DNA from: Puniceicoccales bacterium
Lineage (GTDB): Bacteria > Verrucomicrobiota > Verrucomicrobiia > Opitutales > LL51
DNA: 56,252 nucleotides
Assembly (NCBI GenBank): GCA_031255715.1
Contig: JAIRRZ010000009.1
Span: forward strand, 1-56,252
Reading direction: 5' to 3'
Made by a program: the position numbers and the translations under genes. Positions 1 through 56,252 of the stretch are shown one piece after another; the first letter of the stretch is position 1; the number at the start of each line of letters is the position of its first letter. Below the pieces are notes generated by a model that made no database searches, was not told the DNA's origin, and saw only the letters and a list, made by a program, of their open reading frames with translations.

Positions 1-206
1 GCCAAACCATGCGACGTTTTCGCTTGGTTGGGCCGCATAGGTCTTAAATTAAAATATTAAAGCCCCGCCCGCGGCGACGCCGCGGGCGGGGGTCTCAGGA
101 CCCCCGGTCGTCCGGCACCACGGGCAACGCCCGAGGTGCCGGACACAACCCCGGTCCAGGGGATGGATCCCCTGGCGGGGATCCCTAAGGGCGCGCAGCC
201 CTTAGG
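1..206. repeat. GC-rich composite palindromic element, locus A (modules P1 / AT linker / P2 / P3 / P4 / P5; P1 cut by window edge)
   Basis: Self-complementary arms read directly: P2 ccccgcccgcggcg-a-cgccgcgggcgggg (63-91), P3 ccggcacc..ggtgccgg (112-142), P4 ccagggga-tgga-tcccctgg (156-175), P5 cctaagggc-gcgca-gcccttagg (184-206). Colinear with 55994-56199 and, for P2-P5, with 11793-11927. Nearly pure G/C in an AT-rich background. Confidence 0.9.
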
Positions 207-257
207 ACACATAATAAAAATTTGCCAAGGCACAGAATATTTTCAGCATAAAATTTT

Positions 258-869
258 GTGGAAGGAAAAGTTAATAGTTTTACATTAATTGAATTAGTAA
301 CGGTAATCGCATTGATATCGGTATTTTTATTTTTTCTAATAAAATTGAATATTACAGCGGGTAACGAAAGTCGACAAGTTAAAACAGCAGCATTGCTTCT
401 CGCATCGGGTTTTGACGACGCACATGGACAAGCGATTGTAGGTAATACCTACGTAAAACTTTTTATCGATACATCATCACATTGGAAGTTTCAACGAATA
501 GCGATTATGAAACAAAAGAACAATGCCTGGGAAGTAGAACGCGAAATTTTACTCCCCGAGCGAGCGTTTATCTTACCTTTAAATGATTTTTTGCAATATT
601 TCGTTGACGGGAAAAACCTTTCGACATATACTTATTCTGAAGAAAGCAACACTTTACAGGGAGAGACCGTTAAGGGTTATCGCTTCATTTTCGATTCGGA
701 AGGACATCTATCCCCTGCAGCGGCAACAATTTTGGGAATTGGTTATGGTGCGAAGGTTAGCAATAACATAGAATTAAAAAAAGACATTAACATTTACGGA
801 TTATTTATTACAGCGATGGGAAATACAATAGTATTGGAGTCAAAAAGTGCAATAGAAGAAGCAATATGA
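258..869 (+). CDS. Prepilin-type N-terminal cleavage/methylation domain protein (minor pseudopilin, GspH/FimT-like)
   Basis: GTG start. N-terminus ..VNS|FTLIELVTVIALISVFLFF has Glu at +5 and a hydrophobic helix. The stop overlaps the next start (ATGA at 866-869). Confidence 0.75.
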   Translation: MEGKVNSFTLIELVTVIALISVFLFFLIKLNITAGNESRQVKTAALLLASGFDDAHGQAIVGNTYVKLFIDTSSHWKFQRIAIMKQKNNAWEVEREILLPERAFILPLNDFLQYFVDGKNLSTYTYSEESNTLQGETVKGYRFIFDSEGHLSPAAATILGIGYGAKVSNNIELKKDINIYGLFITAMGNTIVLESKSAIEEAI

Positions 870-1372
870 GACAGGGATTTTCATTATTGGAGGTAATTTT
901 GGCCATTGGAATTTTAGGCCTTTCATTACCAATACTTTTGACGTATATGGCAGAAAGTGCGACAAAAACAGAGAAACGGATACAGGAAATCCTCATTGTC
1001 AATATGGGAAAAAATGTGCAAAACATTTTAAGTGCAGTGAATAAAGCACCGATGTTAGATGATAATAATCGGGCCTATTGTGGGTATAGGAATGGAATTT
1101 TTACAATAACGAATTCGGCAACAGGCTTTGGAGAAGCCGTTTTTGTACTAGGCCAAGAAACAGAAAAAGTTATACTTGGAGGAAAGGTTAGGGAAATACT
1201 TTATAGACTCTATTCTTGGAACAGTAAAAATCAAAGTTTGCGATTGATATTACCACATGCCGAAGTATGGCAATTCATTATTATGGATAGTGCAGAAACC
1301 GTCGCATGGATAAATAAGGCTGTTTTAGGGGATATTTTACAGAAGGCATCAAAAATTCAACCGAACGGGTAG
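866..1372 (+). CDS. Prepilin-type N-terminal domain protein (pseudopilin)
   Basis: MRQG|FSLLEVILAIGILGLSLPILL has the G-F cleavage motif, Glu at +5 and a hydrophobic helix. Translationally coupled to the upstream pseudopilin gene. Confidence 0.7.
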   Translation: MRQGFSLLEVILAIGILGLSLPILLTYMAESATKTEKRIQEILIVNMGKNVQNILSAVNKAPMLDDNNRAYCGYRNGIFTITNSATGFGEAVFVLGQETEKVILGGKVREILYRLYSWNSKNQSLRLILPHAEVWQFIIMDSAETVAWINKAVLGDILQKASKIQPNG

Positions 1373-1616
1373 TTTTCCTACAATGGGGCTCAAACAATGA
1401 TCCAAGAAGCCATTGATGCAGCTTGGAACTTTATTTCTAGCGATAAGCAATACGGAAAAAGCCATAAAAATATGGCCAATATCTACCGAACTATCTACAA
1501 ATTTTTTTATTACTTCATCGGTTAAACTTACCTTTTTTCGAAAAAATCTGTAACATGCATACATTATAATTCTGCTTCACAATGCGCCATTAGATGCCTA
1601 GAGTTAAACTCATCTC

Positions 1617-2216
1617 ATGAAAATCGATAATATTAAAATCTATGATTTTGAGGAATGTATCGTTGCCAGTGGATTACCCATGCTTTCTGCCTACGATGAA
1701 AATGAATTTGCCGACAACGTTATGCAATTGAAAAACAATCTTGCCCAAGGTCTGAGCAGCAAGCATATCTCCCGTGCGCGTAAACTAGCATCTAGCGACT
1801 CCGCTTCTGGACATTGTAATTTCCTCAAAGGTATCCTTGTGGCATGCAATGTGACAGGAACCCAAGCCTGGTGGATACAGGCTGGGCGCTATGGCCACTT
1901 CGTCATCGATTCAAGTATGTCCAAAATGCATCGCCTGAAATCCATGAATCTGGAAACGTGTTGCCATCCAAAAACATCTGTAATTTCACGGCAGGAAGTC
2001 GAAAAATTAGCTGAACTTGACGATATCGAATCACTCATTTACGCCTGTCCCATGGGGCTAGAACTTACCGCTCGGATCAATACAAACTATATGCAATTAC
2101 GTATCATGTACCACCAACGTAAGGCCCATCGACTTTCCGAATGGCATACCTTTTGCCACTGGATTGAATCGCTTCCCCTTGCTAAAGAATTGCTCGCTAC
2201 TGATACAACGGAATAA
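1617..2216 (+). CDS. ThyX-fold-like protein with degenerate ThyX signature (function unknown)
   Basis: 199 aa. Blocks GHCNFLKGILVACNV..AWW and CPMGLELTARINTNYMQLRIMYHQRKAHRLSEW resemble flavin-dependent thymidylate synthase ThyX blocks recalled from memory. The RHR..S.RY signature is replaced by QAGRYGHFVIDSSMSKM. The ORF is clean with normal composition. Confidence 0.45.
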   Translation: MKIDNIKIYDFEECIVASGLPMLSAYDENEFADNVMQLKNNLAQGLSSKHISRARKLASSDSASGHCNFLKGILVACNVTGTQAWWIQAGRYGHFVIDSSMSKMHRLKSMNLETCCHPKTSVISRQEVEKLAELDDIESLIYACPMGLELTARINTNYMQLRIMYHQRKAHRLSEWHTFCHWIESLPLAKELLATDTTE

Positions 2217-2377
2217 ATCAATATTTTTTTAGTCCAATAGAAGGACAAAATCCATTTCTATTGTTCAACAATCCAAGCTTAGTATTTTCTTGCGTAAAAG
2301 GGTAAGATCTTTTTTGCGGTCTTTTCCTTCAGCCAATTTATTTAGCTTTCACCAGTCTTGATCACTGATACCGTGAT

Positions 2378-3565
2378 TTAGGTACCGGTTTTTTCTACTT
2401 CTGTTTGCTGTGGAAGACTATTTTGTTTTTTATATTTTGCCTCAATTGCATCAACTTTTTTCTTAGACGTACTAACCCACCTTTTTGCAGGCATCTCATT
2501 AACTTGTTTAACAATTAATGCAAGATCTTGTTCCACATTCTTTGCATTTGAAGGAATTTTAAGATCACCATATCCTCCTTTTGAAATTTTTTCTTCAAAA
2601 GCATCCGCTTTTATCCATACTTCAATCGCCTTTTGTAATTGCGTTACTATTGGAATAACTTTATTTTTGAATCTGAGAGACTCAATTGTATTGAGTGAAT
2701 CGGTCAGAGTTTTGATATCTTGTTCGACGTTTAGAAGACTTTTGCCATCCTTAGAGTTACCATATTTGCCTTCCGAAAATCTTTTGAAAATCGCTTCCGA
2801 GCGTATTATTGTCTTACATTTATAAGCAAATTCACTTAATAACTGACCTTTTCCATCTGGTTTTGATTTCACTGCATTTACAATGTTATCAATATCAGAA
2901 CAAGCTTTTAAAAGATTGGGTGCCTGTGCTCGCTCACCGTATTGTCCACTTAAAAACTCTTGCATAATTCCTTGAATTTGGGCCTGTGCTTTACTCCTTT
3001 CGGCATATGCTTGAATCCACAAACTCAAGGCAGAAGACTGTGTTAATTTTTGATATTGCTGTGCGACGACATCGATTTTTTCGCATATTACTTTTTTATT
3101 GTCCGTAGCAGACGTTTTGCTAACATTGTTTTTCATGTTTGTTAGAATCCCCAATATTTTTATAGCTACTTTAGCCTGAATTGCGGAGATTGTAGTTTCT
3201 GATTGTAAGTTTGAAGGGTAACTTTTCATCACCATATCAACTGCATTGAGCGCTTTATCAATAGCATCGGCAGAATTGGTATCGCCATAATGCCTTTTCC
3301 GGAAGCTATTTACAATGTCCCCGCATTTCATTTTAAGCTCTTTTCTTCGTTCAAGTCCAGAATCCGTACTCTTGGGGTTTTTGTCGTTATTGGTCAATTG
3401 TGGCGGTCGTGCATCCTTTAATGGTCCAGCAACACTTTTTGCCTTTGATTCAAGAGCTCCGCTACGAGAAATCCACTTTTCGGCATTCGCTTGGGTACTT
3501 GGCCCATGACCGGCTTGTAGTGTATTTATCCATAGCAATCCTAGAACAATATTTTTTTTATCCAT
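2378..3565 (-). CDS. Secreted protein with four internal G-x-YG repeats, unknown function
   Basis: N-terminal signal-like MDKKNIVLGLLWINTLQAGHG. Four copies of a ~35-aa unit: F.k.HYGDtnsadaidkALnavd, SGQYGERaqapnLLkacsDIdniv, EGKYGNSkdgkSLLnvEQDIktl, KGGYGDLkipsnAknvEQDLali. Confidence 0.6.
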   Translation of the reverse strand: MDKKNIVLGLLWINTLQAGHGPSTQANAEKWISRSGALESKAKSVAGPLKDARPPQLTNNDKNPKSTDSGLERRKELKMKCGDIVNSFRKRHYGDTNSADAIDKALNAVDMVMKSYPSNLQSETTISAIQAKVAIKILGILTNMKNNVSKTSATDNKKVICEKIDVVAQQYQKLTQSSALSLWIQAYAERSKAQAQIQGIMQEFLSGQYGERAQAPNLLKACSDIDNIVNAVKSKPDGKGQLLSEFAYKCKTIIRSEAIFKRFSEGKYGNSKDGKSLLNVEQDIKTLTDSLNTIESLRFKNKVIPIVTQLQKAIEVWIKADAFEEKISKGGYGDLKIPSNAKNVEQDLALIVKQVNEMPAKRWVSTSKKKVDAIEAKYKKQNSLPQQTEVEKTGT

Positions 3566-3689
3566 ATCTTTCCCTTTATCTCAAACTACAATTAGCTAAG
3601 TAGTTATATATTCTGTACATGACTTTATAATTGTCAATAATTTTTCACATAAGATATAAAATAAAATGATAACATTTTAAGTGTAACGT

Positions 3690-3717
3690 AAAAAAACGAG
3701 TGAAATGCATCACTCGT
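3690..3717 (-). terminator. Rho-independent terminator downstream of the 3841-4074 ORF
   Basis: 8-bp stem acgagtga/tcactcgt (3696-3703 / 3710-3717) with a 6-nt loop. On the minus strand it is followed by a run of 6-7 T (A run 3690-3696 on plus). Confidence 0.6.
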
Positions 3718-3840
3718 TTTCCAATATAGTTCATTCTTTTACCGCAACTAAAGAAACTGGATCACAATGACTTTTTAAAGCCCATGATATAAATTTCAAT
3801 TGCTGGGAAAGTATTCATTATTTGTTTTCTTATTAATATC

Positions 3841-4074
3841 CTAAGATCCCTCAGCTCCTTCAATATTTTCATCGGGTTTTGAAGTTGGTGAAGATTCCTG
3901 TTGCGGTTCAAAAGAAACTTCAACCGGCTCACAATCCAGTAATGGGGACATTACTATTTCTGGAACCGAAGGAGAAGATGCCTGATCGCAAGCTCCCCAA
4001 ATGTTTTCTGTAGCAACACTTAGAACTAATAATTCTAAACCAATCTTTATTATTTTAATACTCATATTTAACAC
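3841..4074 (-). CDS. Small secreted acidic protein (hypothetical)
   Basis: N-terminal hydrophobic segment IKIIKIGLELLVLSVA, then a Pro/Ser/Glu-rich tail. A terminator lies downstream. No recognisable family. Confidence 0.4.
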   Translation of the reverse strand: MLNMSIKIIKIGLELLVLSVATENIWGACDQASSPSVPEIVMSPLLDCEPVEVSFEPQQESSPTSKPDENIEGAEGS

Positions 4075-4315
4075 TCCTTTTTAGATATATTCTATAAATA
4101 GAATTATTTTTCCCTAAAATAACGAGAAATTATTTGTATCTATGTTCTTTTTTTGCCTATCGCACCTGTTTCATTAGGCGTTCATAGACATTACTAATTT
4201 CTTAGGCTTTTGCCATAGCTTGTTCTATGCTTGTGTATTCACATTCCGGTTTACCTTTATTTAGTGCAAACTTATTGGAATGATAACTTAAACATAGCTC
4301 GCCGATAGGCTTTTT

Positions 4316-4909
4316 TTATTTCACCCTGCAAAGCTCCTTTTGAAATTCCCAGAGTATGTAGTCTTCACCGCTTGCTTGGCTCACTTTTGTCATTTGACCA
4401 CAGACAAAATATGGAGACTGCTTAATTGTATCCGCAGCATCAAAAAACATAACTCTCTTTTCTCCTGGAATAAGAACCCCGGGTTCAGAAGAATCCAATT
4501 TCTGTCGCAAAACTCTTTGTATTGTTTCTGGAGTTATTGGTCTTACTGGCAAGCCAAATATCGCAAACGCAGCATTTACTTTTTCGCTTTGTAATAAAGC
4601 ATTCAAATGCTGAACATATTGGGAAAGGTCCTCTACGGCCTGTATAGCAATGGGAAGCTCCGTATAAGTTTTATTAATTCCATTGGAGACTTGTTGTATA
4701 ACATATATATCATTTTGCTCTCCGAAGGCACCAAGCACGTAGGGTTGATAGAATCTTTCTTGTATTTCTTTACATGTCAATAAAGCAGCCGCACGCATGG
4801 CATTTTCCTGTATGCTATTCCTTATTTGGTCTATGACTTCCTGTGCGTTTACTTCAGCAGAACTTGTTTGCACCTGTCCATTAATTAACATTTTTATCAT
4901 TTTATTCAT
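4316..4909 (-). CDS. Hypothetical cytoplasmic protein
   Basis: Clean 197-aa ORF with protein-like composition. No signal peptide and no family recognised. Confidence 0.5.
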   Translation of the reverse strand: MNKMIKMLINGQVQTSSAEVNAQEVIDQIRNSIQENAMRAAALLTCKEIQERFYQPYVLGAFGEQNDIYVIQQVSNGINKTYTELPIAIQAVEDLSQYVQHLNALLQSEKVNAAFAIFGLPVRPITPETIQRVLRQKLDSSEPGVLIPGEKRVMFFDAADTIKQSPYFVCGQMTKVSQASGEDYILWEFQKELCRVK

Positions 4910-5025
4910 ACCCTTTAACTTGATAGAACAGATTATAAATATTTTAAGATAATTACAATGTGTTTTTTTATTTCTTATATGATTTATTTTTACGATCTGC
5001 GGAAAGTATTATTTTTTTAAACAGA

Positions 5026-5051
5026 AACGAGAACGTTTTTTCGTTCTCGTT
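5026..5051 (-). terminator. Possible terminator hairpin after the 5131-5394 ORF
   Basis: 10-bp stem aacgagaacg/cgttctcgtt with a T6/A6 loop. The trailing T tract on the minus strand is poor (tctgttt). Confidence 0.3.
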
Positions 5052-5130
5052 CTATTAAAATTTAAGTTTATTTATAATATTGCTGATTTTTTACACTTTT
5101 CAGCGGATTCTGATAGAATAATTTTTATGA

Positions 5131-5394
5131 TCAATCAAAGAACTCAGAATCCTCGTCGCTATCTTCATCACTATCTTCCTCATCGCTATCCTCTTCGTCG
5201 CTACTCTGATCCCAATCATTAATAGCTTTTAAAGGTCTGATCAAATGTGAATCATTGAAAGCGAATTCTGGATTCAACCGACTATATTCGTTATACCTTT
5301 CTTGATCAAAATTCGCTCTATTGCTAGCATCTAAAGCTAAAGCGCTACCAGTAATGATCAATCCATAAACCATCTTCAAGATTTTTTTTCCCAT
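5131..5394 (-). CDS. Small secreted protein with Ser/Asp/Glu-repeat C-terminal tail
   Basis: Signal-like MGKKILKMVYGLIITGSALA. C-terminus SSDEEDSDEEDSDEDSDEDSEFFD is encoded by an imperfect ~15-nt DNA repeat (tcgctatc[ct]tc..). Confidence 0.55.
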   Translation of the reverse strand: MGKKILKMVYGLIITGSALALDASNRANFDQERYNEYSRLNPEFAFNDSHLIRPLKAINDWDQSSDEEDSDEEDSDEDSDEDSEFFD

Positions 5395-5633
5395 ATTTCC
5401 ATCCTTATTCTATATATTGTACTATTAACATATTCACAAGAACTCCTTGCGAGTAGGCATTACCTTCGAAAAAAATCTAAAACCGTCAATCATTTTTTAG
5501 TTTTTAATAAATCGCATCCCATTTCACTGTAAAATCAAAAATGGAAATCTTTACAATAAATTATAAAAATTATTTCATTCTATTATATTACAATATTCTT
5601 GCGAGTCGCTCACTTATCTTTACAACTAAAGGC

Positions 5634-7169
5634 ATGGCTGACACTATCCTTGATCAAATTCGTCGGGAAATTTTTTCTACGGAACTTGTAACAACTAAAA
5701 AAAATGTCGGTACGATTCTTTCCATTGCCGATGGCGTTGCCGTTTTGGATGGCCTTTCCGGAATAATGTATAACGAAATGGTTGACTTTGGTCATGGTAT
5801 CTTTGGCGTTGCGCTTAATCTCGAAGAAGACTTGGTAGGCGTTGTTATTTTCGGCGATGGATCAAGCCTAAAAGCTGGCGATCAAGCAAGCACCACCGGA
5901 AGATTACTTTCCGTTCCCGTCGGAAAAAACCTCCTTGGCCGTGTCGTCAATGCCATTGGCCACCCCATCGATGGTAAAGGCCCCATTGCCTCCGAAGAAT
6001 TTTATCCTGTCGAAAAAGTTGCCCATGGAATTATGCCCCGACAGTCCGTTTCACAACCACTCCAAACCGGTATCCTTACCATTGATGCTATGATCCCCAT
6101 TGGCCGCGGACAACGGGAACTCATTATTGGTGATCGTGCGACAGGAAAATCGACAATTGCCATTGATACAATCATTAATCAGGCAAACATTAATCGGGAA
6201 GGTCTCGCTTCCGGCGATCCGAACTTTCGCCCAGTCTATTCCATTTATGTTGCCATTGGGCAAAAAAATTCTACGATTGCGCGCACCATTAAAACATTAA
6301 CGGATTACGATGCCATGGAATCTACCATCATCGTCAATTCTTCCGCCGCCGATAACCCTGCTAACCAATACATTGCGCCCTATGCGGGCTGTGCAATGGG
6401 CGAATGGTTTATGCATAACGGTATGGATGCCCTAATCGTTTATGATGATCTTTCGAAGCATGCGGTTGCTTACCGTCAAATTTGTCTCATTCTAAAGCGT
6501 CCATCTGGTCGGGAAGCCTATCCGGGCGATGTTTTTTATTTGCACTCCAAACTCTTGGAACGAGCAGCTCGACTCAATGCAGCCCATGGTAACGGTTCAC
6601 TTACGGCACTCCCGATCATTGAAACCCAGGCTGGTGATATTTCGGCGTACATTCCGACAAATGTAATTTCGATTACGGATGGCCAAATTTTCCTCGATAC
6701 GGATCTATTCAACAAAGGTGTGCGACCGGCGATTTCCATTGGTATTTCCGTTTCGCGGGTAGGCTCCGCGGCACAAATAAAGGCATTTAAACAGGTCGCG
6801 GGTAAATTGAAGTTGGAACTTGGTCAATATTACGAATTGAGTTCCTTTGCACAATTTGGATCCGATCTCGATGCAAAGACGCAGCAACAACTTGATCGTG
6901 GAGCGCGTATTGTAGCATTATTCCAACAGCCAGCCAATGCACCGCGAAGTGTATCGGCTCAAATTATCCTACTTTGGGCAATTAGGGCAGGCATTTTCGA
7001 TTCCGTAGCGCTTTGCGATGTAAATATCGCAGCGGAGTCTCTCCTCTCCTATTTCTTGACTGGTGGAACAAAAGTTTTAACGCAAATTAACCTAGAAGGC
7101 CAATTGACGGAAGAAATTGAAAAAAATCTTTTCGCAATTACCGCCGATTGGCAAAAAACTCAAAGCTAA
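5634..7169 (+). CDS. atpA: F1 ATP synthase alpha subunit
   Basis: Colinear with F1-alpha end to end. Motifs: [17 protein letters not shown] (P-loop), [69 protein letters not shown] at 5634 preceded by aaagg. The 5541 start adds a non-homologous extension. Confidence 0.9.
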
Positions 7170-7210
7170 ACTTTTGGGAACACGATCAATTTCTTCACGT
7201 GTTGCGTATT

Positions 7211-7630
7211 CTACTTTAAAAATAATTCTTCTGGTGTAAAAAAACGTTTCAATTCCGCCTGGGCACTAGCCTCGCTATCTGAAGCATGAGCAATATTGCG
7301 CATCTTATCCGTTCCCCAATCACCACGTATTGTACCTTTGGGAGCGGCTGTAGAATCCGTTGGTCCCAGTAAAGCGCGAACTTTAGTGATGATATTCTCT
7401 CCTCTTAATGCGATTACAATGACCGGCTTCGAACGCATAAACATAAGGATATCCGCAAAAAAAGGTAGAGCTACGATGTGGCCATAGTGCTCTTTTAGTA
7501 AGTTCTCAGACAAAACCATCATTTTGCAACCCACGATTTCACATCCTTCTTTGTTCAATCGTCCAATAACCTCCCCGGCAAGCCCTTTTTCCATACAATC
7601 TGGCTTGAGAATAATCAATGTTGTTTCCAT
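7211..7630 (-). CDS. ndk: Nucleoside diphosphate kinase
   Basis: METTLIILKPD.., GPTDS..A.KGTIRGD.., NIAHASDS with the active-site His. Start moved to the internal ATG at 7630, because the 55 codons upstream in the ORF are not NDK-like. Confidence 0.9.
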   Translation of the reverse strand: METTLIILKPDCMEKGLAGEVIGRLNKEGCEIVGCKMMVLSENLLKEHYGHIVALPFFADILMFMRSKPVIVIALRGENIITKVRALLGPTDSTAAPKGTIRGDWGTDKMRNIAHASDSEASAQAELKRFFTPEELFLK

Positions 7631-7846
7631 TTTAATTTCTTCTTTCTTTAACATCTTCGTCTCCTCCTTTGATACTTCCATTGCTTTTCCCGGTGCTACG
7701 ATTGAAGCAATCGATGTATTTGCTGAAGTATGAACAACCCAAAAACTACCCATAAAAAATGATATTCCTGCAAGGCAGCCCCTAAAAAAATCCATGAACT
7801 GGAAAATAAACTGCCTTTCACTCTAATCAAGCAGAAAAATTGCGTT

Positions 7847-8614
7847 CTAACAAAAACCGCGCTGGGAAGACTCAATTGCTTGAATAACAGTATCGTAGAC
7901 TGCAGAAGTTTGTTTGCAACATTTCAATTGTACCAGTGCCTCAGAATGGTTTTTAGTGGAATGAAAGAGAATGCGATAGATATTTTTTACGTGTTCGACA
8001 TCCGCTGCAGAAAATTGATGGCGTTGCAGATTGATCTTATTGAAATAACGTGTTCTTGCCGGTTGTCCTTCGGCAATCATAAAGGGCAAAATATCCATAA
8101 CCGTTTTGGAACTTGCCGCTAGCATCGCGTAATCTCCGATGCGGCAAAATTGATGAACACCAGAATTCCATGCGATATTTACATAATTTCCAAGGATAAC
8201 ATGTCCGGCCAGGGCCGCCAAACTACTCACAATAACATGGTCGCCAACCGTACAATCGTGCGCCACATGGGCATAGGCTAAAAATGCATTGTGATGGCCA
8301 ATTTTTGTAATATTTCCTTCCTTCGTAGCGCCGTGAATTGTCACGTATTCGCGAAAGATATTGTGATGGCCAATTTCAAGTCCGGTTTGTTCGCCAGTAT
8401 ATTTCAAATCCTGCGTCTGGCCTCCCAAAAAAGCGTAGGGAAAAATCACATTATTTTCCCCTAAAATGGTATAACCATCGACCGAAGCATGGTGTTGGAT
8501 GACTGTCCCAGAGCCGATGGCAACATTTTTCCCGACGAAAGCAAAGGCGCCGATCGACACCTTTTCTCCAATATTTGCTCCATTTTCAATGATCGCTGTT
8601 GGATGAATATTCAT
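7847..8614 (-). CDS. lpxA: Acyl-ACP--UDP-N-acetylglucosamine O-acyltransferase
   Basis: [28 protein letters not shown] hexapeptide repeats and LpxA-type length. 4-nt overlap with the upstream lpxC/fabZ. Confidence 0.92.
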
Positions 8615-9930
8615 GATGCTTTGACCACCGAAAAAACAAGTTCCGCCGAAGATACAACCTGACCATCTATTTTACATTCCGCCGATGCAACACCGATTTT
8701 ATCGCCGCGATATTTTATGATTTTCACGGAAATTTCTAATTGATCTCCCGGAGTCACCGGCTTTCGAAATTTTACTTTATCACAACTCATAAAATATGCT
8801 AGCCGTTGTTCATATTGGTAGCGTTTTAGCATTAGTATTCCTGCTGCCTGAGCCATTGCTTCGACCTGCAAAACCCCGGGCATAACCGGATGCCCTGGAT
8901 AATGCCCTACAAAATAGGGTTCGTTAATGGTTACATTTTTCACAGCTCGAAGTGAATTATCATCGATAAATTCTATTACGCGATCGATTAAAATAAAGGG
9001 ATAGCGATGGGGTAATGTATTTAGAATTCTTACAATATCAAAGGCCGTATTTCTCACGATCGAAGTTTTAAGTTCGGGTCTTTGCGCTATCGTTTTCGTA
9101 CCTTCCCGATGTTGTCTCCAAATTTCTTTTGCCAACTGGACGTTAAACGCATGGCCGGGGCGAATCGCAATAATATGACAACGTAAATCCATTCCCAAAA
9201 GTGCCATGTCTCCTATGATATCAAGCATCTTATGACGCACAAATTCATCGCTAAAGCGTAAAGGTTCTTTGGATAGAACCTGATCGCCTTTAATAAGAAT
9301 AGCCGAATCCAGACTTGCACCTTGAATTTTTCCGCATCGCAAAAGAGGTTCTATATCCTCATAAATCGCAAATGTTCTTGCCGGAGCAATATCACTTGTA
9401 TAACTTTCAGGATAAATGTCGAGTGACAAATGCTGAGTAAAAAGTCCCCGATCATCGGCTGAAGTACAGGTTATTTTGAACCCGTTATAGGGCAATGCGA
9501 TGAGTGAACGATTACCTTCGGTAACGGAAATAGGTGTGTGTAATTTAAAGACTTTCCGCTCGGCATCGAGTTCCATAGGTTCCGCTTCGTAAAGCAAATT
9601 GACATAAAATTTTGCCGATCCGTCGAGGATGGGTGGCTCTTCCGCATCAATTTCAATGAAGATATTGTCAATATGCAGGCCACTAAGGGCACTTAAAATA
9701 TGTTCAACGGTGTAAATTTGAATATCATTGGACGAAATTGTCGTACAGCGGATCAGATCTCCCACCATTTCCACTGATGGCCGTAATTCCGGCTTATTAT
9801 AAAGGTCGACGCGGCGAAAAACAATCCCCGTGTATGCAGGCGCTGGTTTGAAGACGAGCTTGACCGTTTTACCCGTATGAAGTCCGATACCCTGAATAGA
9901 AATTTCCTTCGAAATGGTACGCTGTCCCAT
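8611..9930 (-). CDS. lpxC/fabZ: Bifunctional UDP-3-O-acyl-GlcNAc deacetylase / 3-hydroxyacyl-ACP dehydratase (LpxC-FabZ fusion)
   Basis: N-terminal LpxC ([16 protein letters not shown].., [19 protein letters not shown]) is joined to C-terminal FabZ ([13 protein letters not shown].., [22 protein letters not shown]) in one 439-aa frame. Confidence 0.92.
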
Positions 9931-9935
9931 AATTT

Positions 9936-11315
9936 TTAATGATTATGTAAAACCTTTTTCAAATGGCCCACATTGCGTTTAATAACTTCATCATGTTCCA
10001 TCATGTTTTCAACGGATTTGCAAGCATAAATCACTGTCCCATGGTCGCGACCCCCAAAAGCAAGACCAATATCGACGAGCGATTGACTCGTCAAAGATCG
10101 ACTCAAATACATCGCAATTTGCCGCGCCATAGCAATATTCGCTGGCCGCCGCTTCCCTAGTAAATCAGCTGTTTTTAAACTGTAAAACTCTGCCACTTTT
10201 TGCTGAATTATATCGATGGAAGGGCTGTTACTTACTGTCCCTCCATGAAATAAGTCCTTCATAAACATTTTGAGCGTAGGGATATCAATCTGTACCTTTG
10301 TCAGTTCCATGTAACTCGCAACGCGTATTAAAGCTCCCTCGAGTTGCCGTACGTTACTCGAAACATTCTCCGCCAAATAACTCAAAACATTGGGTTCAAG
10401 TATTATTTTCAAGTCCTTTGCCTTTTTGGCCAAAATCGCGATACGCGTTTCCAAATCCGGTGGCTGAATATCCGTTACTAATCCCCATTGAAATCGGGAA
10501 ACAAGGCGACTTTCTAACTTAGAAATTTCCGATGCAGGACGATCGCTACACAGAAAAATTTGCCTTTGCGCTTCAAATAATTCATTAAATGTGTAGAAAA
10601 ATTCCTCTTGAATGCGCTCTTTCCCCGAAAGAAAATGAATATCGTCCAGAAGAAAAACATCGATACTACGATATTTTTTGCGAAACTTGGCCATCGAATT
10701 AAGCTGAATGGCCTGAATAAACTCATTGGTAAACTTTTCCGTCGACGTGTAAACGACGCGCGCTTTCCTGTTTTTTAGAAGAATTTGGTGGGCTACGGCA
10801 TGCATAAGATGGGTCTTTCCCAGTCCCGTCGACCCATAGAGAAACAGAGGATTGTAGGCTTTTCCAGGAGCGTTAGCAATGGCAATGGAGGCAGCATGAG
10901 CCATCTGACTTCCAGGCCCAATAACAAAATTCTCAAAGGTGTTTTTGGGGTTTAAAATATACCCTTCTTCGATCTCGTAGGCCTTTTCATTGCCCAGATT
11001 TTTGGTAGCATTGTTTTCAGTTTTTGGCGAAGAAAAAAGATTGCCATCGTCATCGGTTTTCAGAGATATTTTAAGTGATTTTCCGAGGGCCATTTGCAAC
11101 TTTTGTGCAATCATATCCTTGTAATTGTCATTGATCCAAATAGCCGCAAAATCATTGGGAACACCGAGAACAATATGATCATCTTCCTCGCTGAGAAGCG
11201 ATAATTCTTCGAACCAATTCTGGTAAATATCACCCTGAAAGTCCCTTTTTAGTTCCGACTTCACAAAGCTTAATGCACCACTTACACTCGTCTGCTCAAT
11301 TACCATGTTATTCAC
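9936..11315 (-). CDS. dnaA: Chromosomal replication initiator DnaA
   Basis: AAA+ core [28 protein letters not shown], and C-terminal DNA-binding domain [30 protein letters not shown] at 11315 or ATG at 11306. Confidence 0.93.
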
Positions 11316-11571
11316 ATTCTACCTCCAGAATTTTCCATACTCACAGAGTTCTTTTATAGATCAAATAAGTCTTTGAACTTATCAATTAAAAAATTACTTC
11401 ATTTTTTTAGTATCACCAAGAATCGGCATAAACCCTAGAAAATTTGAACACGAAATTTTGCGAAAATTATTTCGAAAAGCTAAATTAATTGCGGAAAATA
11501 AAAATGATTTCGAAAAAACCTCCGTCAAAGATAAAAATATCCACAGGTTAATAACATTTCAATGTGAATAA
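11308..11571. promoter_or_regulatory. Candidate DnaA boxes / oriC region upstream of dnaA
   Basis: 8/9 matches to TTATCCACA: ttattcaca (11308-11316), atatccaca (11537-11545), tgtgaataa = ttattcaca on the other strand (11563-11571). They sit in a ~400-bp AT-rich non-coding stretch. Confidence 0.4.
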
Positions 11572-11736
11572 CTTTTCCATGGTCTCTGAAACTTAAGTCT
11601 TTAGGATTTGGATTATTTTTTTGTATCGTGAAATTGATAAAGTATATTTATGCCCTTGCCATAAAAGAAAAAATTTCTATTTGATCTTGAAGAAGTGTAT
11701 CCCCACAGGCTTCGCTTCATATCTTACAAGATTAGT

Positions 11737-12069
11737 CAGAGGGCTTTGCCCTCTGGACCCCCGCAAGGAGTTCGGACTCCTTGACCTCGATACGCGGCGA
11801 AGCCGCGGGCGGGGTCTCAGGACCCCGGTCATCCGGCACTTCGGGTGTTGCCCAAGGTGCCGGATGCAATCCAGGTCCAGGGGATGGATCCCCTGGCGGG
11901 GATTCCTAAGGGCGCGCAGCCCTTAGGGAGCCAAATATGGGACTCTGCCCCGCCCCATACCCCGCAAGGAGTTCGGACTCCTTGACCTCGATACGCGGCC
12001 AAACCATGCGAAACTTCGCATGGTTTGGCCGCACGGTCAATGCCCGCCCGCGGCTTCGCCGCGGGCGGG
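11737..12069. repeat. GC-rich mosaic palindromic element cluster, locus B (P6-P7-halfP2-P3-P4-P5-P8-P7-P1-P2)
   Basis: Hairpins: cagagggc-ttt-gccctctg (11737-11755); caaggagt-tcgg-actccttg (twice); atccggcac..gtgccggat (11831-11865); ccagggga-tgga-tcccctgg (11877-11896); cctaagggc-gcgca-gcccttagg (11905-11927); ggccaaaccatgcgaa-ac-ttcgcatggtttggcc (11997-12030); cccgcccgcggc-ttc-gccgcgggcggg (12043-12069). Confidence 0.9.
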
Positions 12070-12136
12070 ATAATCCAGGTAATCCAAAAAACAGATTGCA
12101 AGTTCTTGAATTTCCGCAAATTGGCAATAGCTGAGA

Positions 12137-12586
12137 ATGGAAGCAATCCAGGAATTATATCAGGAAATTATCATCGACCACAGTAATTGTCCACGGAATG
12201 AGGGAAAAATCGAAAATCCGACCCATATCGCCGAAGGTTATAATGCAACTTGTGGCGATGAATTGACCATTTCGTTATTAGTAAAGAATGAAATTATCGA
12301 AGATATAAAATTTCAAGCCCAAGGTTGTTCCATTTCTAGGGCTTCTGGATCCATGTTGACAGAAAAAATTAGAGGAATGTCCTTTAATGGAGCATTGAAG
12401 TTTTCTAATAATCTCCGAAAAGTGCTCAGCAATGATTTCTCGGAAACGTTCGATGAAAATGAAATGGGTGATCTCGTCGCATTACTAGGTATAAAACAGT
12501 TTCCCATGCGCATCAAGTGTGCTACATTGGCCTGGCATACTTTTGAAAACGCATTAAAAAATATCACAAAGAACATCGTGAATTGA
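12137..12586 (+). CDS. sufU: SUF-type Fe-S cluster scaffold SufU (NifU N-terminal family)
   Basis: LYQEIIIDHSNCPRNEG.., NATCGDELT.., GCSISRASGSMLTE.., FPMRIKCATLAWHTF: all three Cys ligand blocks, colinear with Bacillus SufU. Confidence 0.88.
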   Translation: MEAIQELYQEIIIDHSNCPRNEGKIENPTHIAEGYNATCGDELTISLLVKNEIIEDIKFQAQGCSISRASGSMLTEKIRGMSFNGALKFSNNLRKVLSNDFSETFDENEMGDLVALLGIKQFPMRIKCATLAWHTFENALKNITKNIVN

Positions 12587-12626
12587 TGAATTTTTAATAT
12601 ATTTTTTCGAGATACTGGAATGATTC

Positions 12627-13814
12627 CTAAGTGTTAGCCCATTGAAAATTGATTTTTTCAGGATTTGGGTGAACTCCTAGCGTTTCGGTTACTTCCTGAT
12701 TAATTATACAATAAAATTTGGGATATTGTACAGGAATATGTGCCATAGCAATTCGATAGCGACGATGTATGTTGACAATTTCAGCGGCGAGTTGCCCGCA
12801 TTCCCTGTATTTGGCAACCGTTCCCATAAGTGCACCGTCGCAAATCATACCCTCTTTTTCGCCAATCATCGCTATTTTTTCCTTACATCCGAAATCAGAA
12901 ATGACTTTACTATTTTCCGTAAATGGTGATCCTGAAGGAATATAAATCGCATCAAATGGAATGGAAGCTGATTGAATTTTTGTTAAAGCAAGAAAAATTT
13001 CTTTTTCATTGGTCACATCAAAACGCTCAACAATAATGCCAAATGATGGAGTAACGTCCTTGATCATACTTAATGTATCCAGACTATTCTGTTCCTGAGG
13101 ATTGACTAGAACAGCCAAATGTGTCACTTTCAAGACTTTTTGCATATTTTTGAGCTGCATGAACATGGGCGCCGCAACACCTACACCGGAAAAATTTCCC
13201 CCATCATTAATACTATTATGTCCCATATCATCTTCCACAAGTCCCGATTTTGCTGGATAGCCTACGGCATTAAAAACAATGGGGACCTTATTATTAACAT
13301 ATTCGCTGACAATCAATGACACACGTGTTCCAAAAGTGTAAATGTAATCATAATCTTCGCAATTGATTTCGAAATGTAGGGCTTGTCTAAGATGTTTTAA
13401 GTCGCGATCGGCATTGATTACCGTTAGTACAACCAGGTAGCCCATGGCCTTAAGAGCGGCTAAAAATCCCCGTTCCGCATCGGTTTCTCCATGCCATAGG
13501 ACCATTAAAACTTTAATCATCTTACTTTCACTCTGTTTCAGTGATTGCAAAATTTTTTCGTCACTGGTATTGGCGAAGATTGAATCCGTTTTTTCGCTGT
13601 CCTTTTTTTGAATAAGGGAAATATAATTTTCGGTGCAAAGCAAATCACGAAAATTCGATGACTGTTGACTCTGAGATTTCTGAGATAAAACAAAATTAAA
13701 TGTCCGAGGTGTTTTGGACCTATTTTTAATTTGCAAACCTTGATTTCCGTAAATTTCGTAAACCATTGTCAAAAAAACAAAAAACAATGAAAAATTTTTC
13801 ACCCACTTCCCCAT
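12627..13814 (-). CDS. ABC-transporter substrate-binding-like protein (ABC_sub_bind type) with N-terminal extension
   Basis: Signal-like MGKWVKNFSLFFVFLTMVY. Periplasmic-binding-fold pattern KVLMVLWHGETD.., YIYTFGTRVS.., PIVFNAVGYPAKSGLV.., NFSGVG.., HLAVLVNP. Start set at ATG 13814. Confidence 0.6.
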   Translation of the reverse strand: MGKWVKNFSLFFVFLTMVYEIYGNQGLQIKNRSKTPRTFNFVLSQKSQSQQSSNFRDLLCTENYISLIQKKDSEKTDSIFANTSDEKILQSLKQSESKMIKVLMVLWHGETDAERGFLAALKAMGYLVVLTVINADRDLKHLRQALHFEINCEDYDYIYTFGTRVSLIVSEYVNNKVPIVFNAVGYPAKSGLVEDDMGHNSINDGGNFSGVGVAAPMFMQLKNMQKVLKVTHLAVLVNPQEQNSLDTLSMIKDVTPSFGIIVERFDVTNEKEIFLALTKIQSASIPFDAIYIPSGSPFTENSKVISDFGCKEKIAMIGEKEGMICDGALMGTVAKYRECGQLAAEIVNIHRRYRIAMAHIPVQYPKFYCIINQEVTETLGVHPNPEKINFQWANT

Positions 13815-13858
13815 CGGGGCTGATGATAGAAAATTTCGTAATAAAATCAATAAGTATT

Positions 13859-16800
13859 TTACGCCTCTATGCGAAATGGAAGGGCTAAACTTTTAATTTT
13901 TTCGTAATTGAAATTACAATTTAATTGTTCGGAAACATTGCGCCGAATTTGGCTACCATCTTCGCATGTAAAAACTAAAACACTTTCCGTTATTCCCGAA
14001 TTATGGTAAATGTAATCCCAAATTTTATCGAGCAATATGGAATCTTGAGGATCAACAATCCAATGAACTTTTTTTATGATTTTAGCGAGAGTATTCCCCA
14101 TATTGGCGATTTCTTGCACAACAAATCGATCATCGTTTTCCATTTTTTTCCGATTGCCGTTTACCACGATAATATTTTCATCAATGAGTAGATGGCCATA
14201 TTTTTCAAAAACACCGGCAAAACAACTTAAAATAAGTTTTTCCGTCAACATTTCCAATTGGAAAGTCGCCCACAGACGGCTGTCCTTTTTGGTAATACGC
14301 TTCTCAACAAGCCCTACAACACCACACAATTGAAATTCAACTTCAATGGCTGCTACGGAAGATACCGAATTAACTTGATCCAGCACATCGCTATAGTCAT
14401 CCAAAGGATGGCCTGTAACATAAAAACCTAGTAACGTTTTTTCATAATTTAACTTTTCAGCTTTCAACAATACGGGCCCCGTTTGGTCGATGGCATTGGA
14501 AAGTAGAGGTGTTTCCGTTGCCAACATGTCAAATAGTTGGAATTGGCCCGCATCGCGGTCCTTTTGCAGCGATGACGCTTCCGACATCATTCGCTCCAGA
14601 ACTTGAGCTAAATGTAACCGATCGACACCAAATTCATCGAAGGCCCCACTGAAAATTAAACATTCTGCTACGCGTTTATTAATTATTCGTAAGTCAACTC
14701 GACTAATAAAATCGGAAAAATTTTTAAAATCACCGTTTCGCTCCCGCTCTCTGATAATATTTTCTGCGGCAATATCCCCTACACCTTTAATCGCGCCAAG
14801 GCCGAAACGGATACATTGCCGTTGATGATTAGGTGTAAAATTGTCAAACGATTGATTAATATCAGGTCCTAGTACGTCGATACGCATACGGCCGCATTCG
14901 GAAATAAAATAAGCTACCTTGTCCACATTGCCCAGTGCCGCAGATAACATCGCTGCCATGAACTCTACGGAATGATTGGCCTTAAGATAAGCCGTCTGAT
15001 AGGCAATAATAGCGTAGGCGATGGAATGGGATTTGTTAAATCCATAACCGGCAAATTTCTCCAGTATGGAAAAAATCTCCTCCGCTTTTTCCCTAGAGAT
15101 ATTGTTGTGTTTTCTAGCACCTTCAACAAAGACACTGCGCTGCGCATCCATGACTTCGACCTTTTTCTTTCCCATCGCACGTCGCAAAATATCGGCACCA
15201 CCAAGTGTGTAACCTGCGATGATACGGGCCGCTTCCATTACCTGTTCCTGGTAAATCAAAATGCCGTAGGTCTTTCGACAAACATCTTTTAAAAGTGGAT
15301 GAGGATATTTTATTTTTTGTGGATCTTTTTTCCCAGCAACATAATCGTTAATCCATTCCATGGGCCCAGGACGATAAAGAGCACTGATGTCGCTAATTTC
15401 TTCCACGCTGCGAATTTCCAAACGCTTGCAAAGGGAGCGCATTCCCGCCGATTCCCCCAGTTGAAAGACGCCAATGGTTTCACCATTATTGAGTAATTTA
15501 TAGGTGTTTTTGTCATCATAGGCGATGTTATTCATGGAAAATTCAGGATCGTATTTTTGAATAAAACGCTCGCTATCTGCAATGATAGTCAGCGTAGTTA
15601 GGCCTAAAAAATCCATTTTTAGCAAACCCAAATCCTCAACGGCTTCCTTGGCATATTGGGTAGTAAGTACCCCCTCTTGGAGCGTGATGGGTAACATATT
15701 TTCAACGATATCCTCCGTAATAATAATACCGGCGGCATGGGTACCGGTATTGCGAACTGTACCTTCAATAATTTTTCCATCTTCTAAAATTTTTCCAATC
15801 CTGGGATTGAGATGAATTTCTTGTTGCAATTCTTTAGATTTTTCCAAAGCAGCATCAATGGAAATATTGAGTTCGTCGGGAACCATTTTAGCAATGCGAT
15901 TAGCCTCAACATAGGGAATGTCGTTGACGCGGCAAAGGTCACGAATCACCATCTTCGCACCAAAGGTACCAAAAGTAATAATATTGCCGACATGGTCATT
16001 GCCATACTTTTTACGGACGTATTCGATAACTTCACCGCGGCGGCGCATGCAAAAATCGATGTCGAAATCGGGCGGCGATACGCGCTCCGGATTGAGAAAA
16101 CGCTCAAAAAGTAATCCGAATTTCATGGGATCCACATCCGTAATGCGAATCAAATAAGCAATAATTGAGCCCGCTCCAGATCCTCTTCCCGGACCAACCG
16201 GTATGCCCTGCGCCTTTGCCCAATCGATAAAATCCCAAACAATTAAAAAATAATCCACAAAACCAGTCTTTTTTAAGATCGATAGCTCGTAGTCCAAGCG
16301 ATTGCAAAGTATCCATTCCTGTGACTCTGCCACACGTTCCTGTGGATCGACGTACTCAATGGTATAGCGCATTTTTAGTCCTTCGATACACAATTTTTTG
16401 AGGTAATCGAAATTGGATTCCCGATAGGGTACTCTTTCAGGACTTCTGGAAAGAATTTCAGATTTTTCGACTTCCTTGGAAAGCCCAGCGGCTACGCCGC
16501 TGGGCTCTTCAAAAGGCCCGATCCCAAAGGGATCAGGCAACGAAGTTGCCTGCCCGGCACTTTGTGCCGGCCGGGCCTTTTGATCCGCCGGCCACGACCG
16601 TAGGTCGTGGCCGGCTCTGGGTCCAGGGGATTCATCTCCTGGCGAGGTCTGGGGCAGAGCCCCAGAAACTATTTCCTGTCCGGAATCTTCATTCTCTGAA
16701 CCTTCGCAAAAAATTGCCTCGGCTTCCGATATCGATCGAAAAATCGACACAGCTTGCCCAAATTCACGGACTGAATAATCTGATCCAAGGGATGGATCTA

Positions 16801-17779
16801 AAAAAGAACTACGAAAGTCCTGCCCCATTTGTTCCAAATTTTGGACGGAATGAACGAGAAAATCACTGGCTTCTTGCGAGGTCTGGGACGGTATCCCAGT
16901 CTCTACCTCAGAAAGTGATCGACGAAAGACCGGGAAATGATTTTCGCCGTAACGTAGGGTAAAATCACACATATCGGCAATAAGCTGCGTATGGTCGAGG
17001 CATTCGGAGTGATCGCTAAATATTCGTTCCATTTCTTCTCGGGATTTGATGTAGAGCTGGTGCGTACTCATACGGAAACGATTGGTATCGGTTACCTTGG
17101 CAACGGTTTGGATACACAATAGCTGGTCATGGGCCTCCCAATCTTCCTGGAAAACATAGTGGGAATCATTGGTTGCGACAGTTCTTATGTCATTTTTTTC
17201 GGCTAGATCAAAAAGTATGGGCAGAATAGTTTGCGATTCGGGCATACCATGGTCCTGGACTTCGATAAATAGGCGATCTTTGCCAAAAATTTTTATAAGC
17301 CAGTCGAGTCCTTTCTGAGCGGACTCGACATCATTTCGCAGTGCCATGGAAGAGAGATAACCTTGATAACACCCCGTTAAACAAATTAATCCTTCCCCAT
17401 GAGTTGCAATGGTTTGCCAATTTATGCGAGGTCGATAATAAAAACCTTTCGTATGGGAAAAAGAAACGAGTTTCGATAAATTTTTATATCCCACTTCGTT
17501 CATGACTAGGAGTCCCATGTGGTAGAGTGGAAATTTTTCTTTTAGAGTATAATCTTTATCGAAGGTCGTATAAAGCTCGCAACCAATAATGGGTTTGATG
17601 CCGAATTCTTTTGCATATTTGAAAAAATCGGGAACACCGAATAAATTACCGTGGTCAGTCATGGCGAGGGCATGCATACCCAATTCTTTTGCCCGTGCAA
17701 AGAGGCGATCCATGCGACAAGCTCCATCGAGCAAACTATAATCGGTGTGCACGTGTAGGTGAACAAAGTTTTTCGCCAT
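13859..17779 (-). CDS. dnaE: DNA polymerase III alpha subunit carrying an in-frame ~165-codon insertion
   Basis: PHP motif [15 protein letters not shown], palm/fingers [40 protein letters not shown]-like [27 protein letters not shown]. Start at ATG 17779 (MAKNFVHLH). Insertion at 16418-16921. Confidence 0.93.
16482..16666. repeat. String of GC-rich hairpin modules, locus C, inside the dnaE reading frame
   Basis: agcccagcgg-ctacg-ccgctgggct (16482-16506), gatccc-aaa-gggatc, ggcaac-gaa-gttgcc, ccggcac-tttg-tgccgg, ccggccacgacc-gt-aggtcgtggccgg, degenerate P4 ccagggga-ttca-tctcctgg, tctggggc-aga-gccccaga (16648-16666). No stop in the dnaE frame. Confidence 0.8.
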
Positions 17780-17892
17780 GGATCGATTATACGAATTCCT
17801 TCCAATATGGGTCAACGACAAAAATATTTTAATTATAAATTTTATATAAAAAGCTTTACGATATGTAAATTATTACTATAATCAATCCCATT

Positions 17893-18612
17893 ATGTGGGA
17901 TAAATATTACAAAAATTTGGGTATAATTTCTTGTTTATTGGGAGTAAGCTTATGCGAGATCAAAGCAGGAACAGCTATGAAATGCGACACTTTTTCATCT
18001 CAAGACGTTAAAACTTCACTAAAAATAAATGGCCCCTTGCAAACCTATGCAGCGATTACTGCTAAGGTGCAGGAGATGTTAAATAAAGTAAAAAATAATA
18101 TAGATTGGATCAATGATCTAACGGAAAGTATAAATGAAGCCTTAAAAAACCGACCTGAAGTCCGCCCCGATCTCTGCGCCCTAGAAGACAAAAGAAAGCA
18201 ATTAATTGACGCTTTTACTCGGTGCAATAAAGAAATAAAATATGAGCCTCAGGGAAATTGCAGTCCACTCGTTAATGCTATAAAAGATCTTAAAGAACTT
18301 CAGTTAGGTATCCAGGAATTTAAGATTACTACAGATAAACTTTTGGTAGTCATCCGTCAAATTATTCAAAAAAATCAATATACACCAGTAATTCAAAGTT
18401 GGTATAATAGTAAATTGGAACTGAAACTCATCGACCGACATGAAAATGAAATAGAGGAAACAATCAACCAAACCATTCAGATAGTCATTGTTTCTGTGGA
18501 AGCTTATAATGAAGCAGCCTATGAAGAACGTAATCGTGGCTCCTACACAACGCCATCTCATCGTTCGCTTACGCCGTTTTTTAATTCCTATATACAGACA
18601 ATGGATTGTTAA
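17893..18612 (+). CDS. Hypothetical secreted protein
   Basis: N-terminal hydrophobic LGIISCLLGVSLCEIKA, then helical Lys/Glu/Asn-rich sequence. No family recognised. Confidence 0.5.
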   Translation: MWDKYYKNLGIISCLLGVSLCEIKAGTAMKCDTFSSQDVKTSLKINGPLQTYAAITAKVQEMLNKVKNNIDWINDLTESINEALKNRPEVRPDLCALEDKRKQLIDAFTRCNKEIKYEPQGNCSPLVNAIKDLKELQLGIQEFKITTDKLLVVIRQIIQKNQYTPVIQSWYNSKLELKLIDRHENEIEETINQTIQIVIVSVEAYNEAAYEERNRGSYTTPSHRSLTPFFNSYIQTMDC

Positions 18613-18638
18613 TGGCGAAAATTCATTGCTCTTTCACA

Positions 18639-19574
18639 CTAATTCATGATGAAATAAAAAGATACAAGATAGAGCATGAACAAAATAAGACCATTAAAAC
18701 GATCGATAGTACGTCTTACTGCTAAAAAGAAGCCCATTATGCTTGTTAAAACTACAAAAAATGGAATCCCAAAAAGACGAAAACGATTCTCGATACGCAA
18801 TGGACAAATACAAGCACTTGTTCCCGCAACAATGAGAATATTAAAAATATTAGAACCAATAATATTGCCAATACAAATGGAACCATATCCGCGAAAAGAA
18901 GCAATCAACGATGTTATAATTTCGGGGAAACTGGTACCTATGGCAATAATTGTAAATCCGACTAAAGAGTCGGACCATTCCATTTTATTTGCAATGGCAA
19001 TACTATAATAAATTACAATTTTTGCTCCAACTAAAAGCAATCCAATTCCCCAAAAAAATGTTCCAAAGGCTCTACCTAGATGAATGTTTTTTGTTATTTT
19101 TTTGACAATTCTATCTTTTTGAGGATACAATGTTCTTCGATCCAATCGACAAACGTAAATGATATACAAAAAACCTAATAAGCAAAGAAGAATTCCTTCA
19201 AAAGCCGTAAGTTCGGAAATAAGGATTAAAATACCAAATATACACGAAATTAAACAAAAAAAAGGAACTTCTTCGATGCGAAAAGGAATATCGAAGGGTT
19301 TAATCAAAGCAACTAATCCACCTGCTAAACCGATATTTACGAGGTTACTACCGATAACGTTACCTAGGACAATTTCCTGATGATTATCTAATGCAGCTAC
19401 GATAGAAGTGATGAGTTCCGGAGCAGATGTGGAAATTGCAACAATAGTCATGCCAATAACAAACTGACTTATATGCAAGCGCATTGCAATGGCACTGGCA
19501 CCACAACAAACGCGATCACCTCCATAAATAAGAAGTAAAAAGCCGACAATAACTAGTATAACAGTAAGGTACAT
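18639..19574 (-). CDS. Ca2+/Na+ antiporter (CaCA / YrbG family)
   Basis: Two alpha-repeat blocks, GMTIVAISTSAPELITSI and GFTIIAIGTSFPEIITSL, each followed by GNVIGSN / GNIIGSN, and about 10 hydrophobic segments. Start set at ATG 19574, because the ORF extension runs into repeat locus D. Confidence 0.8.
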   Translation of the reverse strand: MYLTVILVIVGFLLLIYGGDRVCCGASAIAMRLHISQFVIGMTIVAISTSAPELITSIVAALDNHQEIVLGNVIGSNLVNIGLAGGLVALIKPFDIPFRIEEVPFFCLISCIFGILILISELTAFEGILLCLLGFLYIIYVCRLDRRTLYPQKDRIVKKITKNIHLGRAFGTFFWGIGLLLVGAKIVIYYSIAIANKMEWSDSLVGFTIIAIGTSFPEIITSLIASFRGYGSICIGNIIGSNIFNILIVAGTSACICPLRIENRFRLFGIPFFVVLTSIMGFFLAVRRTIDRFNGLILFMLYLVSFYFIMN

Positions 19575-19654
19575 ACTCCCATTATCCGAATGATGGTAAA
19601 AAATAACGCGCTTGCAACCCTTGATCATAATGAAAAAAATTTTCTCATAGGTTA

Positions 19655-19784
19655 GCCGCACAGGTCAACCAGAGGGCTCCGCCTATGGAGCTCTGCCCCA
19701 TACCCCGCAAGGAGTCTGGACTCCTTGACCTCGGTACGCGGCCAAACCATGCGAAGCTTTCGCATGATTTGGCCGTATAGGTCA
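19655..19784. repeat. GC-rich palindromic element, locus D (P1-tail fragment / P6 half / P8 / P7 / P1)
   Basis: gccgcacaggtc, cagagggctccgcc, tatggagctctgccccatacc, caaggagt-ctgg-actccttg, ggccaaaccatgcgaag-c-tttcgcatgatttggcc (19740-19774), then gtataggtca + T run + taattaaata as at the other P1 copies. Confidence 0.9.
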
Positions 19785-19829
19785 TTTTTTTAATTAAATA
19801 TCTTACGAGGAATCTTCAAATAATTATTT

Positions 19830-22289
19830 TCAACATTTTTTCCTTTCTCGCGGAGCAAATTCGAAACCAATCTTGCCTTCCGCGTTAAGGGTTAAAAAAG
19901 CAGCAAAAATTCGACCAGTACGTTTGGAACAAAAATTTTCTAATAAATCACTTTTTCCTTCCTCGAGTAATTTCTTAGCCTGAACTTCATCTATGCGTTG
20001 TTCCAAAATACGTTTCCCAAGTCGTAGTGGACATTTTTTTTCATTGACAAAATTCTCGCAAATATAAGCGCTTTCGGTCATGTACACATTACTACCGCAG
20101 CAACAACACTTGCCAAGGAAGGAATAAGTTTTCAATTTTTCCAAAGTTAATTCTTCATCGGATTCAAATTCACGACTATTGGGAAAAGAAAATTTGATTC
20201 CATTATTTTCATCCAAAACTAATTTTGCTGCATACACTTTTCCGATCTTTGAGCGGAACCCTTCGATCGGACCTAACTCGCCATTTTTTAGTAAAATCTC
20301 AAACTCTTCCTCGAGCATACGCCGCCCAGAAACTACCTTATTTAATGTCATTTTTCCATCCTGAGATTTGTAATTTTTCCAATATTCCCACATCGGCAAC
20401 CTATCCGTCGGTGAAATTAAATTTGATAGTTTTCCGTGCTGGTCGGTTTCATTAAAATTCTTAATTTTATCCACAATTTCGCAAGTTAATTCCCTAATAC
20501 CTTCCATGAACATAAAACGATCTAGCTGTCCCTGTTCCATCTGGCGCAATTTATATTCCCACTCTCCAGTCATGGTCGGATTTGATAGGGTCTGCACATT
20601 GACCACATCTAGATATTCAAACAGTCCTTCGGCTTTCGATGTCGGAATTAATTCGCGCTTACTACGTTCCATGTAATTGAGGTCGATAAGATGCTCAATA
20701 ATTTGAGCCCGCGTTGCCGGAGTACCCAGGCCGCGTTCCTTCATCGCCAGCGCCAATTCCTCATCTTCAAGCATTTTTCCCGCAGTTTCCATCATGGATA
20801 ACAACGTTGCTTCGGTGTATCTCGGTGCAGGTTTCGTCAATTCCTCGATTTTTTCCACATGGACAATGGTGGCTTTTGCAGGGTCGCCATCTTTTTCTAC
20901 ATCGAGGGCAGGGATAATTGTATTTTCCTCCGTATCTAAAGTTTTTCCGTACACCGCAAGCCAACCCGGTTTGGTTAGGACCTTCCCTTCTGTCAAGAAT
21001 TCGTATTCATCGACCTTAGAAATGCGTGTGGTAACATCAAATTCTGCGGCAGGATAAAAAATTGCTAGAAAACGGCGCACGATCATCGTATAAATTTTAT
21101 TTTCATCATCACTTAATTGATTTGTAAATTTCGTAGTTGGAATGATGGCAAAGTGATCGCTGATCTGTTTGTTGTCAAAAATTTTTTTATTCGATCCATC
21201 AATCCAATTTTGATTTAGAATTTCTTGAGCAAATTTCGTAAATTCTCCTCCTAAAACACCCATTACACTTTTACAAGTATCAGGATAATCTTCAGGTAAA
21301 ACATTGGAATCGGTTCGTGGATAGGTAACACATTTGTGCTTCTCATAGAGTGATTGGGCAATTTTGAGTGTCATACCAGCCGGCATTCCATATTTCGTAT
21401 TGGCTTCCCGTTGAAGCATCGTGAGATCGTAAAGTCTAGGTGCACTTTGTTTGCTTTTTCTTTTCTTTTCGGTAACTATGGCGATATTCCTACCATTTAT
21501 TATGGATACAATTTGATCTGCCAGGTCTAAATTAAAAATGCGGTCAACGCGATCCGTATCGTCTACTTTCTTGAAACTTGCTTGCTGATAGGTTCCTTTG
21601 TAATTGCCATTGGTTACAGCAAACTCTGTAATTATGCGAACATAGGGCTTCGGTTTAAAATGGCGAATTTCATGTTCCCGCTTGAGCAACATCGACAAGG
21701 TGGGAGTTTGAACGCGACCGATCGTCGCCACCCCGCCACTTCGAGACATTTTTGCTGTTACCGCGCGCGTTCCATTAATGCCGATTAGCCAATCTGCTTC
21801 GGAACGACATCGAGCAGCGGATTGCAAATTTTTCATTTCGCTGCTAGGTCGCAAGTTGCGAAACCCTTCGCGAATCGCCTCATGGGTCATTGATGATAGC
21901 CATAGACGCTGTACCGTTTTCTTACATCCAGCTAATTCATAAATATATGTAAAAATAAGTTCTCCTTCCCGTCCCGCATCACAGGCATTAATAATCGTAT
22001 CGATATCTTTGCGTCCCATTAATTTTTTCAATTCTTGAAACTTTGACTTATTTTTAGTAATTGGCTTCGTGTGAAACTCCGTAGGAATAATAGGTAGCGT
22101 ATCGAGGGACCAGCGCTTTAATTTTTCGTCGAAATCCTCTGGCATAAAAAGTTCTACGATGTGGCCCACCGTGGAACTAATTACAAATTCATCATTCTCA
22201 AAAACATTTTCCGTCTTACTAAAATCGCCGATAGTATTCGCAATATCCTGCGCAACACTAGGTTTCTCAGCGATGACTAACTTTTTCAT
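19830..22289 (-). CDS. topB: DNA topoisomerase III (type IA) with C-terminal zinc-ribbon
   Basis: MKKLVIAEKPSVAQDIA (Toprim; IAEKPS is typical of topo III), VTYPRTDS active-site Tyr block, TPATRA, and C-terminal Cys cluster GKCCCCGSNV..YICENF..KCPLRL. Confidence 0.88.
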   Translation of the reverse strand: MKKLVIAEKPSVAQDIANTIGDFSKTENVFENDEFVISSTVGHIVELFMPEDFDEKLKRWSLDTLPIIPTEFHTKPITKNKSKFQELKKLMGRKDIDTIINACDAGREGELIFTYIYELAGCKKTVQRLWLSSMTHEAIREGFRNLRPSSEMKNLQSAARCRSEADWLIGINGTRAVTAKMSRSGGVATIGRVQTPTLSMLLKREHEIRHFKPKPYVRIITEFAVTNGNYKGTYQQASFKKVDDTDRVDRIFNLDLADQIVSIINGRNIAIVTEKKRKSKQSAPRLYDLTMLQREANTKYGMPAGMTLKIAQSLYEKHKCVTYPRTDSNVLPEDYPDTCKSVMGVLGGEFTKFAQEILNQNWIDGSNKKIFDNKQISDHFAIIPTTKFTNQLSDDENKIYTMIVRRFLAIFYPAAEFDVTTRISKVDEYEFLTEGKVLTKPGWLAVYGKTLDTEENTIIPALDVEKDGDPAKATIVHVEKIEELTKPAPRYTEATLLSMMETAGKMLEDEELALAMKERGLGTPATRAQIIEHLIDLNYMERSKRELIPTSKAEGLFEYLDVVNVQTLSNPTMTGEWEYKLRQMEQGQLDRFMFMEGIRELTCEIVDKIKNFNETDQHGKLSNLISPTDRLPMWEYWKNYKSQDGKMTLNKVVSGRRMLEEEFEILLKNGELGPIEGFRSKIGKVYAAKLVLDENNGIKFSFPNSREFESDEELTLEKLKTYSFLGKCCCCGSNVYMTESAYICENFVNEKKCPLRLGKRILEQRIDEVQAKKLLEEGKSDLLENFCSKRTGRIFAAFLTLNAEGKIGFEFAPRERKKC

Positions 22290-22454
22290 TGAGTCTGCAC
22301 ATAATAATCAGATCCGCATTTTGCAATCCATAAATTATAAAACATCAGCAAAAAGCAACATCCGAGAGTTTCAGGATTTCCACCCTACATGGTAACTTTG
22401 GGAAATTCAGTGGTGTTTTCTGATAATAAATTATAAAAGGAAAAGAACTCTGAA

Positions 22455-22949
22455 CTACCTTCTATTTCCTCTCCAAGAAGTAAGACGTGGGATCCAACGT
22501 GGGACATTATATTTATAAATACGATAATCATCTCCAAAACGCTTTTCCAAATCTTTTTCTTCAAAAAAAGGGAAATAAAGCATATTACCCAATAGAAATA
22601 ATCCAAACAGTCCAAACATAATCCATGAATTAAAAAGTAGGGCTTCAGCGATCTGCATCATAAACACACTTGTAATCATTGGATTTCGGACATGAGCATA
22701 GGGACCTTCGGTAACGAGTTTCCTAGGAGGATTCCAAGGAGCGGCCGTACCCTCTCCCCTATGAGCGAAAAGCCACATGGTCCAGACTGCTAATAACAGT
22801 CCTGCGATAAGGAAGATATAGCCTAAAATCACCAAGAAAAAGTAATTAGACCTATGGGTATAACCTGTAAAATAGAGGACACATGCAGGAATGGTTAACA
22901 AAACATTAACTGGCAATATAGCAATTGTCTTTATCCATTCTAAAATCAT
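22455..22949 (-). CDS. Isoprenylcysteine carboxyl / phospholipid methyltransferase-family membrane protein
   Basis: Four hydrophobic segments, LVTEGPYAHVRNPMITSVFM and EEKDLEKRFGDDYRIYKYNVPRWIP, which are ICMT/PEMT-family hallmarks. Confidence 0.75.
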   Translation of the reverse strand: MILEWIKTIAILPVNVLLTIPACVLYFTGYTHRSNYFFLVILGYIFLIAGLLLAVWTMWLFAHRGEGTAAPWNPPRKLVTEGPYAHVRNPMITSVFMMQIAEALLFNSWIMFGLFGLFLLGNMLYFPFFEEKDLEKRFGDDYRIYKYNVPRWIPRLTSWRGNRR

Positions 22950-23660
22950 CTCAAAACAACTAAAAATATTTCTGGAACATTTTTGAAGTAAGTCAACCGT
23001 TTAATAATGTTATTATGTCAAAAGGCATCTACCATTTCAAGCCCAAAGGGTATTGAAAAATTCAAAATTCTGGCCTTAGAAGACTCAGTCGCATTATCAA
23101 ATGGTTTTATGAGAATAATTTTCTGAATCTAGTAAGCTATGGAATGCATGGTAGTGGAGTAATGTACAGCAACACCGCATAGGCAATGGAAAATTGCCAT
23201 TTTAAATTGGCCTGAGGTCGATGGAACATAAAAGTTACAAACGTGCCGTTTGCTCCCACCCTCTACCTTTAGTTTCAGAAACAAGCCTACTGTTGTCAAC
23301 ATATTTTCAAAATACTTACGTTTCTCATTTTCCGGAATAAAAAGACTTTAAATTTCGGAGAACATATTCCTGATTGGCATAGATAGCAGTAGAAAACGAC
23401 GAAAATTTAACTTTAACGCACCGCTTACTCCCTTTCTTTGTCTTCCAGTCTTGGAAGTCCAAAGGGCTAGAACTTTTTGGCAATAGGTAGCTGTATGCTT
23501 TTAGAATCTCTGCCAATGGTCTCCCTTGGACCTAGATTGCGGCCTTACCACGGCGTAATCGGCAGGTCTATTAAATGGAGAAAAAAACAATATTTTTCAT
23601 AAAGCTTCACTATATGATTACCTTGACAAAATTGTTGAAGTTTCAATTTTTGAGAAAGAG

Positions 23661-23745
23661 GTTTAGGTGGTGGAATTGGTAGACACGCTGTCTTCAGGCG
23701 GCAGTGCCGAAAGGCATAGGGGTTCGAGTCCCCTTCTAAACACCA
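23661..23745 (+). tRNA. tRNA-Leu (anticodon CAG), CCA encoded
   Basis: Acceptor gtttagg/tctaaac (one G-U), anticodon stem ctgtc/ggcag with loop ttCAGgc, long variable arm tgcc-gaaa-ggca, T arm agggg-ttcgagt-cccct, discriminator a + cca. Confidence 0.93.
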
Positions 23746-23757
23746 AATTTTATTTGT

Positions 23758-24387
23758 ATGAACACAGAAAATTCTAATGAAGATTTAAATGATATATTTA
23801 AATCCTCCAATTTAGGTGACAAAATATGGCTATTTTTTTCGAAGTATTCACGTATATTAGTGTCGATAGCAATAGTTGTCGGTTTAATTTTGCTCCTTAC
23901 ACTTATCATTATTACTGGTCGAAGTATCTGTAAGCGATCGATGAAGGCAGCATATTGGCAGGCAGTTCAATCGGAAAATAAGGAATGTTTTGCACAGAAA
24001 TATGTTTCCAATCCATTGGGCGGAAGCATTTATCTGGAATTAGGCGATAAGGCCTATAAGGAAAAAGAATATGAAAAGGCAGCCAAATACTACCATCTCG
24101 CACGTATTGGTTTAGGCAAAAGTATTTTTGGCGGACGGGCAGCAATAGGAGAAAGTATTTCGCAGATGCATGCAGGTTTTATTCAAGAAGGAGAGGAAGG
24201 ATTGAAAAAAATTATGGAAGAGTCATATCCGTCCCATGTTATTGTGTATGCTATGTATCTTTGGGCAATAAATTTAATGTCAAAGGGAGAACGGCGGCAC
24301 GTACGGGAGTGGCTAAATAAGATTATGAATGGTGATTTCATACAGCCAATGAAGGAGCAAGCACAAAAATTATTTTGTCAGATATAA
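23758..24387 (+). CDS. Membrane-anchored TPR-like protein (YfgM-like?)
   Basis: A single TM (ILVSIAIVVGLILLLTLIIITG) followed by a helical-repeat region (YLELGDKAYKEKEYEKAAKYYHLA). Assignment is tentative. Confidence 0.45.
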   Translation: MNTENSNEDLNDIFKSSNLGDKIWLFFSKYSRILVSIAIVVGLILLLTLIIITGRSICKRSMKAAYWQAVQSENKECFAQKYVSNPLGGSIYLELGDKAYKEKEYEKAAKYYHLARIGLGKSIFGGRAAIGESISQMHAGFIQEGEEGLKKIMEESYPSHVIVYAMYLWAINLMSKGERRHVREWLNKIMNGDFIQPMKEQAQKLFCQI

Positions 24388-24390
24388 TAT

Positions 24391-25479
24391 ATGAGTATTA
24401 AATTGATCTATGCTTCGCCGGATCAAGATGCGAATTTGCTTTATTGGAGTGGAATGTTTACATGTGATCCTTTTTTAGCCTTTGAAGTTGAAGGGCAATG
24501 TTATGCAATTTCCAATGTTTTAGAAATCGATGAAATGCGGCGCAATTCCAAGTTCGATGAGATTCTTTTGCCTCAAGATTTAGTGGATCAGGAAAATCAG
24601 CGAATTATAGACCTCATTCAGCGCATCCTTGAAAAATTTCCACGGCATGATCTTGTTTTGCCTAAAAATTTTCCAGCATATTTGGTTCTAGAACTACAGG
24701 AACAAGGTATTAAATTTTCCGTGATTAGGGATGAATTTTTACCCGAGCGTTCCATAAAATCTCCTACGGAAATTACTCAAATTAGGGAAGCTTGTGCCAT
24801 TATTTCTGAGGCCTTTGGGCGAGTGCGTTCTATTTTAGCGGAATCAGAAATCCGCAATGAATTTTTGTATTATGGCGGTGAAATGGTCACTTCGGAATCG
24901 GTATGTGCAGAAATTGCCCGCATCTGCTTTGAACGGGATGCCATTGCCATGGAAACAATCGTTGCCTGCGGTAAAGACGCTGCCTTCCCACACAATCGCG
25001 GAAAAGGTCCACTTAAAGCTAATGAATTTATAGTCGTCGATATTTTTCCACGTCTAATCAAAACTGGTTACTACGGTGATATGACGCGCACATTTCTCAA
25101 AGGCCGACCTTTGGAAGCGCAGGTCAAAATGTACAATGCCGTTAGAACCGTGCAAAGTCTGGCGATTGAGCAAATTCATGCAGGAAAAAATGCTACGGAA
25201 ATTCACGAAAATAATATAAAAGCATTTATGAAATTGGGCTACCCTTCCACCGATTCGACGGGATTTTTTCACAGTACGGGTCACGGCGTTGGCCTAGAGT
25301 TACATGAAAATCCATCCATTGGGGAACGAAATCATTGCCTACAAAATGGCGAAGTAGTAACCGTAGAACCTGGACTTTATTACCCTGAAATCGGTGGGGT
25401 ACGCATTGAAGATGTGGTTGTTGTTGCTGAGAGCAGCGCGGAATTATTGTCAAATTTTTCTTACGAATGGGTGGTATAA
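24391..25479 (+). CDS. Xaa-Pro aminopeptidase/dipeptidase (peptidase M24B)
   Basis: Metal-ligand blocks VVDIFP..YYGDMTRT, HSTGHGVGLELHE, VVTVEPGLYYPEIGGVRIEDVVVV. Confidence 0.88.
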   Translation: MSIKLIYASPDQDANLLYWSGMFTCDPFLAFEVEGQCYAISNVLEIDEMRRNSKFDEILLPQDLVDQENQRIIDLIQRILEKFPRHDLVLPKNFPAYLVLELQEQGIKFSVIRDEFLPERSIKSPTEITQIREACAIISEAFGRVRSILAESEIRNEFLYYGGEMVTSESVCAEIARICFERDAIAMETIVACGKDAAFPHNRGKGPLKANEFIVVDIFPRLIKTGYYGDMTRTFLKGRPLEAQVKMYNAVRTVQSLAIEQIHAGKNATEIHENNIKAFMKLGYPSTDSTGFFHSTGHGVGLELHENPSIGERNHCLQNGEVVTVEPGLYYPEIGGVRIEDVVVVAESSAELLSNFSYEWVV

Positions 25480-26747
25480 TGTTTTTTAAAAAAGATAAAA
25501 TCAAAGAAACGGCAAAATATTTGCTAAATGTTGCAAAAAGAATCGAAAACTATCGCAAGGATGTTTTAACAAAAGCGCAATCGGACATCCTATTCCAGGC
25601 GCGAATGCAGGTCCAAAAAGCATTAACTTTGCCACGGGCTGAAGCGTATAAAAGCTTTGAGGACATCGATCGATCCTTGAAATCCATTGGTGGCACGATC
25701 TATCCGCTAACGGGGCTCGTCGAAAATGCGGAAGTTTTTCTATTCGCAGCGATTTTAGCACTTGCTATACGCACATTTTTTTTTCAGCCCTTTCGCATTC
25801 CTACAAACTCTATGTGGCCAACCTACGCTGGTATGACGTTTGAACTAAATAAAGGACGGAGAAACATTTTCGAAAAAATGAAGCGTTGGATGTTTTTAGG
25901 CGCATCTAATTTCAATGCTCAGGCCAATGATAGTGGTACGCTACAGATTCCGATAGCACAAAGCCATGACAAAACTGGTCCATACGGGGGTATTCTTTAC
26001 TACAAGGTTGTCAATGGGCGAAAATTTTTTGGTTTACTTTCGTGTCAGGAAAGGGAATACACATTTGTCGTTGGAGGACGCCATACGACGCTACGCATGC
26101 CCTTAGAATTTTCTTTCGATGATGTTGTTTTGGCAACGCTATTTCCCAAAGAAAAATCTTGGAAGGAAGTGTTAGATCATCGCCCTTCCATGCGTTTTAA
26201 ACAACTCAAAATTAATAAAGATGGGCACGAAGATCGAATAAATTACTTCGATACGGGTATTCAAAAATCAACGGGTGAAGACATTTTTAACTTTGATATT
26301 CTATCGGGGGATATGCTATTTGTCGATCGATTGAGTTATCATTTTTCCTTGCCTAAAATTGGTGATCCCTTCGTTTTTCGCACGCGCAATATTAAAGAAT
26401 TGCGCTATGATGATAAATATTATATCAAGCGGTTGGTAGGATTACCGGGCGATGTCTTGCAGGTTGAAAATTCGACACTATATCGCAACAGCGTTCCCAT
26501 TGAGGGTGCGGAAGCCTTCGAGCTGAATCGTAAACAAGTCGACCAATACCCTGGGTACACAAATGTGGGGCTATTGGAGCGAGATTATGAAGTTGAAATC
26601 CCGGAAAATCACTATTTTGCAATGGGCGACAATTCGCCTTATAGCTATGATAGTCGTAGCTGGGGATTCGTACCGAACCAGGAAGTCATTGGAAGAGCCA
26701 TTTTCATTTTATATCCCTTTACCCGTCGCTGGGGATGCTCGAAGTAA
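25479..26747 (+). CDS. lepB: Signal peptidase I with enlarged insertion between boxes B and C
   Basis: IPTNSMWPTY (catalytic Ser), GDMLFVDRLSY, YIKRLVGLPGD (catalytic Lys), GDNSPYSYDSRSWGFVP. Start set at the TAATG overlap with the upstream peptidase gene. Confidence 0.85.
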   Translation: MFFKKDKIKETAKYLLNVAKRIENYRKDVLTKAQSDILFQARMQVQKALTLPRAEAYKSFEDIDRSLKSIGGTIYPLTGLVENAEVFLFAAILALAIRTFFFQPFRIPTNSMWPTYAGMTFELNKGRRNIFEKMKRWMFLGASNFNAQANDSGTLQIPIAQSHDKTGPYGGILYYKVVNGRKFFGLLSCQEREYTFVVGGRHTTLRMPLEFSFDDVVLATLFPKEKSWKEVLDHRPSMRFKQLKINKDGHEDRINYFDTGIQKSTGEDIFNFDILSGDMLFVDRLSYHFSLPKIGDPFVFRTRNIKELRYDDKYYIKRLVGLPGDVLQVENSTLYRNSVPIEGAEAFELNRKQVDQYPGYTNVGLLERDYEVEIPENHYFAMGDNSPYSYDSRSWGFVPNQEVIGRAIFILYPFTRRWGCSK

Positions 26748-26755
26748 ACTTTAGG

Positions 26756-27499
26756 ATGCGTTGGCGCTGCGAATGTCAATATGATGGAACAAATTTTTGT
26801 GGCTGGCAAAGCCAGCCCAATGGCAATACAATTCAAGATTTTATCGAAAAACGCCTAGCGATTATTTTTGGAAAGAAAATTCGCATCCATGGCAGTGGAC
26901 GTACGGATGCCGGTGTACATGCACGGAGGCAAATTTTTCATTTCGATGGAGATTGGTTTCATGGTCCTACCAAATTACTCCGTGCCTTTCATTCTGGATT
27001 GCCAGCTGAAATTCAAATAACAGCAGTAGAGGAAGCTTATACCACTTTCCATGCGCAATATTCCGCAAAAAAAAAGCGCTATATCTATCAAATTTACTTA
27101 GGCTACGCCTCTCCCTTTGAAAGGCGTTACAGGTGGTCAGTGGGAGAGCGGATTATTGATTTAAAAAAAATGAATAATTTGGCAAATTGTTTTTTAGGAA
27201 AACACGATTTTTCGGCATTTGGAGCACTTCGCGGCGATGGATCCAAGGATGATCCCGTAAAAAATTTATATCAATTGTCATTTTCTCTAAAAGATCGCAA
27301 CCTAATACTTGAAACGGAGGGCAGTGGTTATTTATACAAAATGGTGCGGACGCTGACTGCAACCATATTAGATGTCGGATTAGGACGAACCAATGCAGAT
27401 TATGTGTGGGAGTGTTTTCATCAAAGAATTCGCCGCGAAAAAATTGTTACAGCCCCTCCCCAAGGATTATTTTTAGACAAGGTTTTTTACTCGGTATAG
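26756..27499 (+). CDS. truA: tRNA pseudouridine(38-40) synthase
   Basis: YDGTNFCGWQSQPN, IHGSGRTDAGVHA (catalytic Asp), YLYKMVRTL. ATG at 26756 lies 8 nt after the lepB stop (alternative start 26735). Confidence 0.9.
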   Translation: MRWRCECQYDGTNFCGWQSQPNGNTIQDFIEKRLAIIFGKKIRIHGSGRTDAGVHARRQIFHFDGDWFHGPTKLLRAFHSGLPAEIQITAVEEAYTTFHAQYSAKKKRYIYQIYLGYASPFERRYRWSVGERIIDLKKMNNLANCFLGKHDFSAFGALRGDGSKDDPVKNLYQLSFSLKDRNLILETEGSGYLYKMVRTLTATILDVGLGRTNADYVWECFHQRIRREKIVTAPPQGLFLDKVFYSV

Positions 27500-27586
27500 A
27501 TTTTTAGAAAAAACTGAGAAAACTTTATGCCCTATTGGGGAACCGCATTCGCCCCCTGGGCTCCCTGAACTAACAAATTCTTACTT

Positions 27587-28447
27587 TTATAAAAAATATT
27601 GCCTTTGCTTTTCCGAAATGGTTAGACCAACTCTTTCCATTACCTTCAGCATATCTTCCCAAACGACGCGTTTCATTGAATTCGTTCCATTGCGGAGAAG
27701 ATAGGAGGGATGAAATGTAATCATCAGCGGAATGCCGTAAAATTCATGCCATTTTCCGCGTACGATCGACATTTTTCGACTTTTATCATAGCCCAGTAGT
27801 CCGCTCACAGCTGTTGCTCCCAATGCCGCAATAACATTTGGTTTAACAATTTCGACTTGCTCAACCAAATAGGGCAAGCAAAACTGCATTTCCTCCTGTG
27901 TAGGAGGTCGATTGCCAATTTCGCCGTCCATTTCAGGACGCCAATTCATAATATTACTGATGTAAACCTCATCCCGAGAAAGCCCCATTGCTTCGATAAT
28001 TTTTGTCAGCAGCTGACCTGCTCGACCGACGAAGGGTATACCTTGGGTTTCTTCATCGGCACCGGGAGCTTCACCGCAAAAGAAAATTTTTGCATCCAAA
28101 TTTCCGACACCAAACACTAAATTTTTTCCTGGGCGAACATGTTTTTTTAAATCTTCATTATTGAAAACACGCTTGCGTAAATCCTCCCAGTGATCCTGTT
28201 TAGTGACAAAAACACTCGGCGATTTGCATATCGGAACGATAGTTTGCAATTTTTCACTAGGACATACTGCCGGCGGCATGTCTTGTATTAGATTTTGAAT
28301 GAGAGGAGATTGCTGCGTGATTTTTTGGATAACAAGCGGATTATTTTCTAGAAACGAGAAATTCTCCGCACCAATAGGAACTGTTGTTTGGCCATGATTT
28401 CTAAGGTCTTTCAAAACTTCAATCAACATATTTATGGGGTGAATCAT
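27587..28447 (-). CDS. Uracil-DNA glycosylase, family 4, with ~100-aa N-terminal extension
   Basis: FFCGEAPGADEE..GIPFVGRAGQLL, YISNIMNWRP, ITFHPSYLLRN. Confidence 0.85.
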   Translation of the reverse strand: MIHPINMLIEVLKDLRNHGQTTVPIGAENFSFLENNPLVIQKITQQSPLIQNLIQDMPPAVCPSEKLQTIVPICKSPSVFVTKQDHWEDLRKRVFNNEDLKKHVRPGKNLVFGVGNLDAKIFFCGEAPGADEETQGIPFVGRAGQLLTKIIEAMGLSRDEVYISNIMNWRPEMDGEIGNRPPTQEEMQFCLPYLVEQVEIVKPNVIAALGATAVSGLLGYDKSRKMSIVRGKWHEFYGIPLMITFHPSYLLRNGTNSMKRVVWEDMLKVMERVGLTISEKQRQYFL

Positions 28448-28504
28448 ACAGAAGGGAATAGGGTAAAAATTGGAACTGTAAATGCATTTTATGCGTTACA
28501 ATCG

Positions 28505-28864
28505 TCAAAAGAACGGAACATTTTCGTAGTGAAAAATTTCAAAAATTTCTCCATCGTAGGCAATTTCGATAATATCAAAGCGGAAATATTTCAGATTATT
28601 TTGCCGAATATATTCCTGCAAAACCGGTTTTAGAGCTAATTTCTTCTTTTTTGTGACTGAAAAATAGCCAGAAACTAGCGCATTTTTCTGTCGCGTACGC
28701 ACTTCGGCGAATACGGTAACCTTACCATCCTGTGCAATAATATCAATTTCGCCATTTTTATGGCGCCAATTTTTATCAAGAATTTTATATTTTTTCTTTT
28801 TTCTCAGAAACTTTTCGGCCCATTTTTCGCCTTCATTTCCAGTTTCTTGTTTTTGTGTCAACAT
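28505..28864 (-). CDS. yraN: YraN-family (UPF0102) endonuclease-like protein
   Basis: GNEGEKWAEKFL..KYKILDKNWR.KNGEIDIIA..G..VFAEVRTR pattern and the typical ~120-aa length. Confidence 0.8.
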   Translation of the reverse strand: MLTQKQETGNEGEKWAEKFLRKKKKYKILDKNWRHKNGEIDIIAQDGKVTVFAEVRTRQKNALVSGYFSVTKKKKLALKPVLQEYIRQNNLKYFRFDIIEIAYDGEIFEIFHYENVPFF

Positions 28865-29269
28865 TATTTCGCAAAAGCAATTTTATTAAAAACCTTACGA
28901 TTTAAAATTAAAAAATATGATTATTTTAAAAATTCGAGCAACCATACTTGATTTTCATTCACCAAACAAAATATTGACACGAATATATGAAAAGATTGTC
29001 CATGTGCTACCTACTAACCCAGCTCCTATAATACCTTCAGTTTCTTCTCAGCCAAAAGGAAAATGCTCCATAGAACAAACATAACATACTTACTAAATAA
29101 AACGATGAAAATAAGGAAAATATACTTTTTAATCATAAATATTTGACATATATATTGTAAATATTGGCACCAATTTGTAACAAAAAATAAAAAAATATTT
29201 ATTTATTTTAATAAAAATTAACAAAAAAACTTGACATCAAAACAAACTTGGACAACACCATACTCACCT

Positions 29270-30704
29270 ATGAATAAAATGAAATACATATATTTTTTGT
29301 CGCTAGGGGTAATGGCTTTTGACTACGGCACTTACGGAACTGAGAAGACAATAACTCTCGACCAAGCCGCGAATCAACGACAGTCTGGGATAAACGTTGA
29401 CAGCTATAACTGGCATACTGAACAAAAAAAAGAGTATACAGCCGATGAGCAACAAAAACTAAATCAGTTGGAACAGGAAATTCTTAAGATGCAAGAAGAA
29501 ATGTCACAATTTTTTGATGAAAAAAAAAGCACAAGTTGTGCTGCCAGTATATTGCCCAAATGTATGTCAACCTTTTTGGCCGGAAATTAGAGGGGGAAGA
29601 ATTAAAAAAAGAAGTCACGAAGATCGAACAAATACTTATCAATGGAAAAAATAAACAAGTCGATACGTAAACGTTTACTACCGATAATGACAATAGTCTT
29701 TACGGAACGAAAGATTTTTTCAATCAAGTTTATGATCCACTTAGACAGTTGGTTGCCAATGCCGTTAATAAATCAGATAAGGCAGATCTGCAAGATTTTT
29801 ACGAACGAATTGTGATGTTTTGTGCGACGGCACGGGGAGTTATCGCTCAGGTAGCAGACTCGGAAGATATGGATTACTTTGGACTACCAGTAAAGAACTG
29901 TAACACTTGTCTTGTCGAGAGTTTTAGTAATACATTCAATCCAGCACAGATCTATTTTGCTCATTTGGTAGCGTCTGAAAATGATCACACCAATCCCGAG
30001 AATGGAAAAACATTCCAACCGAAGGAACATGAAACTTCACTTGGAAGCAAAATAACTGAATACGGGCATATTTTTCATTCTAAAAAAAATATGATGCTCG
30101 TTGGTGGCGATCTTTTTAGGGAATGCATAGAAACGGCAAAGTATTTAAAAGAAAACCCAAACAATCAACAAGCCCGTACGAATTTCACACAAGCACTAAA
30201 GAAATTTATATATGTTTGGAGTCACTCTTCTACCTTCAAGAGAGGCCAAGCCGCTGTATTGGAAATACTTATAGACGGTTTAGCAAAATTTACAGGCTCC
30301 CAGGTCAAGCGACCGGAAGTCCAAGAAAAAGAAAAAACAGTACTCACTCAATTAAACGAAACATTTCCCGATGCGGGGAATATAATAAGCAAAACGGAAA
30401 CAAGTTATAATGTTCTAACATATCCCTACTTCACTAACGGAACACGGTCGAAAGAGACCGCGTGCTTTTGGAAAGAAAAAAGAATCCAGAATGGATTAAA
30501 GCTTTCTATCATCACTACGATGTATTTGCATTGTGCATGCCTAGCTTTGCAGTGTTCAATAAGCAATACAAGCTCGAATTTATTCCGATTAAAAGGCAAC
30601 TGCCCATGTCTAGATTTAAAAAATCTAGCTTTAAAAAAGTCAGCGATATCGGTGTAAATTTATTTCGATTGAAAGGCAACAAAATACCCGTTAAAAGTAA
30701 TTAA
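29270..30704 (+). pseudogene. Disrupted gene for a secreted protein (frameshift at A9 tract, in-frame TAA, second frameshift near the 3' end)
   Basis: Signal-like MNKMKYIYFLSLGVMA. Frame 1 stops at 29588. The frame entered by adding one A to the A9 run (29520-29528) reads on protein-like (..EELKKEVTKIEQILINGK..) to TAA 29668-29670, and continues in the same frame into the 302-aa ORF. The two 3' ORFs overlap, and a 24-nt direct repeat is read as NLFRLKGN in both frames. Confidence 0.6.
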
Positions 30705-30772
30705 GGAACATATCTTTTGGAGGAAAAATACTCGATTTTTGCTTGCCTGGCAACACATTTATGCCATCATAG

Positions 30773-33271
<2,499 letters not shown>

Positions 33272-33683
33272 TCAATAGAATCAAGGGTGCATCGGGATTT
33301 TTTACGCGACGCTTACCCCACCCCTACGCCACTCAGCCTTGCCATCTTTTTTGCTGCTGTCAAGTCAACTTTTTTTACGCAACAGAAAATAACCGACGCA
33401 TAATTTGGCACTAAAAAATTAAGCTTGACAAACCGATTTCTCGCACATAGGGTTCACTGGAAATAAAAAATTATGGATACAAATATATATAACAATGACA
33501 CTGATACCTGAGTTGTGGAAATTTTTTCTAATGACATTGTCTCTTGTGTTGCGACGTACGACATTGCCAAGCGGTTTGAAACTTTAACAAAGGCTGAACG
33601 TAAAACAATAGAGAACATTTTCATGCCCAGGCACAATAACAATCACCCTCAATGATGGGCGTGTACTCACATTCAAAGGAGAG

Positions 33684-34067
33684 ATGACTTATGATAAAAA
33701 ATCTTTTAAAAATATTTTTACAGTCAATGCTATCGATGCAGCTGAGCCATCGTCAGCGTATGCGAATGGGGAATGGATCAGAGAGCAATTAATAGCCAAC
33801 GATAAAGTCGGACCGAATTTTGTAGGAAAAGTTAATCAGATGTTGAATGAGATTGAAAGAAGTCCATTTAATGCGGAAACATCAGGCCAAAAGCTTAAAA
33901 AGCTTGCAATTTTTCCATCAATTGACAATGATAGATTCTTCTATAGAACCATTTATGAAGTATATAAACGTCCCGTAAAACACAAGACAATACGGTTTCA
34001 TTGTTTGGCCACATACTTAAATTTATATTACCATTTACCTTTTATCGTCCATATCTGTGAACGATAA
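33684..34067 (+). CDS. Hypothetical protein, possibly the 3' remnant of a degraded gene
   Basis: 127-aa ORF. Its frame is open without a start from 33612, and protein-like reading continues upstream in another frame (33473-33655) interrupted by TGA 33509-33511. Confidence 0.3.
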   Translation: MTYDKKSFKNIFTVNAIDAAEPSSAYANGEWIREQLIANDKVGPNFVGKVNQMLNEIERSPFNAETSGQKLKKLAIFPSIDNDRFFYRTIYEVYKRPVKHKTIRFHCLATYLNLYYHLPFIVHICER

Positions 34068-34144
34068 TTTTTATTTTATTTTTATTGTTTTTGAAAAATT
34101 TGTAGTTATAATGACAAAAATTTTTAAAGGCGAAAAGAAGTATT

Positions 34145-35878
34145 ATGTCTACAAATTTATTGGCTATTATTGCGGTATTGCCTATTTTAACGGTACTGAT
34201 ACTGATGGTCATTCTGCGTTGGGGAGCCGCAAAGGCGATGACCGTTGCCTGGTCAATCTGTGTACTTATTGCCCTATTCGTTTGGCGCCTCCCTTTACTT
34301 TACGTTACAGCACTTAGTCTGCAAGGAGTCATTAGCGCAATCAGTGTCCTTATCATTGTCTTCGGCGCCCTGCTCATTCTCCATACCCTCCAATATTCTG
34401 GTGCTATGGAAACAATCCAACATGGCATGCAAAGTATTAGCAAGGACATGCGCATCCAGGCTATTATCATCGGCTACATGTTCAGTGCTTTTATCGAAGG
34501 AGCAGCCGGATTTGGAACTCCATCGGCATTGGCAGCTCCCCTACTCCTCGCCCTCGGATTTCCTCCCATGGCAGCAGCTATTCTTTGCCTCACACTCAAT
34601 TCCTTTCCCGTTACATTTGGCGCCGTTGGCACCCCCATTATTACGGGCTTTGGCGCCTCACTTCAGACTCTAATTGAGCGAGCAGTTGAACAAGGATTTT
34701 TTCAATCCAATGAACATTTCTTCAAAGTAATTGGGCAAATCGCAACCTTCATGCATATTCCTATGATTTTTATCCTCCCTATTTTTACCCTAGGATTTAT
34801 TACCCGGTTCTTTGGACCTAATCGTTCCTGGAAAGAAGGTTTCGCCGCTTGGAAATTTTGTACATTTGCTGCCGTGGCTTTCTCCGCTCCATTCCTCCTC
34901 GTCGCATGGCTCGTTGGCCCTGAAATTCCATCCATAGTCGGAGGTTTAGTCGGGCTGTTGATTATTATGTTTGGAACCCGATACGGTTTTTGTGTCCCAA
35001 AAGAAGTATGGACTTTCGGCGAAGTTTCCAAATGGGAAAAAAGTTGGTCCGGAACGATCACTTTCGATGGCAATGGAGAATTAAAGCCGAAAATGAGCCA
35101 GTTTATGGCTTGGCTGCCCTATATTTTTATCGGCGTCATTCTGGTACTCACCCGTATCGATATTTTGCCTTTGAAGGAATTATTCAATCGATACGGCACC
35201 ATCACTTTTAGTGATATTTTGGGTTACAAAGGTATCAATGAAAATAGTATCAAATTACTCTATCTGCCGGGAACAGTACCCTTTATGCTCATCGCCATTT
35301 TAACCATTTTTCTACATCGCATGCCACTGAAAAAAGTCGCAAAAGCGTGGATCGAAACTTTTTCGAAGATGAAAACGGCGACGATTTCCCTCTGCACATC
35401 GGTAGCTCTGGTCAAGATATTTCAGGGTTCTGGAAATTTCACTCATCCGGATCTGATCACCCAATTGACAGCGGAGGGAGTCGATGCTAATATCCTATCC
35501 ATGCCGCGGGTCATGGCCGAAGCAACCGCCAATGTCATGGGCCCGGTTTGGCCTCTATTTGCGTCCTATGTGGGCGGCCTTGGAGCCTTTATCACCGGCT
35601 CTAATACCGTTTCCAATATCCTGTTCGCCCAATTTCAATGGGATGTGGCAGAGTTACAGAAACTTTCGCGGGTTGTTATCCTTGCTGCTCAAGGCACAGG
35701 TGGCGCCATGGGAAATATGATTTGCGTTCACAATATCGTAGCCGCATGCGCCGTTCTGGGACTATCGAACCGAGAAGGAGATATTCTTAAAAAAACTTTT
35801 TGGCCATTTTTACTCTACGGCATCTCCGTCGGTATCGTGGCCTACATCCTCACCACCATTGGCTACTCCACATTTTAA
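34145..35878 (+). CDS. lctP: L-lactate permease (LctP family)
   Basis: 577 aa with about 12-14 hydrophobic segments. LctP-type N-terminus LLAIIAVLPILTVLILMVILRWGA.KAM and blocks FIEGAAGFGTP.A, GGLGAFITGSNTVSN.LF, GGAMGNMI. Confidence 0.88.
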   Translation: MSTNLLAIIAVLPILTVLILMVILRWGAAKAMTVAWSICVLIALFVWRLPLLYVTALSLQGVISAISVLIIVFGALLILHTLQYSGAMETIQHGMQSISKDMRIQAIIIGYMFSAFIEGAAGFGTPSALAAPLLLALGFPPMAAAILCLTLNSFPVTFGAVGTPIITGFGASLQTLIERAVEQGFFQSNEHFFKVIGQIATFMHIPMIFILPIFTLGFITRFFGPNRSWKEGFAAWKFCTFAAVAFSAPFLLVAWLVGPEIPSIVGGLVGLLIIMFGTRYGFCVPKEVWTFGEVSKWEKSWSGTITFDGNGELKPKMSQFMAWLPYIFIGVILVLTRIDILPLKELFNRYGTITFSDILGYKGINENSIKLLYLPGTVPFMLIAILTIFLHRMPLKKVAKAWIETFSKMKTATISLCTSVALVKIFQGSGNFTHPDLITQLTAEGVDANILSMPRVMAEATANVMGPVWPLFASYVGGLGAFITGSNTVSNILFAQFQWDVAELQKLSRVVILAAQGTGGAMGNMICVHNIVAACAVLGLSNREGDILKKTFWPFLLYGISVGIVAYILTTIGYSTF

Positions 35879-36117
35879 AATGAACAAACAGTTCATGGGG
35901 AAAAACATTAACAAGAAATCAAAAAATTTTCCATATTTTCTCCAATTTTCTCCAAAAATCCAAACGGACTTCGTCCCCTTCCCTATACCTTCCACTCTCG
36001 TCATTTTTAGTCATGTTGTCAAGTATTTCCAGTGCATTGATTTTTTCTGTGCAACAGACCAACGTTTTTTTCTCCATCGCACCGCTCACTCCTCACGTAT
36101 TCAAATTATCCTTTAAA

Positions 36118-37326
36118 CTATTTGTAGGAAAAAAGTGTGATTACATTTTCAATATGTCGTGTCTGCGGGAACAAATCGAAGGGTTGGACGCGATGAATTA
36201 CATAGCTATGTTGGAGTAAAAATTGCATATCACGGGCCTGCGTATCTGGACTGCAGGAGATATATATAATTTTTTTTGGCGAAAAACACGTCAACTGCCG
36301 TAGGAATAATTCGCTGCAACCCTTACGCGGTGGATCAAGTATAACCGCTGTTTTTCTAGCTTCAGGTAAGATTCCGGCGAAAATATTTTCAGAGGAACCG
36401 GCAATAAACTGAATGTTATTCACGGAATTATTCACTGCATTTTGCCGAGCAAGCTGAATGGCGCGTTCATTGATTTCGATTCCTGTAATTGCTTCAAATT
36501 TTTGACTACCACAAATTCCAAAAACACCAACGCCGCAATACATATCAAGTAAAAATTCGACACCTTCGCCGGATGATTCACGGATAATATAATCCACAAA
36601 ACGGGGTAAAATATATGGATTATTTTGAAAAAATTCCCCTGCATAAACCTGGAATACCCAATGCCCGATACGCTGGGTAATCATTTTCGATGGATTTGTT
36701 TCGACCCCGTCTTCCGTATCACGAAGCAATAAAGTTCCTCCAAATTTAAAAGTTTTTCGATGAATTTCTTGGCGCAAAATTTTGAATTTTTCATTGATCC
36801 CATCCATTCCGATGCAGCAATGCTCCACATCCACGATGGCGAAACGGCTATTTATTTTAAGGAATCCGATATTTTTAGCTCCCTTTTCGAAATGGGGCGT
36901 TAGTTTCGAGCGATAGTAATAAATTTGTTCCGTACCAATGGTCGGTGCAACTTCGACATTAATATTGGCTAATTTTTGTAATAATTCCTTGACCTGTTGC
37001 TGTTTAAGTCTGAGCTGCATCCCATAGCTTAGATGCTGATATTGGCAACCGCCACAAATTCCGAACAACGGACACTTTGGTATAACGCGTTCGGAAGAGG
37101 GCTCTAAAATTTCGACAAGATCCGCCTGGGAATAATTGTTATAATTGCGATAAATACGACAGAGAATGCGCTCACCGATGGCCACATTGGGAACCATAAT
37201 AACCCAACCGTTATGGCGACCAACGCCAAGTCCGAGATTGGTGATATTTTCAATTTGCAATTCAAGTTCCGTGTGATACTCGAAAGGAAATGGATTAAAT
37301 TTTCGCGGCACAACATACATTTTCAA
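36118..37326 (-). CDS. 23S rRNA (uracil-C5)-methyltransferase, RlmD/RumA (TrmA) family
   Basis: TRAM-like N-terminus, Fe-S Cys cluster CPLFGICGGCQYQH, FFQNN, SAM motif LLDMYCGVGVFG, DPPRKG, catalytic ISCSP. Confidence 0.85.
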   Translation of the reverse strand: MKMYVVPRKFNPFPFEYHTELELQIENITNLGLGVGRHNGWVIMVPNVAIGERILCRIYRNYNNYSQADLVEILEPSSERVIPKCPLFGICGGCQYQHLSYGMQLRLKQQQVKELLQKLANINVEVAPTIGTEQIYYYRSKLTPHFEKGAKNIGFLKINSRFAIVDVEHCCIGMDGINEKFKILRQEIHRKTFKFGGTLLLRDTEDGVETNPSKMITQRIGHWVFQVYAGEFFQNNPYILPRFVDYIIRESSGEGVEFLLDMYCGVGVFGICGSQKFEAITGIEINERAIQLARQNAVNNSVNNIQFIAGSSENIFAGILPEARKTAVILDPPRKGCSELFLRQLTCFSPKKIIYISCSPDTQARDMQFLLQHSYVIHRVQPFDLFPQTRHIENVITLFSYK

Positions 37327-37569
37327 AATGCAAGCAAAGGAAATTTTTTAATAAAGTGAAAAATGAGCATAGGATCCAGCCTTCAAAAAAAAATTGTATC
37401 GAAATACTGCACATATTGCCTAATCCTACTCGCAACAAAAATAAATTTTTATCCATCACCGATCATTTTTTTTGTAATTTTTCAATAAAAAATATTTACT
37501 CGGCAGCCCAAACACATAACATTCAATGAATGTATGGGGCAAATCTAATAGGGATAAATTTTCAAAACT

Positions 37570-37923
37570 TCAGCACGGTGGCCAAATCATTGGCTTACCA
37601 GCTAAAAGATGGATATGTAAATGGGGAACGCTTTCTCCAGCATCGGGACCATTATTAATTACCACACGAAACCCTTTCGATAAGCCTTGAGTTTGCGCAA
37701 ATTTTTGCGCCATCAAAAGTAAATGCCCCAGAATTGGCACATCACTTTCCTGGGCCTCCGCAAGCCGAGGAATATTTTTTTTCGGAATAATCAGAACATG
37801 TATTGGCGCTCCAGGATTAATATCACGAATTACGATGCATTGCTCATCTTCCATGAGGATTTCGGCTGGAATTTCATGGTCAATAATTTTTTGAAAAATA
37901 TCTCTTCCACCATTTGAATTCAT
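37570..37923 (-). CDS. HIT-family nucleotide hydrolase (HinT-like)
   Basis: IFQKIIDHEIPAEIL.., DINPGAPIHVLIIPK, histidine triad VPHLHIHLL. Start at the internal ATG 37923, because the upstream 55 codons are not HIT-like. Confidence 0.88.
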   Translation of the reverse strand: MNSNGGRDIFQKIIDHEIPAEILMEDEQCIVIRDINPGAPIHVLIIPKKNIPRLAEAQESDVPILGHLLLMAQKFAQTQGLSKGFRVVINNGPDAGESVPHLHIHLLAGKPMIWPPC

Positions 37924-38920
37924 GGAAACAGAAAATAGAATTCTAAAGTTTTTTTCCAATACAAATTTTTCTTTTCTTTTTTGTTTCAGTTCTATGCTGG
38001 AAGATGTGTTGAGAAATGTATCAATAATTCTCCGTAGCATTTTGCTACCCGATGTGTTGTTGTCGATGGGCATGCTCCATGGATCCACGGCGCAGAATAT
38101 AGTTTATAAAAATAAAATTGCTGCCCATGTGGAAAATCGCGCAATCACAACGTGGCAGATCAATCAAGAGGCTACTCGCTCGAAGATTAGTCATCGGGAA
38201 GCTTTGGAGGTGTTATCTGAAAAAATTTTTATCGTCTGCGAATTTGTCCGCATTCGCGGACAACTACCGGAAAACTATGCGCAAAAAGAGTGCGACAAAA
38301 TACGAAAAACCCGTTTTGATAACGACTATTTGAAGTTTAGCGATGCTTTAAAGAAAAACGGAAAGACGAAACAAAGTTTTGAAAATGAACTTCGCGAAAA
38401 GGCTATCGTAGGATTTATGTATGATTGCAATGTGACCAGGCCTAGCACAGTAAGTCCTTTGGATACTCAAAATTATTACAATGCCCATAAATCCGAGATG
38501 AAGCAGGGGCGACAGATAAGTTTTGATCAAATTGCAATTTCAAAAGAGAATCAAAAATCGATCGAAGACGTTAAAAAATGCATAAAAAGCGGAAACAATT
38601 ATGAGGAAATTTTTGAACGTTTATCGAAAATTCCCAATGCTAATATAAATCGAAACGATGACCTTCTCTGCGCAGATATTTTGCCAACGGTAGTGCAAAA
38701 AGTAGAGACAATGGCATTAAATTCTTTCAGTGACGAAGGGATAGAGCTCGGTAACCATATTATGTTTTTTGGCCTAAGAAAAATTAAAGAAGAGCGTCTT
38801 CTAACGTTAACCGAAGCCAGTGCTAACATTGAACGTATTTTATTGAACAAGCGCTATCAACAACTGCGTCAGGATTGGCTTGATAGTTTACGGAAAAAGG
38901 CCCATTATATCGTAATATAG
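37922..38920 (+). CDS. SurA/PrsA-like chaperone with degenerate parvulin (PpiC-type) domain
   Basis: SurA-N-like helical region, then ISFDQIAIS..IEDVKKCIKSGNNYEEIFERLS..G.HIMFFGL, which resembles a parvulin fold pattern. The true start may be downstream (e.g. ATG 37994). Confidence 0.5.
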   Translation: METENRILKFFSNTNFSFLFCFSSMLEDVLRNVSIILRSILLPDVLLSMGMLHGSTAQNIVYKNKIAAHVENRAITTWQINQEATRSKISHREALEVLSEKIFIVCEFVRIRGQLPENYAQKECDKIRKTRFDNDYLKFSDALKKNGKTKQSFENELREKAIVGFMYDCNVTRPSTVSPLDTQNYYNAHKSEMKQGRQISFDQIAISKENQKSIEDVKKCIKSGNNYEEIFERLSKIPNANINRNDDLLCADILPTVVQKVETMALNSFSDEGIELGNHIMFFGLRKIKEERLLTLTEASANIERILLNKRYQQLRQDWLDSLRKKAHYIVI

Positions 38921-38922
38921 TT

Positions 38923-39837
38923 GTGTTTATTTTTTTTATAAAAAGAATTTTTTTAATGTTTCCGGTTTTTCTGGCGGTAACATTTTTGACATTTTTGCTT
39001 ATTCATTTTGTTCCGGGTGGACCATTCGATACGGAAAAGGAGATGCCCATTGAAATTCGCCAGCAATTAAATGAAAAATATGGCCTTGATGAATCGGTTT
39101 GGGTTCAATATAGCCGTTATATCAGCAACGTTTTTATGGGAGATTTCGGTCCGTCATACAAGTATGTGGGGTGGAATGTTGCGGAATTGATTGGATCGAA
39201 GGCGCGTATCAGTTTCGAATTGGGAGTATATGGCATGCTATTTGCGTTATTTCTAGGAATTTTGGTTGGCGTTTCTTGCGTCCGTTTTCCTGGGACCATT
39301 GATCGAGCACTGAGTTTTTTGGTAACGTTAGGTGTTTGTTTTCCGGCTTTTGTTGTCGGCCCTTTACTGATGTATATCTTGGGCGTACGATTGCGATGGG
39401 TTCACGTTGCCGGCTGGGATCACTGGAGCGATAAAATTCTTCCCACTCTGACGATTGGAATCTTGTACGCATCCTATATTGCTCGTCTAATGAAAAGTGC
39501 ACTGGGCAAGGTTTTGGATCAACCTTACATTATGGCCGCACAGGCACGTGGATTAAGTGAATGGAGAATTTTTTTTGTACACGCCCTGCGCAATGCTTTA
39601 CTACCCATTGTGGCATATATGGGACCGACGTTTGCGGGAATCATTAGTGGAGCAATTGTAACGGAAACTGTTTTTCAAATTCCAGGTTTAGGTCGTCTTT
39701 TTATTCAAGCGATTAGTAATCGTGACCACATGCTCATTCTGGGAATTGTAAATTTTTATGCCCTGGCAATTATGGTTTGCAATACGATTACTGATTGTGT
39801 TCAAGCCTGGCTAAACCCTAAAATTCGTTTGCAATGA
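38923..39837 (+). CDS. ABC transporter permease, OppB/DppB family
   Basis: GTG start. FIKRIFLMFPVFLAVTFLTFLLIHFVPGGPF N-terminus, with EAA-loop region YIMAAQARGLSEWRIFFVHALRNALLPIV. Confidence 0.8.
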   Translation: MFIFFIKRIFLMFPVFLAVTFLTFLLIHFVPGGPFDTEKEMPIEIRQQLNEKYGLDESVWVQYSRYISNVFMGDFGPSYKYVGWNVAELIGSKARISFELGVYGMLFALFLGILVGVSCVRFPGTIDRALSFLVTLGVCFPAFVVGPLLMYILGVRLRWVHVAGWDHWSDKILPTLTIGILYASYIARLMKSALGKVLDQPYIMAAQARGLSEWRIFFVHALRNALLPIVAYMGPTFAGIISGAIVTETVFQIPGLGRLFIQAISNRDHMLILGIVNFYALAIMVCNTITDCVQAWLNPKIRLQ

Positions 39838-39921
39838 TTGTCGATAGTTTTGTAAAAGCTGCCGTTTTTTTAGCTTGCGGAAATCGTGAGAATTCATATT
39901 ACCCCTATAGGCTTTAGGAAT

Positions 39922-41292
39922 ATGTTTAGTAAAGTTTTAGGAAAATCAATTTTATCGATCGTCGTTTTATTATGGGCTTTTTGGAGTTTAATTCCCCTTA
40001 GTGATCGTCCTTTTAACGATTTTATTGCCCATCGCGCAACGGCACAAGTTAATGAATTTTCCGGTTTACTTTCGCAGGCAAAATTGCGAGTACAACTTAA
40101 GCAATCGCCTTCCATTTTTGTTGCATTAAAAGACATCGCCCGGATTGAAAAAATTGATCTCTCCTCTTATTTTTCAGATATCAAGTTACAGGATATTAAA
40201 AATTTAGACAAAAAGAACAAAATTTTGATGGATACGTTACTACGGGAATCCAAAGGACGCCTCAAACAAGGACTCGATCTCAAAGGTGGTATCGCGTTTA
40301 CTCTAAAAATTGCGGACAATGTAACCAAAGAAAAAGATTTGAATTTGCGGCGGAGTCAGCTCGAAAAAGCGGCCCAAATTATGCGTCACCGCCTCGACGG
40401 TATGGGCGTTGCTGAACCAGTCATTCGCGCGCGCGGTGACGATGAAATCGAAATTCAGTTACCGGGGATTTCTATGCAAGATAATCCAGAAATTGTTGAT
40501 GCGGTAAAGCGTCCAGCAAAATTGGAATTCCGGTTAGTACATGAAGATCGCCCGCACAGTTTAGATCCTCAAACAATACCTATCGGCTATGAATTGTTAT
40601 TTTCCGAGTCGGAAAATTACCAAACCGGTGAAATGAAAATGATCCCCTACTATGTCAAAAAGATTCCAGAAATTACCGGTAAAATGGTAAAAAATGCCCA
40701 TACCACCTTAAATCAATACGGTGGGTTTGAAATTAGTCTCGAAATGAAATCACAGGAAGGCGTCGATCAATTCGCTAAGGTTACGAAGGATAATATTGGT
40801 CGCTCACTGGGAATTGTTCTCGATGGAAAATTATATTCAGCACCGCGCATTAACTGTGAAATTCCCAATGGCATGGCAAGTATTTCAGGACATTTTTCCC
40901 AGCGTGAAGCACTTGAGTTGACTAATATCCTCAATAATCCTTTGGAATTTGAACTCATTCTAACGGAAATTCAAGAAATCGGACCTTCCCTCGCTGAAGG
41001 GGCAAAAAGAAATTCTATGTATGCAACACTTTTAGGCGTGGGATTAGTGATCTTATTTATGATTGCCTACTATCGCATATCGGGATTAGTCGCCGTTTTC
41101 ACCATTCTCGCCAATATACTCATTGTTCTCGGGCTTATGGCAATGATTGAAGCAACTTTGACCCTTCCCGGCGTAGCCGCATTGGTTTTAACAGCAGGCA
41201 TGGGAGTCGATTCGAATAGTTGGATTTTTGAGCGCACGCGCAGAATGAGCTCTGGGAAAACGAATGCGTCTGGAACTTGCAGCGGGCTATGA
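39922..41292 (+). CDS. secD: Protein-export membrane protein SecD portion (3' end out of frame with the remainder)
   Basis: LKQGLDLKGGIAFTL, MRHRLDGMGVAEPVIRARGDDEIEIQLPG, LGIVLDGKLYSAPRI, IGPSLAEG.., LTLPGVAALVLTAGMGVDSN. After IFER the ORF tail (TRRMSSGKTNASGTCSGL) is not SecD-like. Confidence 0.85.
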   Translation: MFSKVLGKSILSIVVLLWAFWSLIPLSDRPFNDFIAHRATAQVNEFSGLLSQAKLRVQLKQSPSIFVALKDIARIEKIDLSSYFSDIKLQDIKNLDKKNKILMDTLLRESKGRLKQGLDLKGGIAFTLKIADNVTKEKDLNLRRSQLEKAAQIMRHRLDGMGVAEPVIRARGDDEIEIQLPGISMQDNPEIVDAVKRPAKLEFRLVHEDRPHSLDPQTIPIGYELLFSESENYQTGEMKMIPYYVKKIPEITGKMVKNAHTTLNQYGGFEISLEMKSQEGVDQFAKVTKDNIGRSLGIVLDGKLYSAPRINCEIPNGMASISGHFSQREALELTNILNNPLEFELILTEIQEIGPSLAEGAKRNSMYATLLGVGLVILFMIAYYRISGLVAVFTILANILIVLGLMAMIEATLTLPGVAALVLTAGMGVDSNSWIFERTRRMSSGKTNASGTCSGL

Positions 41293-42397
41293 AAAAGCAT
41301 TTTCAACAATTTTCGATGCCAATATTACAACATTGCTTTCCGCGCTTATTCTGATTTGGCTAGGAACGGGACCCGTGCGTGGATTCGGAGTGATTTTAGC
41401 AATTGGTATTTTTGCAACCATGTTCTGCGCCTTGGTTTTAAACCGCGCACTAATGATGATTCTGATCGATCTAGGCTTTGAAAATTTACTGAAAAAACAT
41501 AGTGGCAAAATTGGGAAATTTGATTTCATGGCCAACCAAAAGGTGGCGTATATCGTATCCTTGGCTATCATCGGATTGGGACTATTTGCATTCATAATTC
41601 GCGGCAATAATATCTATGGCATCGATTTTACGGGTGGTGATGAAATGACACTCCAATTTGCAAAAAAACTGAATACCAACGACATTGAACGGTTAGCTAA
41701 AGAAAATGGTGTCGACGAAATTGGAATAGTATATCGCAAAAGTGTTAAGGATTCCGATGAAGTTTTATGTCTTCAGACAAAGGCAGGACAAGGAAAATTA
41801 CTATTTCAAAAATTGACCGATCAGTACCCACAGGCCCAATTAAAAATTATACACGAATCAAGCATCGGATCTTCGATGAGTAAAAAAATTAAATGGAATG
41901 CGTTTTATGCGGTAGTGGTTTCCCTACTGATGATTCTCATCTATATTGCCCTTCGATTTGAAATGGGGTTCGGCATGGGAGCGCTGATTTCAACCATCCA
42001 TGATATCGCAGCGACGGTTGGTATTTACCTGTTTCTAGGCCGGCAGTTTTCGGCACCAATGATCGCAGCCATTTTAATGATCATTGGCTATTCACTCAAT
42101 GATACTATTGTTGTTTTTGATCGCATTCGCGAAGAATTACATTTCAATCCAATGGCTTCCCTGAAAGAAATTATTAACTATTCTATCAACTGTACCCTAT
42201 CGAGAACGATTTTGACCAGTTTCACAACGCTTTTAGCGGTATTGGCTCTGTATTGTTTCGGAACAGGAACCATCAACGATTTGGCACTCATTTTTATTAT
42301 TGGCATTTTTGTGGGGACCTATTCTTCCATTTTCATTGCGGCCCCCATTTTTTACCGTTGGCATAGGGGTAATCGACAAACAGTGGAAATAAAATAG
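41264..42397 (+). CDS. secF: SecD C-terminal helices + SecF (continuation of secDF in the +1 frame)
   Basis: Begins LELAAGYEKAFSTIFDANITTLLSALILIWLGTGPVRGFGVILAIGIF (last SecD TMs), then SecF: GIDFTGG, HDIAATVGIY, LNDTIVVFDRIRE, SRTILTSFTTLL. This frame is open from 41249. Confidence 0.85.
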   Translation: MRLELAAGYEKAFSTIFDANITTLLSALILIWLGTGPVRGFGVILAIGIFATMFCALVLNRALMMILIDLGFENLLKKHSGKIGKFDFMANQKVAYIVSLAIIGLGLFAFIIRGNNIYGIDFTGGDEMTLQFAKKLNTNDIERLAKENGVDEIGIVYRKSVKDSDEVLCLQTKAGQGKLLFQKLTDQYPQAQLKIIHESSIGSSMSKKIKWNAFYAVVVSLLMILIYIALRFEMGFGMGALISTIHDIAATVGIYLFLGRQFSAPMIAAILMIIGYSLNDTIVVFDRIREELHFNPMASLKEIINYSINCTLSRTILTSFTTLLAVLALYCFGTGTINDLALIFIIGIFVGTYSSIFIAAPIFYRWHRGNRQTVEIK

Positions 42398-42760
42398 AGA
42401 CTATTTTCTGAGTTCTTTAGGTAGGAGATGCCATGCAAACAAATTAACAATTATTGGATTTGTGAAATAATTAGGCCATGGTTATGGAAAAAGTTTTGAT
42501 AGGCTATTATCAGTGATGAGAAAAACCTATGGTACCAATGGTATTTTTGCTGAGAATATTCATATCAAGTTTCAAAATTAATTTGACAAAATCATAGGGA
42601 ATGCAGACAATTGATATCCTTTCGAATGTAATCATTATTTTTCTCCTATGCCTATCAATCTTAACCCCCTATCAAGTTTTCGTTTTCATTCAAATATCTA
42701 TAAAATAAAGTCTTGCTAATTTTTTTTAAAATAAATGAATGAAGCAGGGGTTAGATATCT

Positions 42761-44497
42761 TTGGCAAAAGGTCGTATAGTGAAGTGGAAGTTTTCGGATT
42801 GTAACGAAGATCAAAGGAATTTTCTAGCTGCTCAATTAGGTATTTCAAAAATCATAAGCAACATTCTCCTACAGCGAGGGTTTGAGAAAGTTACCGATGC
42901 GAAACACTTTATTACACCTAAAATTTCCGACTTAGATGATCCTTTCTTGATCAAGAACATGGATTCCGCCGTTACCCTATTAGATCGACATGTGCAACGG
43001 AAATCGACCATTTCCATCATCGGTGATTACGACGTGGATGGTATTACGAGCACGGCATTGCTCATCGATGTATTAAAACAATTTGGTATCTATCCACAGT
43101 ATTTTGTTCCGCGACGGTTTTCCGAGGGCTATGGCATGTCAAAGGAAATTGTCCATCGCATGCTCAAAAAAAGTAATCCCAATCTCGTCATCGCATTGGA
43201 TTGCGGCACTAACTCCATAGATGAAATTCGCTCCCTTATTAAAAAAGGTATTGAGGTTTTGGTCATTGATCACCATACGCTGACAATGAATCGGAAGCAA
43301 ATTGGAACGATCATCAATCCCCATCTAACTGAGCACAATATTTCATTGCAGTCCATGTGTACCGTAGGATTAGTTTTCAAGTTTGTACATGCATTTTTAA
43401 AACATCGGCGGACACAAAATGATGAGCGAGCCTTTGCTATTCGCCTCAAAAGTTATTTTGATATCGTTGCCCTTGGCACAATCGCCGATATGATGCCCGT
43501 GCGCTATGAAAATCGCATCATTGTGAAATACGGACTACAAAGTTTTGCAAAGGAGCGTCGCCCGGGACTCGATGCTCTCTGCTCCGTTGCCAATATTCCT
43601 TCCGGACAAGCCATTACGCAGGCCGATGTTTCTTTTAAATTAGCGCCACGCATCAATGTGAGTGGACGGCTATCCGATGCCCTATTGCCCGTGGAATTGC
43701 TGATGGCAAGTGATATTTCCGAAGCTATGGTGATGGCTAAAAAAATTGATCAAATGAATCGGGAACGACAGCGCATTGAACATGCGGTTACCATAGAAGC
43801 ACAAAAAATGGTTCAGGAATACTATTTAAATGATCCGGGCATTGTGCTTTTCAATTCGGATTGGCATTCAGGAATAGTTGGCATTGTTGCGGGAAAGCTA
43901 GCGAAAGAATATGGTCGTCCTGTCATTGTCATGTCTTTGGAACGTGGTATAGCAAAGGGTTCCGGAAGGAGCGCAAATGTTAACTTAGTTGATGTTTTGA
44001 CGCAATGCACAATGCACACCGAAAATTGGGGCGGGCATAAAATGGCCATAGGAGTTGCTTTGAAACCGGAAAACGTCAATATATTTCGCAGTGCATTTAA
44101 TCATGCAATTTCACAAATCAACAATGAAACTCAAGTTTTTGAAGAAGAAATTGAAATTGCCCATATTTTAGACAAGAACGATATCGATGAATCATTTGTT
44201 AGGGAATTAGAAAATTATTTACAGCCATACGGCCAACAAAACGAGGAACCTATTTTTTGCATTCGGAACGTTCGTTTTACAAAAAACACGGAATTTTTTG
44301 GTATCAATAGAAAGCATTTTCGTTTTTGGATTGAGCGCAAAGATAAGCCATGGCTATGCGGAATCGCCTGGGATATGGCTTCCTATTTTCCTGAGTATGA
44401 TCGCGATATTGACATATTAGTATGCATTGCCTTTGATTTTTGGAACAATGAGCGCTTTCTTCTTTTACGTCTCATTGACTGGCGTTATTCTCTTTAA
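42761..44497 (+). CDS. recJ: Single-stranded-DNA-specific exonuclease RecJ
   Basis: DHH motifs IIGDYDVDGITS, ALDCG, VIDHH, GTIADMMP. DHHA1 GGHKMAIG. TTG start in the ORF track. Confidence 0.9.
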   Translation: MAKGRIVKWKFSDCNEDQRNFLAAQLGISKIISNILLQRGFEKVTDAKHFITPKISDLDDPFLIKNMDSAVTLLDRHVQRKSTISIIGDYDVDGITSTALLIDVLKQFGIYPQYFVPRRFSEGYGMSKEIVHRMLKKSNPNLVIALDCGTNSIDEIRSLIKKGIEVLVIDHHTLTMNRKQIGTIINPHLTEHNISLQSMCTVGLVFKFVHAFLKHRRTQNDERAFAIRLKSYFDIVALGTIADMMPVRYENRIIVKYGLQSFAKERRPGLDALCSVANIPSGQAITQADVSFKLAPRINVSGRLSDALLPVELLMASDISEAMVMAKKIDQMNRERQRIEHAVTIEAQKMVQEYYLNDPGIVLFNSDWHSGIVGIVAGKLAKEYGRPVIVMSLERGIAKGSGRSANVNLVDVLTQCTMHTENWGGHKMAIGVALKPENVNIFRSAFNHAISQINNETQVFEEEIEIAHILDKNDIDESFVRELENYLQPYGQQNEEPIFCIRNVRFTKNTEFFGINRKHFRFWIERKDKPWLCGIAWDMASYFPEYDRDIDILVCIAFDFWNNERFLLLRLIDWRYSL

Positions 44498-44832
44498 TAA
44501 TTTCGAATATACATTGCTTCCAATGATTACTTATGGTAGTGACTAGCTGGAATCATGTCAGCCAAATATATCAGATATTCTATTCTTCTTTGCGTGAAGA
44601 TTTAAAATAAATTTAATTTTTTAGCAAAAAATTTTCCCATTTTCAATGGGTATAGGCGCTACACAAAAACTATATAGATTCTCAGGATAACCTGTAACAA
44701 TACCTCCATATGTTTCGAACTGATTTAGAAAATCTAAGCAAAAACAATCAAGCAACGATCAAACAATGCAACTATGCGGTAAAAAATAAAAATATCAAAA
44801 AATAATAATGAAATAAAATACAACTAAACGAT

Positions 44833-45381
44833 TTAACGGGACAGACATTTAGGAAATACTTCAATGAATTCAGTTTTATCGGGATAATCCTGCGGTTTCA
44901 CATTTTTCGTATCCAATCGATGGCGCGCCACAAGAAATTCTCCAGCATTTTGAAACCAATTAATCGGAAATTCTTTCACTAACTGTAACCACGTATGCTC
45001 TAACCCACCTTCATATTTCTCTGCTTCATCCAAGTAGCGTTCAAAATATAACCGAATTTTTTCCCTTAAATTACCATCATTGCTATCCGAATTTTTAGAA
45101 AATTGATGCGCAATTTCTAGTAATGTTTTATCAACCTTAGACTGTGATGTCTCCCCCTGCAGCAAATAGAATGGACTGACATGAAATAACTGGGCAATCT
45201 TTTCTATGACAGCACGCGTCCCCGGTACTCTTCCATTGCGCCAGGTACTAATCGTAGATATAGCTGCCCCCGTCGCCTCACTCACATCTTTCAATGTTAG
45301 GTTATGATACCCCAACAATAACCGGAATCGTAAACCGAATCCGTTATCTCCATCTTTATCACGCTCCACGGCCATTCCCAT
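44833..45381 (-). CDS. XRE/Cro-C1-type HTH transcriptional regulator with unknown C-terminal domain
   Basis: FGLRFRLLLGYHNLTLKDVSEATGAAISTISTWRNGRVP..IEKIAQLFHVSPFYLL is a canonical HTH_3 pattern. Transcribed divergently from two small ORFs. Confidence 0.8.
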   Translation of the reverse strand: MGMAVERDKDGDNGFGLRFRLLLGYHNLTLKDVSEATGAAISTISTWRNGRVPGTRAVIEKIAQLFHVSPFYLLQGETSQSKVDKTLLEIAHQFSKNSDSNDGNLREKIRLYFERYLDEAEKYEGGLEHTWLQLVKEFPINWFQNAGEFLVARHRLDTKNVKPQDYPDKTEFIEVFPKCLSR

Positions 45382-45427
45382 AAAATTTTTTCATCTTGAG
45401 TAGAATCTTTTTGACTTTTTGCCCGAA

Positions 45428-45444
45428 AGTGTAATTATTACACT
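45428..45444. promoter_or_regulatory. Perfect 17-bp palindrome, candidate operator in the divergent promoter region
   Basis: agtgtaat-t-attacact (8-bp arms) sits 47 bp from the XRE start and immediately downstream of a TTGACT hexamer (45411-45416). Confidence 0.5.
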
Positions 45445-45542
45445 CCAGTTTGCAGAAATGAGTCCTATATTCTTCTTTCAAAGTAAGGTTTTGGAAATTT
45501 TTGCAACACTAAGTTGGTCATATTTGAAATTTTGTGCATTCC

Positions 45543-45779
45543 ATGGAAAGTTCGGCCGAAAAACTAATAAAATATGTGCTCGAAAAACTCGAAACGGAAC
45601 CCGTCGAGGAAAGGGTGCGACTTTATGATGTTTTAGCGGGCTTTATGCCCGACGAAGAAGCCAGCTCAAAATTAAGAGAATGCTCAGAAGAATTACGTCA
45701 AATTGACTTAAAAATTCAAGGTCTTAAATCTTTCTTTTTTTTAACTAATAAACATGAAAACTACGAATGTAAATGTTGA
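45543..45779 (+). CDS. Small acidic helical protein (hypothetical)
   Basis: 78-aa ORF from ATG 45543. It overlaps the next ORF by 26 nt. No family recognised. Confidence 0.35.
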   Translation: MESSAEKLIKYVLEKLETEPVEERVRLYDVLAGFMPDEEASSKLRECSEELRQIDLKIQGLKSFFFLTNKHENYECKC

Positions 45780-46110
45780 ATATTTCCGTTTCATGGTCCC
45801 CGATCAGGAATGGTTTTCACCAAAAGAGATGGCTAGCATTGTCGGGAAAACAGATCAATATATCCGTGACGCGTTCGATAATCAAAAAATCTTAGGACAT
45901 GTCGCTAATGGTCGTTCCCCACGCGGTCAAGAAAAACGTAAAACATATCAAATCCATCGTGATGGTGTTCTCCTCTATCTACTAGAAACGGCAAATTACT
46001 CTCCGGAAGATTTCGCAGAACGTATTGCAGAAATCATCCGCTCTAAACCAGAAATGACACTCAAAAAAATAAAAATGACTGTCGATAATCTCCTCACAAA
46101 GTGGAATTAG
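45754..46110 (+). CDS. Small HTH protein, excisionase/MerR-like
   Basis: FSPKEMASIVGKTDQYIRDAFDNQKILGH resembles HTH_17/excisionase-type helix-turn-helix. 118 aa. Confidence 0.5.
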   Translation: MKTTNVNVEYFRFMVPDQEWFSPKEMASIVGKTDQYIRDAFDNQKILGHVANGRSPRGQEKRKTYQIHRDGVLLYLLETANYSPEDFAERIAEIIRSKPEMTLKKIKMTVDNLLTKWN

Positions 46111-46804
46111 CTGCTTTGATGAGCTTTTCTTTCCGAAAGGAAAAAATATCGTAACGCGCAACAATGATATGATCAATGAAACGAATACCCAAAGATTCGG
46201 AAATTTTTTCGATTTTCTTCGTTATTAGGTGATCATGATCGGAAGGCACGGAACTACCGGATGGATGGTTATGGGCAATAATGATGGCACTGGCATGCCG
46301 AAACAACGCACATTCAATAACTTTTCGTGGATAAGCGTTGGTACGATCAACCACACCTTCTTCAAGTCGAACCACTCCATCCCTTAGTAGCTCCAAACGT
46401 GTATTCAAAAGCGCAACTTCGAAAACCTCCCTTTTGTTATCCCTAAGTCGCAATCGCCAAAATCGCTCCAACCGATCGTAATTATCTAGGATACAAACGT
46501 TGAGTTCAAGACTCCTCATCAGATAGATCTCCATAAATGTTTTAACAATCTTAAAAGCAAGTGGCGCAACGGTTCCCATGCCCTTCACCTCCGCTAATTC
46601 ATGGACATCGGCATCAAAAATAGCACAAATGGAACCAAACTTTTGGAGCAATGCTCTAGCCAGGGACTTAACATCTTTTCTTGGTAAACAGAGGGTAAGA
46701 AATAGCTCAACAATTTCATGCTCTGCAAATCCAACAAAACCAGACTTTGCAAAACGCTCGCGTAAACGCGAACGATGTCCTGCGCAATCTTTAGACAATC
46801 CCAT
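46094..46804 (-). CDS. radC: RadC/YicR-family JAB-domain protein
   Basis: HRSRLRERF, HhH segment ELAEVKGMG, JAMM motif AIIIAHNHPSGSSVPSDHD. Its 3' end overlaps the convergent HTH ORF by 17 nt. Confidence 0.88.
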   Translation of the reverse strand: MGLSKDCAGHRSRLRERFAKSGFVGFAEHEIVELFLTLCLPRKDVKSLARALLQKFGSICAIFDADVHELAEVKGMGTVAPLAFKIVKTFMEIYLMRSLELNVCILDNYDRLERFWRLRLRDNKREVFEVALLNTRLELLRDGVVRLEEGVVDRTNAYPRKVIECALFRHASAIIIAHNHPSGSSVPSDHDHLITKKIEKISESLGIRFIDHIIVARYDIFSFRKEKLIKAANSTL

Positions 46805-47184
46805 ACATGTTATGTCAATTGCAAATTACAAAAAAAATCAAGCTTTTATTTTCTTTTTATAGCCCAATTCGATGGATAATAAGCATCCACATCCGAAAAC
46901 ATCGTAGCGCAAATGAGTATTTAGAGATTGGCATATTTTTTGGAACAAAAATGCCATTCACGTCGCTTGGTCACAAAAAAGCAATAGCCTATGATATAGG
47001 CTTGATAAATGGTCAAAAAATAAATCAAATCGAGGGCATAGAAAAGCATAAATGGTCCATTCATCACTTTCACTTGCAAACGATTTGTTTTACATTATAG
47101 TTAAAGACTTTTTCCTAAAATTTTCTCTCTATCCAAAAAACTTGTCCCGTGATATTTTTTGTATATATTTAAAATGCTTTTACT

Positions 47185-48633
47185 GTGGATGAGCATTTAA
47201 AAATTTGTATGGTTTCCCCCGAATGGACACCATTTGCTAGGACAGGTGGCCTCGGTGACTGCGTCGCCTCGCTTTCGAAATTTATTGCTCAGCTAGGCCA
47301 TGAAATCAAAGTTATTCTTCCCAAATATGCCTCCATTATACTTCCCGCCGGTACCATCGAACACCTGCAACCCGTGATTGTCAATATGGGCTATGGCACC
47401 GAATACGGAAAAATTTGGGAATATAAAATGGACAATTTATCCATTTATTTCATTGAGTTTAAACGCTATTTCGATCGCAACGGTATCTATTCCGATCACT
47501 ATAGCGACTTCTCCGATAATCCCGAACGTTTCGCATTCCTATCGCGCATGGCCATCGATTTGTGTTACCATTTGAATTGGATTCCGGACGTCATCCATGG
47601 ACATGATTGGACAACGGGACTTATTCCTGTGATGTTGGATACAATCGAACGCAATAAACCCATGGGACATTGTGGCTTTGTTTTTACAATTCATAATTTG
47701 CAGCATCACGGCTATGCGCCAAAATCAATTCTCGATTTTCTAGGCATTCCGCACCATGTATTTCGTGCCGATGGGGTCGAAGCCTTCGGCCAGGTAAATA
47801 TGATGAAAGCTGGTATCTACTTCGCCACCAAATTAACCACGGTCAGTGAAAACTACGCCAAAGAAATTCAACAACCGGAATTTGGTTTCGGTTTAGATTC
47901 TTCTTTAAAATTTCGCGCCAGCGATCTCATTGGTATTCGCAATGGCATCGATGAATACTTATGGTCTCCGGAAACTGATCCATTTTTGCCCGTAAAATTT
48001 TCACCAACAAATCTAAATGGTAAAGCGATTTGCAAAAAAAAATTACAAATCTATTGCAACTTTACTAGGGAACGCAAAATACCCCTATTCGGTATCGTCT
48101 CACGCCTCTATGAGCAAAAAGGACTCGATGTTTTTGCAAATATTTTGCCTAGTCTTCTGGAAAACCTTAACATTCAGGTTGTGCTTTTGGGAAATGGTGA
48201 CCATTTTTTAGAATCTCGATTTATTCAAATTGCAAAAAAATACCACGAGCGTTGCTTTGTGCATATTGGATTTCACGAAATGTTATCCCATCTTATTGAA
48301 GCAGGCGCTGATTTTTTTGTAATGCCGAGCCGCTTTGAACCCTGCGGGCTAAATCAGATGTACTCCATGCGCTACGGAACACTTCCGATCGCGCGCGCAA
48401 CGGGAGGACTCAAGGACACGATTCAACATCTTTCCGGTTCAACTGGAACAGGATTTTTATTCCAGGACTTAACGGATTCCGCACTTTACAATACAATTCG
48501 CTGGATATGTGATCTCTATAGGAATACGCCCGAAGTAGTAACGATAATGCGGAAGCATGCCATGAGACAAGACTTTTCCTGGAACACCTCCGCCAAAAAG
48601 TACATCGATGTCTACCGTTGGGCACGGAAATAG
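47185..48633 (+). CDS. glgA: Glycogen synthase (ADP-glucose type)
   Basis: KICMVSPEWTPFARTGGLGDCV, HGHDWTTGL, FTIHNLQHHG, MPSRFEPCGLNQMY..YGT.PIARATGGL. GTG start. Confidence 0.92.
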   Translation: MDEHLKICMVSPEWTPFARTGGLGDCVASLSKFIAQLGHEIKVILPKYASIILPAGTIEHLQPVIVNMGYGTEYGKIWEYKMDNLSIYFIEFKRYFDRNGIYSDHYSDFSDNPERFAFLSRMAIDLCYHLNWIPDVIHGHDWTTGLIPVMLDTIERNKPMGHCGFVFTIHNLQHHGYAPKSILDFLGIPHHVFRADGVEAFGQVNMMKAGIYFATKLTTVSENYAKEIQQPEFGFGLDSSLKFRASDLIGIRNGIDEYLWSPETDPFLPVKFSPTNLNGKAICKKKLQIYCNFTRERKIPLFGIVSRLYEQKGLDVFANILPSLLENLNIQVVLLGNGDHFLESRFIQIAKKYHERCFVHIGFHEMLSHLIEAGADFFVMPSRFEPCGLNQMYSMRYGTLPIARATGGLKDTIQHLSGSTGTGFLFQDLTDSALYNTIRWICDLYRNTPEVVTIMRKHAMRQDFSWNTSAKKYIDVYRWARK

Positions 48634-48794
48634 TTTTTTCGATATGGACTAAATTGAAACCTTAAAATAACTCAACACGGCCCATATTATATTTATCAAA
48701 AACAGTCTATTATCATATTTATCATTGCAAACCAAACGATACGGAATAACCGAATGTCACAGCTGGAGTGATTTTTTTATAAATACAATGGCAA

Positions 48795-50504
48795 TCATAA
48801 TTCTACTCTTTCCTTATCAGGCGGAAAGTTTACCGTTCCCTCCCTCCCATGAGGGAACTCGATGTTCAATTTTTCCTCAGCAATTCCTAGTGCCGTTTCA
48901 GGAGTAACCGTGATTGTCCCATCGGATAATTTTTCAATCGCAGTCTCTTCCATTTTTAATGGAATAACCAACTGTCCTGTGCTGGAAAGCTCTATGACTT
49001 CCTCTAATTCCGATTGGACAATATCGCCATCGCCCATCGCACCTTTCATAGGGATTAGCTTAGGATTTAAATACAGCTCACCATTTTCATACAAAACAAC
49101 ATATCCTTCCCTGATAAGCCAATCCAACATTCCTAGAATTTCTGTTTCTGATAAGTGATTTGCTTCGATGTAATCCTTTTTGAGCATCATTAAATCAGCT
49201 TTTGCTAATGGTTCTAAAAATGAAATAAGCGACTGGATACCCGACTCAAACACATCACTTTCCCTACGGAATTTGCGTTTCACCGCACAGACATAGGAAA
49301 TGCCACTTTTCCCCCTACGGTAAATGCCAAAGTCAACACGGCGAAAACGATTGCGTAAATTATTTGCCGTATCAAGAGGAAACTGGCGCTGGCGTTGCAG
49401 AATAAATTGTATCTCACGTGCAATGCTAGAGGGAGGCATCGACGTGCTATTTACACCGGCAATGCGAACGGTTGTCACTTCCCGTAAAATGCGATCTTTG
49501 TAATATTTTAATAAATAATTTTTCACGCCATCCAGCGAACTTAGAGGCTCAAAATCGGTTATCGTTTCATCAATGACCTTCGGCGTATAGGTCACTTTGT
49601 GACTCATCTGTTGAAGCCAATTTTGAATATCTGCCTCATCCTTAGTCGTCTCGATTTTCGCAACAAAACGCTCAAAGGGCATTGAATAAATTTCCGCATT
49701 AAAATGATCGCGTAAAATGTTCCGATACCTGTGATAGTTAGGAGCAGATAGTAATTTTTTCGTCAACCCACAGCGATGGACACAGGTAAAGCGTCCTTTG
49801 GGTGGCTCCATTACTTCCTCATGCACATCAAAAAATTCATCCACATGATGATGAATCATATGGGCCATGGCCTCACGTTCCGACTCGAATACAAGATCAT
49901 CCAACAATGACAAATAAAGAGGAGCAACGACACCTTCGGCATTTGGTCTACGACGAATGGTAACGACATAGCGTTCGGGTTTCTGTAAAATTAATTTCGC
50001 AACAGTAAATAACTCATAGGTTTTACAATTTTTACGCATTTCCTCTACAAGTAAATCGAACGGTTTGTCTTCTGGATAAAATTGGATGTCAAATGGAGGA
50101 GAAAATACTCGATGCTCGCGATATTCCCGTGGACGAGGTCTAAAAGGCCGTCGCTCTTGGCTGTACTTTTCCAATTTATTCGGTCCAGTCTGTTCGAAAT
50201 GAGTATCATTGAACGACTTTGATTGCCGATCATCGGAACGTTCTTTATGGAAATAATGAGATTTGCGATCATTATTGAAATGGCGACTAGAAAAAACACG
50301 TTCTGTCTTCGGCGAATCCGTATCGCTCCAGCGCGTACCAAATGTCCAATTCGCCAAATCGTTAAGATCGGCTACAATGCTTGCGCCAGACACTGTTGAT
50401 CCATCTCCAATGGAAGCTACTACTGCTTCCGCCTGTTTATCGCATTCGGTTGGTACAAATACTTCTTCCCACTGGCTATCTTTAATTTCATCACTTACAT
50501 TCAT
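48795..50504 (-). CDS. Large hypothetical protein with basic low-complexity N-terminal region
   Basis: Clean 569-aa ORF. Residues ~70-130 are Arg/Lys/Ser/Asp/His-rich (RKSHYFHKERSDDRQSK.., RRPFRPRPREYREHR). The remainder looks globular, and I recognise no family. Confidence 0.6.
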   Translation of the reverse strand: MNVSDEIKDSQWEEVFVPTECDKQAEAVVASIGDGSTVSGASIVADLNDLANWTFGTRWSDTDSPKTERVFSSRHFNNDRKSHYFHKERSDDRQSKSFNDTHFEQTGPNKLEKYSQERRPFRPRPREYREHRVFSPPFDIQFYPEDKPFDLLVEEMRKNCKTYELFTVAKLILQKPERYVVTIRRRPNAEGVVAPLYLSLLDDLVFESEREAMAHMIHHHVDEFFDVHEEVMEPPKGRFTCVHRCGLTKKLLSAPNYHRYRNILRDHFNAEIYSMPFERFVAKIETTKDEADIQNWLQQMSHKVTYTPKVIDETITDFEPLSSLDGVKNYLLKYYKDRILREVTTVRIAGVNSTSMPPSSIAREIQFILQRQRQFPLDTANNLRNRFRRVDFGIYRRGKSGISYVCAVKRKFRRESDVFESGIQSLISFLEPLAKADLMMLKKDYIEANHLSETEILGMLDWLIREGYVVLYENGELYLNPKLIPMKGAMGDGDIVQSELEEVIELSSTGQLVIPLKMEETAIEKLSDGTITVTPETALGIAEEKLNIEFPHGREGTVNFPPDKERVEL

Positions 50505-50742
50505 TTTGATGCCCTTGCTCCAAAATTCTTATTGAATGACACTATACTTTAAATTTTTAACAATAACTCAATCTTTTTCGTATCGTATGGGCAGTAAATT
50601 TTGTTATAAATGGCAAAATATTTCGTAAATTATTTTGCCTTGCAAAAATATCTATCAGAATCAATTCCTATTTCCCACTTACTTTTTATTTGAATAATAA
50701 AGATTTACATATTCAATTTTATGTTGATATTTATTGAGTAAT

Positions 50743-51582
50743 ATGTCCAAATGTTTTCTCATCGATGGCCTAAATCTTATCTTCCGGTGTTTCTATGGCA
50801 TTCCGCTTTTGAATACGCAAAATTTTCCGACAAACGCCATTTTTGGCGCCATCAAAACTTTAACAAAAATTATCAATTTAGAGCATCCATCGTGTGTAGT
50901 TGTTTTTTTCGATAAAGGTCGCGATCCCATTCGCCAAGCCCTATTTCCTGAATATAAAGCCAATCGCATTGAAATCCCCGATCCGGTAAAAGTGCAAATT
51001 CCCGCTGTAAGAGAATTTGCCTATGCTATGGGCTGTTCCATCATCGAGCGATCGGGTATCGAAGCGGATGATCTGATCGCCTCATTTGCAAAAAAATACC
51101 AGAAACAATTTGATGAAATTTTCATTTTTAGCACGGATAAAGATTTCGCACAATGTATTATGGGAAATATTTACCAAATTATTCCTGGAACGAACAAAAA
51201 TTCCCTAGGAACCCGCATTGATATCTCAGGTGTTATGGAAAAATTTGGTGTATTACCGGAACAAATTGTCGACTATCTTGCTCTCATCGGCGACCAGGCA
51301 GACAATATTTCTGGAATCTATGGCGTGGGGCCTAAAACTGCCAATATTTGGCTGCAAGAGTATGGAAATATTGACCATATTTTAGCAAATGCGAACCACA
51401 TAAAACCAGAGCGCTTCCGAACATTACTCATAGAGAGCGAAGGAATACTACAACGAAATCGGCAACTCATTACACTTAATCAAAACATCGAAGACATTTA
51501 TCTGGAACAAAACAAACCCGACGATCAAGCATACAATGATTTATTAAATTTTTACCAACTTAATTCTTTACCAAAAAAATAA
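50743..51582 (+). CDS. Stand-alone 5'-3' exonuclease (Pol I N-terminal / FEN-like domain)
   Basis: CFLIDGLNLIFRCFY, FDKGRD..R...FPEYKANR, GIEADDLIAS, STDKDFAQC, ALIGDQADNISGIYGVGPKTA. No polymerase domain follows. Confidence 0.88.
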   Translation: MSKCFLIDGLNLIFRCFYGIPLLNTQNFPTNAIFGAIKTLTKIINLEHPSCVVVFFDKGRDPIRQALFPEYKANRIEIPDPVKVQIPAVREFAYAMGCSIIERSGIEADDLIASFAKKYQKQFDEIFIFSTDKDFAQCIMGNIYQIIPGTNKNSLGTRIDISGVMEKFGVLPEQIVDYLALIGDQADNISGIYGVGPKTANIWLQEYGNIDHILANANHIKPERFRTLLIESEGILQRNRQLITLNQNIEDIYLEQNKPDDQAYNDLLNFYQLNSLPKK

Positions 51583-51743
51583 TCCCAACGGCAATATAGC
51601 TAAGATACCTTCCTTGAGACATAGAAAATTTTTTCATTTTTTCATAAAAATGCCCGGATTATTGTTTCCCCATGGTTGACTTTTTTTATTGCACAAATCT
51701 AAAAGAAATGCAAAGTCCGTCCCCAAGAATTTGTTTATTGTTT

Positions 51744-52931
51744 ATGTCGGATCAATTAAGTGGTAATGTTTTAGTGGTTCAATCAGGGTGTGCTTCTTCG
51801 GTATCCAATGCCATACTGAGTGGCGTAATTTCTGGAGCCCTTAACTATGAGAATATCGAAGAAATTTACGGTTCACTGGATGGATTCTGCGGTATTTTCA
51901 ACGATGATCTGATTGATCTTGCAGCCCAACCGCAACAGTCTGTCCGCAACCTTTTATTTTTACCTGGAGCTGCTTTGGGTGCATTCCATTGGGTTGAACG
52001 TTCCAAAGAGGAAATCGAAACACTTTTTGCTGCATTTAAAAAGCACAACATTCGTTTTTTATTCATTATTGGCGACATGGAAGCACAATCGATCGCTCTA
52101 GAACTATCGCAAACCGTACAGGAACATCCCCACAAAATCAATATTATTTTCATTCCCGAGACAATTAACAATCATTTTCCAATTACCGACCATTGCCTCG
52201 GCTATGGCAGTGCGAGTAAGTTGATTGCAACTATCGTCTGCGAAATATCCGCATACGCTTCGGCCATTGCCAATCATGATCTGATCAATATTATAGAAAT
52301 TACAACCAATGGCTCCGATTGGTTAATTGCCAGTTCCATGCTCGCCCAATTATGTAATGGCAATAGTCACGCACCACACATCCTGCTTTTTCCTTCCAAG
52401 GAGTTTTCCGAAGAAAAATTTTTAAAGGATGTACAAAATGTTCTTAAATCAGAAAGTCATTGCATTATCGTAACCGGTGAATCTTTAGTCAATGAATCAG
52501 GAAACTATATTACGCATAAATCAATGGAGGCTGCTGAAAAACTAAAAATGATCATAGAGGAGTCCCTGGAAGTGCGTGTTTTAGTGACAAAATTAGGATC
52601 CTTACAATACGCATCTACCCATTGTTTATCCAAAGTAGACGTTGATGAGGCCTACGAATCCGGTGTAAAAGCAGTTGACTTTATTATGGACGGAATCAAC
52701 GGCAAAATGATGACGATTTTACGTTCCGAAACCAATCGCTACGGCGTTGAATATGGCATTGTTGATTTAGAAAACGTTCTCAACCATAAAAAAACATTCC
52801 CGGAACATTGGGTTAACGAAGACGGAACTTTGAACAATAATTTTATTAAATATGCTCAACCGCTAATACAAGGGACTATTGCCGTTACCAACGACAATGG
52901 ATTACCACGGTTTTCACCGTTGAAAAAATAG
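51744..52931 (+). CDS. Phosphofructokinase-family protein with all catalytic motifs degenerate (probable pseudoenzyme)
   Basis: Colinear with PFK, but SGGDAPGMN -> SGCASSVSN, GGDGS -> GDMEA, PGTIDND -> PETINNH, MGR -> TNG, GHIQRGG -> GSLQYAS. Start set at ATG 51744. Confidence 0.7.
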   Translation: MSDQLSGNVLVVQSGCASSVSNAILSGVISGALNYENIEEIYGSLDGFCGIFNDDLIDLAAQPQQSVRNLLFLPGAALGAFHWVERSKEEIETLFAAFKKHNIRFLFIIGDMEAQSIALELSQTVQEHPHKINIIFIPETINNHFPITDHCLGYGSASKLIATIVCEISAYASAIANHDLINIIEITTNGSDWLIASSMLAQLCNGNSHAPHILLFPSKEFSEEKFLKDVQNVLKSESHCIIVTGESLVNESGNYITHKSMEAAEKLKMIIEESLEVRVLVTKLGSLQYASTHCLSKVDVDEAYESGVKAVDFIMDGINGKMMTILRSETNRYGVEYGIVDLENVLNHKKTFPEHWVNEDGTLNNNFIKYAQPLIQGTIAVTNDNGLPRFSPLKK

Positions 52932-52986
52932 TATTTTCAATACATATGGCAAAGGAATGTTGAAGTGAGCAAAAATGACAATTTCG

Positions 52987-53076
<90 letters not shown>

Positions 53077-53186
53077 AAGGAATTTCTTACAACGGCAGCA
53101 GCTTCATCTTTATGTTATTAAAAAAAACATCTAAGACTGCTTGCTCTACACCATACGTGCTAATTACGTGTTAATTCTCTTTCAAC

Positions 53187-53807
53187 ATGGCGTTGTACAT
53201 CATTAATCATCCCGTTACAGAACATGTTTTAACCTATCTACGGGATTGGAAAACAACACAGGCAGAATATCACACACTTTGTCGAAGAATTGGAATGATT
53301 CTTTTTACGAAAGCATTTGAAAATCTGGCACTGGAATCGACAACCGTAACCACACCGCTCTGCAATTGTAAGGGCAAAACTTTGGCAAATGATGTCGTTT
53401 TGATTCCGATTCTACGTGCTGGTTTTGCGCTACTCTCTCCTGCGCTGGAACTGCTACCGGAAGCGATGGTAGGCTATTTCGGCCTCCAACGCGACGAAGA
53501 AACAGCTCAGGTTGAATGTTATTACCAAAAATTGCCACCCATAACCGATATGGATGTTTTCATTTTAGATCCTATGTTAGCAACGGGTAATTCTGCACAT
53601 TTTTCCATTCAAATGCTACGAAATCTTCAGCCCAAATCAATTAATTTTGTTTCAATTCTTGGAGCACCGGAAGGAATTCGACGGATCATGGATGAATTTC
53701 CATTAGTAAATATTTTCACAATCGCGGTGGATAAAGAACTCAATGAAAAAAATTTTATTGTTCCCGGCCTAGGCGACTTCGGCGATCGCTTCCATGGAAC
53801 ACTGTAA
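53187..53807 (+). CDS. upp: Uracil phosphoribosyltransferase
   Basis: HPVTEHVLTYLRD, ILRAGFALL, PRPP motif VFILDPMLATGNS, VPGLGDFGDRFHGT. Confidence 0.92.
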   Translation: MALYIINHPVTEHVLTYLRDWKTTQAEYHTLCRRIGMILFTKAFENLALESTTVTTPLCNCKGKTLANDVVLIPILRAGFALLSPALELLPEAMVGYFGLQRDEETAQVECYYQKLPPITDMDVFILDPMLATGNSAHFSIQMLRNLQPKSINFVSILGAPEGIRRIMDEFPLVNIFTIAVDKELNEKNFIVPGLGDFGDRFHGTL

Positions 53808-53881
53808 ATGAACGATCTTTAAATTTCCGAAATGTCGTCAAAAATTCATCAAAAAAATACTTTTTGAGCAAAAATTGTTTA

Positions 53882-53912
53882 ATGACGGTATAGTTTTATA
53901 CTGTCATTTTTT
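53882..53912 (+). terminator. Rho-independent terminator after upp
   Basis: 11-bp stem atgacggtata / tatactgtcat (one G-U), loop gttt, followed by ttttt. Lies 75 nt after the upp stop. Confidence 0.6.
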
Positions 53913-54074
53913 CATGATTAATTCATTTACGAAATATTTAGAAATCCAGATGTTAAAAAATATTTAATGTCGAATGTACAAAACCCGCAAAGGAGCGTTT
54001 TGATTTTTTATTGAAAGCGTCTCTATTTTTCATTTAAGGCTTAGTGATATGTACCACTATGTTACAATCCTACT

Positions 54075-55982
54075 GTGAAGCAGATTCATTTCCAGCAAAA
54101 TAACCGAAGAATTGCCATTTTAGGAATTTTTTTCCTGTTGGTGTTTCTGTTTTTAGCCTGTGGATTATTTTACCGACAGATTATTCAATATGATTATTTT
54201 TGCCAAAAGGAAAAGCGTCAAAACCAACGACGTATCATTCTTCCTGCTCCTCGCGGTGATATCTACGACCGTAATGGGAACTTGCTTGTCTGTAATAAAC
54301 CTTCCTTTGATTTGCAGCTCTATTTTGATGACATTCGCATTGAAGTCCGCCGAGAATACGCACGTTTGCTAAAAGAATTGCGCACGGAAAAAAAAACAAT
54401 CAACTGTAATTTACTACAAAAACAGGCACGGCAAAATATCGTCGAAAAATATCTCAAAGTAGCCAATACGATCACTGGTCGCAACGTTACCCTCGATACA
54501 AAATCCTTGGAACGGCACTACCGTGAATCGCTTCTTCTTCCCATTACAATTTTATCGGACCTCTCCAGCAAAGAATATATTCGCCTCGTCGACTATTTAC
54601 CTTCCTCATCTCCACTCTATATCGCCACAAATTATTATCGATTTTATCCCTACCAATCGGCAGCATGCCACGTACTAGGCTATGTTGGTTCTGCCATCGA
54701 AACATCCCATGCCAGCTCTTTGAAAACTTTTCAATTCATCGGAAAAACAGGCAAGGCGGGCATTGAACTTTCACAAAATCAAGTTCTGTCCGGCAGCTGC
54801 GGAGAACAAATTTTTTCTGTTGATCCCTCCGGGTTCCGTGCCGAATGTATCCAGGAAAAATACCCTCAAAAAGGCCATGATTGTACTTTAAGCATTGATA
54901 TTAATTTGCAAATAGCCGTAGAACGTGCCCTTGAAAACAAATTTGGTAGTGCCATCGTCCTCGATGTTTATTCCGGTGAAATTCTTGCCATGGCAAGTAA
55001 ACCAGACTACGATGTTAACCTTTTGAATCCCAAAATTACCTCGGAAATTTACAAAAAAATTACAAACAGTGGAGCCTGGCTCAATCGCGCTTTCCAAGGT
55101 GTTTACCCGCCTGCTTCCACATTTAAAATTATTTCAACAATCGCATTTCTACGCCACGGAATATCCTCCTGGGATCGAACCGATAGCATCGAATGTTCCG
55201 GAAAAACAAAAATCGGTACTCGCACTTTTAACTGTGACCACTCCACAGCTCACGGTACCGTATCCCTCCAATCTGCCATTGAAAAAAGTTGTAATGTTTA
55301 CTTTTATCTTCGGAGTCAAATTTGTGGTATCGAAAAAATCGCTGAAGAAGCAAAACATTTCCATCTTGACCAAAAAACGAATATCGAACTTCCTTTTGAA
55401 ACAAATCGTATGACAATTCCTTCTCCTGCTTGGAAAGAAAAAAAAGGCTACGGCAAATGGTTTCCCGGTGATACAGCAAATACATCTATCGGTCAGGGAT
55501 ACGTACTCGTTTCCCCGCTACAAATGGCCTGTTTTACAGCAAGTCTTGCCAAAAATCGCACACAAACTATTCCACATATTTTGCATGACCCGCGACATAG
55601 TCAAAATAATGCAAAAAAGATTGACCTTTCATCCGATAATTATGAAAAACTTTTACAAACACTTCAACGGGTAATCGACTCAGGAACAGGACGTTCAGCC
55701 AGTCTGAATCATGTAACACTAGCGGGTAAAAGTGGTACGGCACAGGTTTGGGAACACGGAAAAAAACGAAATGTGGCGTGGTTTATCGGATTTGCCCCCG
55801 TTGAAAATCCCAAAATTGCTATCGCTATCGCCATCCAGGAACAATCAAAATACGACAATTATTACGGCGGGAAAACAGCTGCTCCCATTGCTCGTCAAAT
55901 TCTAAACTTTTATTTTGAAGAAGAGAAATTGACCAGAGGGCTCCGCCCTCTGGACTCCCGCAAGGAGTCACAAACTCCTTGA
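54075..55982 (+). CDS. mrdA: Penicillin-binding protein 2 (elongation transpeptidase); C-terminal ~16 codons and stop lie in a repeat element
   Basis: GTG start, N-terminal TM, PRGDIYDRNGNLLV, active-site ASTFK, SCN (EKSCNVYF), KSGTAQ. The tail ..RGLRPLDSRKESQTP* is encoded by modules P6-P7. Confidence 0.9.
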   Translation: MKQIHFQQNNRRIAILGIFFLLVFLFLACGLFYRQIIQYDYFCQKEKRQNQRRIILPAPRGDIYDRNGNLLVCNKPSFDLQLYFDDIRIEVRREYARLLKELRTEKKTINCNLLQKQARQNIVEKYLKVANTITGRNVTLDTKSLERHYRESLLLPITILSDLSSKEYIRLVDYLPSSSPLYIATNYYRFYPYQSAACHVLGYVGSAIETSHASSLKTFQFIGKTGKAGIELSQNQVLSGSCGEQIFSVDPSGFRAECIQEKYPQKGHDCTLSIDINLQIAVERALENKFGSAIVLDVYSGEILAMASKPDYDVNLLNPKITSEIYKKITNSGAWLNRAFQGVYPPASTFKIISTIAFLRHGISSWDRTDSIECSGKTKIGTRTFNCDHSTAHGTVSLQSAIEKSCNVYFYLRSQICGIEKIAEEAKHFHLDQKTNIELPFETNRMTIPSPAWKEKKGYGKWFPGDTANTSIGQGYVLVSPLQMACFTASLAKNRTQTIPHILHDPRHSQNNAKKIDLSSDNYEKLLQTLQRVIDSGTGRSASLNHVTLAGKSGTAQVWEHGKKRNVAWFIGFAPVENPKIAIAIAIQEQSKYDNYYGGKTAAPIARQILNFYFEEEKLTRGLRPLDSRKESQTP

Positions 55983-56252
55983 CCTCGATACGCGGCCAAA
56001 ACATGCGAAACTTCGCATGGTTTGGCCGCACAGGTCTTTTTTTAATTAAAATTGTTTTTAATTAAAAATATTAAAGCCCCGCCCGCGGCGAAGCCGCGGG
56101 CAGGGGTCTTAGGACCCCCAGTCGTCCGGCACCACGGGCGCAATCCCGGTCCAGGGGATGGATCCCCTGGCGAGGATTCTAAGGGCGCGCAGCCCTTAGG
56201 GACCCGCGGGCGCCCCCCGCAGGCCGCCCGCCCGGCTGCACGGACGCCATGA
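55934..56252. repeat. GC-rich composite palindromic element, locus E (P6-P7-P1 / AT linker / P2-halfP3-P4-P5 + further GC-rich sequence to window end)
   Basis: cagagggc-tcc-gccctctg (55934-55952), caaggagt-cacaa-actccttg (55961-55981), ggccaaaacatgcgaa-ac-ttcgcatggtttggcc (55994-56027), P2 (56077-56106), P4 (56151-56170), P5 (56179-56199). Confidence 0.9.

Follow-up and report, generated by a model that had tools for sequence, protein, structure and literature searches.

REPs are imperfect palindromes of 20-40 nt that occur in many copies, mostly outside genes; REPINs combine two copies of one REP in inverted orientation and are mobilised by RAYT (Y1/HUH) transposases. REPs are defined by a conserved unpaired GTAG (or CGTC) tetranucleotide at the foot of a palindrome; GTAG REPs are abundant in Opitutus terrae, which belongs to the same class as the host studied here, and Di Nocera et al. 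reported REPs inside replication and repair genes (PMC3733652). RPEs are about 100-150 bp long, have a large share of their copies in coding regions and have no known transposase (PMC10969869, PMC1779305). MITEs and the pneumococcal BOX, RUP and SPRITE elements are non-autonomous, shorter than 500 bp and form stable folds; BOX is built from internal modules whose number varies, and SPRITE resembles an intrinsic terminator (PMC10969869). It is not yet settled how palindromic repeats without a tag, such as RPEs, and the CGTC REPs move (PMC3733652). The repeat family described here offers useful material for that question, as it occupies a compact clade whose mapped sites hold a copy, lack one or have had it replaced, and it extends composite hairpin repeats to uncultured Puniceicoccales (Verrucomicrobiota).

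We analysed a stretch of 56,252 nucleotides (the window) from a Puniceicoccales bacterium of about 40% GC, whose best named DnaA matches are Puniceicoccales MAGs. Among the housekeeping genes on this stretch are dnaA, dnaE, topA, gyrB, an lpxC-fabZ fusion, PBP2, secDF and recJ. About a dozen of the roughly 45 window ORFs scanned against Pfam had no match of any kind. An earlier note, made from the sequence alone, had pointed to 11737-12069 as the type locus of a mosaic family whose GC-rich hairpin modules invade an AT-rich genome. The hairpin complementarity was upheld on re-reading: 11737-12069 is an uninterrupted series of GC-rich hairpins, and the DNA fold of 11730-12075 reached -129 kcal/mol, whereas dinucleotide shuffles gave -71 +/- 4 (z = -14). 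The individual modules measure 19-38 nt. We used two covariance models, R1 for a longer group of modules (the L half, P2-P3-P4-P5-Plast) and R2 for a shorter one (the S half, P6-P7-P1). Together with repeat finding, these models supported the recurrences that the note had listed at 1-206, 19655-19784 and 55934-56252 and, in degenerate form, at 16482-16666; R1 and R2 matches occur at five loci only in the 56-kb window. The GC content of the five loci is 0.64-0.76 versus 0.40 for the window, in line with the contrast that had been claimed for the family. Spanning about 1.3 kb (about 2%), these loci hold 26 of the 39 GC-rich hairpins with a stem of at least 8 bp in the window, and the fold of 55925-56252 gave z = -10.6. 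Four of the five are wholly or mainly intergenic and one is fully within a gene. Most intergenic copies have the same orientation as a neighbouring gene; the copy at 19669 is opposed to both of its neighbours.

Features of the repeat family in the window, with the evidence on which each one was placed
Feature	Position	Strand	Evidence
S half, 3' part (right part of P1 and AGGTC tail), cut by window start	1-43	+	alignment A1; R2 match 1-54
AT-rich spacer	44-62	+	CTTTAAT...ATTAAAG palindrome in consensus
Complete L half (P2, P3, P4, P5, Plast)	63-206	+	R1 match 60-208, 156.7 bits
P6a hairpin	11737-11755		
P7 hairpin, first copy	11764-11783		
P2, distal half only	11795-11813		
P3 hairpin	11810-11827		
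P4 hairpin	11830-11866		
P5 hairpin	11877-11896		
Plast (final hairpin)	11903-11929		
P6b, degenerate	11935-11959		
P7 hairpin, second copy	11965-11984		
P1 hairpin, 18-bp perfect stem	11995-12032		
P2 hairpin, 12-bp perfect stem	12043-12069		
Unit 1	11737-11932	+	R1 match 11782-11929 (139 bits), R2 match 11736-11822, consensus alignment A1
Unit 1 deletion junction CGCGGC	11793-11798	+	comparison with consensus unit in alignment A1
Unit 2	11933-12085	+	R2 match 11935-12049 (96 bits), alignment A1
Whole dnaE insertion, residues 302-467	16421-16918	-	protein alignments; between FPVFRR and ESNFDYLK
Variant L half: P2, three-hairpin branched module, P4, P5, Plast	16480-16669	+	R1 match 16526-16669
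S half, 3'-end remnant (right arm of P1 and tail)	19642-19666	+	repeat family D6
S half (P6a/P6b chimera, P7, P1) and spacer start, without L half	19669-19801	+	R2 match 19683-19794, 119 bits
S half (P6a, P7, P1), begins within PBP2 ORF 3' end	55933-56036	+	R2 match 55933-56047, 116 bits
PBP2 stop codon TGA	55980-55982	+	in right arm of P7
Expanded AT-rich spacer	56037-56076	+	alignment A1
L half, inner part of P4 deleted	56077-56201	+	R1 match 56074-56202, 119 bits
Extra GC-rich hairpin sequence outside consensus unit, runs off window end	56203-56252	+	hairpin listing, fold

The architecture of the family became clear from a contig of another sample. A spurious ORF of 105 aa on the flagged locus has one relative in the protein databases (P0121), and this relative led to contig L008, which carries a head-to-tail array with a period of 274 nt, 4.9 copies and 90% matches that runs off the contig end. 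The period of this array spans both halves; therefore the short and long units that the note had described, which both do recur, are not separate units but the halves of one unit of about 274 nt (P6-P7-P1, an AT spacer, P2-P3-P4-P5-Plast and a short linker). Each unit carries a fixed series of eight or nine different hairpins, and units occur as solo copies, as truncated copies and in head-to-tail arrays; the copy at 55933-56201 is a full unit with an expanded spacer. All window-type copies are colinear with this one unit in alignment A1 and differ by deletion, truncation and tandem repetition, so that the idea of modules shuffled into different combinations does not hold within the lineage. 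Replacement of a whole stem was met only between species.

The two ends of the unit resemble each other. One motif recurs in variant form in its first and last hairpins, CCAGAGGGC...GCCCTCTGG and CCTAAGGGC...GCCCTTAGG, and L011 has a P6a-type hairpin in the last (3') position. Several of the solo copies begin at or beside the CCAGAGGGC hairpin and end directly after GCCCTTAGG, which gives the unit recurring boundaries. A terminal inverted repeat amounts at best to this shared end hairpin, CC(A/T)(G/A)AGGGC...GCCCT..GG, and none longer is present. Across genomes P7 and P5-Plast are the best-conserved parts and the interior stems are lineage-specific; a short form of P4 is common to the copy at the window end and one unit of the L008 array. 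In the centre, the consensus spacer CTTTAAT TAAAAAT ATTAAAG is a 7-bp palindrome. P1 has an extended GACCT/AGGTC stem followed by a T-run on the plus strand, and P2 is followed by a T-run on the minus strand, both terminator-like. Judged from these features, the unit centre (P1, T-rich spacer, P2) could act as a two-way terminator.

At the flagged locus we found two such units in tandem, both eroded. Unit 1 runs P6a, P7, a deletion, distal P2, P3, P4, P5, Plast and linker, the deletion having removed P1, the spacer and the 5' half of P2. The note had remarked on a string cgcgg joining P7 to P2; this junction is real, and comparison with the consensus showed that the deletion end-points share CGCGGC, a 6-nt microhomology common to the end of P7 and the middle of P2. 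Unit 2 consists of a degenerate P6b, P7, P1, P2 (without the spacer) and then AATCCAGGT, a short remnant of the P4-P5 linker; P3, P4 and everything beyond the remnant are deleted. The P1-P2-flank junction of unit 2 is matched base for base in an independent Logan contig, L001. The junction of unit 1 was not met in any second assembly. We take the locus to be an old insertion upstream of dnaA, and as an eroded copy it is not representative enough to serve as a type locus. Its ORFs (11621-12146), which had been called artefacts, are without real relatives, their sole match being another ORF called on a repeat copy. We also considered the locus as part of oriC and rejected this, because the conserved DnaA boxes (11537-11571) lie outside the repeat and the repeat is absent in relative L006.

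Contigs of relatives were retrieved via their DnaA proteins. The family, which extends beyond the contig of the window, was found in eight related contigs from other samples, in independent assemblies of seven JGI samples and one Logan run; it went undetected in two relatives at a greater distance. Among relatives with a DnaA identity of 84-95% (L003, L004, L005, L010 and L011) the repeat is present, at several loci on each longer contig. L009 (74%) has degenerate traces only, and neither L006 (75%) nor the first 11.5 kb of a closed 878-kb genome, L007 (73%), gave an R1 or R2 match. Copies matched by R1 or R2 were found in L003, L004, L005, L008, L010 and L011. The window ends inside copies on both sides, as do contigs L001, L004, L005, L008, L010 and L011 at an end, which is the pattern that a high-copy repeat would leave in assemblies. 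A literature search on the habitat of the lineage found nothing.

The earlier note had proposed a comparison of filled and empty sites, and such sites do differ between close relatives. The lpxA-ndk spacer is about 50 nt long and empty in the window and in L005 and holds an element of about 400 nt in L003, both flanks being alignable. Of the two spacers beside the Na/Ca exchanger gene, the one that is filled in the window is empty in L003 and the other way round, and the dnaA-sufU spacer measures 821 nt in the window versus 355 nt, without hairpins, in L006. At the filled and empty lpxA-ndk and exchanger sites no target-site duplication or target motif was readable, the flanks being too diverged. 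In close relatives copies are gained, lost or replaced at different sites. They erode through deletions, of which one or more took place at a short direct repeat.

One site is shared more widely. The window and contigs L003, L004, L010 and L011 all have a copy upstream of dnaA, at a distance of 307-432 nt and with one and the same orientation. The gene beyond it is sufU in the window and L003, nrdD in L010 and an ABC ATPase gene in L011, and the L004 contig ends inside this copy. Synteny breaks adjoin the dnaA-upstream copy in L005, L010 and L011. Distance and orientation are kept although the gene on the far side differs; we take this to be an old insertion whose distal edge has seen synteny breaks. 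The L halves of window-type copies are 78-95% identical and two of the three L-half copies in L003 are 86% identical to each other. The dnaA-upstream copies of different genomes are only about 70% identical, so that copies within a genome are more alike than these, and the dnaA-upstream copies carry the stems typical of their own genome; the P4 stem, for example, differs in sequence among the window, L003, L010 and L011. The genome-typical stems at this shared site call for lineage-specific amplification with replacement, or gene conversion among copies.

One copy has entered an essential gene, that of the DNA polymerase DnaE. The degenerate recurrence around 16482-16666 was confirmed, but the note had missed that it is placed inside the dnaE reading frame: the copy at 16480-16669 is antisense to and in frame within dnaE (ORF 13859-17821, minus strand). 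Part of the whole insertion is older and has drifted towards AT; a decayed P5-Plast copy is found in it at about 16870-16901 (repeat D12). The insertion is located between the PHP and polymerase core domains. DnaE has 1164 aa in L006, which lacks the insert; with an insert it has 1320 aa in the window and 1233 aa in L003. The L006 protein has few residues between the conserved motifs, GNHYPIY (FPVFRR in the window) and then (E/D)SNF. Inserts at the same site are also found in L003, L005, L009 and a partial DnaE, P0122. None of the inserts seen breaks the reading frame, and in the window, L003 and L005 the hairpins are still there. Modules like those of 16480-16669 occur both in dnaE and in an intergenic region of L005. 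A HMMER search with the insert peptide against 1.84 billion representatives gave one match, a partial DnaE with the same insert, and no other protein family. The decay of this old in-frame insertion can be followed across genomes.

Searches for an enzyme and for known relatives of the repeat were negative within the following scopes. In agreement with the earlier note, which had seen no transposase in the window, no Pfam match to a transposase or recombinase was found among the approximately 45 window ORFs of at least 80 aa, and the genes called on related contigs, about 110 kb in all, showed no mobilising enzyme, RAYT included. The unit lacks the REP/RAYT signature, because GTAG and CTAC do not occur in the consensus unit and its sole CGTC pairs with GACG inside the P4 stem. 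Rfam 15 recognised only two tRNAs in the window, and for the L008 array the matches with the best E-values reached 26 bits versus gathering thresholds of 41-270. Plasmids, phages and viral contigs gave no match to the repeat. A synthetic six-frame query drew so many low-complexity candidates that nothing informative came of it. An exact search with a 23-mer of the S half in 185,579 species genomes gave one match only; the copies of L003 and L004 have at least one base of difference from the 23-mer, so related families would escape this search and its negative outcome is weak. The match lies in a coding region of a Thermoanaerobaculia MAG of 66% GC without flanking similarity, and we rejected it as chance. 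An S pattern and a cross-species P5-Plast pattern had zero matches in the JGI metagenome collection, which evidently lacks the samples of L003, L004 and L005, since the P5-Plast pattern matches L003 and L005 and the S pattern matches L004, all three being JGI contigs.

We then compared the repeat with the described systems. Like the enterobacterial BIMEs that are built from REP sequences, especially tandem BIME-2, and like REPINs, it is a composite of GC-rich palindromes and fixed linkers that is non-coding, mostly intergenic and sometimes arrayed (PMC3116915, PMC3733652). The analogy with BIMEs and RPEs that the note had drawn stands, but membership is not supported. Unlike BIMEs and REPINs, the repeat carries neither an unpaired GTAG or CGTC tag nor dimers of one palindrome arranged head-to-head or tail-to-tail; it is a colinear series of about 274 nt whose arrays are head-to-tail, no RAYT was seen in the window or related contigs, and its GC contrast with the host is strong. 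With RPEs it shares palindromic structure, an AT-rich genome and a location both in intergenic regions and in frame within conserved genes, where it adds peptide (dnaE residues 302-467 and the last 16 codons of PBP2). It is set apart from them, by description, as a chain of separate hairpins of about 274 nt that forms tandem arrays in another phylum, and one of five window loci is fully inside a gene, in contrast to the large coding share of RPEs. Like MITEs, BOX and SPRITE, it is small, non-autonomous and folding, and such insertions can fuse with or truncate ORFs; set beside MITEs, it showed no target-site duplication in flanks so diverged that a short one would be neither revealed nor excluded, its inverted repeat is at best an end hairpin, and no parent IS is known. 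Fungal mitochondrial GC clusters and double-hairpin elements are also GC-rich palindromes in an AT-rich genome, variable between strains and sometimes in frame in a gene. They are organellar, much shorter and without a conserved multi-hairpin unit, which leaves an analogy only. On the best reading, the repeat resembles BIME, RPE and MITE elements but is not assignable to any of these classes, the distinction from RPEs being one of description and that from MITEs tentative.

To what extent the fold is conserved was examined in eleven L halves, where 98% of cells in a model-based alignment were paired. Changes on both sides were found in 20 of 52 pairs, a number reached in 0 of 500 shuffles and compared with 1-7 in slid controls; the alignment was fitted to the structure, most of the double changes trace to two L003 copies in which the P4 stem as a whole was replaced, and templated mutation within hairpins can keep palindromes perfect without selection. 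Compensation within the lineage was seen in P1, where A-T is changed to G-C in one L008 unit and a G.T intermediate occurs in another. Mismatches on the written strand were more often G.T than A.C (16 versus 4 cells, 11 versus 4 pairs), which is a weak hint that one particular strand folds.

These observations bear on the question of whether the units are selfish at all. Hairpins conserved with changes on both sides, a G.T excess pointing to one folded strand, T-runs behind P1 and P2 on either side of the AT spacer and the shared orientation of most intergenic copies with a neighbouring gene would all suit cis-acting structures of RNA or DNA that the host selects, for instance as insulators, mRNA stabilisers or two-way terminators, or else a structured RNA in multiple copies; the hairpins would then be kept for the sake of the RNA fold. 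We consider this unlikely, as no Rfam family came near its threshold and presence varies between close relatives; a needed RNA would not be expected in arrays of 4.9 units or as eroded copies, the copy inside dnaE is antisense and is translated, and the copy at 19669 points against both neighbouring genes. An artefact of assembly, or a local duplication confined to this contig, is highly improbable. It could be argued from the window starting and ending inside copies and from the unit 1 junction being seen in one assembly, but copies occur in the independent assemblies described above, the P1-P2-flank junction is repeated base for base in L001, and the dnaE insert is in frame in several genomes.

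The family could also have spread without transposition, fragments of arrays being copied by illegitimate or microhomology-mediated recombination and then subjected to gene conversion. The solo copies with their recurring boundaries at CCAGAGGGC and GCCCTTAGG argue against such a process, as do conserved ends combined with variable interiors, a pattern expected if the ends are recognised. It would explain the deletion junction at a 6-nt microhomology, the tandem arrays, the failure to find a target duplication, terminal tag or transposase, and the synteny breaks beside the dnaA-upstream copy in L005, L010 and L011. On balance we regard spread of this kind as quite improbable.

Our preferred reading, with a probability of about 0.7, is that the family consists of non-coding, non-autonomous interspersed repeats that are selfish DNA. 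Counting against it, no enzyme was seen in the window or in about 110 kb of related contigs, and the similarity of copies within a genome could come from gene conversion alone, without transposition. If the repeats are selfish, their spread would depend on an enzyme that is encoded at another place in the genome, acts in trans and recognises the folded single strand. Tentatively, and with considerable doubt, our first candidate for this enzyme is a transposase of the HUH/Y1 type, akin to RAYT or IS200/IS605, that would act on the hairpins of the conserved ends, a guess made because the element is all hairpins, its ends are conserved and one strand seems favoured. The absence of a GTAG or CGTC tag, of such a gene in the window and related contigs and of a readable target duplication speaks against it. 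Arrays would grow by slippage or unequal recombination, and copies may be homogenised by gene conversion or replaced by new insertions. A two-way terminator in the unit centre would make intergenic copies tolerable. A bolder proposal, which we think improbable, is that the repeat represents a new class of structure-defined mobile element, apart from REP/RAYT systems, MITEs with TIRs and TSDs, and RPEs. In such an element the end hairpins of one folded strand (P7 and P5-Plast) would be recognised by a dedicated enzyme, or copying would proceed through an RNA intermediate; the replaceable interior would be kept for its fold alone, and the element would be able to colonise essential genes in frame.

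In practical terms, these repeats break assemblies of the lineage, yield false ORF calls and can change the ends of genes. The last effect is seen in PBP2, whose ORF (54075-55982) extends 49 nt into the S half that begins at 55933. The last 16 codons are repeat-derived, and the transpeptidase domain ends at residue 610 of 635.

The repeat upstream of dnaA (11737-12085 in the window, with counterparts in relatives) does not have the same neighbours in each genome. When the window was compared with its close relatives L005, L010 and L011, four different neighbours were found beyond it: sufU, GH3 together with a tRNA, nrdD, and a gene for an ABC ATPase. These differing far-side genes suggest that the genomes were rearranged and that the break-points lie at the repeat. 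Outside the repeat, and also upstream of dnaA, the window carries a conserved inverted pair of DnaA-box-like motifs, ATATCCACAGG ... TGTGAATAA (11537-11571), which was also found in L003, L004, L006 and L009, four contigs of related bacteria. This pair probably has a role in dnaA autoregulation or is part of the origin; cumulative GC skew showed no turn at this position.

All five repeat loci of the window have the same orientation, with the S half (P6-P7-P1) preceding the L half (P2-P3-P4-P5-Plast) on the plus strand. The window's genes lie on both strands, and GC skew is negative throughout (1-56252). Unlike the window, L003 has repeat copies in mixed orientations. The L003 units also contain additional, less GC-rich hairpins (GGCTAAGCCCTGCGA..., GCGACAACCCTACGTA...) separating the S and L halves, and the spacer in L004 has one extra GC hairpin. 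These extra hairpins thus mark the spacer between the halves as a site at which new hairpins arise. Past the last hairpin of the unit, more GC-rich hairpin sequence (CCCGCGGGCGCCCCCCGCAGG...) fills the window up to its end (56203-56252); it is absent from the consensus and may represent a further type of module.

Coordinates of dnaA starts, extra hairpins and ORFs without a Pfam match
Feature	Contig	Position
dnaA start	window	11315
dnaA start	L005	8028
dnaA start	L010	5032
dnaA start	L011	2487
Extra-hairpin regions of units	L003	2500-2640, 9440-9560, 13660-13720
Regions with Pfam-less ORFs	window	258-5394, 17893-18612, 23758-24387, 29231-30657, 33684-34067, 37922-38920, 45754-46110, 48795-50504

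The closed genome of one relative, L007 (CP095464.1, GCA_021294815.2; DnaA identity 73%), measures only 878,461 bp. Therefore, the wider lineage includes strongly reduced genomes, which are possibly host-dependent.

For about a dozen ORFs of the window, 87-569 aa in length, Pfam yielded no match with an E-value under 1e-5. In the nucleoside diphosphate kinase (7211-7795, minus strand), the NDK domain starts at residue 57 and is preceded by an N-terminal extension that is hydrophobic and about 55 aa long. The enzymes of L003, L005 and L006 also carry extensions, which differ in sequence, and the enzyme of L007 has none. In addition, lpxC and fabZ form a single fused gene encoding 439 aa (8611-9930, minus strand), and this fusion is kept in every relative examined.

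Follow-up and report, generated by a model that had tools for sequence, protein, structure and literature searches.

How does an essential replicase gene come to carry 168 extra codons at the junction of two conserved domains, and of what are these codons made? The question is raised by dnaE of a Puniceicoccales bacterium, which lies on the minus strand (13859-17821) of the 56,252-nucleotide stretch of DNA analysed here, referred to below as the window. The gene encodes a DNA polymerase III alpha subunit of 1320 amino acids and was judged intact from the open reading frame list, Pfam, a structure match and dN/dS. Its Pfam domains (PHP, PF02811, residues 21-191; DNA_pol3_alpha, PF07733, residues 472-740; a finger domain, PF17657; and HHH_6, PF14579) follow the canonical order of PHP, polymerase core (palm/thumb), fingers and HhH, and the protein matches the structures of the Taq and E. 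coli Pol III alpha subunits with E values of about 1e-229. A first-pass annotation made from the sequence alone had proposed an in-frame insertion of about 165 codons. We find 168 (504 nt, 16418-16921, minus strand), which correspond exactly to codons 301-468 and separate the PHP from the palm domain, as delimited by comparison with empty sites, AlphaFold2 and dN/dS. The FPVF motif at residues 296-299 and the next conserved motif, from residue 470, lie where they had been placed, and the E. coli linker, put there at about eight residues, has seven (PTGDMST) between LPQF and EDYL. The observation of an in-frame hairpin-repeat insert in DnaE is confirmed. Our reading, to which we assign a probability of roughly 0.85, is that the segment is a translated, in-frame composite insertion, in the PHP-palm linker, of a lineage-specific, GC-rich, multi-hairpin dispersed repeat that is non-autonomous and REP/BIME-like or RPE-like in kind.

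Seven consecutive GC-rich palindromes had been reported from the centre of the insert, and seven hairpins were located within 16476-16666 (all modules are given on the plus strand). Hairpin 1 (16482-16506, AGCCCAGCGGC-TAC-GCCGCTGGGCT) was found by hairpin scan, aligns with extragenic copies and is a variant of the family module CCGCGGC-GAA-GCCGCGG. It is followed by a module predicted to fold as a three-way junction (16510-16582), in which an outer stem (CAAAAGGCCCG / CGGGCCTTTTG) encloses three hairpins (16520-16534, 16534-16552 and 16554-16570), and by hairpin 5 (16587-16615, GCCGGCCACGACC-GTA-GGTCGTGGCCGGC), which emerged from the hairpin scan as a perfect 13-bp stem. The core closes with the right-end modules (16620-16666), recognized through matches to extragenic copies and comprising GGTCCAGGGGA-TTCA-TCTCCTGGC, GAGG and TCTGGGGC-AGA-GCCCCAGA; the degenerate 'P4' palindrome described earlier (CCAGGGGA-TTCA-TCTCCTGG) is present at 16623-16642, and the last core hairpin occupies 16648-16666. 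Perfect GC-rich hairpins were called eight times in the core, representing five distinct hairpins, some with two loop sizes, whereas the same scan of composition-matched shuffles averaged 0.04 calls and never exceeded 2. The GC content of the core reaches 0.64-0.69 versus about 0.40 across the window, and its fold z-score against shuffles is -10 to -11.

That the insert originated from a repeat element, as first proposed, is borne out by direct homology with extragenic copies of the family. The window insert has nine matches outside dnaE (best E 2.8e-13), the dnaE inserts of L002 and L080 match extragenic copies with E values reaching 1e-20 to 1e-22, and 40 control pieces of dnaE gave no match in the same search. 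The three-way-junction module is 77% identical over 96 nt to an extragenic copy (L011, 9154-9243; E 3e-13), while the right-end modules match extragenic sequences in L009 (13428-13472 and 13508-13553; 84-85%, E ~1e-6) and in the window (153-180, 11874-11901, 19686-19730 and 56148-56175). Extragenic copies, all listed on the plus strand, lie at the left end of the window (1-213; repeat and hairpin scans), upstream of dnaA (11735-12087; repeat and hairpin scans; dnaA itself at 9936-11315, minus strand), between a Na/Ca-exchanger gene and topA (19642-19790; repeat scan) and at the right end (55933-56252; repeat and hairpin scans, homology search). The copy upstream of dnaA is composite and served as the reference for module order, which in the dnaE insert is the same as at 11737-11930. 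Loops of the family hairpins are mostly 3 nt long and closed by a C-G pair, and the two ends of the composite element are different hairpin modules.

The family is many-copy and clustered: perfect GC-rich hairpins in the 56-kb window are confined almost wholly to five repeat clusters, and many more clusters occur in relatives. In 13 loci totalling about 230 kb, no gene other than dnaE has been invaded, and the repeat is otherwise extragenic both in the window and in related termite-gut Puniceicoccales genomes; this restriction to one gene, unlike the situation for RPEs, counts against our reading. Also against it, a scan of 20 window ORFs turned up no transposase and no other mobilising enzyme, and the divergence between empty and filled linkers is too great for terminal inverted repeats or a target-site duplication to be defined. 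A metagenome scan gave no match to the three-way-junction module (GGGATCRGGCAACGAAGTTGC), and 54 metagenome loci matching the CCAGGGGAT hairpin were set aside as unrelated organisms (GC mostly 53-66%) carrying a different multi-hairpin repeat. The translated core matched nothing in a protein search, a weak negative as the known relative was missed too, and no description of the family was found in the literature on termite-gut Verrucomicrobia. Several contigs end in the family, and the repeat creates spurious mirror ORFs, for example at 16546-16962 on the plus strand.

The first-pass annotation spoke of an AT-normal flank around the repeat core. This part of its account has to be revised: the flanks are no host sequence and consist of older, decayed modules of the same family. 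On the left (16418-16480) are two left-end hairpin modules in decay, first CCAGAGGGC-NNN-GCCCTCTGG and then CGCAAGGAGT-NNNN-ACTCCTTGACCTC, which are intact at the same dnaE position in L002, L003 and L080 and there match extragenic copies (e.g. window 55933-56036) with E values of 1e-15 to 1e-22. On the right, the stretch from 16667 to 16921 has a normal AT content and a fold z-score of only -2, and corresponds by orthology to the dnaE inserts of L080 and L003, whose hairpins remain intact. Within this stretch lie a degenerate palindrome (16826-16852) and a decayed second copy of the right-end modules (16870-16899), seen as a direct repeat inside the insert (16636-16665 / 16870-16899, family D20, 77% identical). 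The small hairpin CTGGGA-CGGTA-TCCCAG noted earlier exists and is included in this second copy, two bases away from the position given for it (16883-16899, not 16881-16897). The insert is thus a nested, multi-stage composite rather than a single insertion with a repeat core, with the order of nesting set out below as a proposal.

Filled linkers of about 50-170 amino acids are found only in the window and in P0001-P0007, which form its closest clade. The linker is empty in P0008-P0010 (8-11 amino acids) and in E. coli (7), all more distant Opitutae have a short linker, and no unrelated orthologue carries a homologous segment of the kind that an ancestral domain would leave. Nor is the insertion private to the window genome; the first insertion appears to be ancestral to the subclade. 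A neighbour-joining tree groups all filled sequences in one bipartition (144 of 200 bootstraps, 72%), which suggests a single origin in the filled clade; at this level of bootstrap the alternative is that one hot spot was hit independently at least twice.

The region is very strongly structured, and short-read assemblies of two relatives break within the insert (L080/L005 and L011), both of which might be expected if the segment were unreal or absent from the mature product, whether as an intein, an intron, a translational bypass, a misassembly or a decaying pseudogene. We regard this as so improbable as to be close to negligible. An independent MAG (L001; protein 90% identical) has the whole insert in the same arrangement at 79% nucleotide identity, which excludes misassembly, and dN/dS outside the insert (window versus L001) is 0.06-0.07, a strength of purifying selection that excludes a decaying pseudogene. 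Pfam gave no Hint/intein match, the insert reads as a low-complexity peptide predicted to be disordered, and no intron or other family exceeded the Rfam threshold. Frame and freedom from stops are conserved, which would be unneeded if the segment were removed before translation.

The reading without a stop through the repeat, as originally described, extends over 504 nt in the dnaE frame, an outcome found in 0.0002 of shuffles (P=0.0002). All seven complete DNA variants, together with P0004 (a protein sequence), differ in length and are all in frame and stop-free. This conservation of the frame suggests that the insert is translated and retained in the mature protein; in the window, the left-end modules would be read as a 21-residue and the right-end modules as a 16-residue peptide. 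The structure prediction that had been recommended gives an insert that is disordered between well-folded flanks, with AlphaFold2 pLDDT values of 27-38 (<50) for residues 312-466 and 85-95 for the flanks. The Pro/Gly/Ser/Ala-rich peptide is predicted to be a disordered surface loop under almost no sequence constraint. Its evolution is likewise almost neutral, with a dN/dS between the window and L001 of 0.72 for the insert, and 0.6-1.1 along it, versus 0.06-0.07 in the rest of dnaE.

These data also bear on the idea that the 168 residues are a genuine protein module, such as an interaction or regulatory linker, selected for its amino acids and with the hairpins incidental. The reading frame is kept in every lineage and a motif, (S)GALPQT.PGD.SPGP, recurs across P0001-P0007, as such a module would require; however, this motif is a mere translation of the conserved right-end hairpins, and dN/dS over the insert is 0.6-1.1. 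Moreover, length and sequence differ greatly among close relatives, sister genomes lack the insert, and the segment is predicted to be disordered and has no Pfam domain. A selected protein module is therefore very unlikely.

The young hairpin stems, as judged from the window and L001, are conserved with compensatory changes. Between these two sequences, 32% of unpaired but 5% of paired positions differ, and three pairs have changed on both sides while still pairing (P=5e-5). Relative to the window, L001 has an A-T to C-G change in hairpin 1 (16487/16501) and two double changes in hairpin 5 (16588/16614 and 16595/16607). Synonymous divergence is 0.19 in the core versus 0.45-0.48 in the rest of dnaE. 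A passive passenger is not expected to conserve its stems inside a gene, and this is evidence against our reading in its simplest form. Either a function at the level of the nucleic acid or gene conversion from other copies must be added to the explanation.

The first of these additions would make the hairpin array a working nucleic-acid element and no mere tolerated passenger. As a structured RNA or single-stranded DNA site it might slow the ribosome between the PHP and palm domains, set the stability of the dnaE mRNA, bind a nucleoid protein or gyrase in the manner of E. coli BIMEs, or be recognized by the family's transposase. Such a role would fit with stems that are six to seven times more conserved than unpaired positions, the latter changing at about the synonymous rate, with the compensatory pairs and low synonymous divergence of the core, and with the very stable mRNA segment (-132 kcal/mol over 203 nt, z=-10). 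There is also a weak likeness to naRNA4, a nucleoid-associated, REP-derived non-coding RNA; at a permissive threshold Rfam gave sub-threshold matches only (naRNA4, 23 bits versus a gathering score of 59.5; sau-63, 26 versus 100). Conversely, sister genomes run an insert-free dnaE, and the older modules here and the entire inserts of L004, L006 and L007 have decayed, so any constraint would be transient. A scan of 16200-17200 found no terminator and one promoter-like site, which is within chance expectation. Mismatch counts likewise show no strand preference pointing to RNA (four G-T versus two A-C on the sense strand, two G-T on the antisense strand) and are uninformative on the strand that forms the hairpin. 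Overall, we think it rather unlikely that the array is kept for such a function.

Concerted evolution, which is possible and the less doubtful of the two additions, would account for stem conservation and apparent compensation with no selection on the dnaE copy, through gene conversion or template switching in which either an extragenic copy or the opposite arm of the palindrome would supply the template. Quasi-palindromes are well known to mutate by correction of one arm against the other. The repeat occurs in many modular copies, whole modules differ between lineages in place as if swapped, and the decaying modules are those in the flanks that have diverged from the family, all in keeping with such a process. 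However, simple arm-to-arm conversion predicts nearly neutral change of pairs, whereas changes were seen in just 3 of 75 pairs and in 32% of unpaired positions; nor was an extragenic donor identical to window hairpins 1 or 5 found in the 170 kb searched. Improbable, and more so than a nucleic-acid function as such, is a stronger version in which the array is an actively maintained element in an essential coding region, its stems selected or continually repaired from sister copies and the copy itself attracting modules, so that the replicase gene becomes a self-renewing landing pad.

Under the preferred reading of a translated composite insertion, the history of the locus may be reconstructed as follows. 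In the ancestor of the subclade of termite-gut Puniceicoccales, one composite element would have entered the dnaE linker, with a CAGAGGGC hairpin and then a CAAGGAGT hairpin at its left end and a CCAGGGGAT hairpin followed by a terminal hairpin at its right end. Within this resident element, hairpin modules would then have been gained, lost and duplicated, leading to lineage-specific inserts of about 50-170 residues; in the window/L001 lineage, hairpin 1, the three-way junction, hairpin 5 and another right end would have been added as a second block. Since the cell depends on dnaE, any variant that shifted the frame or introduced a stop would have been lost. Old modules would drift towards the AT-rich composition of the genome while young ones retain their stems. 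The order of nesting, a mechanism of mobility and the harmlessness of the loop to the enzyme are presumed in this scheme.

An analogy with RPE insertions in Rickettsia proteins had been drawn at the outset, and precedent is published: in-frame RPEs include a palindromic element in dnaE of Rickettsia conorii (PMC10969869; PMC3733652). In both cases a dispersed, hairpin-forming repeat of a host-associated bacterium has entered coding sequence, dnaE included, without shifting the frame or abolishing the function of the protein, to which it adds a peptide at a position that tolerates it. The present element differs in belonging to Verrucomicrobiota and in being GC-rich in an AT-rich genome. It is made up of many short, interchangeable hairpins instead of one unit of about 150 bp, is found in one gene (dnaE; ~230 kb, 13 loci) rather than dozens of unrelated ORFs, shows no conserved repeat-encoded peptide family in the protein search with the translated core, and has grown by nesting to 168 codons. 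Membership in families RPE-1 to RPE-10 is unlikely, judged from taxon and base composition. REPs also occur within replication and repair genes, including in Opitutus terrae, and such genes are often the sole genes hit per genome (Di Nocera et al. 2013, PMC3733652); O. terrae belongs to the same class, Opitutae, as the window organism. Like REPs and BIMEs, the present repeats are short, GC-rich, high-copy palindromes that are overwhelmingly extragenic, arranged in mosaic clusters and occasionally in frame within a DNA replication or repair gene. In contrast to REPs, a GTAG or CGTC tag within 6 nt of a stem end accompanies only 4 of 96 hairpins (GTAG 1, CGTC 3), no RAYT transposase is known for the family, the short C-G-closed loops described above set it apart, and one module is predicted to fold as a three-way junction. 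Intragenic ERIC, BOX and Nezha elements are bacterial MITEs that make in-frame fusions (reviewed in PMC10969869). The likeness lies in small, non-autonomous repeats that are at times translated in a host ORF; the differences are that no terminal inverted repeats or target-site duplication are definable here and that the composite ends are different modules. In fungal and algal organelles, GC clusters and mobile hairpin elements are GC-rich hairpins that spread in AT-rich genomes and sometimes enter coding regions with the frame unbroken. These belong to organelles, not bacteria, and are likened by description, not by sequence.

What is new here is the repeat family; in-frame insertion of a palindromic repeat, dnaE included, was already known. 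The locus is a clear and datable example, from beyond the Proteobacteria, of an essential enzyme that has taken up a palindromic repeat, and close relatives still display every stage, from the empty site through fresh GC-rich hairpins to modules that have turned by decay into ordinary-looking coding sequence. This series shows selfish DNA as a possible source of 'orphan' disordered linkers in conserved proteins. The locus is also a natural experiment on the tolerance of the Pol III alpha PHP-palm junction for an unstructured insertion, and offers modest but clean evidence that being translated need not prevent hairpin stems from staying conserved. For annotation there is a warning, as the family breaks short-read assemblies and creates spurious mirror ORFs. 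Finally, if the array is actively maintained, this locus and the published excess of REPs and RPEs among replication and repair genes would together suggest that hairpin repeats are tied to the replication machinery by more than chance. The tie might be mechanistic, if sites of single-stranded DNA processing are where hairpins arise or insert, or selective, through effects on polymerase expression or fidelity.

The 1320-aa product of dnaE (13859-17821, minus strand) in the window is a complete DNA polymerase III alpha subunit: PHP, polymerase-core, finger and HhH domains are all present (Pfam), and the closest solved structures, the Taq and E. coli enzymes, are hit at E about 1e-229. Its nearest database relatives are MAGs that carry the label Puniceicoccales (Verrucomicrobiota) and isolate names hinting at a termite-gut source. 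The first-pass annotation had proposed an in-frame repeat-element insertion between FPVF and DYL, and exactly 168 codons (16418-16921) separate GENHFPVF(RR) from (E)SNFDYLKKL. The corresponding E. coli linker is short, as stated there, with seven residues rather than about eight. Among relatives whose dnaE site is empty, the closest three (P0008, P0009 and P0010; ~76-78% identical to the query) have 8-11 residues. Unrelated, shorter expansions occur at or near the PHP-palm junction in the DnaE proteins P0013 and P0014 (~20-25 residues), P0037 and Taq Pol III alpha (2hpi; ~55 residues) from other lineages, and this junction therefore seems to tolerate extra sequence generally.

Seven GC-rich hairpins occupy the insert centre (16476-16666), as first described, and a scan for perfect GC-rich hairpins made eight calls in this core against a mean of 0.04 in same-composition shuffles. 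Folding of the core as single-stranded RNA or DNA gave z-scores of -10 and -11, and an 11-bp outer stem is predicted to enclose three hairpins, forming a three-way junction. The RNA naRNA4 derives from a REP (short GC-rich extragenic palindrome) element. Rfam lists naRNA4 as an E. coli nucleoid-associated non-coding RNA, and the three-way-junction module (16515-16577, plus strand) has a sub-threshold match to it (23 bits, gathering score 59.5; E 0.09). A 138-aa ORF antisense to the insert (16546-16962, plus strand) is likely to be an annotation artefact, being open only because GC-rich palindromic sequence lacks stops on either strand.

Across the 56 kb, perfect GC-rich hairpins are confined almost wholly to five clusters: 1-213, 11735-12087 (the largest), the dnaE core (16482-16666), 19642-19790 (imperfect hairpins) and 55933-56252. 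The modules of the insert, followed along the plus strand, come in the order seen in the extragenic composite 11737-11930, namely a CAGAGGGC hairpin, a CGCAAGGAGT hairpin, a CCGCGGC-GAA-GCCGCGG hairpin, variable central hairpins, GGTCCAGGGGAT..ATCCCCTGGC and a terminal hairpin. Outside dnaE, nine significant matches to the core were found, against none for 40 control pieces of dnaE in the same search. An intergenic copy in the related locus L011 aligns with the three-way junction (77% over 96 nt, E 3e-13); L009, a genome with an empty dnaE site, has two intergenic copies that match the right-end modules. The first two modules have decayed in the window to ordinary composition (16418-16480) and are intact at the equivalent dnaE position in L002, L003 and L080, where they match extragenic copies with E 1e-15 to 1e-22. 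Within the AT-normal part (16667-16921), 16870-16899 is a decayed second right end, 77% identical to 16636-16665, and a degenerate palindrome (16826-16852) sits where L080 keeps a perfect long hairpin. The small flank hairpin of the first-pass annotation exists, two bases away at 16883-16899. Since the flanks also carry decayed family modules, the insert is a stack of modules of differing age, probably nested, rather than a repeat core within host sequence.

Only dnaE contains such clusters internally in ~230 kb from 13 related loci. Several related contigs terminate in the repeats, two of them splitting dnaE, which fits a high-copy family; both window ends also lie in repeat clusters (1-213 and 55933-56252), and together these ends suggest that the repeats are assembly break points. 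The ORF at 54075-55982 (plus strand) enters a CCAGAGGGC hairpin with its final ~16 codons, and its C-terminus may be repeat-derived too. The largest cluster lies in a 1.3-kb gap (11316-12626), likely the origin region, upstream of dnaA (9936-11315, minus strand); L011 likewise has a family copy (9140-9270) directly upstream of its dnaA, and in the window dnaA, dnaE and topA all fit into 12 kb. The GTG start called automatically for a Na/Ca-exchanger ORF (18639-19661, minus strand) falls in the copy at 19642-19790, and the gene probably begins further downstream. For five ORFs in a row (258-4909; 168-395 aa), Pfam gave no match at E <= 1e-5. The exact hairpin GTCCAGGGGAT-NN-ATCCCCTGG was also present in 54 contigs of unrelated organisms (metagenome loci L081-L134; GC mostly 53-66%), in most of them as part of another multi-hairpin repeat that is itself conserved, ..cacgggcgaagcccgtcagc..gagcatttgcgaacctggg[hairpin]ccgccggaggc, with a T run frequently next to it on the downstream side; this reflects either convergence or a shared motif.

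Filled sites were found in the window, in P0001-P0007 and in the partial sequences L080 and L011, with inserts of ~50-170 residues, whereas P0008-P0010 and every more distant Opitutae sequence are empty. The filled inserts share only translated end modules, such as GALPQT.PGD.SPGP and EVKES..SPEG, and once the insert is taken out, a neighbour-joining tree places the filled sequences in a single group (144/200 bootstraps). The central modules of window/L001 (L001 being an independent MAG), L002/L080 and L011 are unlike one another. The simplest reading is a single ancestral insertion, after which individual lineages would have gained, lost and duplicated modules, though independent hits on the same linker may have occurred.

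All 504 nt of the insert lack a stop in the dnaE frame, a property of only 0.0002 of shuffles, and seven complete DNA variants plus P0004 (protein only) differ in length and are all in frame, which argues that the segment is translated, as had been claimed, rather than removed. Comparison with L001, a 90%-identical orthologue, gave a dN/dS of 0.72 for the insert and of 0.06-0.07 for the remainder of DnaE. AlphaFold2 gave pLDDT 27-38 over residues 312-466 between a confidently folded PHP and palm. Together with a Pro-, Gly-, Ser- and Ala-rich composition, these values indicate that the amino-acid sequence is nearly free to vary and that the peptide is most likely a disordered surface loop.

The nucleotide sequence of the core behaves differently. 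The young hairpins are not drifting: between the window and L001, 32% of unpaired positions differ, approximately the synonymous rate of the gene, and only 5% of paired ones. The stems carry eight substitutions, of which six make up three pairs that changed on both sides and retain pairing (P=5e-5, random placement). Because these compensatory changes alter the peptide, the constraint acts on nucleic acid. The stems may be conserved because the hairpins have a function, because a mobilising enzyme recognises them or because sister copies correct them by gene conversion. The constraint is not permanent, as older modules have decayed.

Palindromic repeats inserted in frame into functional genes are the hallmark of Rickettsia palindromic elements (RPEs) (PMC10969869). 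Intragenic REPs are concentrated in replication and repair genes, often the sole genes hit in a genome; the dnaE of R. conorii harbours such an element, and Opitutus terrae, of the same class as the window organism, is REP-rich with copies within uvrA, ligase and helicase genes (Di Nocera et al., PMC3733652). The window family works like both types of element yet would belong to neither: unlike REPs it lacks the GTAG/CGTC tag (carried by 4/96 hairpins), and unlike RPEs it gives no indication of hits in many ORFs; no conserved RPE-style inserted peptide was found for it. A scan of 20 ORFs of the window revealed no transposase.

The finding is real and its initial interpretation was right in substance, with close precedents that include the same gene. 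What is new here is that the whole 168-codon insert is repeat-derived and probably nested, that it would be ancestral to a subclade and remodelled afterwards, that the inserted peptide is probably neutral and disordered, and that the stems of fresh hairpins show both conservation and compensatory changes.

What the first reader, a model, noticed from the sequence alone, without database searches (positions are those of the whole stretch)
55934..55982. Repeat element supplies the C-terminal ~16 codons and the stop codon of PBP2
The homologous part of mrdA ends around ..ILNFYFEEEKLT. From 55934 the frame runs through module P6 (cagagggc-tcc-gccctctg) and into P7 (caaggagt-cacaa-actccttg), giving ..RGLRPLDSRKESQTP. 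The TGA stop (55980-55982) lies in the 3' arm of P7. The same DNA in locus B would encode a near-identical peptide (..RGLCPLDPRKEFGLLDL..). The element has therefore replaced or extended the native 3' end of an essential cell-wall gene. This second case of translation of the repeats is independent of dnaE. P1 plus a T7 run (56037-56043) follows and may now act as the gene's terminator, although 7-9 nt separate the stem from the T tract.
Basis: partly seen in the sequence, partly recalled or inferred. Interest (0 to 1): 0.65.

Follow-up and report, generated by a model that had tools for sequence, protein, structure and literature searches.

The report
Repeat hairpins form PBP2's C-terminal tail
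In a small-genome termite-gut bacterium, the last 17 codons and the stop codon of the essential cell-wall enzyme PBP2 come from a GC-rich hairpin repeat lodged against the gene's end, a real but fairly ordinary side effect of a repeat family that habitually sits on top of stop codons.

Summary
mrdA (54075-55982, +) is an intact PBP2 under purifying selection. Homology to all orthologues and to solved MrdA structures ends at K618 (55928). In close relatives the next codon is the stop. Here it is TTG, and the frame runs through repeat hairpins P6 and P7 to a TGA in the 3' arm of P7. This gives the 17-residue tail LTRGLRPLDSRKESQTP.

An independent MAG with 93% protein identity has the same junction and frame, so this is not a sequencing error. 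AlphaFold2 predicts the tail as disordered.

P6 and P7 are the first modules of a ~275-nt multi-hairpin unit (P6-P7-P1-AT spacer-P2-P4-P5-P8). The family covers about 2.2% of this 0.92-Mb Puniceicoccales genome.

The event is not unique. Ten of 619 long ORFs have their stop codon inside family sequence. One is a sugar kinase with an 11-residue P2-encoded tail that its orthologues lack. Another 32 ORFs have an element within 30 nt of the stop.

The exact route could not be resolved: insertion at the stop, or loss of a stop beside an existing copy.

Close precedents exist (Coxiella QMITEs, Rickettsia RPEs). I rate it a new member of a known kind, of modest interest.

The parts
54075..55982 (+). 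mrdA (PBP2) open reading frame, 635 codons plus TGA
   Evidence: ORF list. Pfam PBP_dimer 3e-24 and Transpeptidase 8e-61. Catalytic S348/K351, S405 and K552/G554 are invariant in a 30-sequence alignment. The AlphaFold2 model has mean pLDDT 91.
54075..55928 (+). Ancestral, homologous part of PBP2 (M1-K618)
   Evidence: Close orthologues end NFYF + 4 residues and then stop. Matches to solved MrdA structures end at query residue 618.
55929..55934 (+). Junction codons TTG ACC (L619, T620). TTG occupies the position of the ancestral stop codon. TTGAC is a variant of the TTAGC/TTAAC/CTAGC string that precedes P6 in many copies.
   Evidence: Junction alignment: G000 AAA TTG ACC AGA; G012 AAA TTA GCC AGA; G011 GAA TAA + 12 nt + CAGAGGGC. 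5' flanks of 29 P6 copies. In G012 ligA the junction GCCCTTAG|CCAGAGGGC shows that TTAG is the end of module P8.
55933..55953 (+). Module P6 hairpin (9-bp stem, 3-nt loop). It encodes most of RGLRPLD.
   Evidence: Sequence. About 30 genomic copies. RNA fold.
55961..55981 (+). Module P7 hairpin (8-bp stem, 5-nt loop variant). It encodes KESQTP and the first two bases of the stop.
   Evidence: Sequence. 68-85 genomic copies. Only the 5-nt-loop variant puts TGA in the mrdA frame; the 4-nt-loop variant would give a tail of 32-47 aa.
55980..55982 (+). TGA stop codon of mrdA, supplied by the repeat
   Evidence: stop offset +46 from the C of CAGAGGGC.
55981..56043 (+). Terminator-like structure: basal helix GACCU/AGGUC closing hairpin P1 (55992-56029), followed directly by U7 (56037-56043)
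   Evidence: MFE and centroid fold -33 kcal/mol, z = -7.4. The consensus scan did not call it. No covariation is available, because the left arm is invariant among copies.
56037..56075 (+). AT-rich spacer of the unit (long variant)
   Evidence: The same spacer is present in other copies.
56076..56199 (+). Rest of the same repeat unit: P2 (56076-56107), P4 half, P5 (56150-56170), P8 (56179-56199)
   Evidence: Repeat families D2, D4, D5 and D7. Module order. Full units elsewhere.
56200..56252 (.). Unique GC-rich contig end. It is not family sequence and may be assembly noise.
   Evidence: blastn-short finds no other copy in the genome.

Best explanation
A unit of this genome's ~275-nt multi-hairpin repeat family lies directly against the last conserved codon of mrdA. 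Its order is P6-P7-P1-AT spacer-P2-P4-P5-P8.

The ancestral stop codon, the fifth codon after NFYF, is gone. Its place is taken by TTG (TTA in the sister species). Ribosomes therefore read 17 further codons, through hairpin P6 and most of P7. They stop at a UGA that exists only because this copy has the 5-nt-loop form of P7.

The fusion arose in the common ancestor of this genome and G012, after the split from a lineage whose mrdA 3' flank is empty. This timing is inferred. The fusion has since been tolerated.

The tail is a disordered periplasmic appendage on the last helix of an otherwise strongly conserved, functional PBP2. It is most likely neutral.

The event is a by-product of the family's habit of lying within 0-30 nt of stop codons, in either orientation. 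Its terminal modules carry stop codons in several frames: TGA in P7, TAA and TAG in P8, and TAG after P2. Fusions therefore end quickly.

My odds on the route are about 55% that the unit, with its own TTAG(C) 5' end, was inserted at or recombined onto the stop codon. I give about 35% to a copy that sat 2 nt behind a TAA or TAG stop which then lost the stop by a single-base change. Both routes are inferred, not shown.
For: Shown by tool results:
- Sequence, ORF and stop.
- Family membership of P6 and P7 and the fixed module order.
- Orthologue C-termini: NFYF + KEKEP*, RKKE*, KTKE*, KGKE*, REKE*, KNKK*, NTR*.
- Homology to solved MrdA ends at residue 618.
- G012 has the same junction and frame, and its NCBI record is called PBP2, partial.
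- Purifying selection on mrdA: differences by codon position are 33/21/118 between G000 and G012. Catalytic residues are invariant.
- Tail residues 622-635 have pLDDT below 50 in a model with mean pLDDT 91.
- Survey: 10 of 619 ORFs of at least 150 aa have their stop inside family sequence. Another 8, 14 and 10 ORFs have an element 0-5, 6-15 and 16-30 nt after the stop.
- Second verified case: a sugar kinase ends ..FSCPPAAKPRAGV*, where orthologues end EEILKAARP* and similar.
- Two genes share the P8-encoded tail LRAARP*, and two use the TAA of P8 as their stop.
- 9 of 29 P6-led copies start 5-17 nt after the stop of a co-oriented long ORF, against 2.7% for random intergenic placement, P = 5e-8.
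- The PBP2 tree places (G000, G012) next to L019, which has an empty site.
- TTAG before P6 is the 3' end of P8 and recurs at other copies.
Against: - No reads, transcripts or peptides could be examined.
- The contig ends inside the unit. The distal junction cannot be seen, nor can any displaced old stop, terminator or target-site duplication.
- The junction sequence fits equally well a single TAA-to-TTA substitution in a stop lying 2 nt before P6. An intact stop at that distance exists at C37.
- Only two genomes carry the fusion, so selection on the peptide cannot be measured.
- The low divergence of the element part (1 difference in 40 nt, against 25.8% at four-fold sites) could reflect selection. 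It does not have to reflect neutrality.
Confidence: 0.8

Rival explanations
1. The stop was lost after insertion. The P6-led unit first sat 2 nt behind an intact TAA or TAG stop, as at other genes. A single base change then opened the frame into the element: either TAA to TTA, or a 1-nt insertion turning AAA-TAG-CC into AAA-TTA-GCC.
For: The L codon lies exactly where relatives have their stop. TTA is one substitution from TAA. Intact stops 5-6 nt before CAGAGGGC exist at C37 and at ligA. In G011 and L021, P6 lies 12-25 nt behind an intact mrdA stop. Spacers next to stops change by indels between G000 and G012; at ligA they are 3 nt and 27 nt.
Against: G012's TTAGC is identical to the commonest 5' extension of P6 at unrelated copies. 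It is also the P8/P6 junction. That match is unlikely for a mutated stop followed by two arbitrary bases. The tree puts G011/L021 in a different clade from G000/G012, with empty-site lineages between them. Their elements may therefore be independent insertions.
Confidence: 0.35
2. The arrangement is adaptive. The hairpins inside and just behind the ORF end couple translation termination to mRNA 3'-end formation or stability. For example, a ribosome stopping 9 nt before P1 could modulate the P1-U7 terminator, or the tail peptide itself could serve PBP2.
For: Between G000 and G012 the element part has 1 difference in 40 nt, against 25.8% divergence at four-fold sites of the same gene. P6, P7 and P1 are nearly identical across species. 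P1 with its basal helix and U7 looks like a terminator. From my own knowledge, REP sequences within about 15 nt of a stop codon lower translation in E. coli (Liang, Rudd and Deutscher, Mol Cell 2015; not retrieved here).
Against: Conservation applies to the whole family. Gene conversion or recent spread explains it as well. Relatives do without the tail, and G008/G009 even truncate the protein at NFYF. The tail is predicted to be disordered. Elements also occur in divergent, promoter-side spacers (8 of 37) and in both orientations. There are no expression data.
Confidence: 0.1
3. It is an artefact. A mis-assembly or collapsed repeat joined mrdA to a repeat, or a base-calling indel hides the true stop. 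Alternatively, mrdA is a decaying pseudogene.
For: The assembly is fragmented. Many of its 38 contigs break inside these repeats, and the last 53 nt of this contig look like noise. Reads could not be checked.
Against: The same junction, frame and tail occur in an independent MAG from another sample, with 176 nucleotide differences across the gene. The ORF is intact, the catalytic motifs are conserved, and substitutions concentrate at third codon positions. The junction lies 320 nt inside the contig.
Confidence: 0.03

Closest known systems
Coxiella burnetii QMITE1/QMITE2 (Wachter et al. 2018, PMC5896051)
   Same: These are non-coding structured repeats in a host-associated bacterium. They overlap the 3' ends of functional genes by 1-50 bp (pntAA 42 bp, nagZ 50 bp). 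In one strain they supply the last 33 residues of EnhC, because an indel links the gene to the element. That is the same phenomenon, with the same two possible routes.
   Different: The sequences are unrelated. QMITEs have terminal inverted repeats and direct repeats. The unit here is a fixed chain of eight different hairpins with no TIR or TSD seen. The host phylum also differs (Verrucomicrobiota).
Rickettsia palindromic elements (RPEs)
   Same: They are palindromic repeats that are translated as part of essential proteins and are tolerated as surface loops or appendages. This genome also has an in-frame dnaE case.
   Different: RPEs are typically inserted in frame inside ORFs. They do not usually serve as the C-terminus plus stop. 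There is no sequence relation. The comparison rests on my knowledge of the literature and was not tested here.
REP / BIME elements of Enterobacteria and Pseudomonas, with RAYT transposases
   Same: They are high-copy GC-rich imperfect palindromes arranged in mosaics, mostly just after gene ends and often between convergent genes. REPs close to stop codons affect translation and mRNA decay. A tetranucleotide tag lies next to the stem; here it is a semi-conserved YTAG before P6.
   Different: No Y1/RAYT transposase (PF01797) was found in this genome or in 14 genomes of the genus. The unit is a fixed eight-module chain of about 275 nt, not a set of 20-40-nt REPs.
Correia (CREE) elements of Neisseria and BOX/ERIC elements
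   Same: They are structured intergenic repeats that are co-transcribed with neighbouring genes. They sometimes alter gene ends, terminators or mRNA processing.
   Different: The sequences and architecture differ. Correia elements have TIRs and a TA target duplication. None of this was tested here; the comparison is from memory.

Membership tests
PBP2 / MrdA (class B penicillin-binding protein, elongasome transpeptidase) | N-terminal PBP dimerisation (pedestal) domain plus C-terminal transpeptidase domain | tested here: met
   PF03717 at 3.1e-24 and PF00905 at 8.1e-61. Best PDB matches are MrdA chains 8zpc, 7zg8 and 7kis.
PBP2 / MrdA (class B penicillin-binding protein, elongasome transpeptidase) | Catalytic motifs SxxK, SxN and K(T/S)G are intact | tested here: met
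   S348-T-F-K351, S405-C-N407 and K552-S-G554 are present. They are invariant or nearly invariant in the 30-sequence alignment.
The genome's own ~275-nt multi-hairpin repeat family (P6-P7-P1-spacer-P2-P4-P5-P8) | Sequence identity of the modules to other copies | tested here: met
   The 36-nt P6-linker-P7 string has 0 mismatches to the consensus, with 0 expected by chance. There are 29 oriented P6-P7 copies. blastn coverage is 20.1 kb in 85 intervals.
The genome's own ~275-nt multi-hairpin repeat family (P6-P7-P1-spacer-P2-P4-P5-P8) | Fixed module order, with P6 as the 5'-terminal module | tested here: met
   The copy at 55933-56199 reads P6-P7-P1-spacer-P2-P4(half)-P5-P8, as full units do elsewhere.
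REP/BIME-REPIN elements mobilised by RAYT | A RAYT (Y1 HUH transposase, PF01797) gene in the genome or in close relatives | tested here: not met
   There were 0 matches in the window's own genome and 0 in 14 genomes of the genus. The control genomes were positive.
REP/BIME-REPIN elements mobilised by RAYT | A conserved GTAG/CGTC tetranucleotide tag next to the palindrome | tested here: inconclusive
   Before P6 the bases are T (20/29), A (17/29) or G (7/29), G/A, then C. The common forms are TTAGC, CTAGC, GTAGC, TTAAC and TTGAC. This string is also simply the end of module P8.
MITEs (IS-derived, TIR + TSD) | Terminal inverted repeats and a target-site duplication flanking each copy | tested here: not met
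   The two ends (CCAGAGGGC... and ...GCCCTTAGG) are not inverted copies of each other. Five complete single units show no flanking direct repeat.
Rickettsia palindromic elements | Sequence or structure homology to RPE families | not tested
   No RPE sequences were compared. Only the behaviour (translated repeats in essential genes) is alike.
Intrinsic (Rho-independent) terminator | A GC-rich stem immediately followed by a U-tract on the transcribed strand | tested here: inconclusive
   The fold gives P1 closed by GACCU/AGGUC, flush with U7, at -33 kcal/mol and z = -7.4. The consensus scan finds none on the + strand. No transcript ends are available.

The most novel reading that the evidence does not exclude
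The repeat family may be a 'portable gene end'. On this reading it is an element, without any recognisable transposase, that is preferentially acquired at or within a few bases of stop codons of housekeeping genes. Behind mrdA alone it appears to have been acquired three separate times, in three lineages. Its terminal hairpins are built so that any reading frame entering them soon meets a stop (TAA and TAG in P8, TGA in P7, TAG after P2), followed by a terminator-like P1-U7. The element would then supply stop codon, 3' UTR structure and terminator for dozens of genes in a shrinking genome, and the PBP2 tail would be one visible product.
Probability: 0.15. Interest if true: 0.6.

Novelty: new member of a known kind. 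Interest (0 to 1): 0.3.

Why it matters
The case shows that in a strongly reduced, probably intracellular Verrucomicrobium, non-coding hairpin repeats rewrite the C-termini and stop codons of essential genes. This affects PBP2, a heptose-type sugar kinase and several others, about 1.6% of the long ORFs.

It matters for annotation. These tails are repeat-derived and are not conserved domains.

It also matters for understanding how selfish or structural repeats and deletion pressure shape gene ends in shrinking genomes.

Finally, it offers a natural set of 'repeat-in-ORF' junctions for testing how hairpins near stop codons affect termination and mRNA stability. In kind, however, the phenomenon is already documented in Coxiella, Rickettsia and enterobacteria.

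Tried and rejected
I could not do a pile-up or map a transcript end.
- The look-up of encoding contigs for the exact protein found nothing.
- Two metagenome pattern scans across the junction found nothing.
- I looked in this assembly for the gene downstream of mrdA, to see the far side of the array. In relatives this is agcS, a Na/Ala symporter. It is absent from G000 and from G012, so the distal junction stays unknown.
- The GC-island approach to finding elements was too noisy. The 13-mer P4 pattern with 2 mismatches gives chance hits inside genes such as gyrA, and I discarded those.
- One genome search was wasted on a 50-aa N-terminal fragment of a fast-evolving protein.
- The Rfam E-value search of 55700-56252 gave only sub-threshold chance hits.
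- I considered a single ancient insertion behind mrdA, shared with G011/L021, and judged it unproven. The PBP2 tree interleaves empty-site lineages (L019, L020, G010) with the element-bearing ones, and the backbone is unresolved.
- I considered strict co-orientation of element and gene and rejected it. P8-led (reversed) ends abut stop codons about as often as P6-led ends do.
- I considered exclusion from promoter-side spacers and rejected it. 8 of 37 classifiable intervals lie in divergent spacers. Convergent spacers are about two-fold enriched, at 13 of 37 against 96 of 584 genome-wide.
Full report
**1. What is there**

The window is the whole 56,252-nt contig C36 of a 0.92-Mb, 38-contig assembly. 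Its relatives are termite-gut MAGs labelled Puniceicoccales, phylum Verrucomicrobiota.

The ORF at 54075-55982 (+) encodes 635 aa and ends ...ILNFYFEEEKLTRGLRPLDSRKESQTP. The stop is TGA at 55980-82.

It is a bona fide PBP2:
- Pfam finds PBP_dimer and Transpeptidase.
- The best solved relatives are MrdA chains.
- The SxxK, SxN and KSG motifs are intact and invariant in a 30-sequence alignment.
- Against the sister genome G012, substitutions fall 33/21/118 on codon positions 1/2/3. This is clear purifying selection.

**2. The tail is repeat DNA**

- Positions 55933-55953 are hairpin P6 (CCAGAGGGC-tcc-GCCCTCTGG).
- Positions 55961-55981 are hairpin P7 (CAAGGAGT-cacaa-ACTCCTTG).
- The 36-nt P6-linker-P7 string matches the family consensus without a mismatch. 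No match occurs in 100 shuffles.
- Genome-wide there are about 30 copies of P6, 68-85 of P7, about 42 of P1, about 65 of P2 and about 62 of P5.
- The modules occur in a fixed order: P6-P7-P1-AT spacer-P2-P4-P4-P5-P8. One unit is about 275 nt and units are often tandem. P6 sits at the 5' end of arrays.
- The copy behind mrdA continues in that order to P8 at 56199. Many contigs break in these repeats, and this one ends shortly after P8.
- Family sequence covers 20.1 kb, or 2.2% of the assembly, in 85 intervals.

**3. Where the ancestral protein ends**

Close orthologues end NFYF followed by KEKEP*, RKKE*, KTKE*, KGKE*, REKE*, KNKK* or NTR*. G008 and G009 even stop directly after NFYF. Alignments to solved MrdA structures end at query residue 618.

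The ancestral protein therefore ends at K618 (55928). The codon that is a stop in relatives is TTG here (55929-31) and TTA in G012. The new tail is 17 residues:
- L619 and T620 come from the junction.
- R621-P635 come from P6, the linker and P7.

Orthologues that lack an element behind mrdA (G010, G006, G003, L019, L020) lack the peptide.

**4. Not an artefact**

G012 is an independent MAG from another sample. It has 90.7% nucleotide identity over the gene, with 176 differences. It has the same junction (AAA TTA GCC AGA GGG...) and the same frame, up to its contig end inside P7. NCBI lists it as 'PBP2, partial'.

**5. The tail as protein and as RNA**

An AlphaFold2 model has mean pLDDT 91 and pTM 0.84. 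The last helix runs to about residue 622, and residues 622-635 are coil with pLDDT below 50. The tail is thus a floppy appendage on the periplasmic transpeptidase domain. More distant Opitutae PBP2s carry variable tails of 10-20 aa, and G008/G009 lack even the four residues after NFYF. This end of the protein therefore tolerates change.

As RNA, 55921-56060 folds into P6, P7 and P1 at -60.6 kcal/mol, z = -8.3. Within 55976-56046, P1 is closed by a 5-bp basal helix (GACCU 55981-85 / AGGUC 56032-36) that is flush with U7 at 56037-43. This fold has -33 kcal/mol and z = -7.4. However, the simple terminator scan does not call it, and the basal helix shows no covariation among copies. The terminator role remains an inference.

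The stop codon lies 9 nt before the P1 stem.

**6. Why the tail is short**

Reading into a unit gives tails of 11-88 aa, depending on the frame and on the P7 loop variant. In the mrdA frame, the 5-nt-loop P7 puts TGA in frame after 15 element-encoded codons. The commoner 4-nt-loop form would give 32-47 aa. The 5-nt variant is common elsewhere, so it is not special to mrdA.

**7. One case of a general habit**

- Among 619 ORFs of at least 150 aa, ten have their stop codon inside family sequence. mrdA has the longest overlap, at 50 nt.
- A sugar kinase on C27 (16635-17642, -) ends ...EEILKAATFS-CPPAAKPRAGV*. Its last 11 codons and the TAG come from P2 and its flank. Ten orthologues end EEILKAARP*, EEILGAV* and similar.
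- Two unrelated genes, on C3 and C20, both end LRAARP*. This is read from P8 (CTAAGGGCTGCGCGCCCTTAG). One gene ends LRVP*. Two genes use the TAA of P8 as their stop.
- A further 8, 14 and 10 genes have an element 0-5, 6-15 and 16-30 nt behind the stop.
- 9 of 29 P6-led copies start 5-17 nt after the stop of a co-oriented long ORF. The genes include ligA, leuS, alaS and rpoN. Random intergenic placement gives 2.7%, so P = 5e-8.
- P8-led (reversed) ends do the same at about 11 genes, so orientation is not fixed.
- Convergent spacers are about two-fold enriched, but divergent spacers are not avoided.
- In tandem spacers the element lies within 20 nt of the 3' end in 6 of 16 cases, and that close to a 5' end in 1 of 16. 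This fits tolerance next to stops and intolerance next to promoters. It does not by itself require targeting.

**8. History**

The spacer behind mrdA is normally followed by agcS. Its state differs between lineages:
- Empty in G010, L019, L020 and G006.
- A P6-led array 12 nt (G011) or 25 nt (L021) behind an intact TAA.
- Reversed elements in G008/G009.
- Fused in G000/G012.

agcS is missing from both G000 and G012.

A PBP2 tree groups (G000, G012) with the empty-site L019 (support 89/96). G011 groups with L021, and G008 with the empty-site L020. The backbone is unresolved. The pattern needs either three gains or three clean losses. I lean towards repeated gains.

At ligA the element is at the same place in G000, G012 and G011, but the spacers are 3, 27 and 15 nt. 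G012's extra 27 nt include a P8 remnant ending ...GCCCTTAG|CCAGAGGGC. Two points follow. Junctions next to stops change by indels on this time scale. And the TTAG(C) that precedes P6 in many copies, including G012's mrdA junction, is element sequence.

This favours the view that the element's own 5' end abuts codon K618 and physically replaced the stop. I give that about 55%. The alternative is a TAA-to-TTA change in a stop 2 nt before P6, at about 35%. I could not decide between them, because the distal junction lies beyond the contig end.

**9. Conservation**

Between G000 and G012 the element-derived 40 nt show one difference, in the P7 loop. Four-fold degenerate sites of the same gene differ at 63 of 244, or 25.8%. 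By my own calculation, the binomial probability of at most 1 difference in 40 is about 1e-4. P6, P7 and P1 are also near-identical across species. This conservation is family-wide. It may come from selection on the hairpins, from gene conversion or from recent spread. It says nothing specific about the peptide.

**10. Comparison with known systems**

The closest documented parallel is Coxiella burnetii. There, QMITE copies overlap the 3' ends of functional genes by 1-50 bp, and an indel links enhC to a QMITE2 that supplies 33 C-terminal residues (PMC5896051).

Rickettsia RPEs, which are translated inside essential proteins, and REP/BIME elements, which lie behind stop codons, behave similarly. 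That statement rests on my own knowledge.

Membership in REP/RAYT systems is not supported. No Y1 transposase was found in this genome or in 14 genomes of the genus. MITE features (TIR, TSD) are not seen. No Rfam family reaches its threshold.

**11. Verdict**

The observation and the main interpretation hold. The finding is a clean, well-supported example of a known kind of event. It occurs in a new repeat family and a new phylum, and it affects an essential gene.

Earlier notes of this scan had already described the family and its position behind genes. I re-derived those points independently here.

Interest is modest at 0.3. The more unusual reading is a stop-codon-seeking 'portable gene end' element. 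I give that about 15%.

Noticed in passing
genome contig C27:16527-16668 (not in the window): A single 142-nt partial unit (P8-P5-P4-P4-P2) fills the whole spacer between two convergent genes, and both stop codons lie inside it. The + gene stops at the TAA of P8. The - gene, a sugar kinase, takes its last 11 codons and its TAG from P2.
   Followed up: yes
genome contigs C3:4602-6812(-) and C20:10-1071(-): Two unrelated genes end with the identical repeat-encoded tail LRAARP*, read from module P8 (CTAAGGGCTGCGCGCCCTTAG). P8 carries TAA at one end and TAG at the other.
   Followed up: partly
window 55981-56043: P1 is closed by a 5-bp basal helix (GACCU/AGGUC) flush with U7. This gives a terminator-like fold that overlaps the mrdA stop codon. 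On the minus strand, P2 followed by CTTTAATATT is called terminator-like by the scan. The P1-spacer-P2 core may therefore act as a two-way terminator.
   Followed up: partly
downstream of window 56252; relatives L005, L019, L020: The Na/Ala symporter gene (agcS) that follows mrdA in relatives is absent from both this assembly and G012. In G006 it is a fragment with a stop. This suggests gene loss at this locus in the lineage that carries the mrdA-repeat fusion.
   Followed up: partly
L003/L004 (G008, G009) mrdA 3' end: In these two species mrdA has a TAG directly after NFYF, followed in frame by GAA AAA GAA TAA. A nonsense change thus removed the last four residues, which shows that the extreme C-terminus is dispensable.
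   Followed up: no
L022/L023/L024 (ligA 3' ends of G000, G012, G011): The P6-led element sits behind ligA in all three species, but the stop-to-P6 spacer is 3, 27 and 15 nt. G012 keeps a P8 remnant that G000 lacks. The junctions next to stop codons evolve by small indels.
   Followed up: partly
window 56200-56252: The last 53 nt of the contig are very GC-rich and unique in the genome, and they do not continue the repeat unit. Several other contig ends in this assembly are poly-G/C-like. This is probably assembly noise.
   Followed up: partly
L005 about 3400-3440 and L006 (G010, G011), distal part of the mrdA-agcS spacer: A native small hairpin followed by TATTTTTAT lies just before a conserved TTGACA-containing stretch upstream of agcS. 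The hairpin is CCACCG...CGGTGG in G010 and CCTCCA...TGGAGG in G011. It is likely the original mrdA terminator plus the agcS promoter. In G011 the repeat array was inserted between the stop codon and this hairpin.
   Followed up: no
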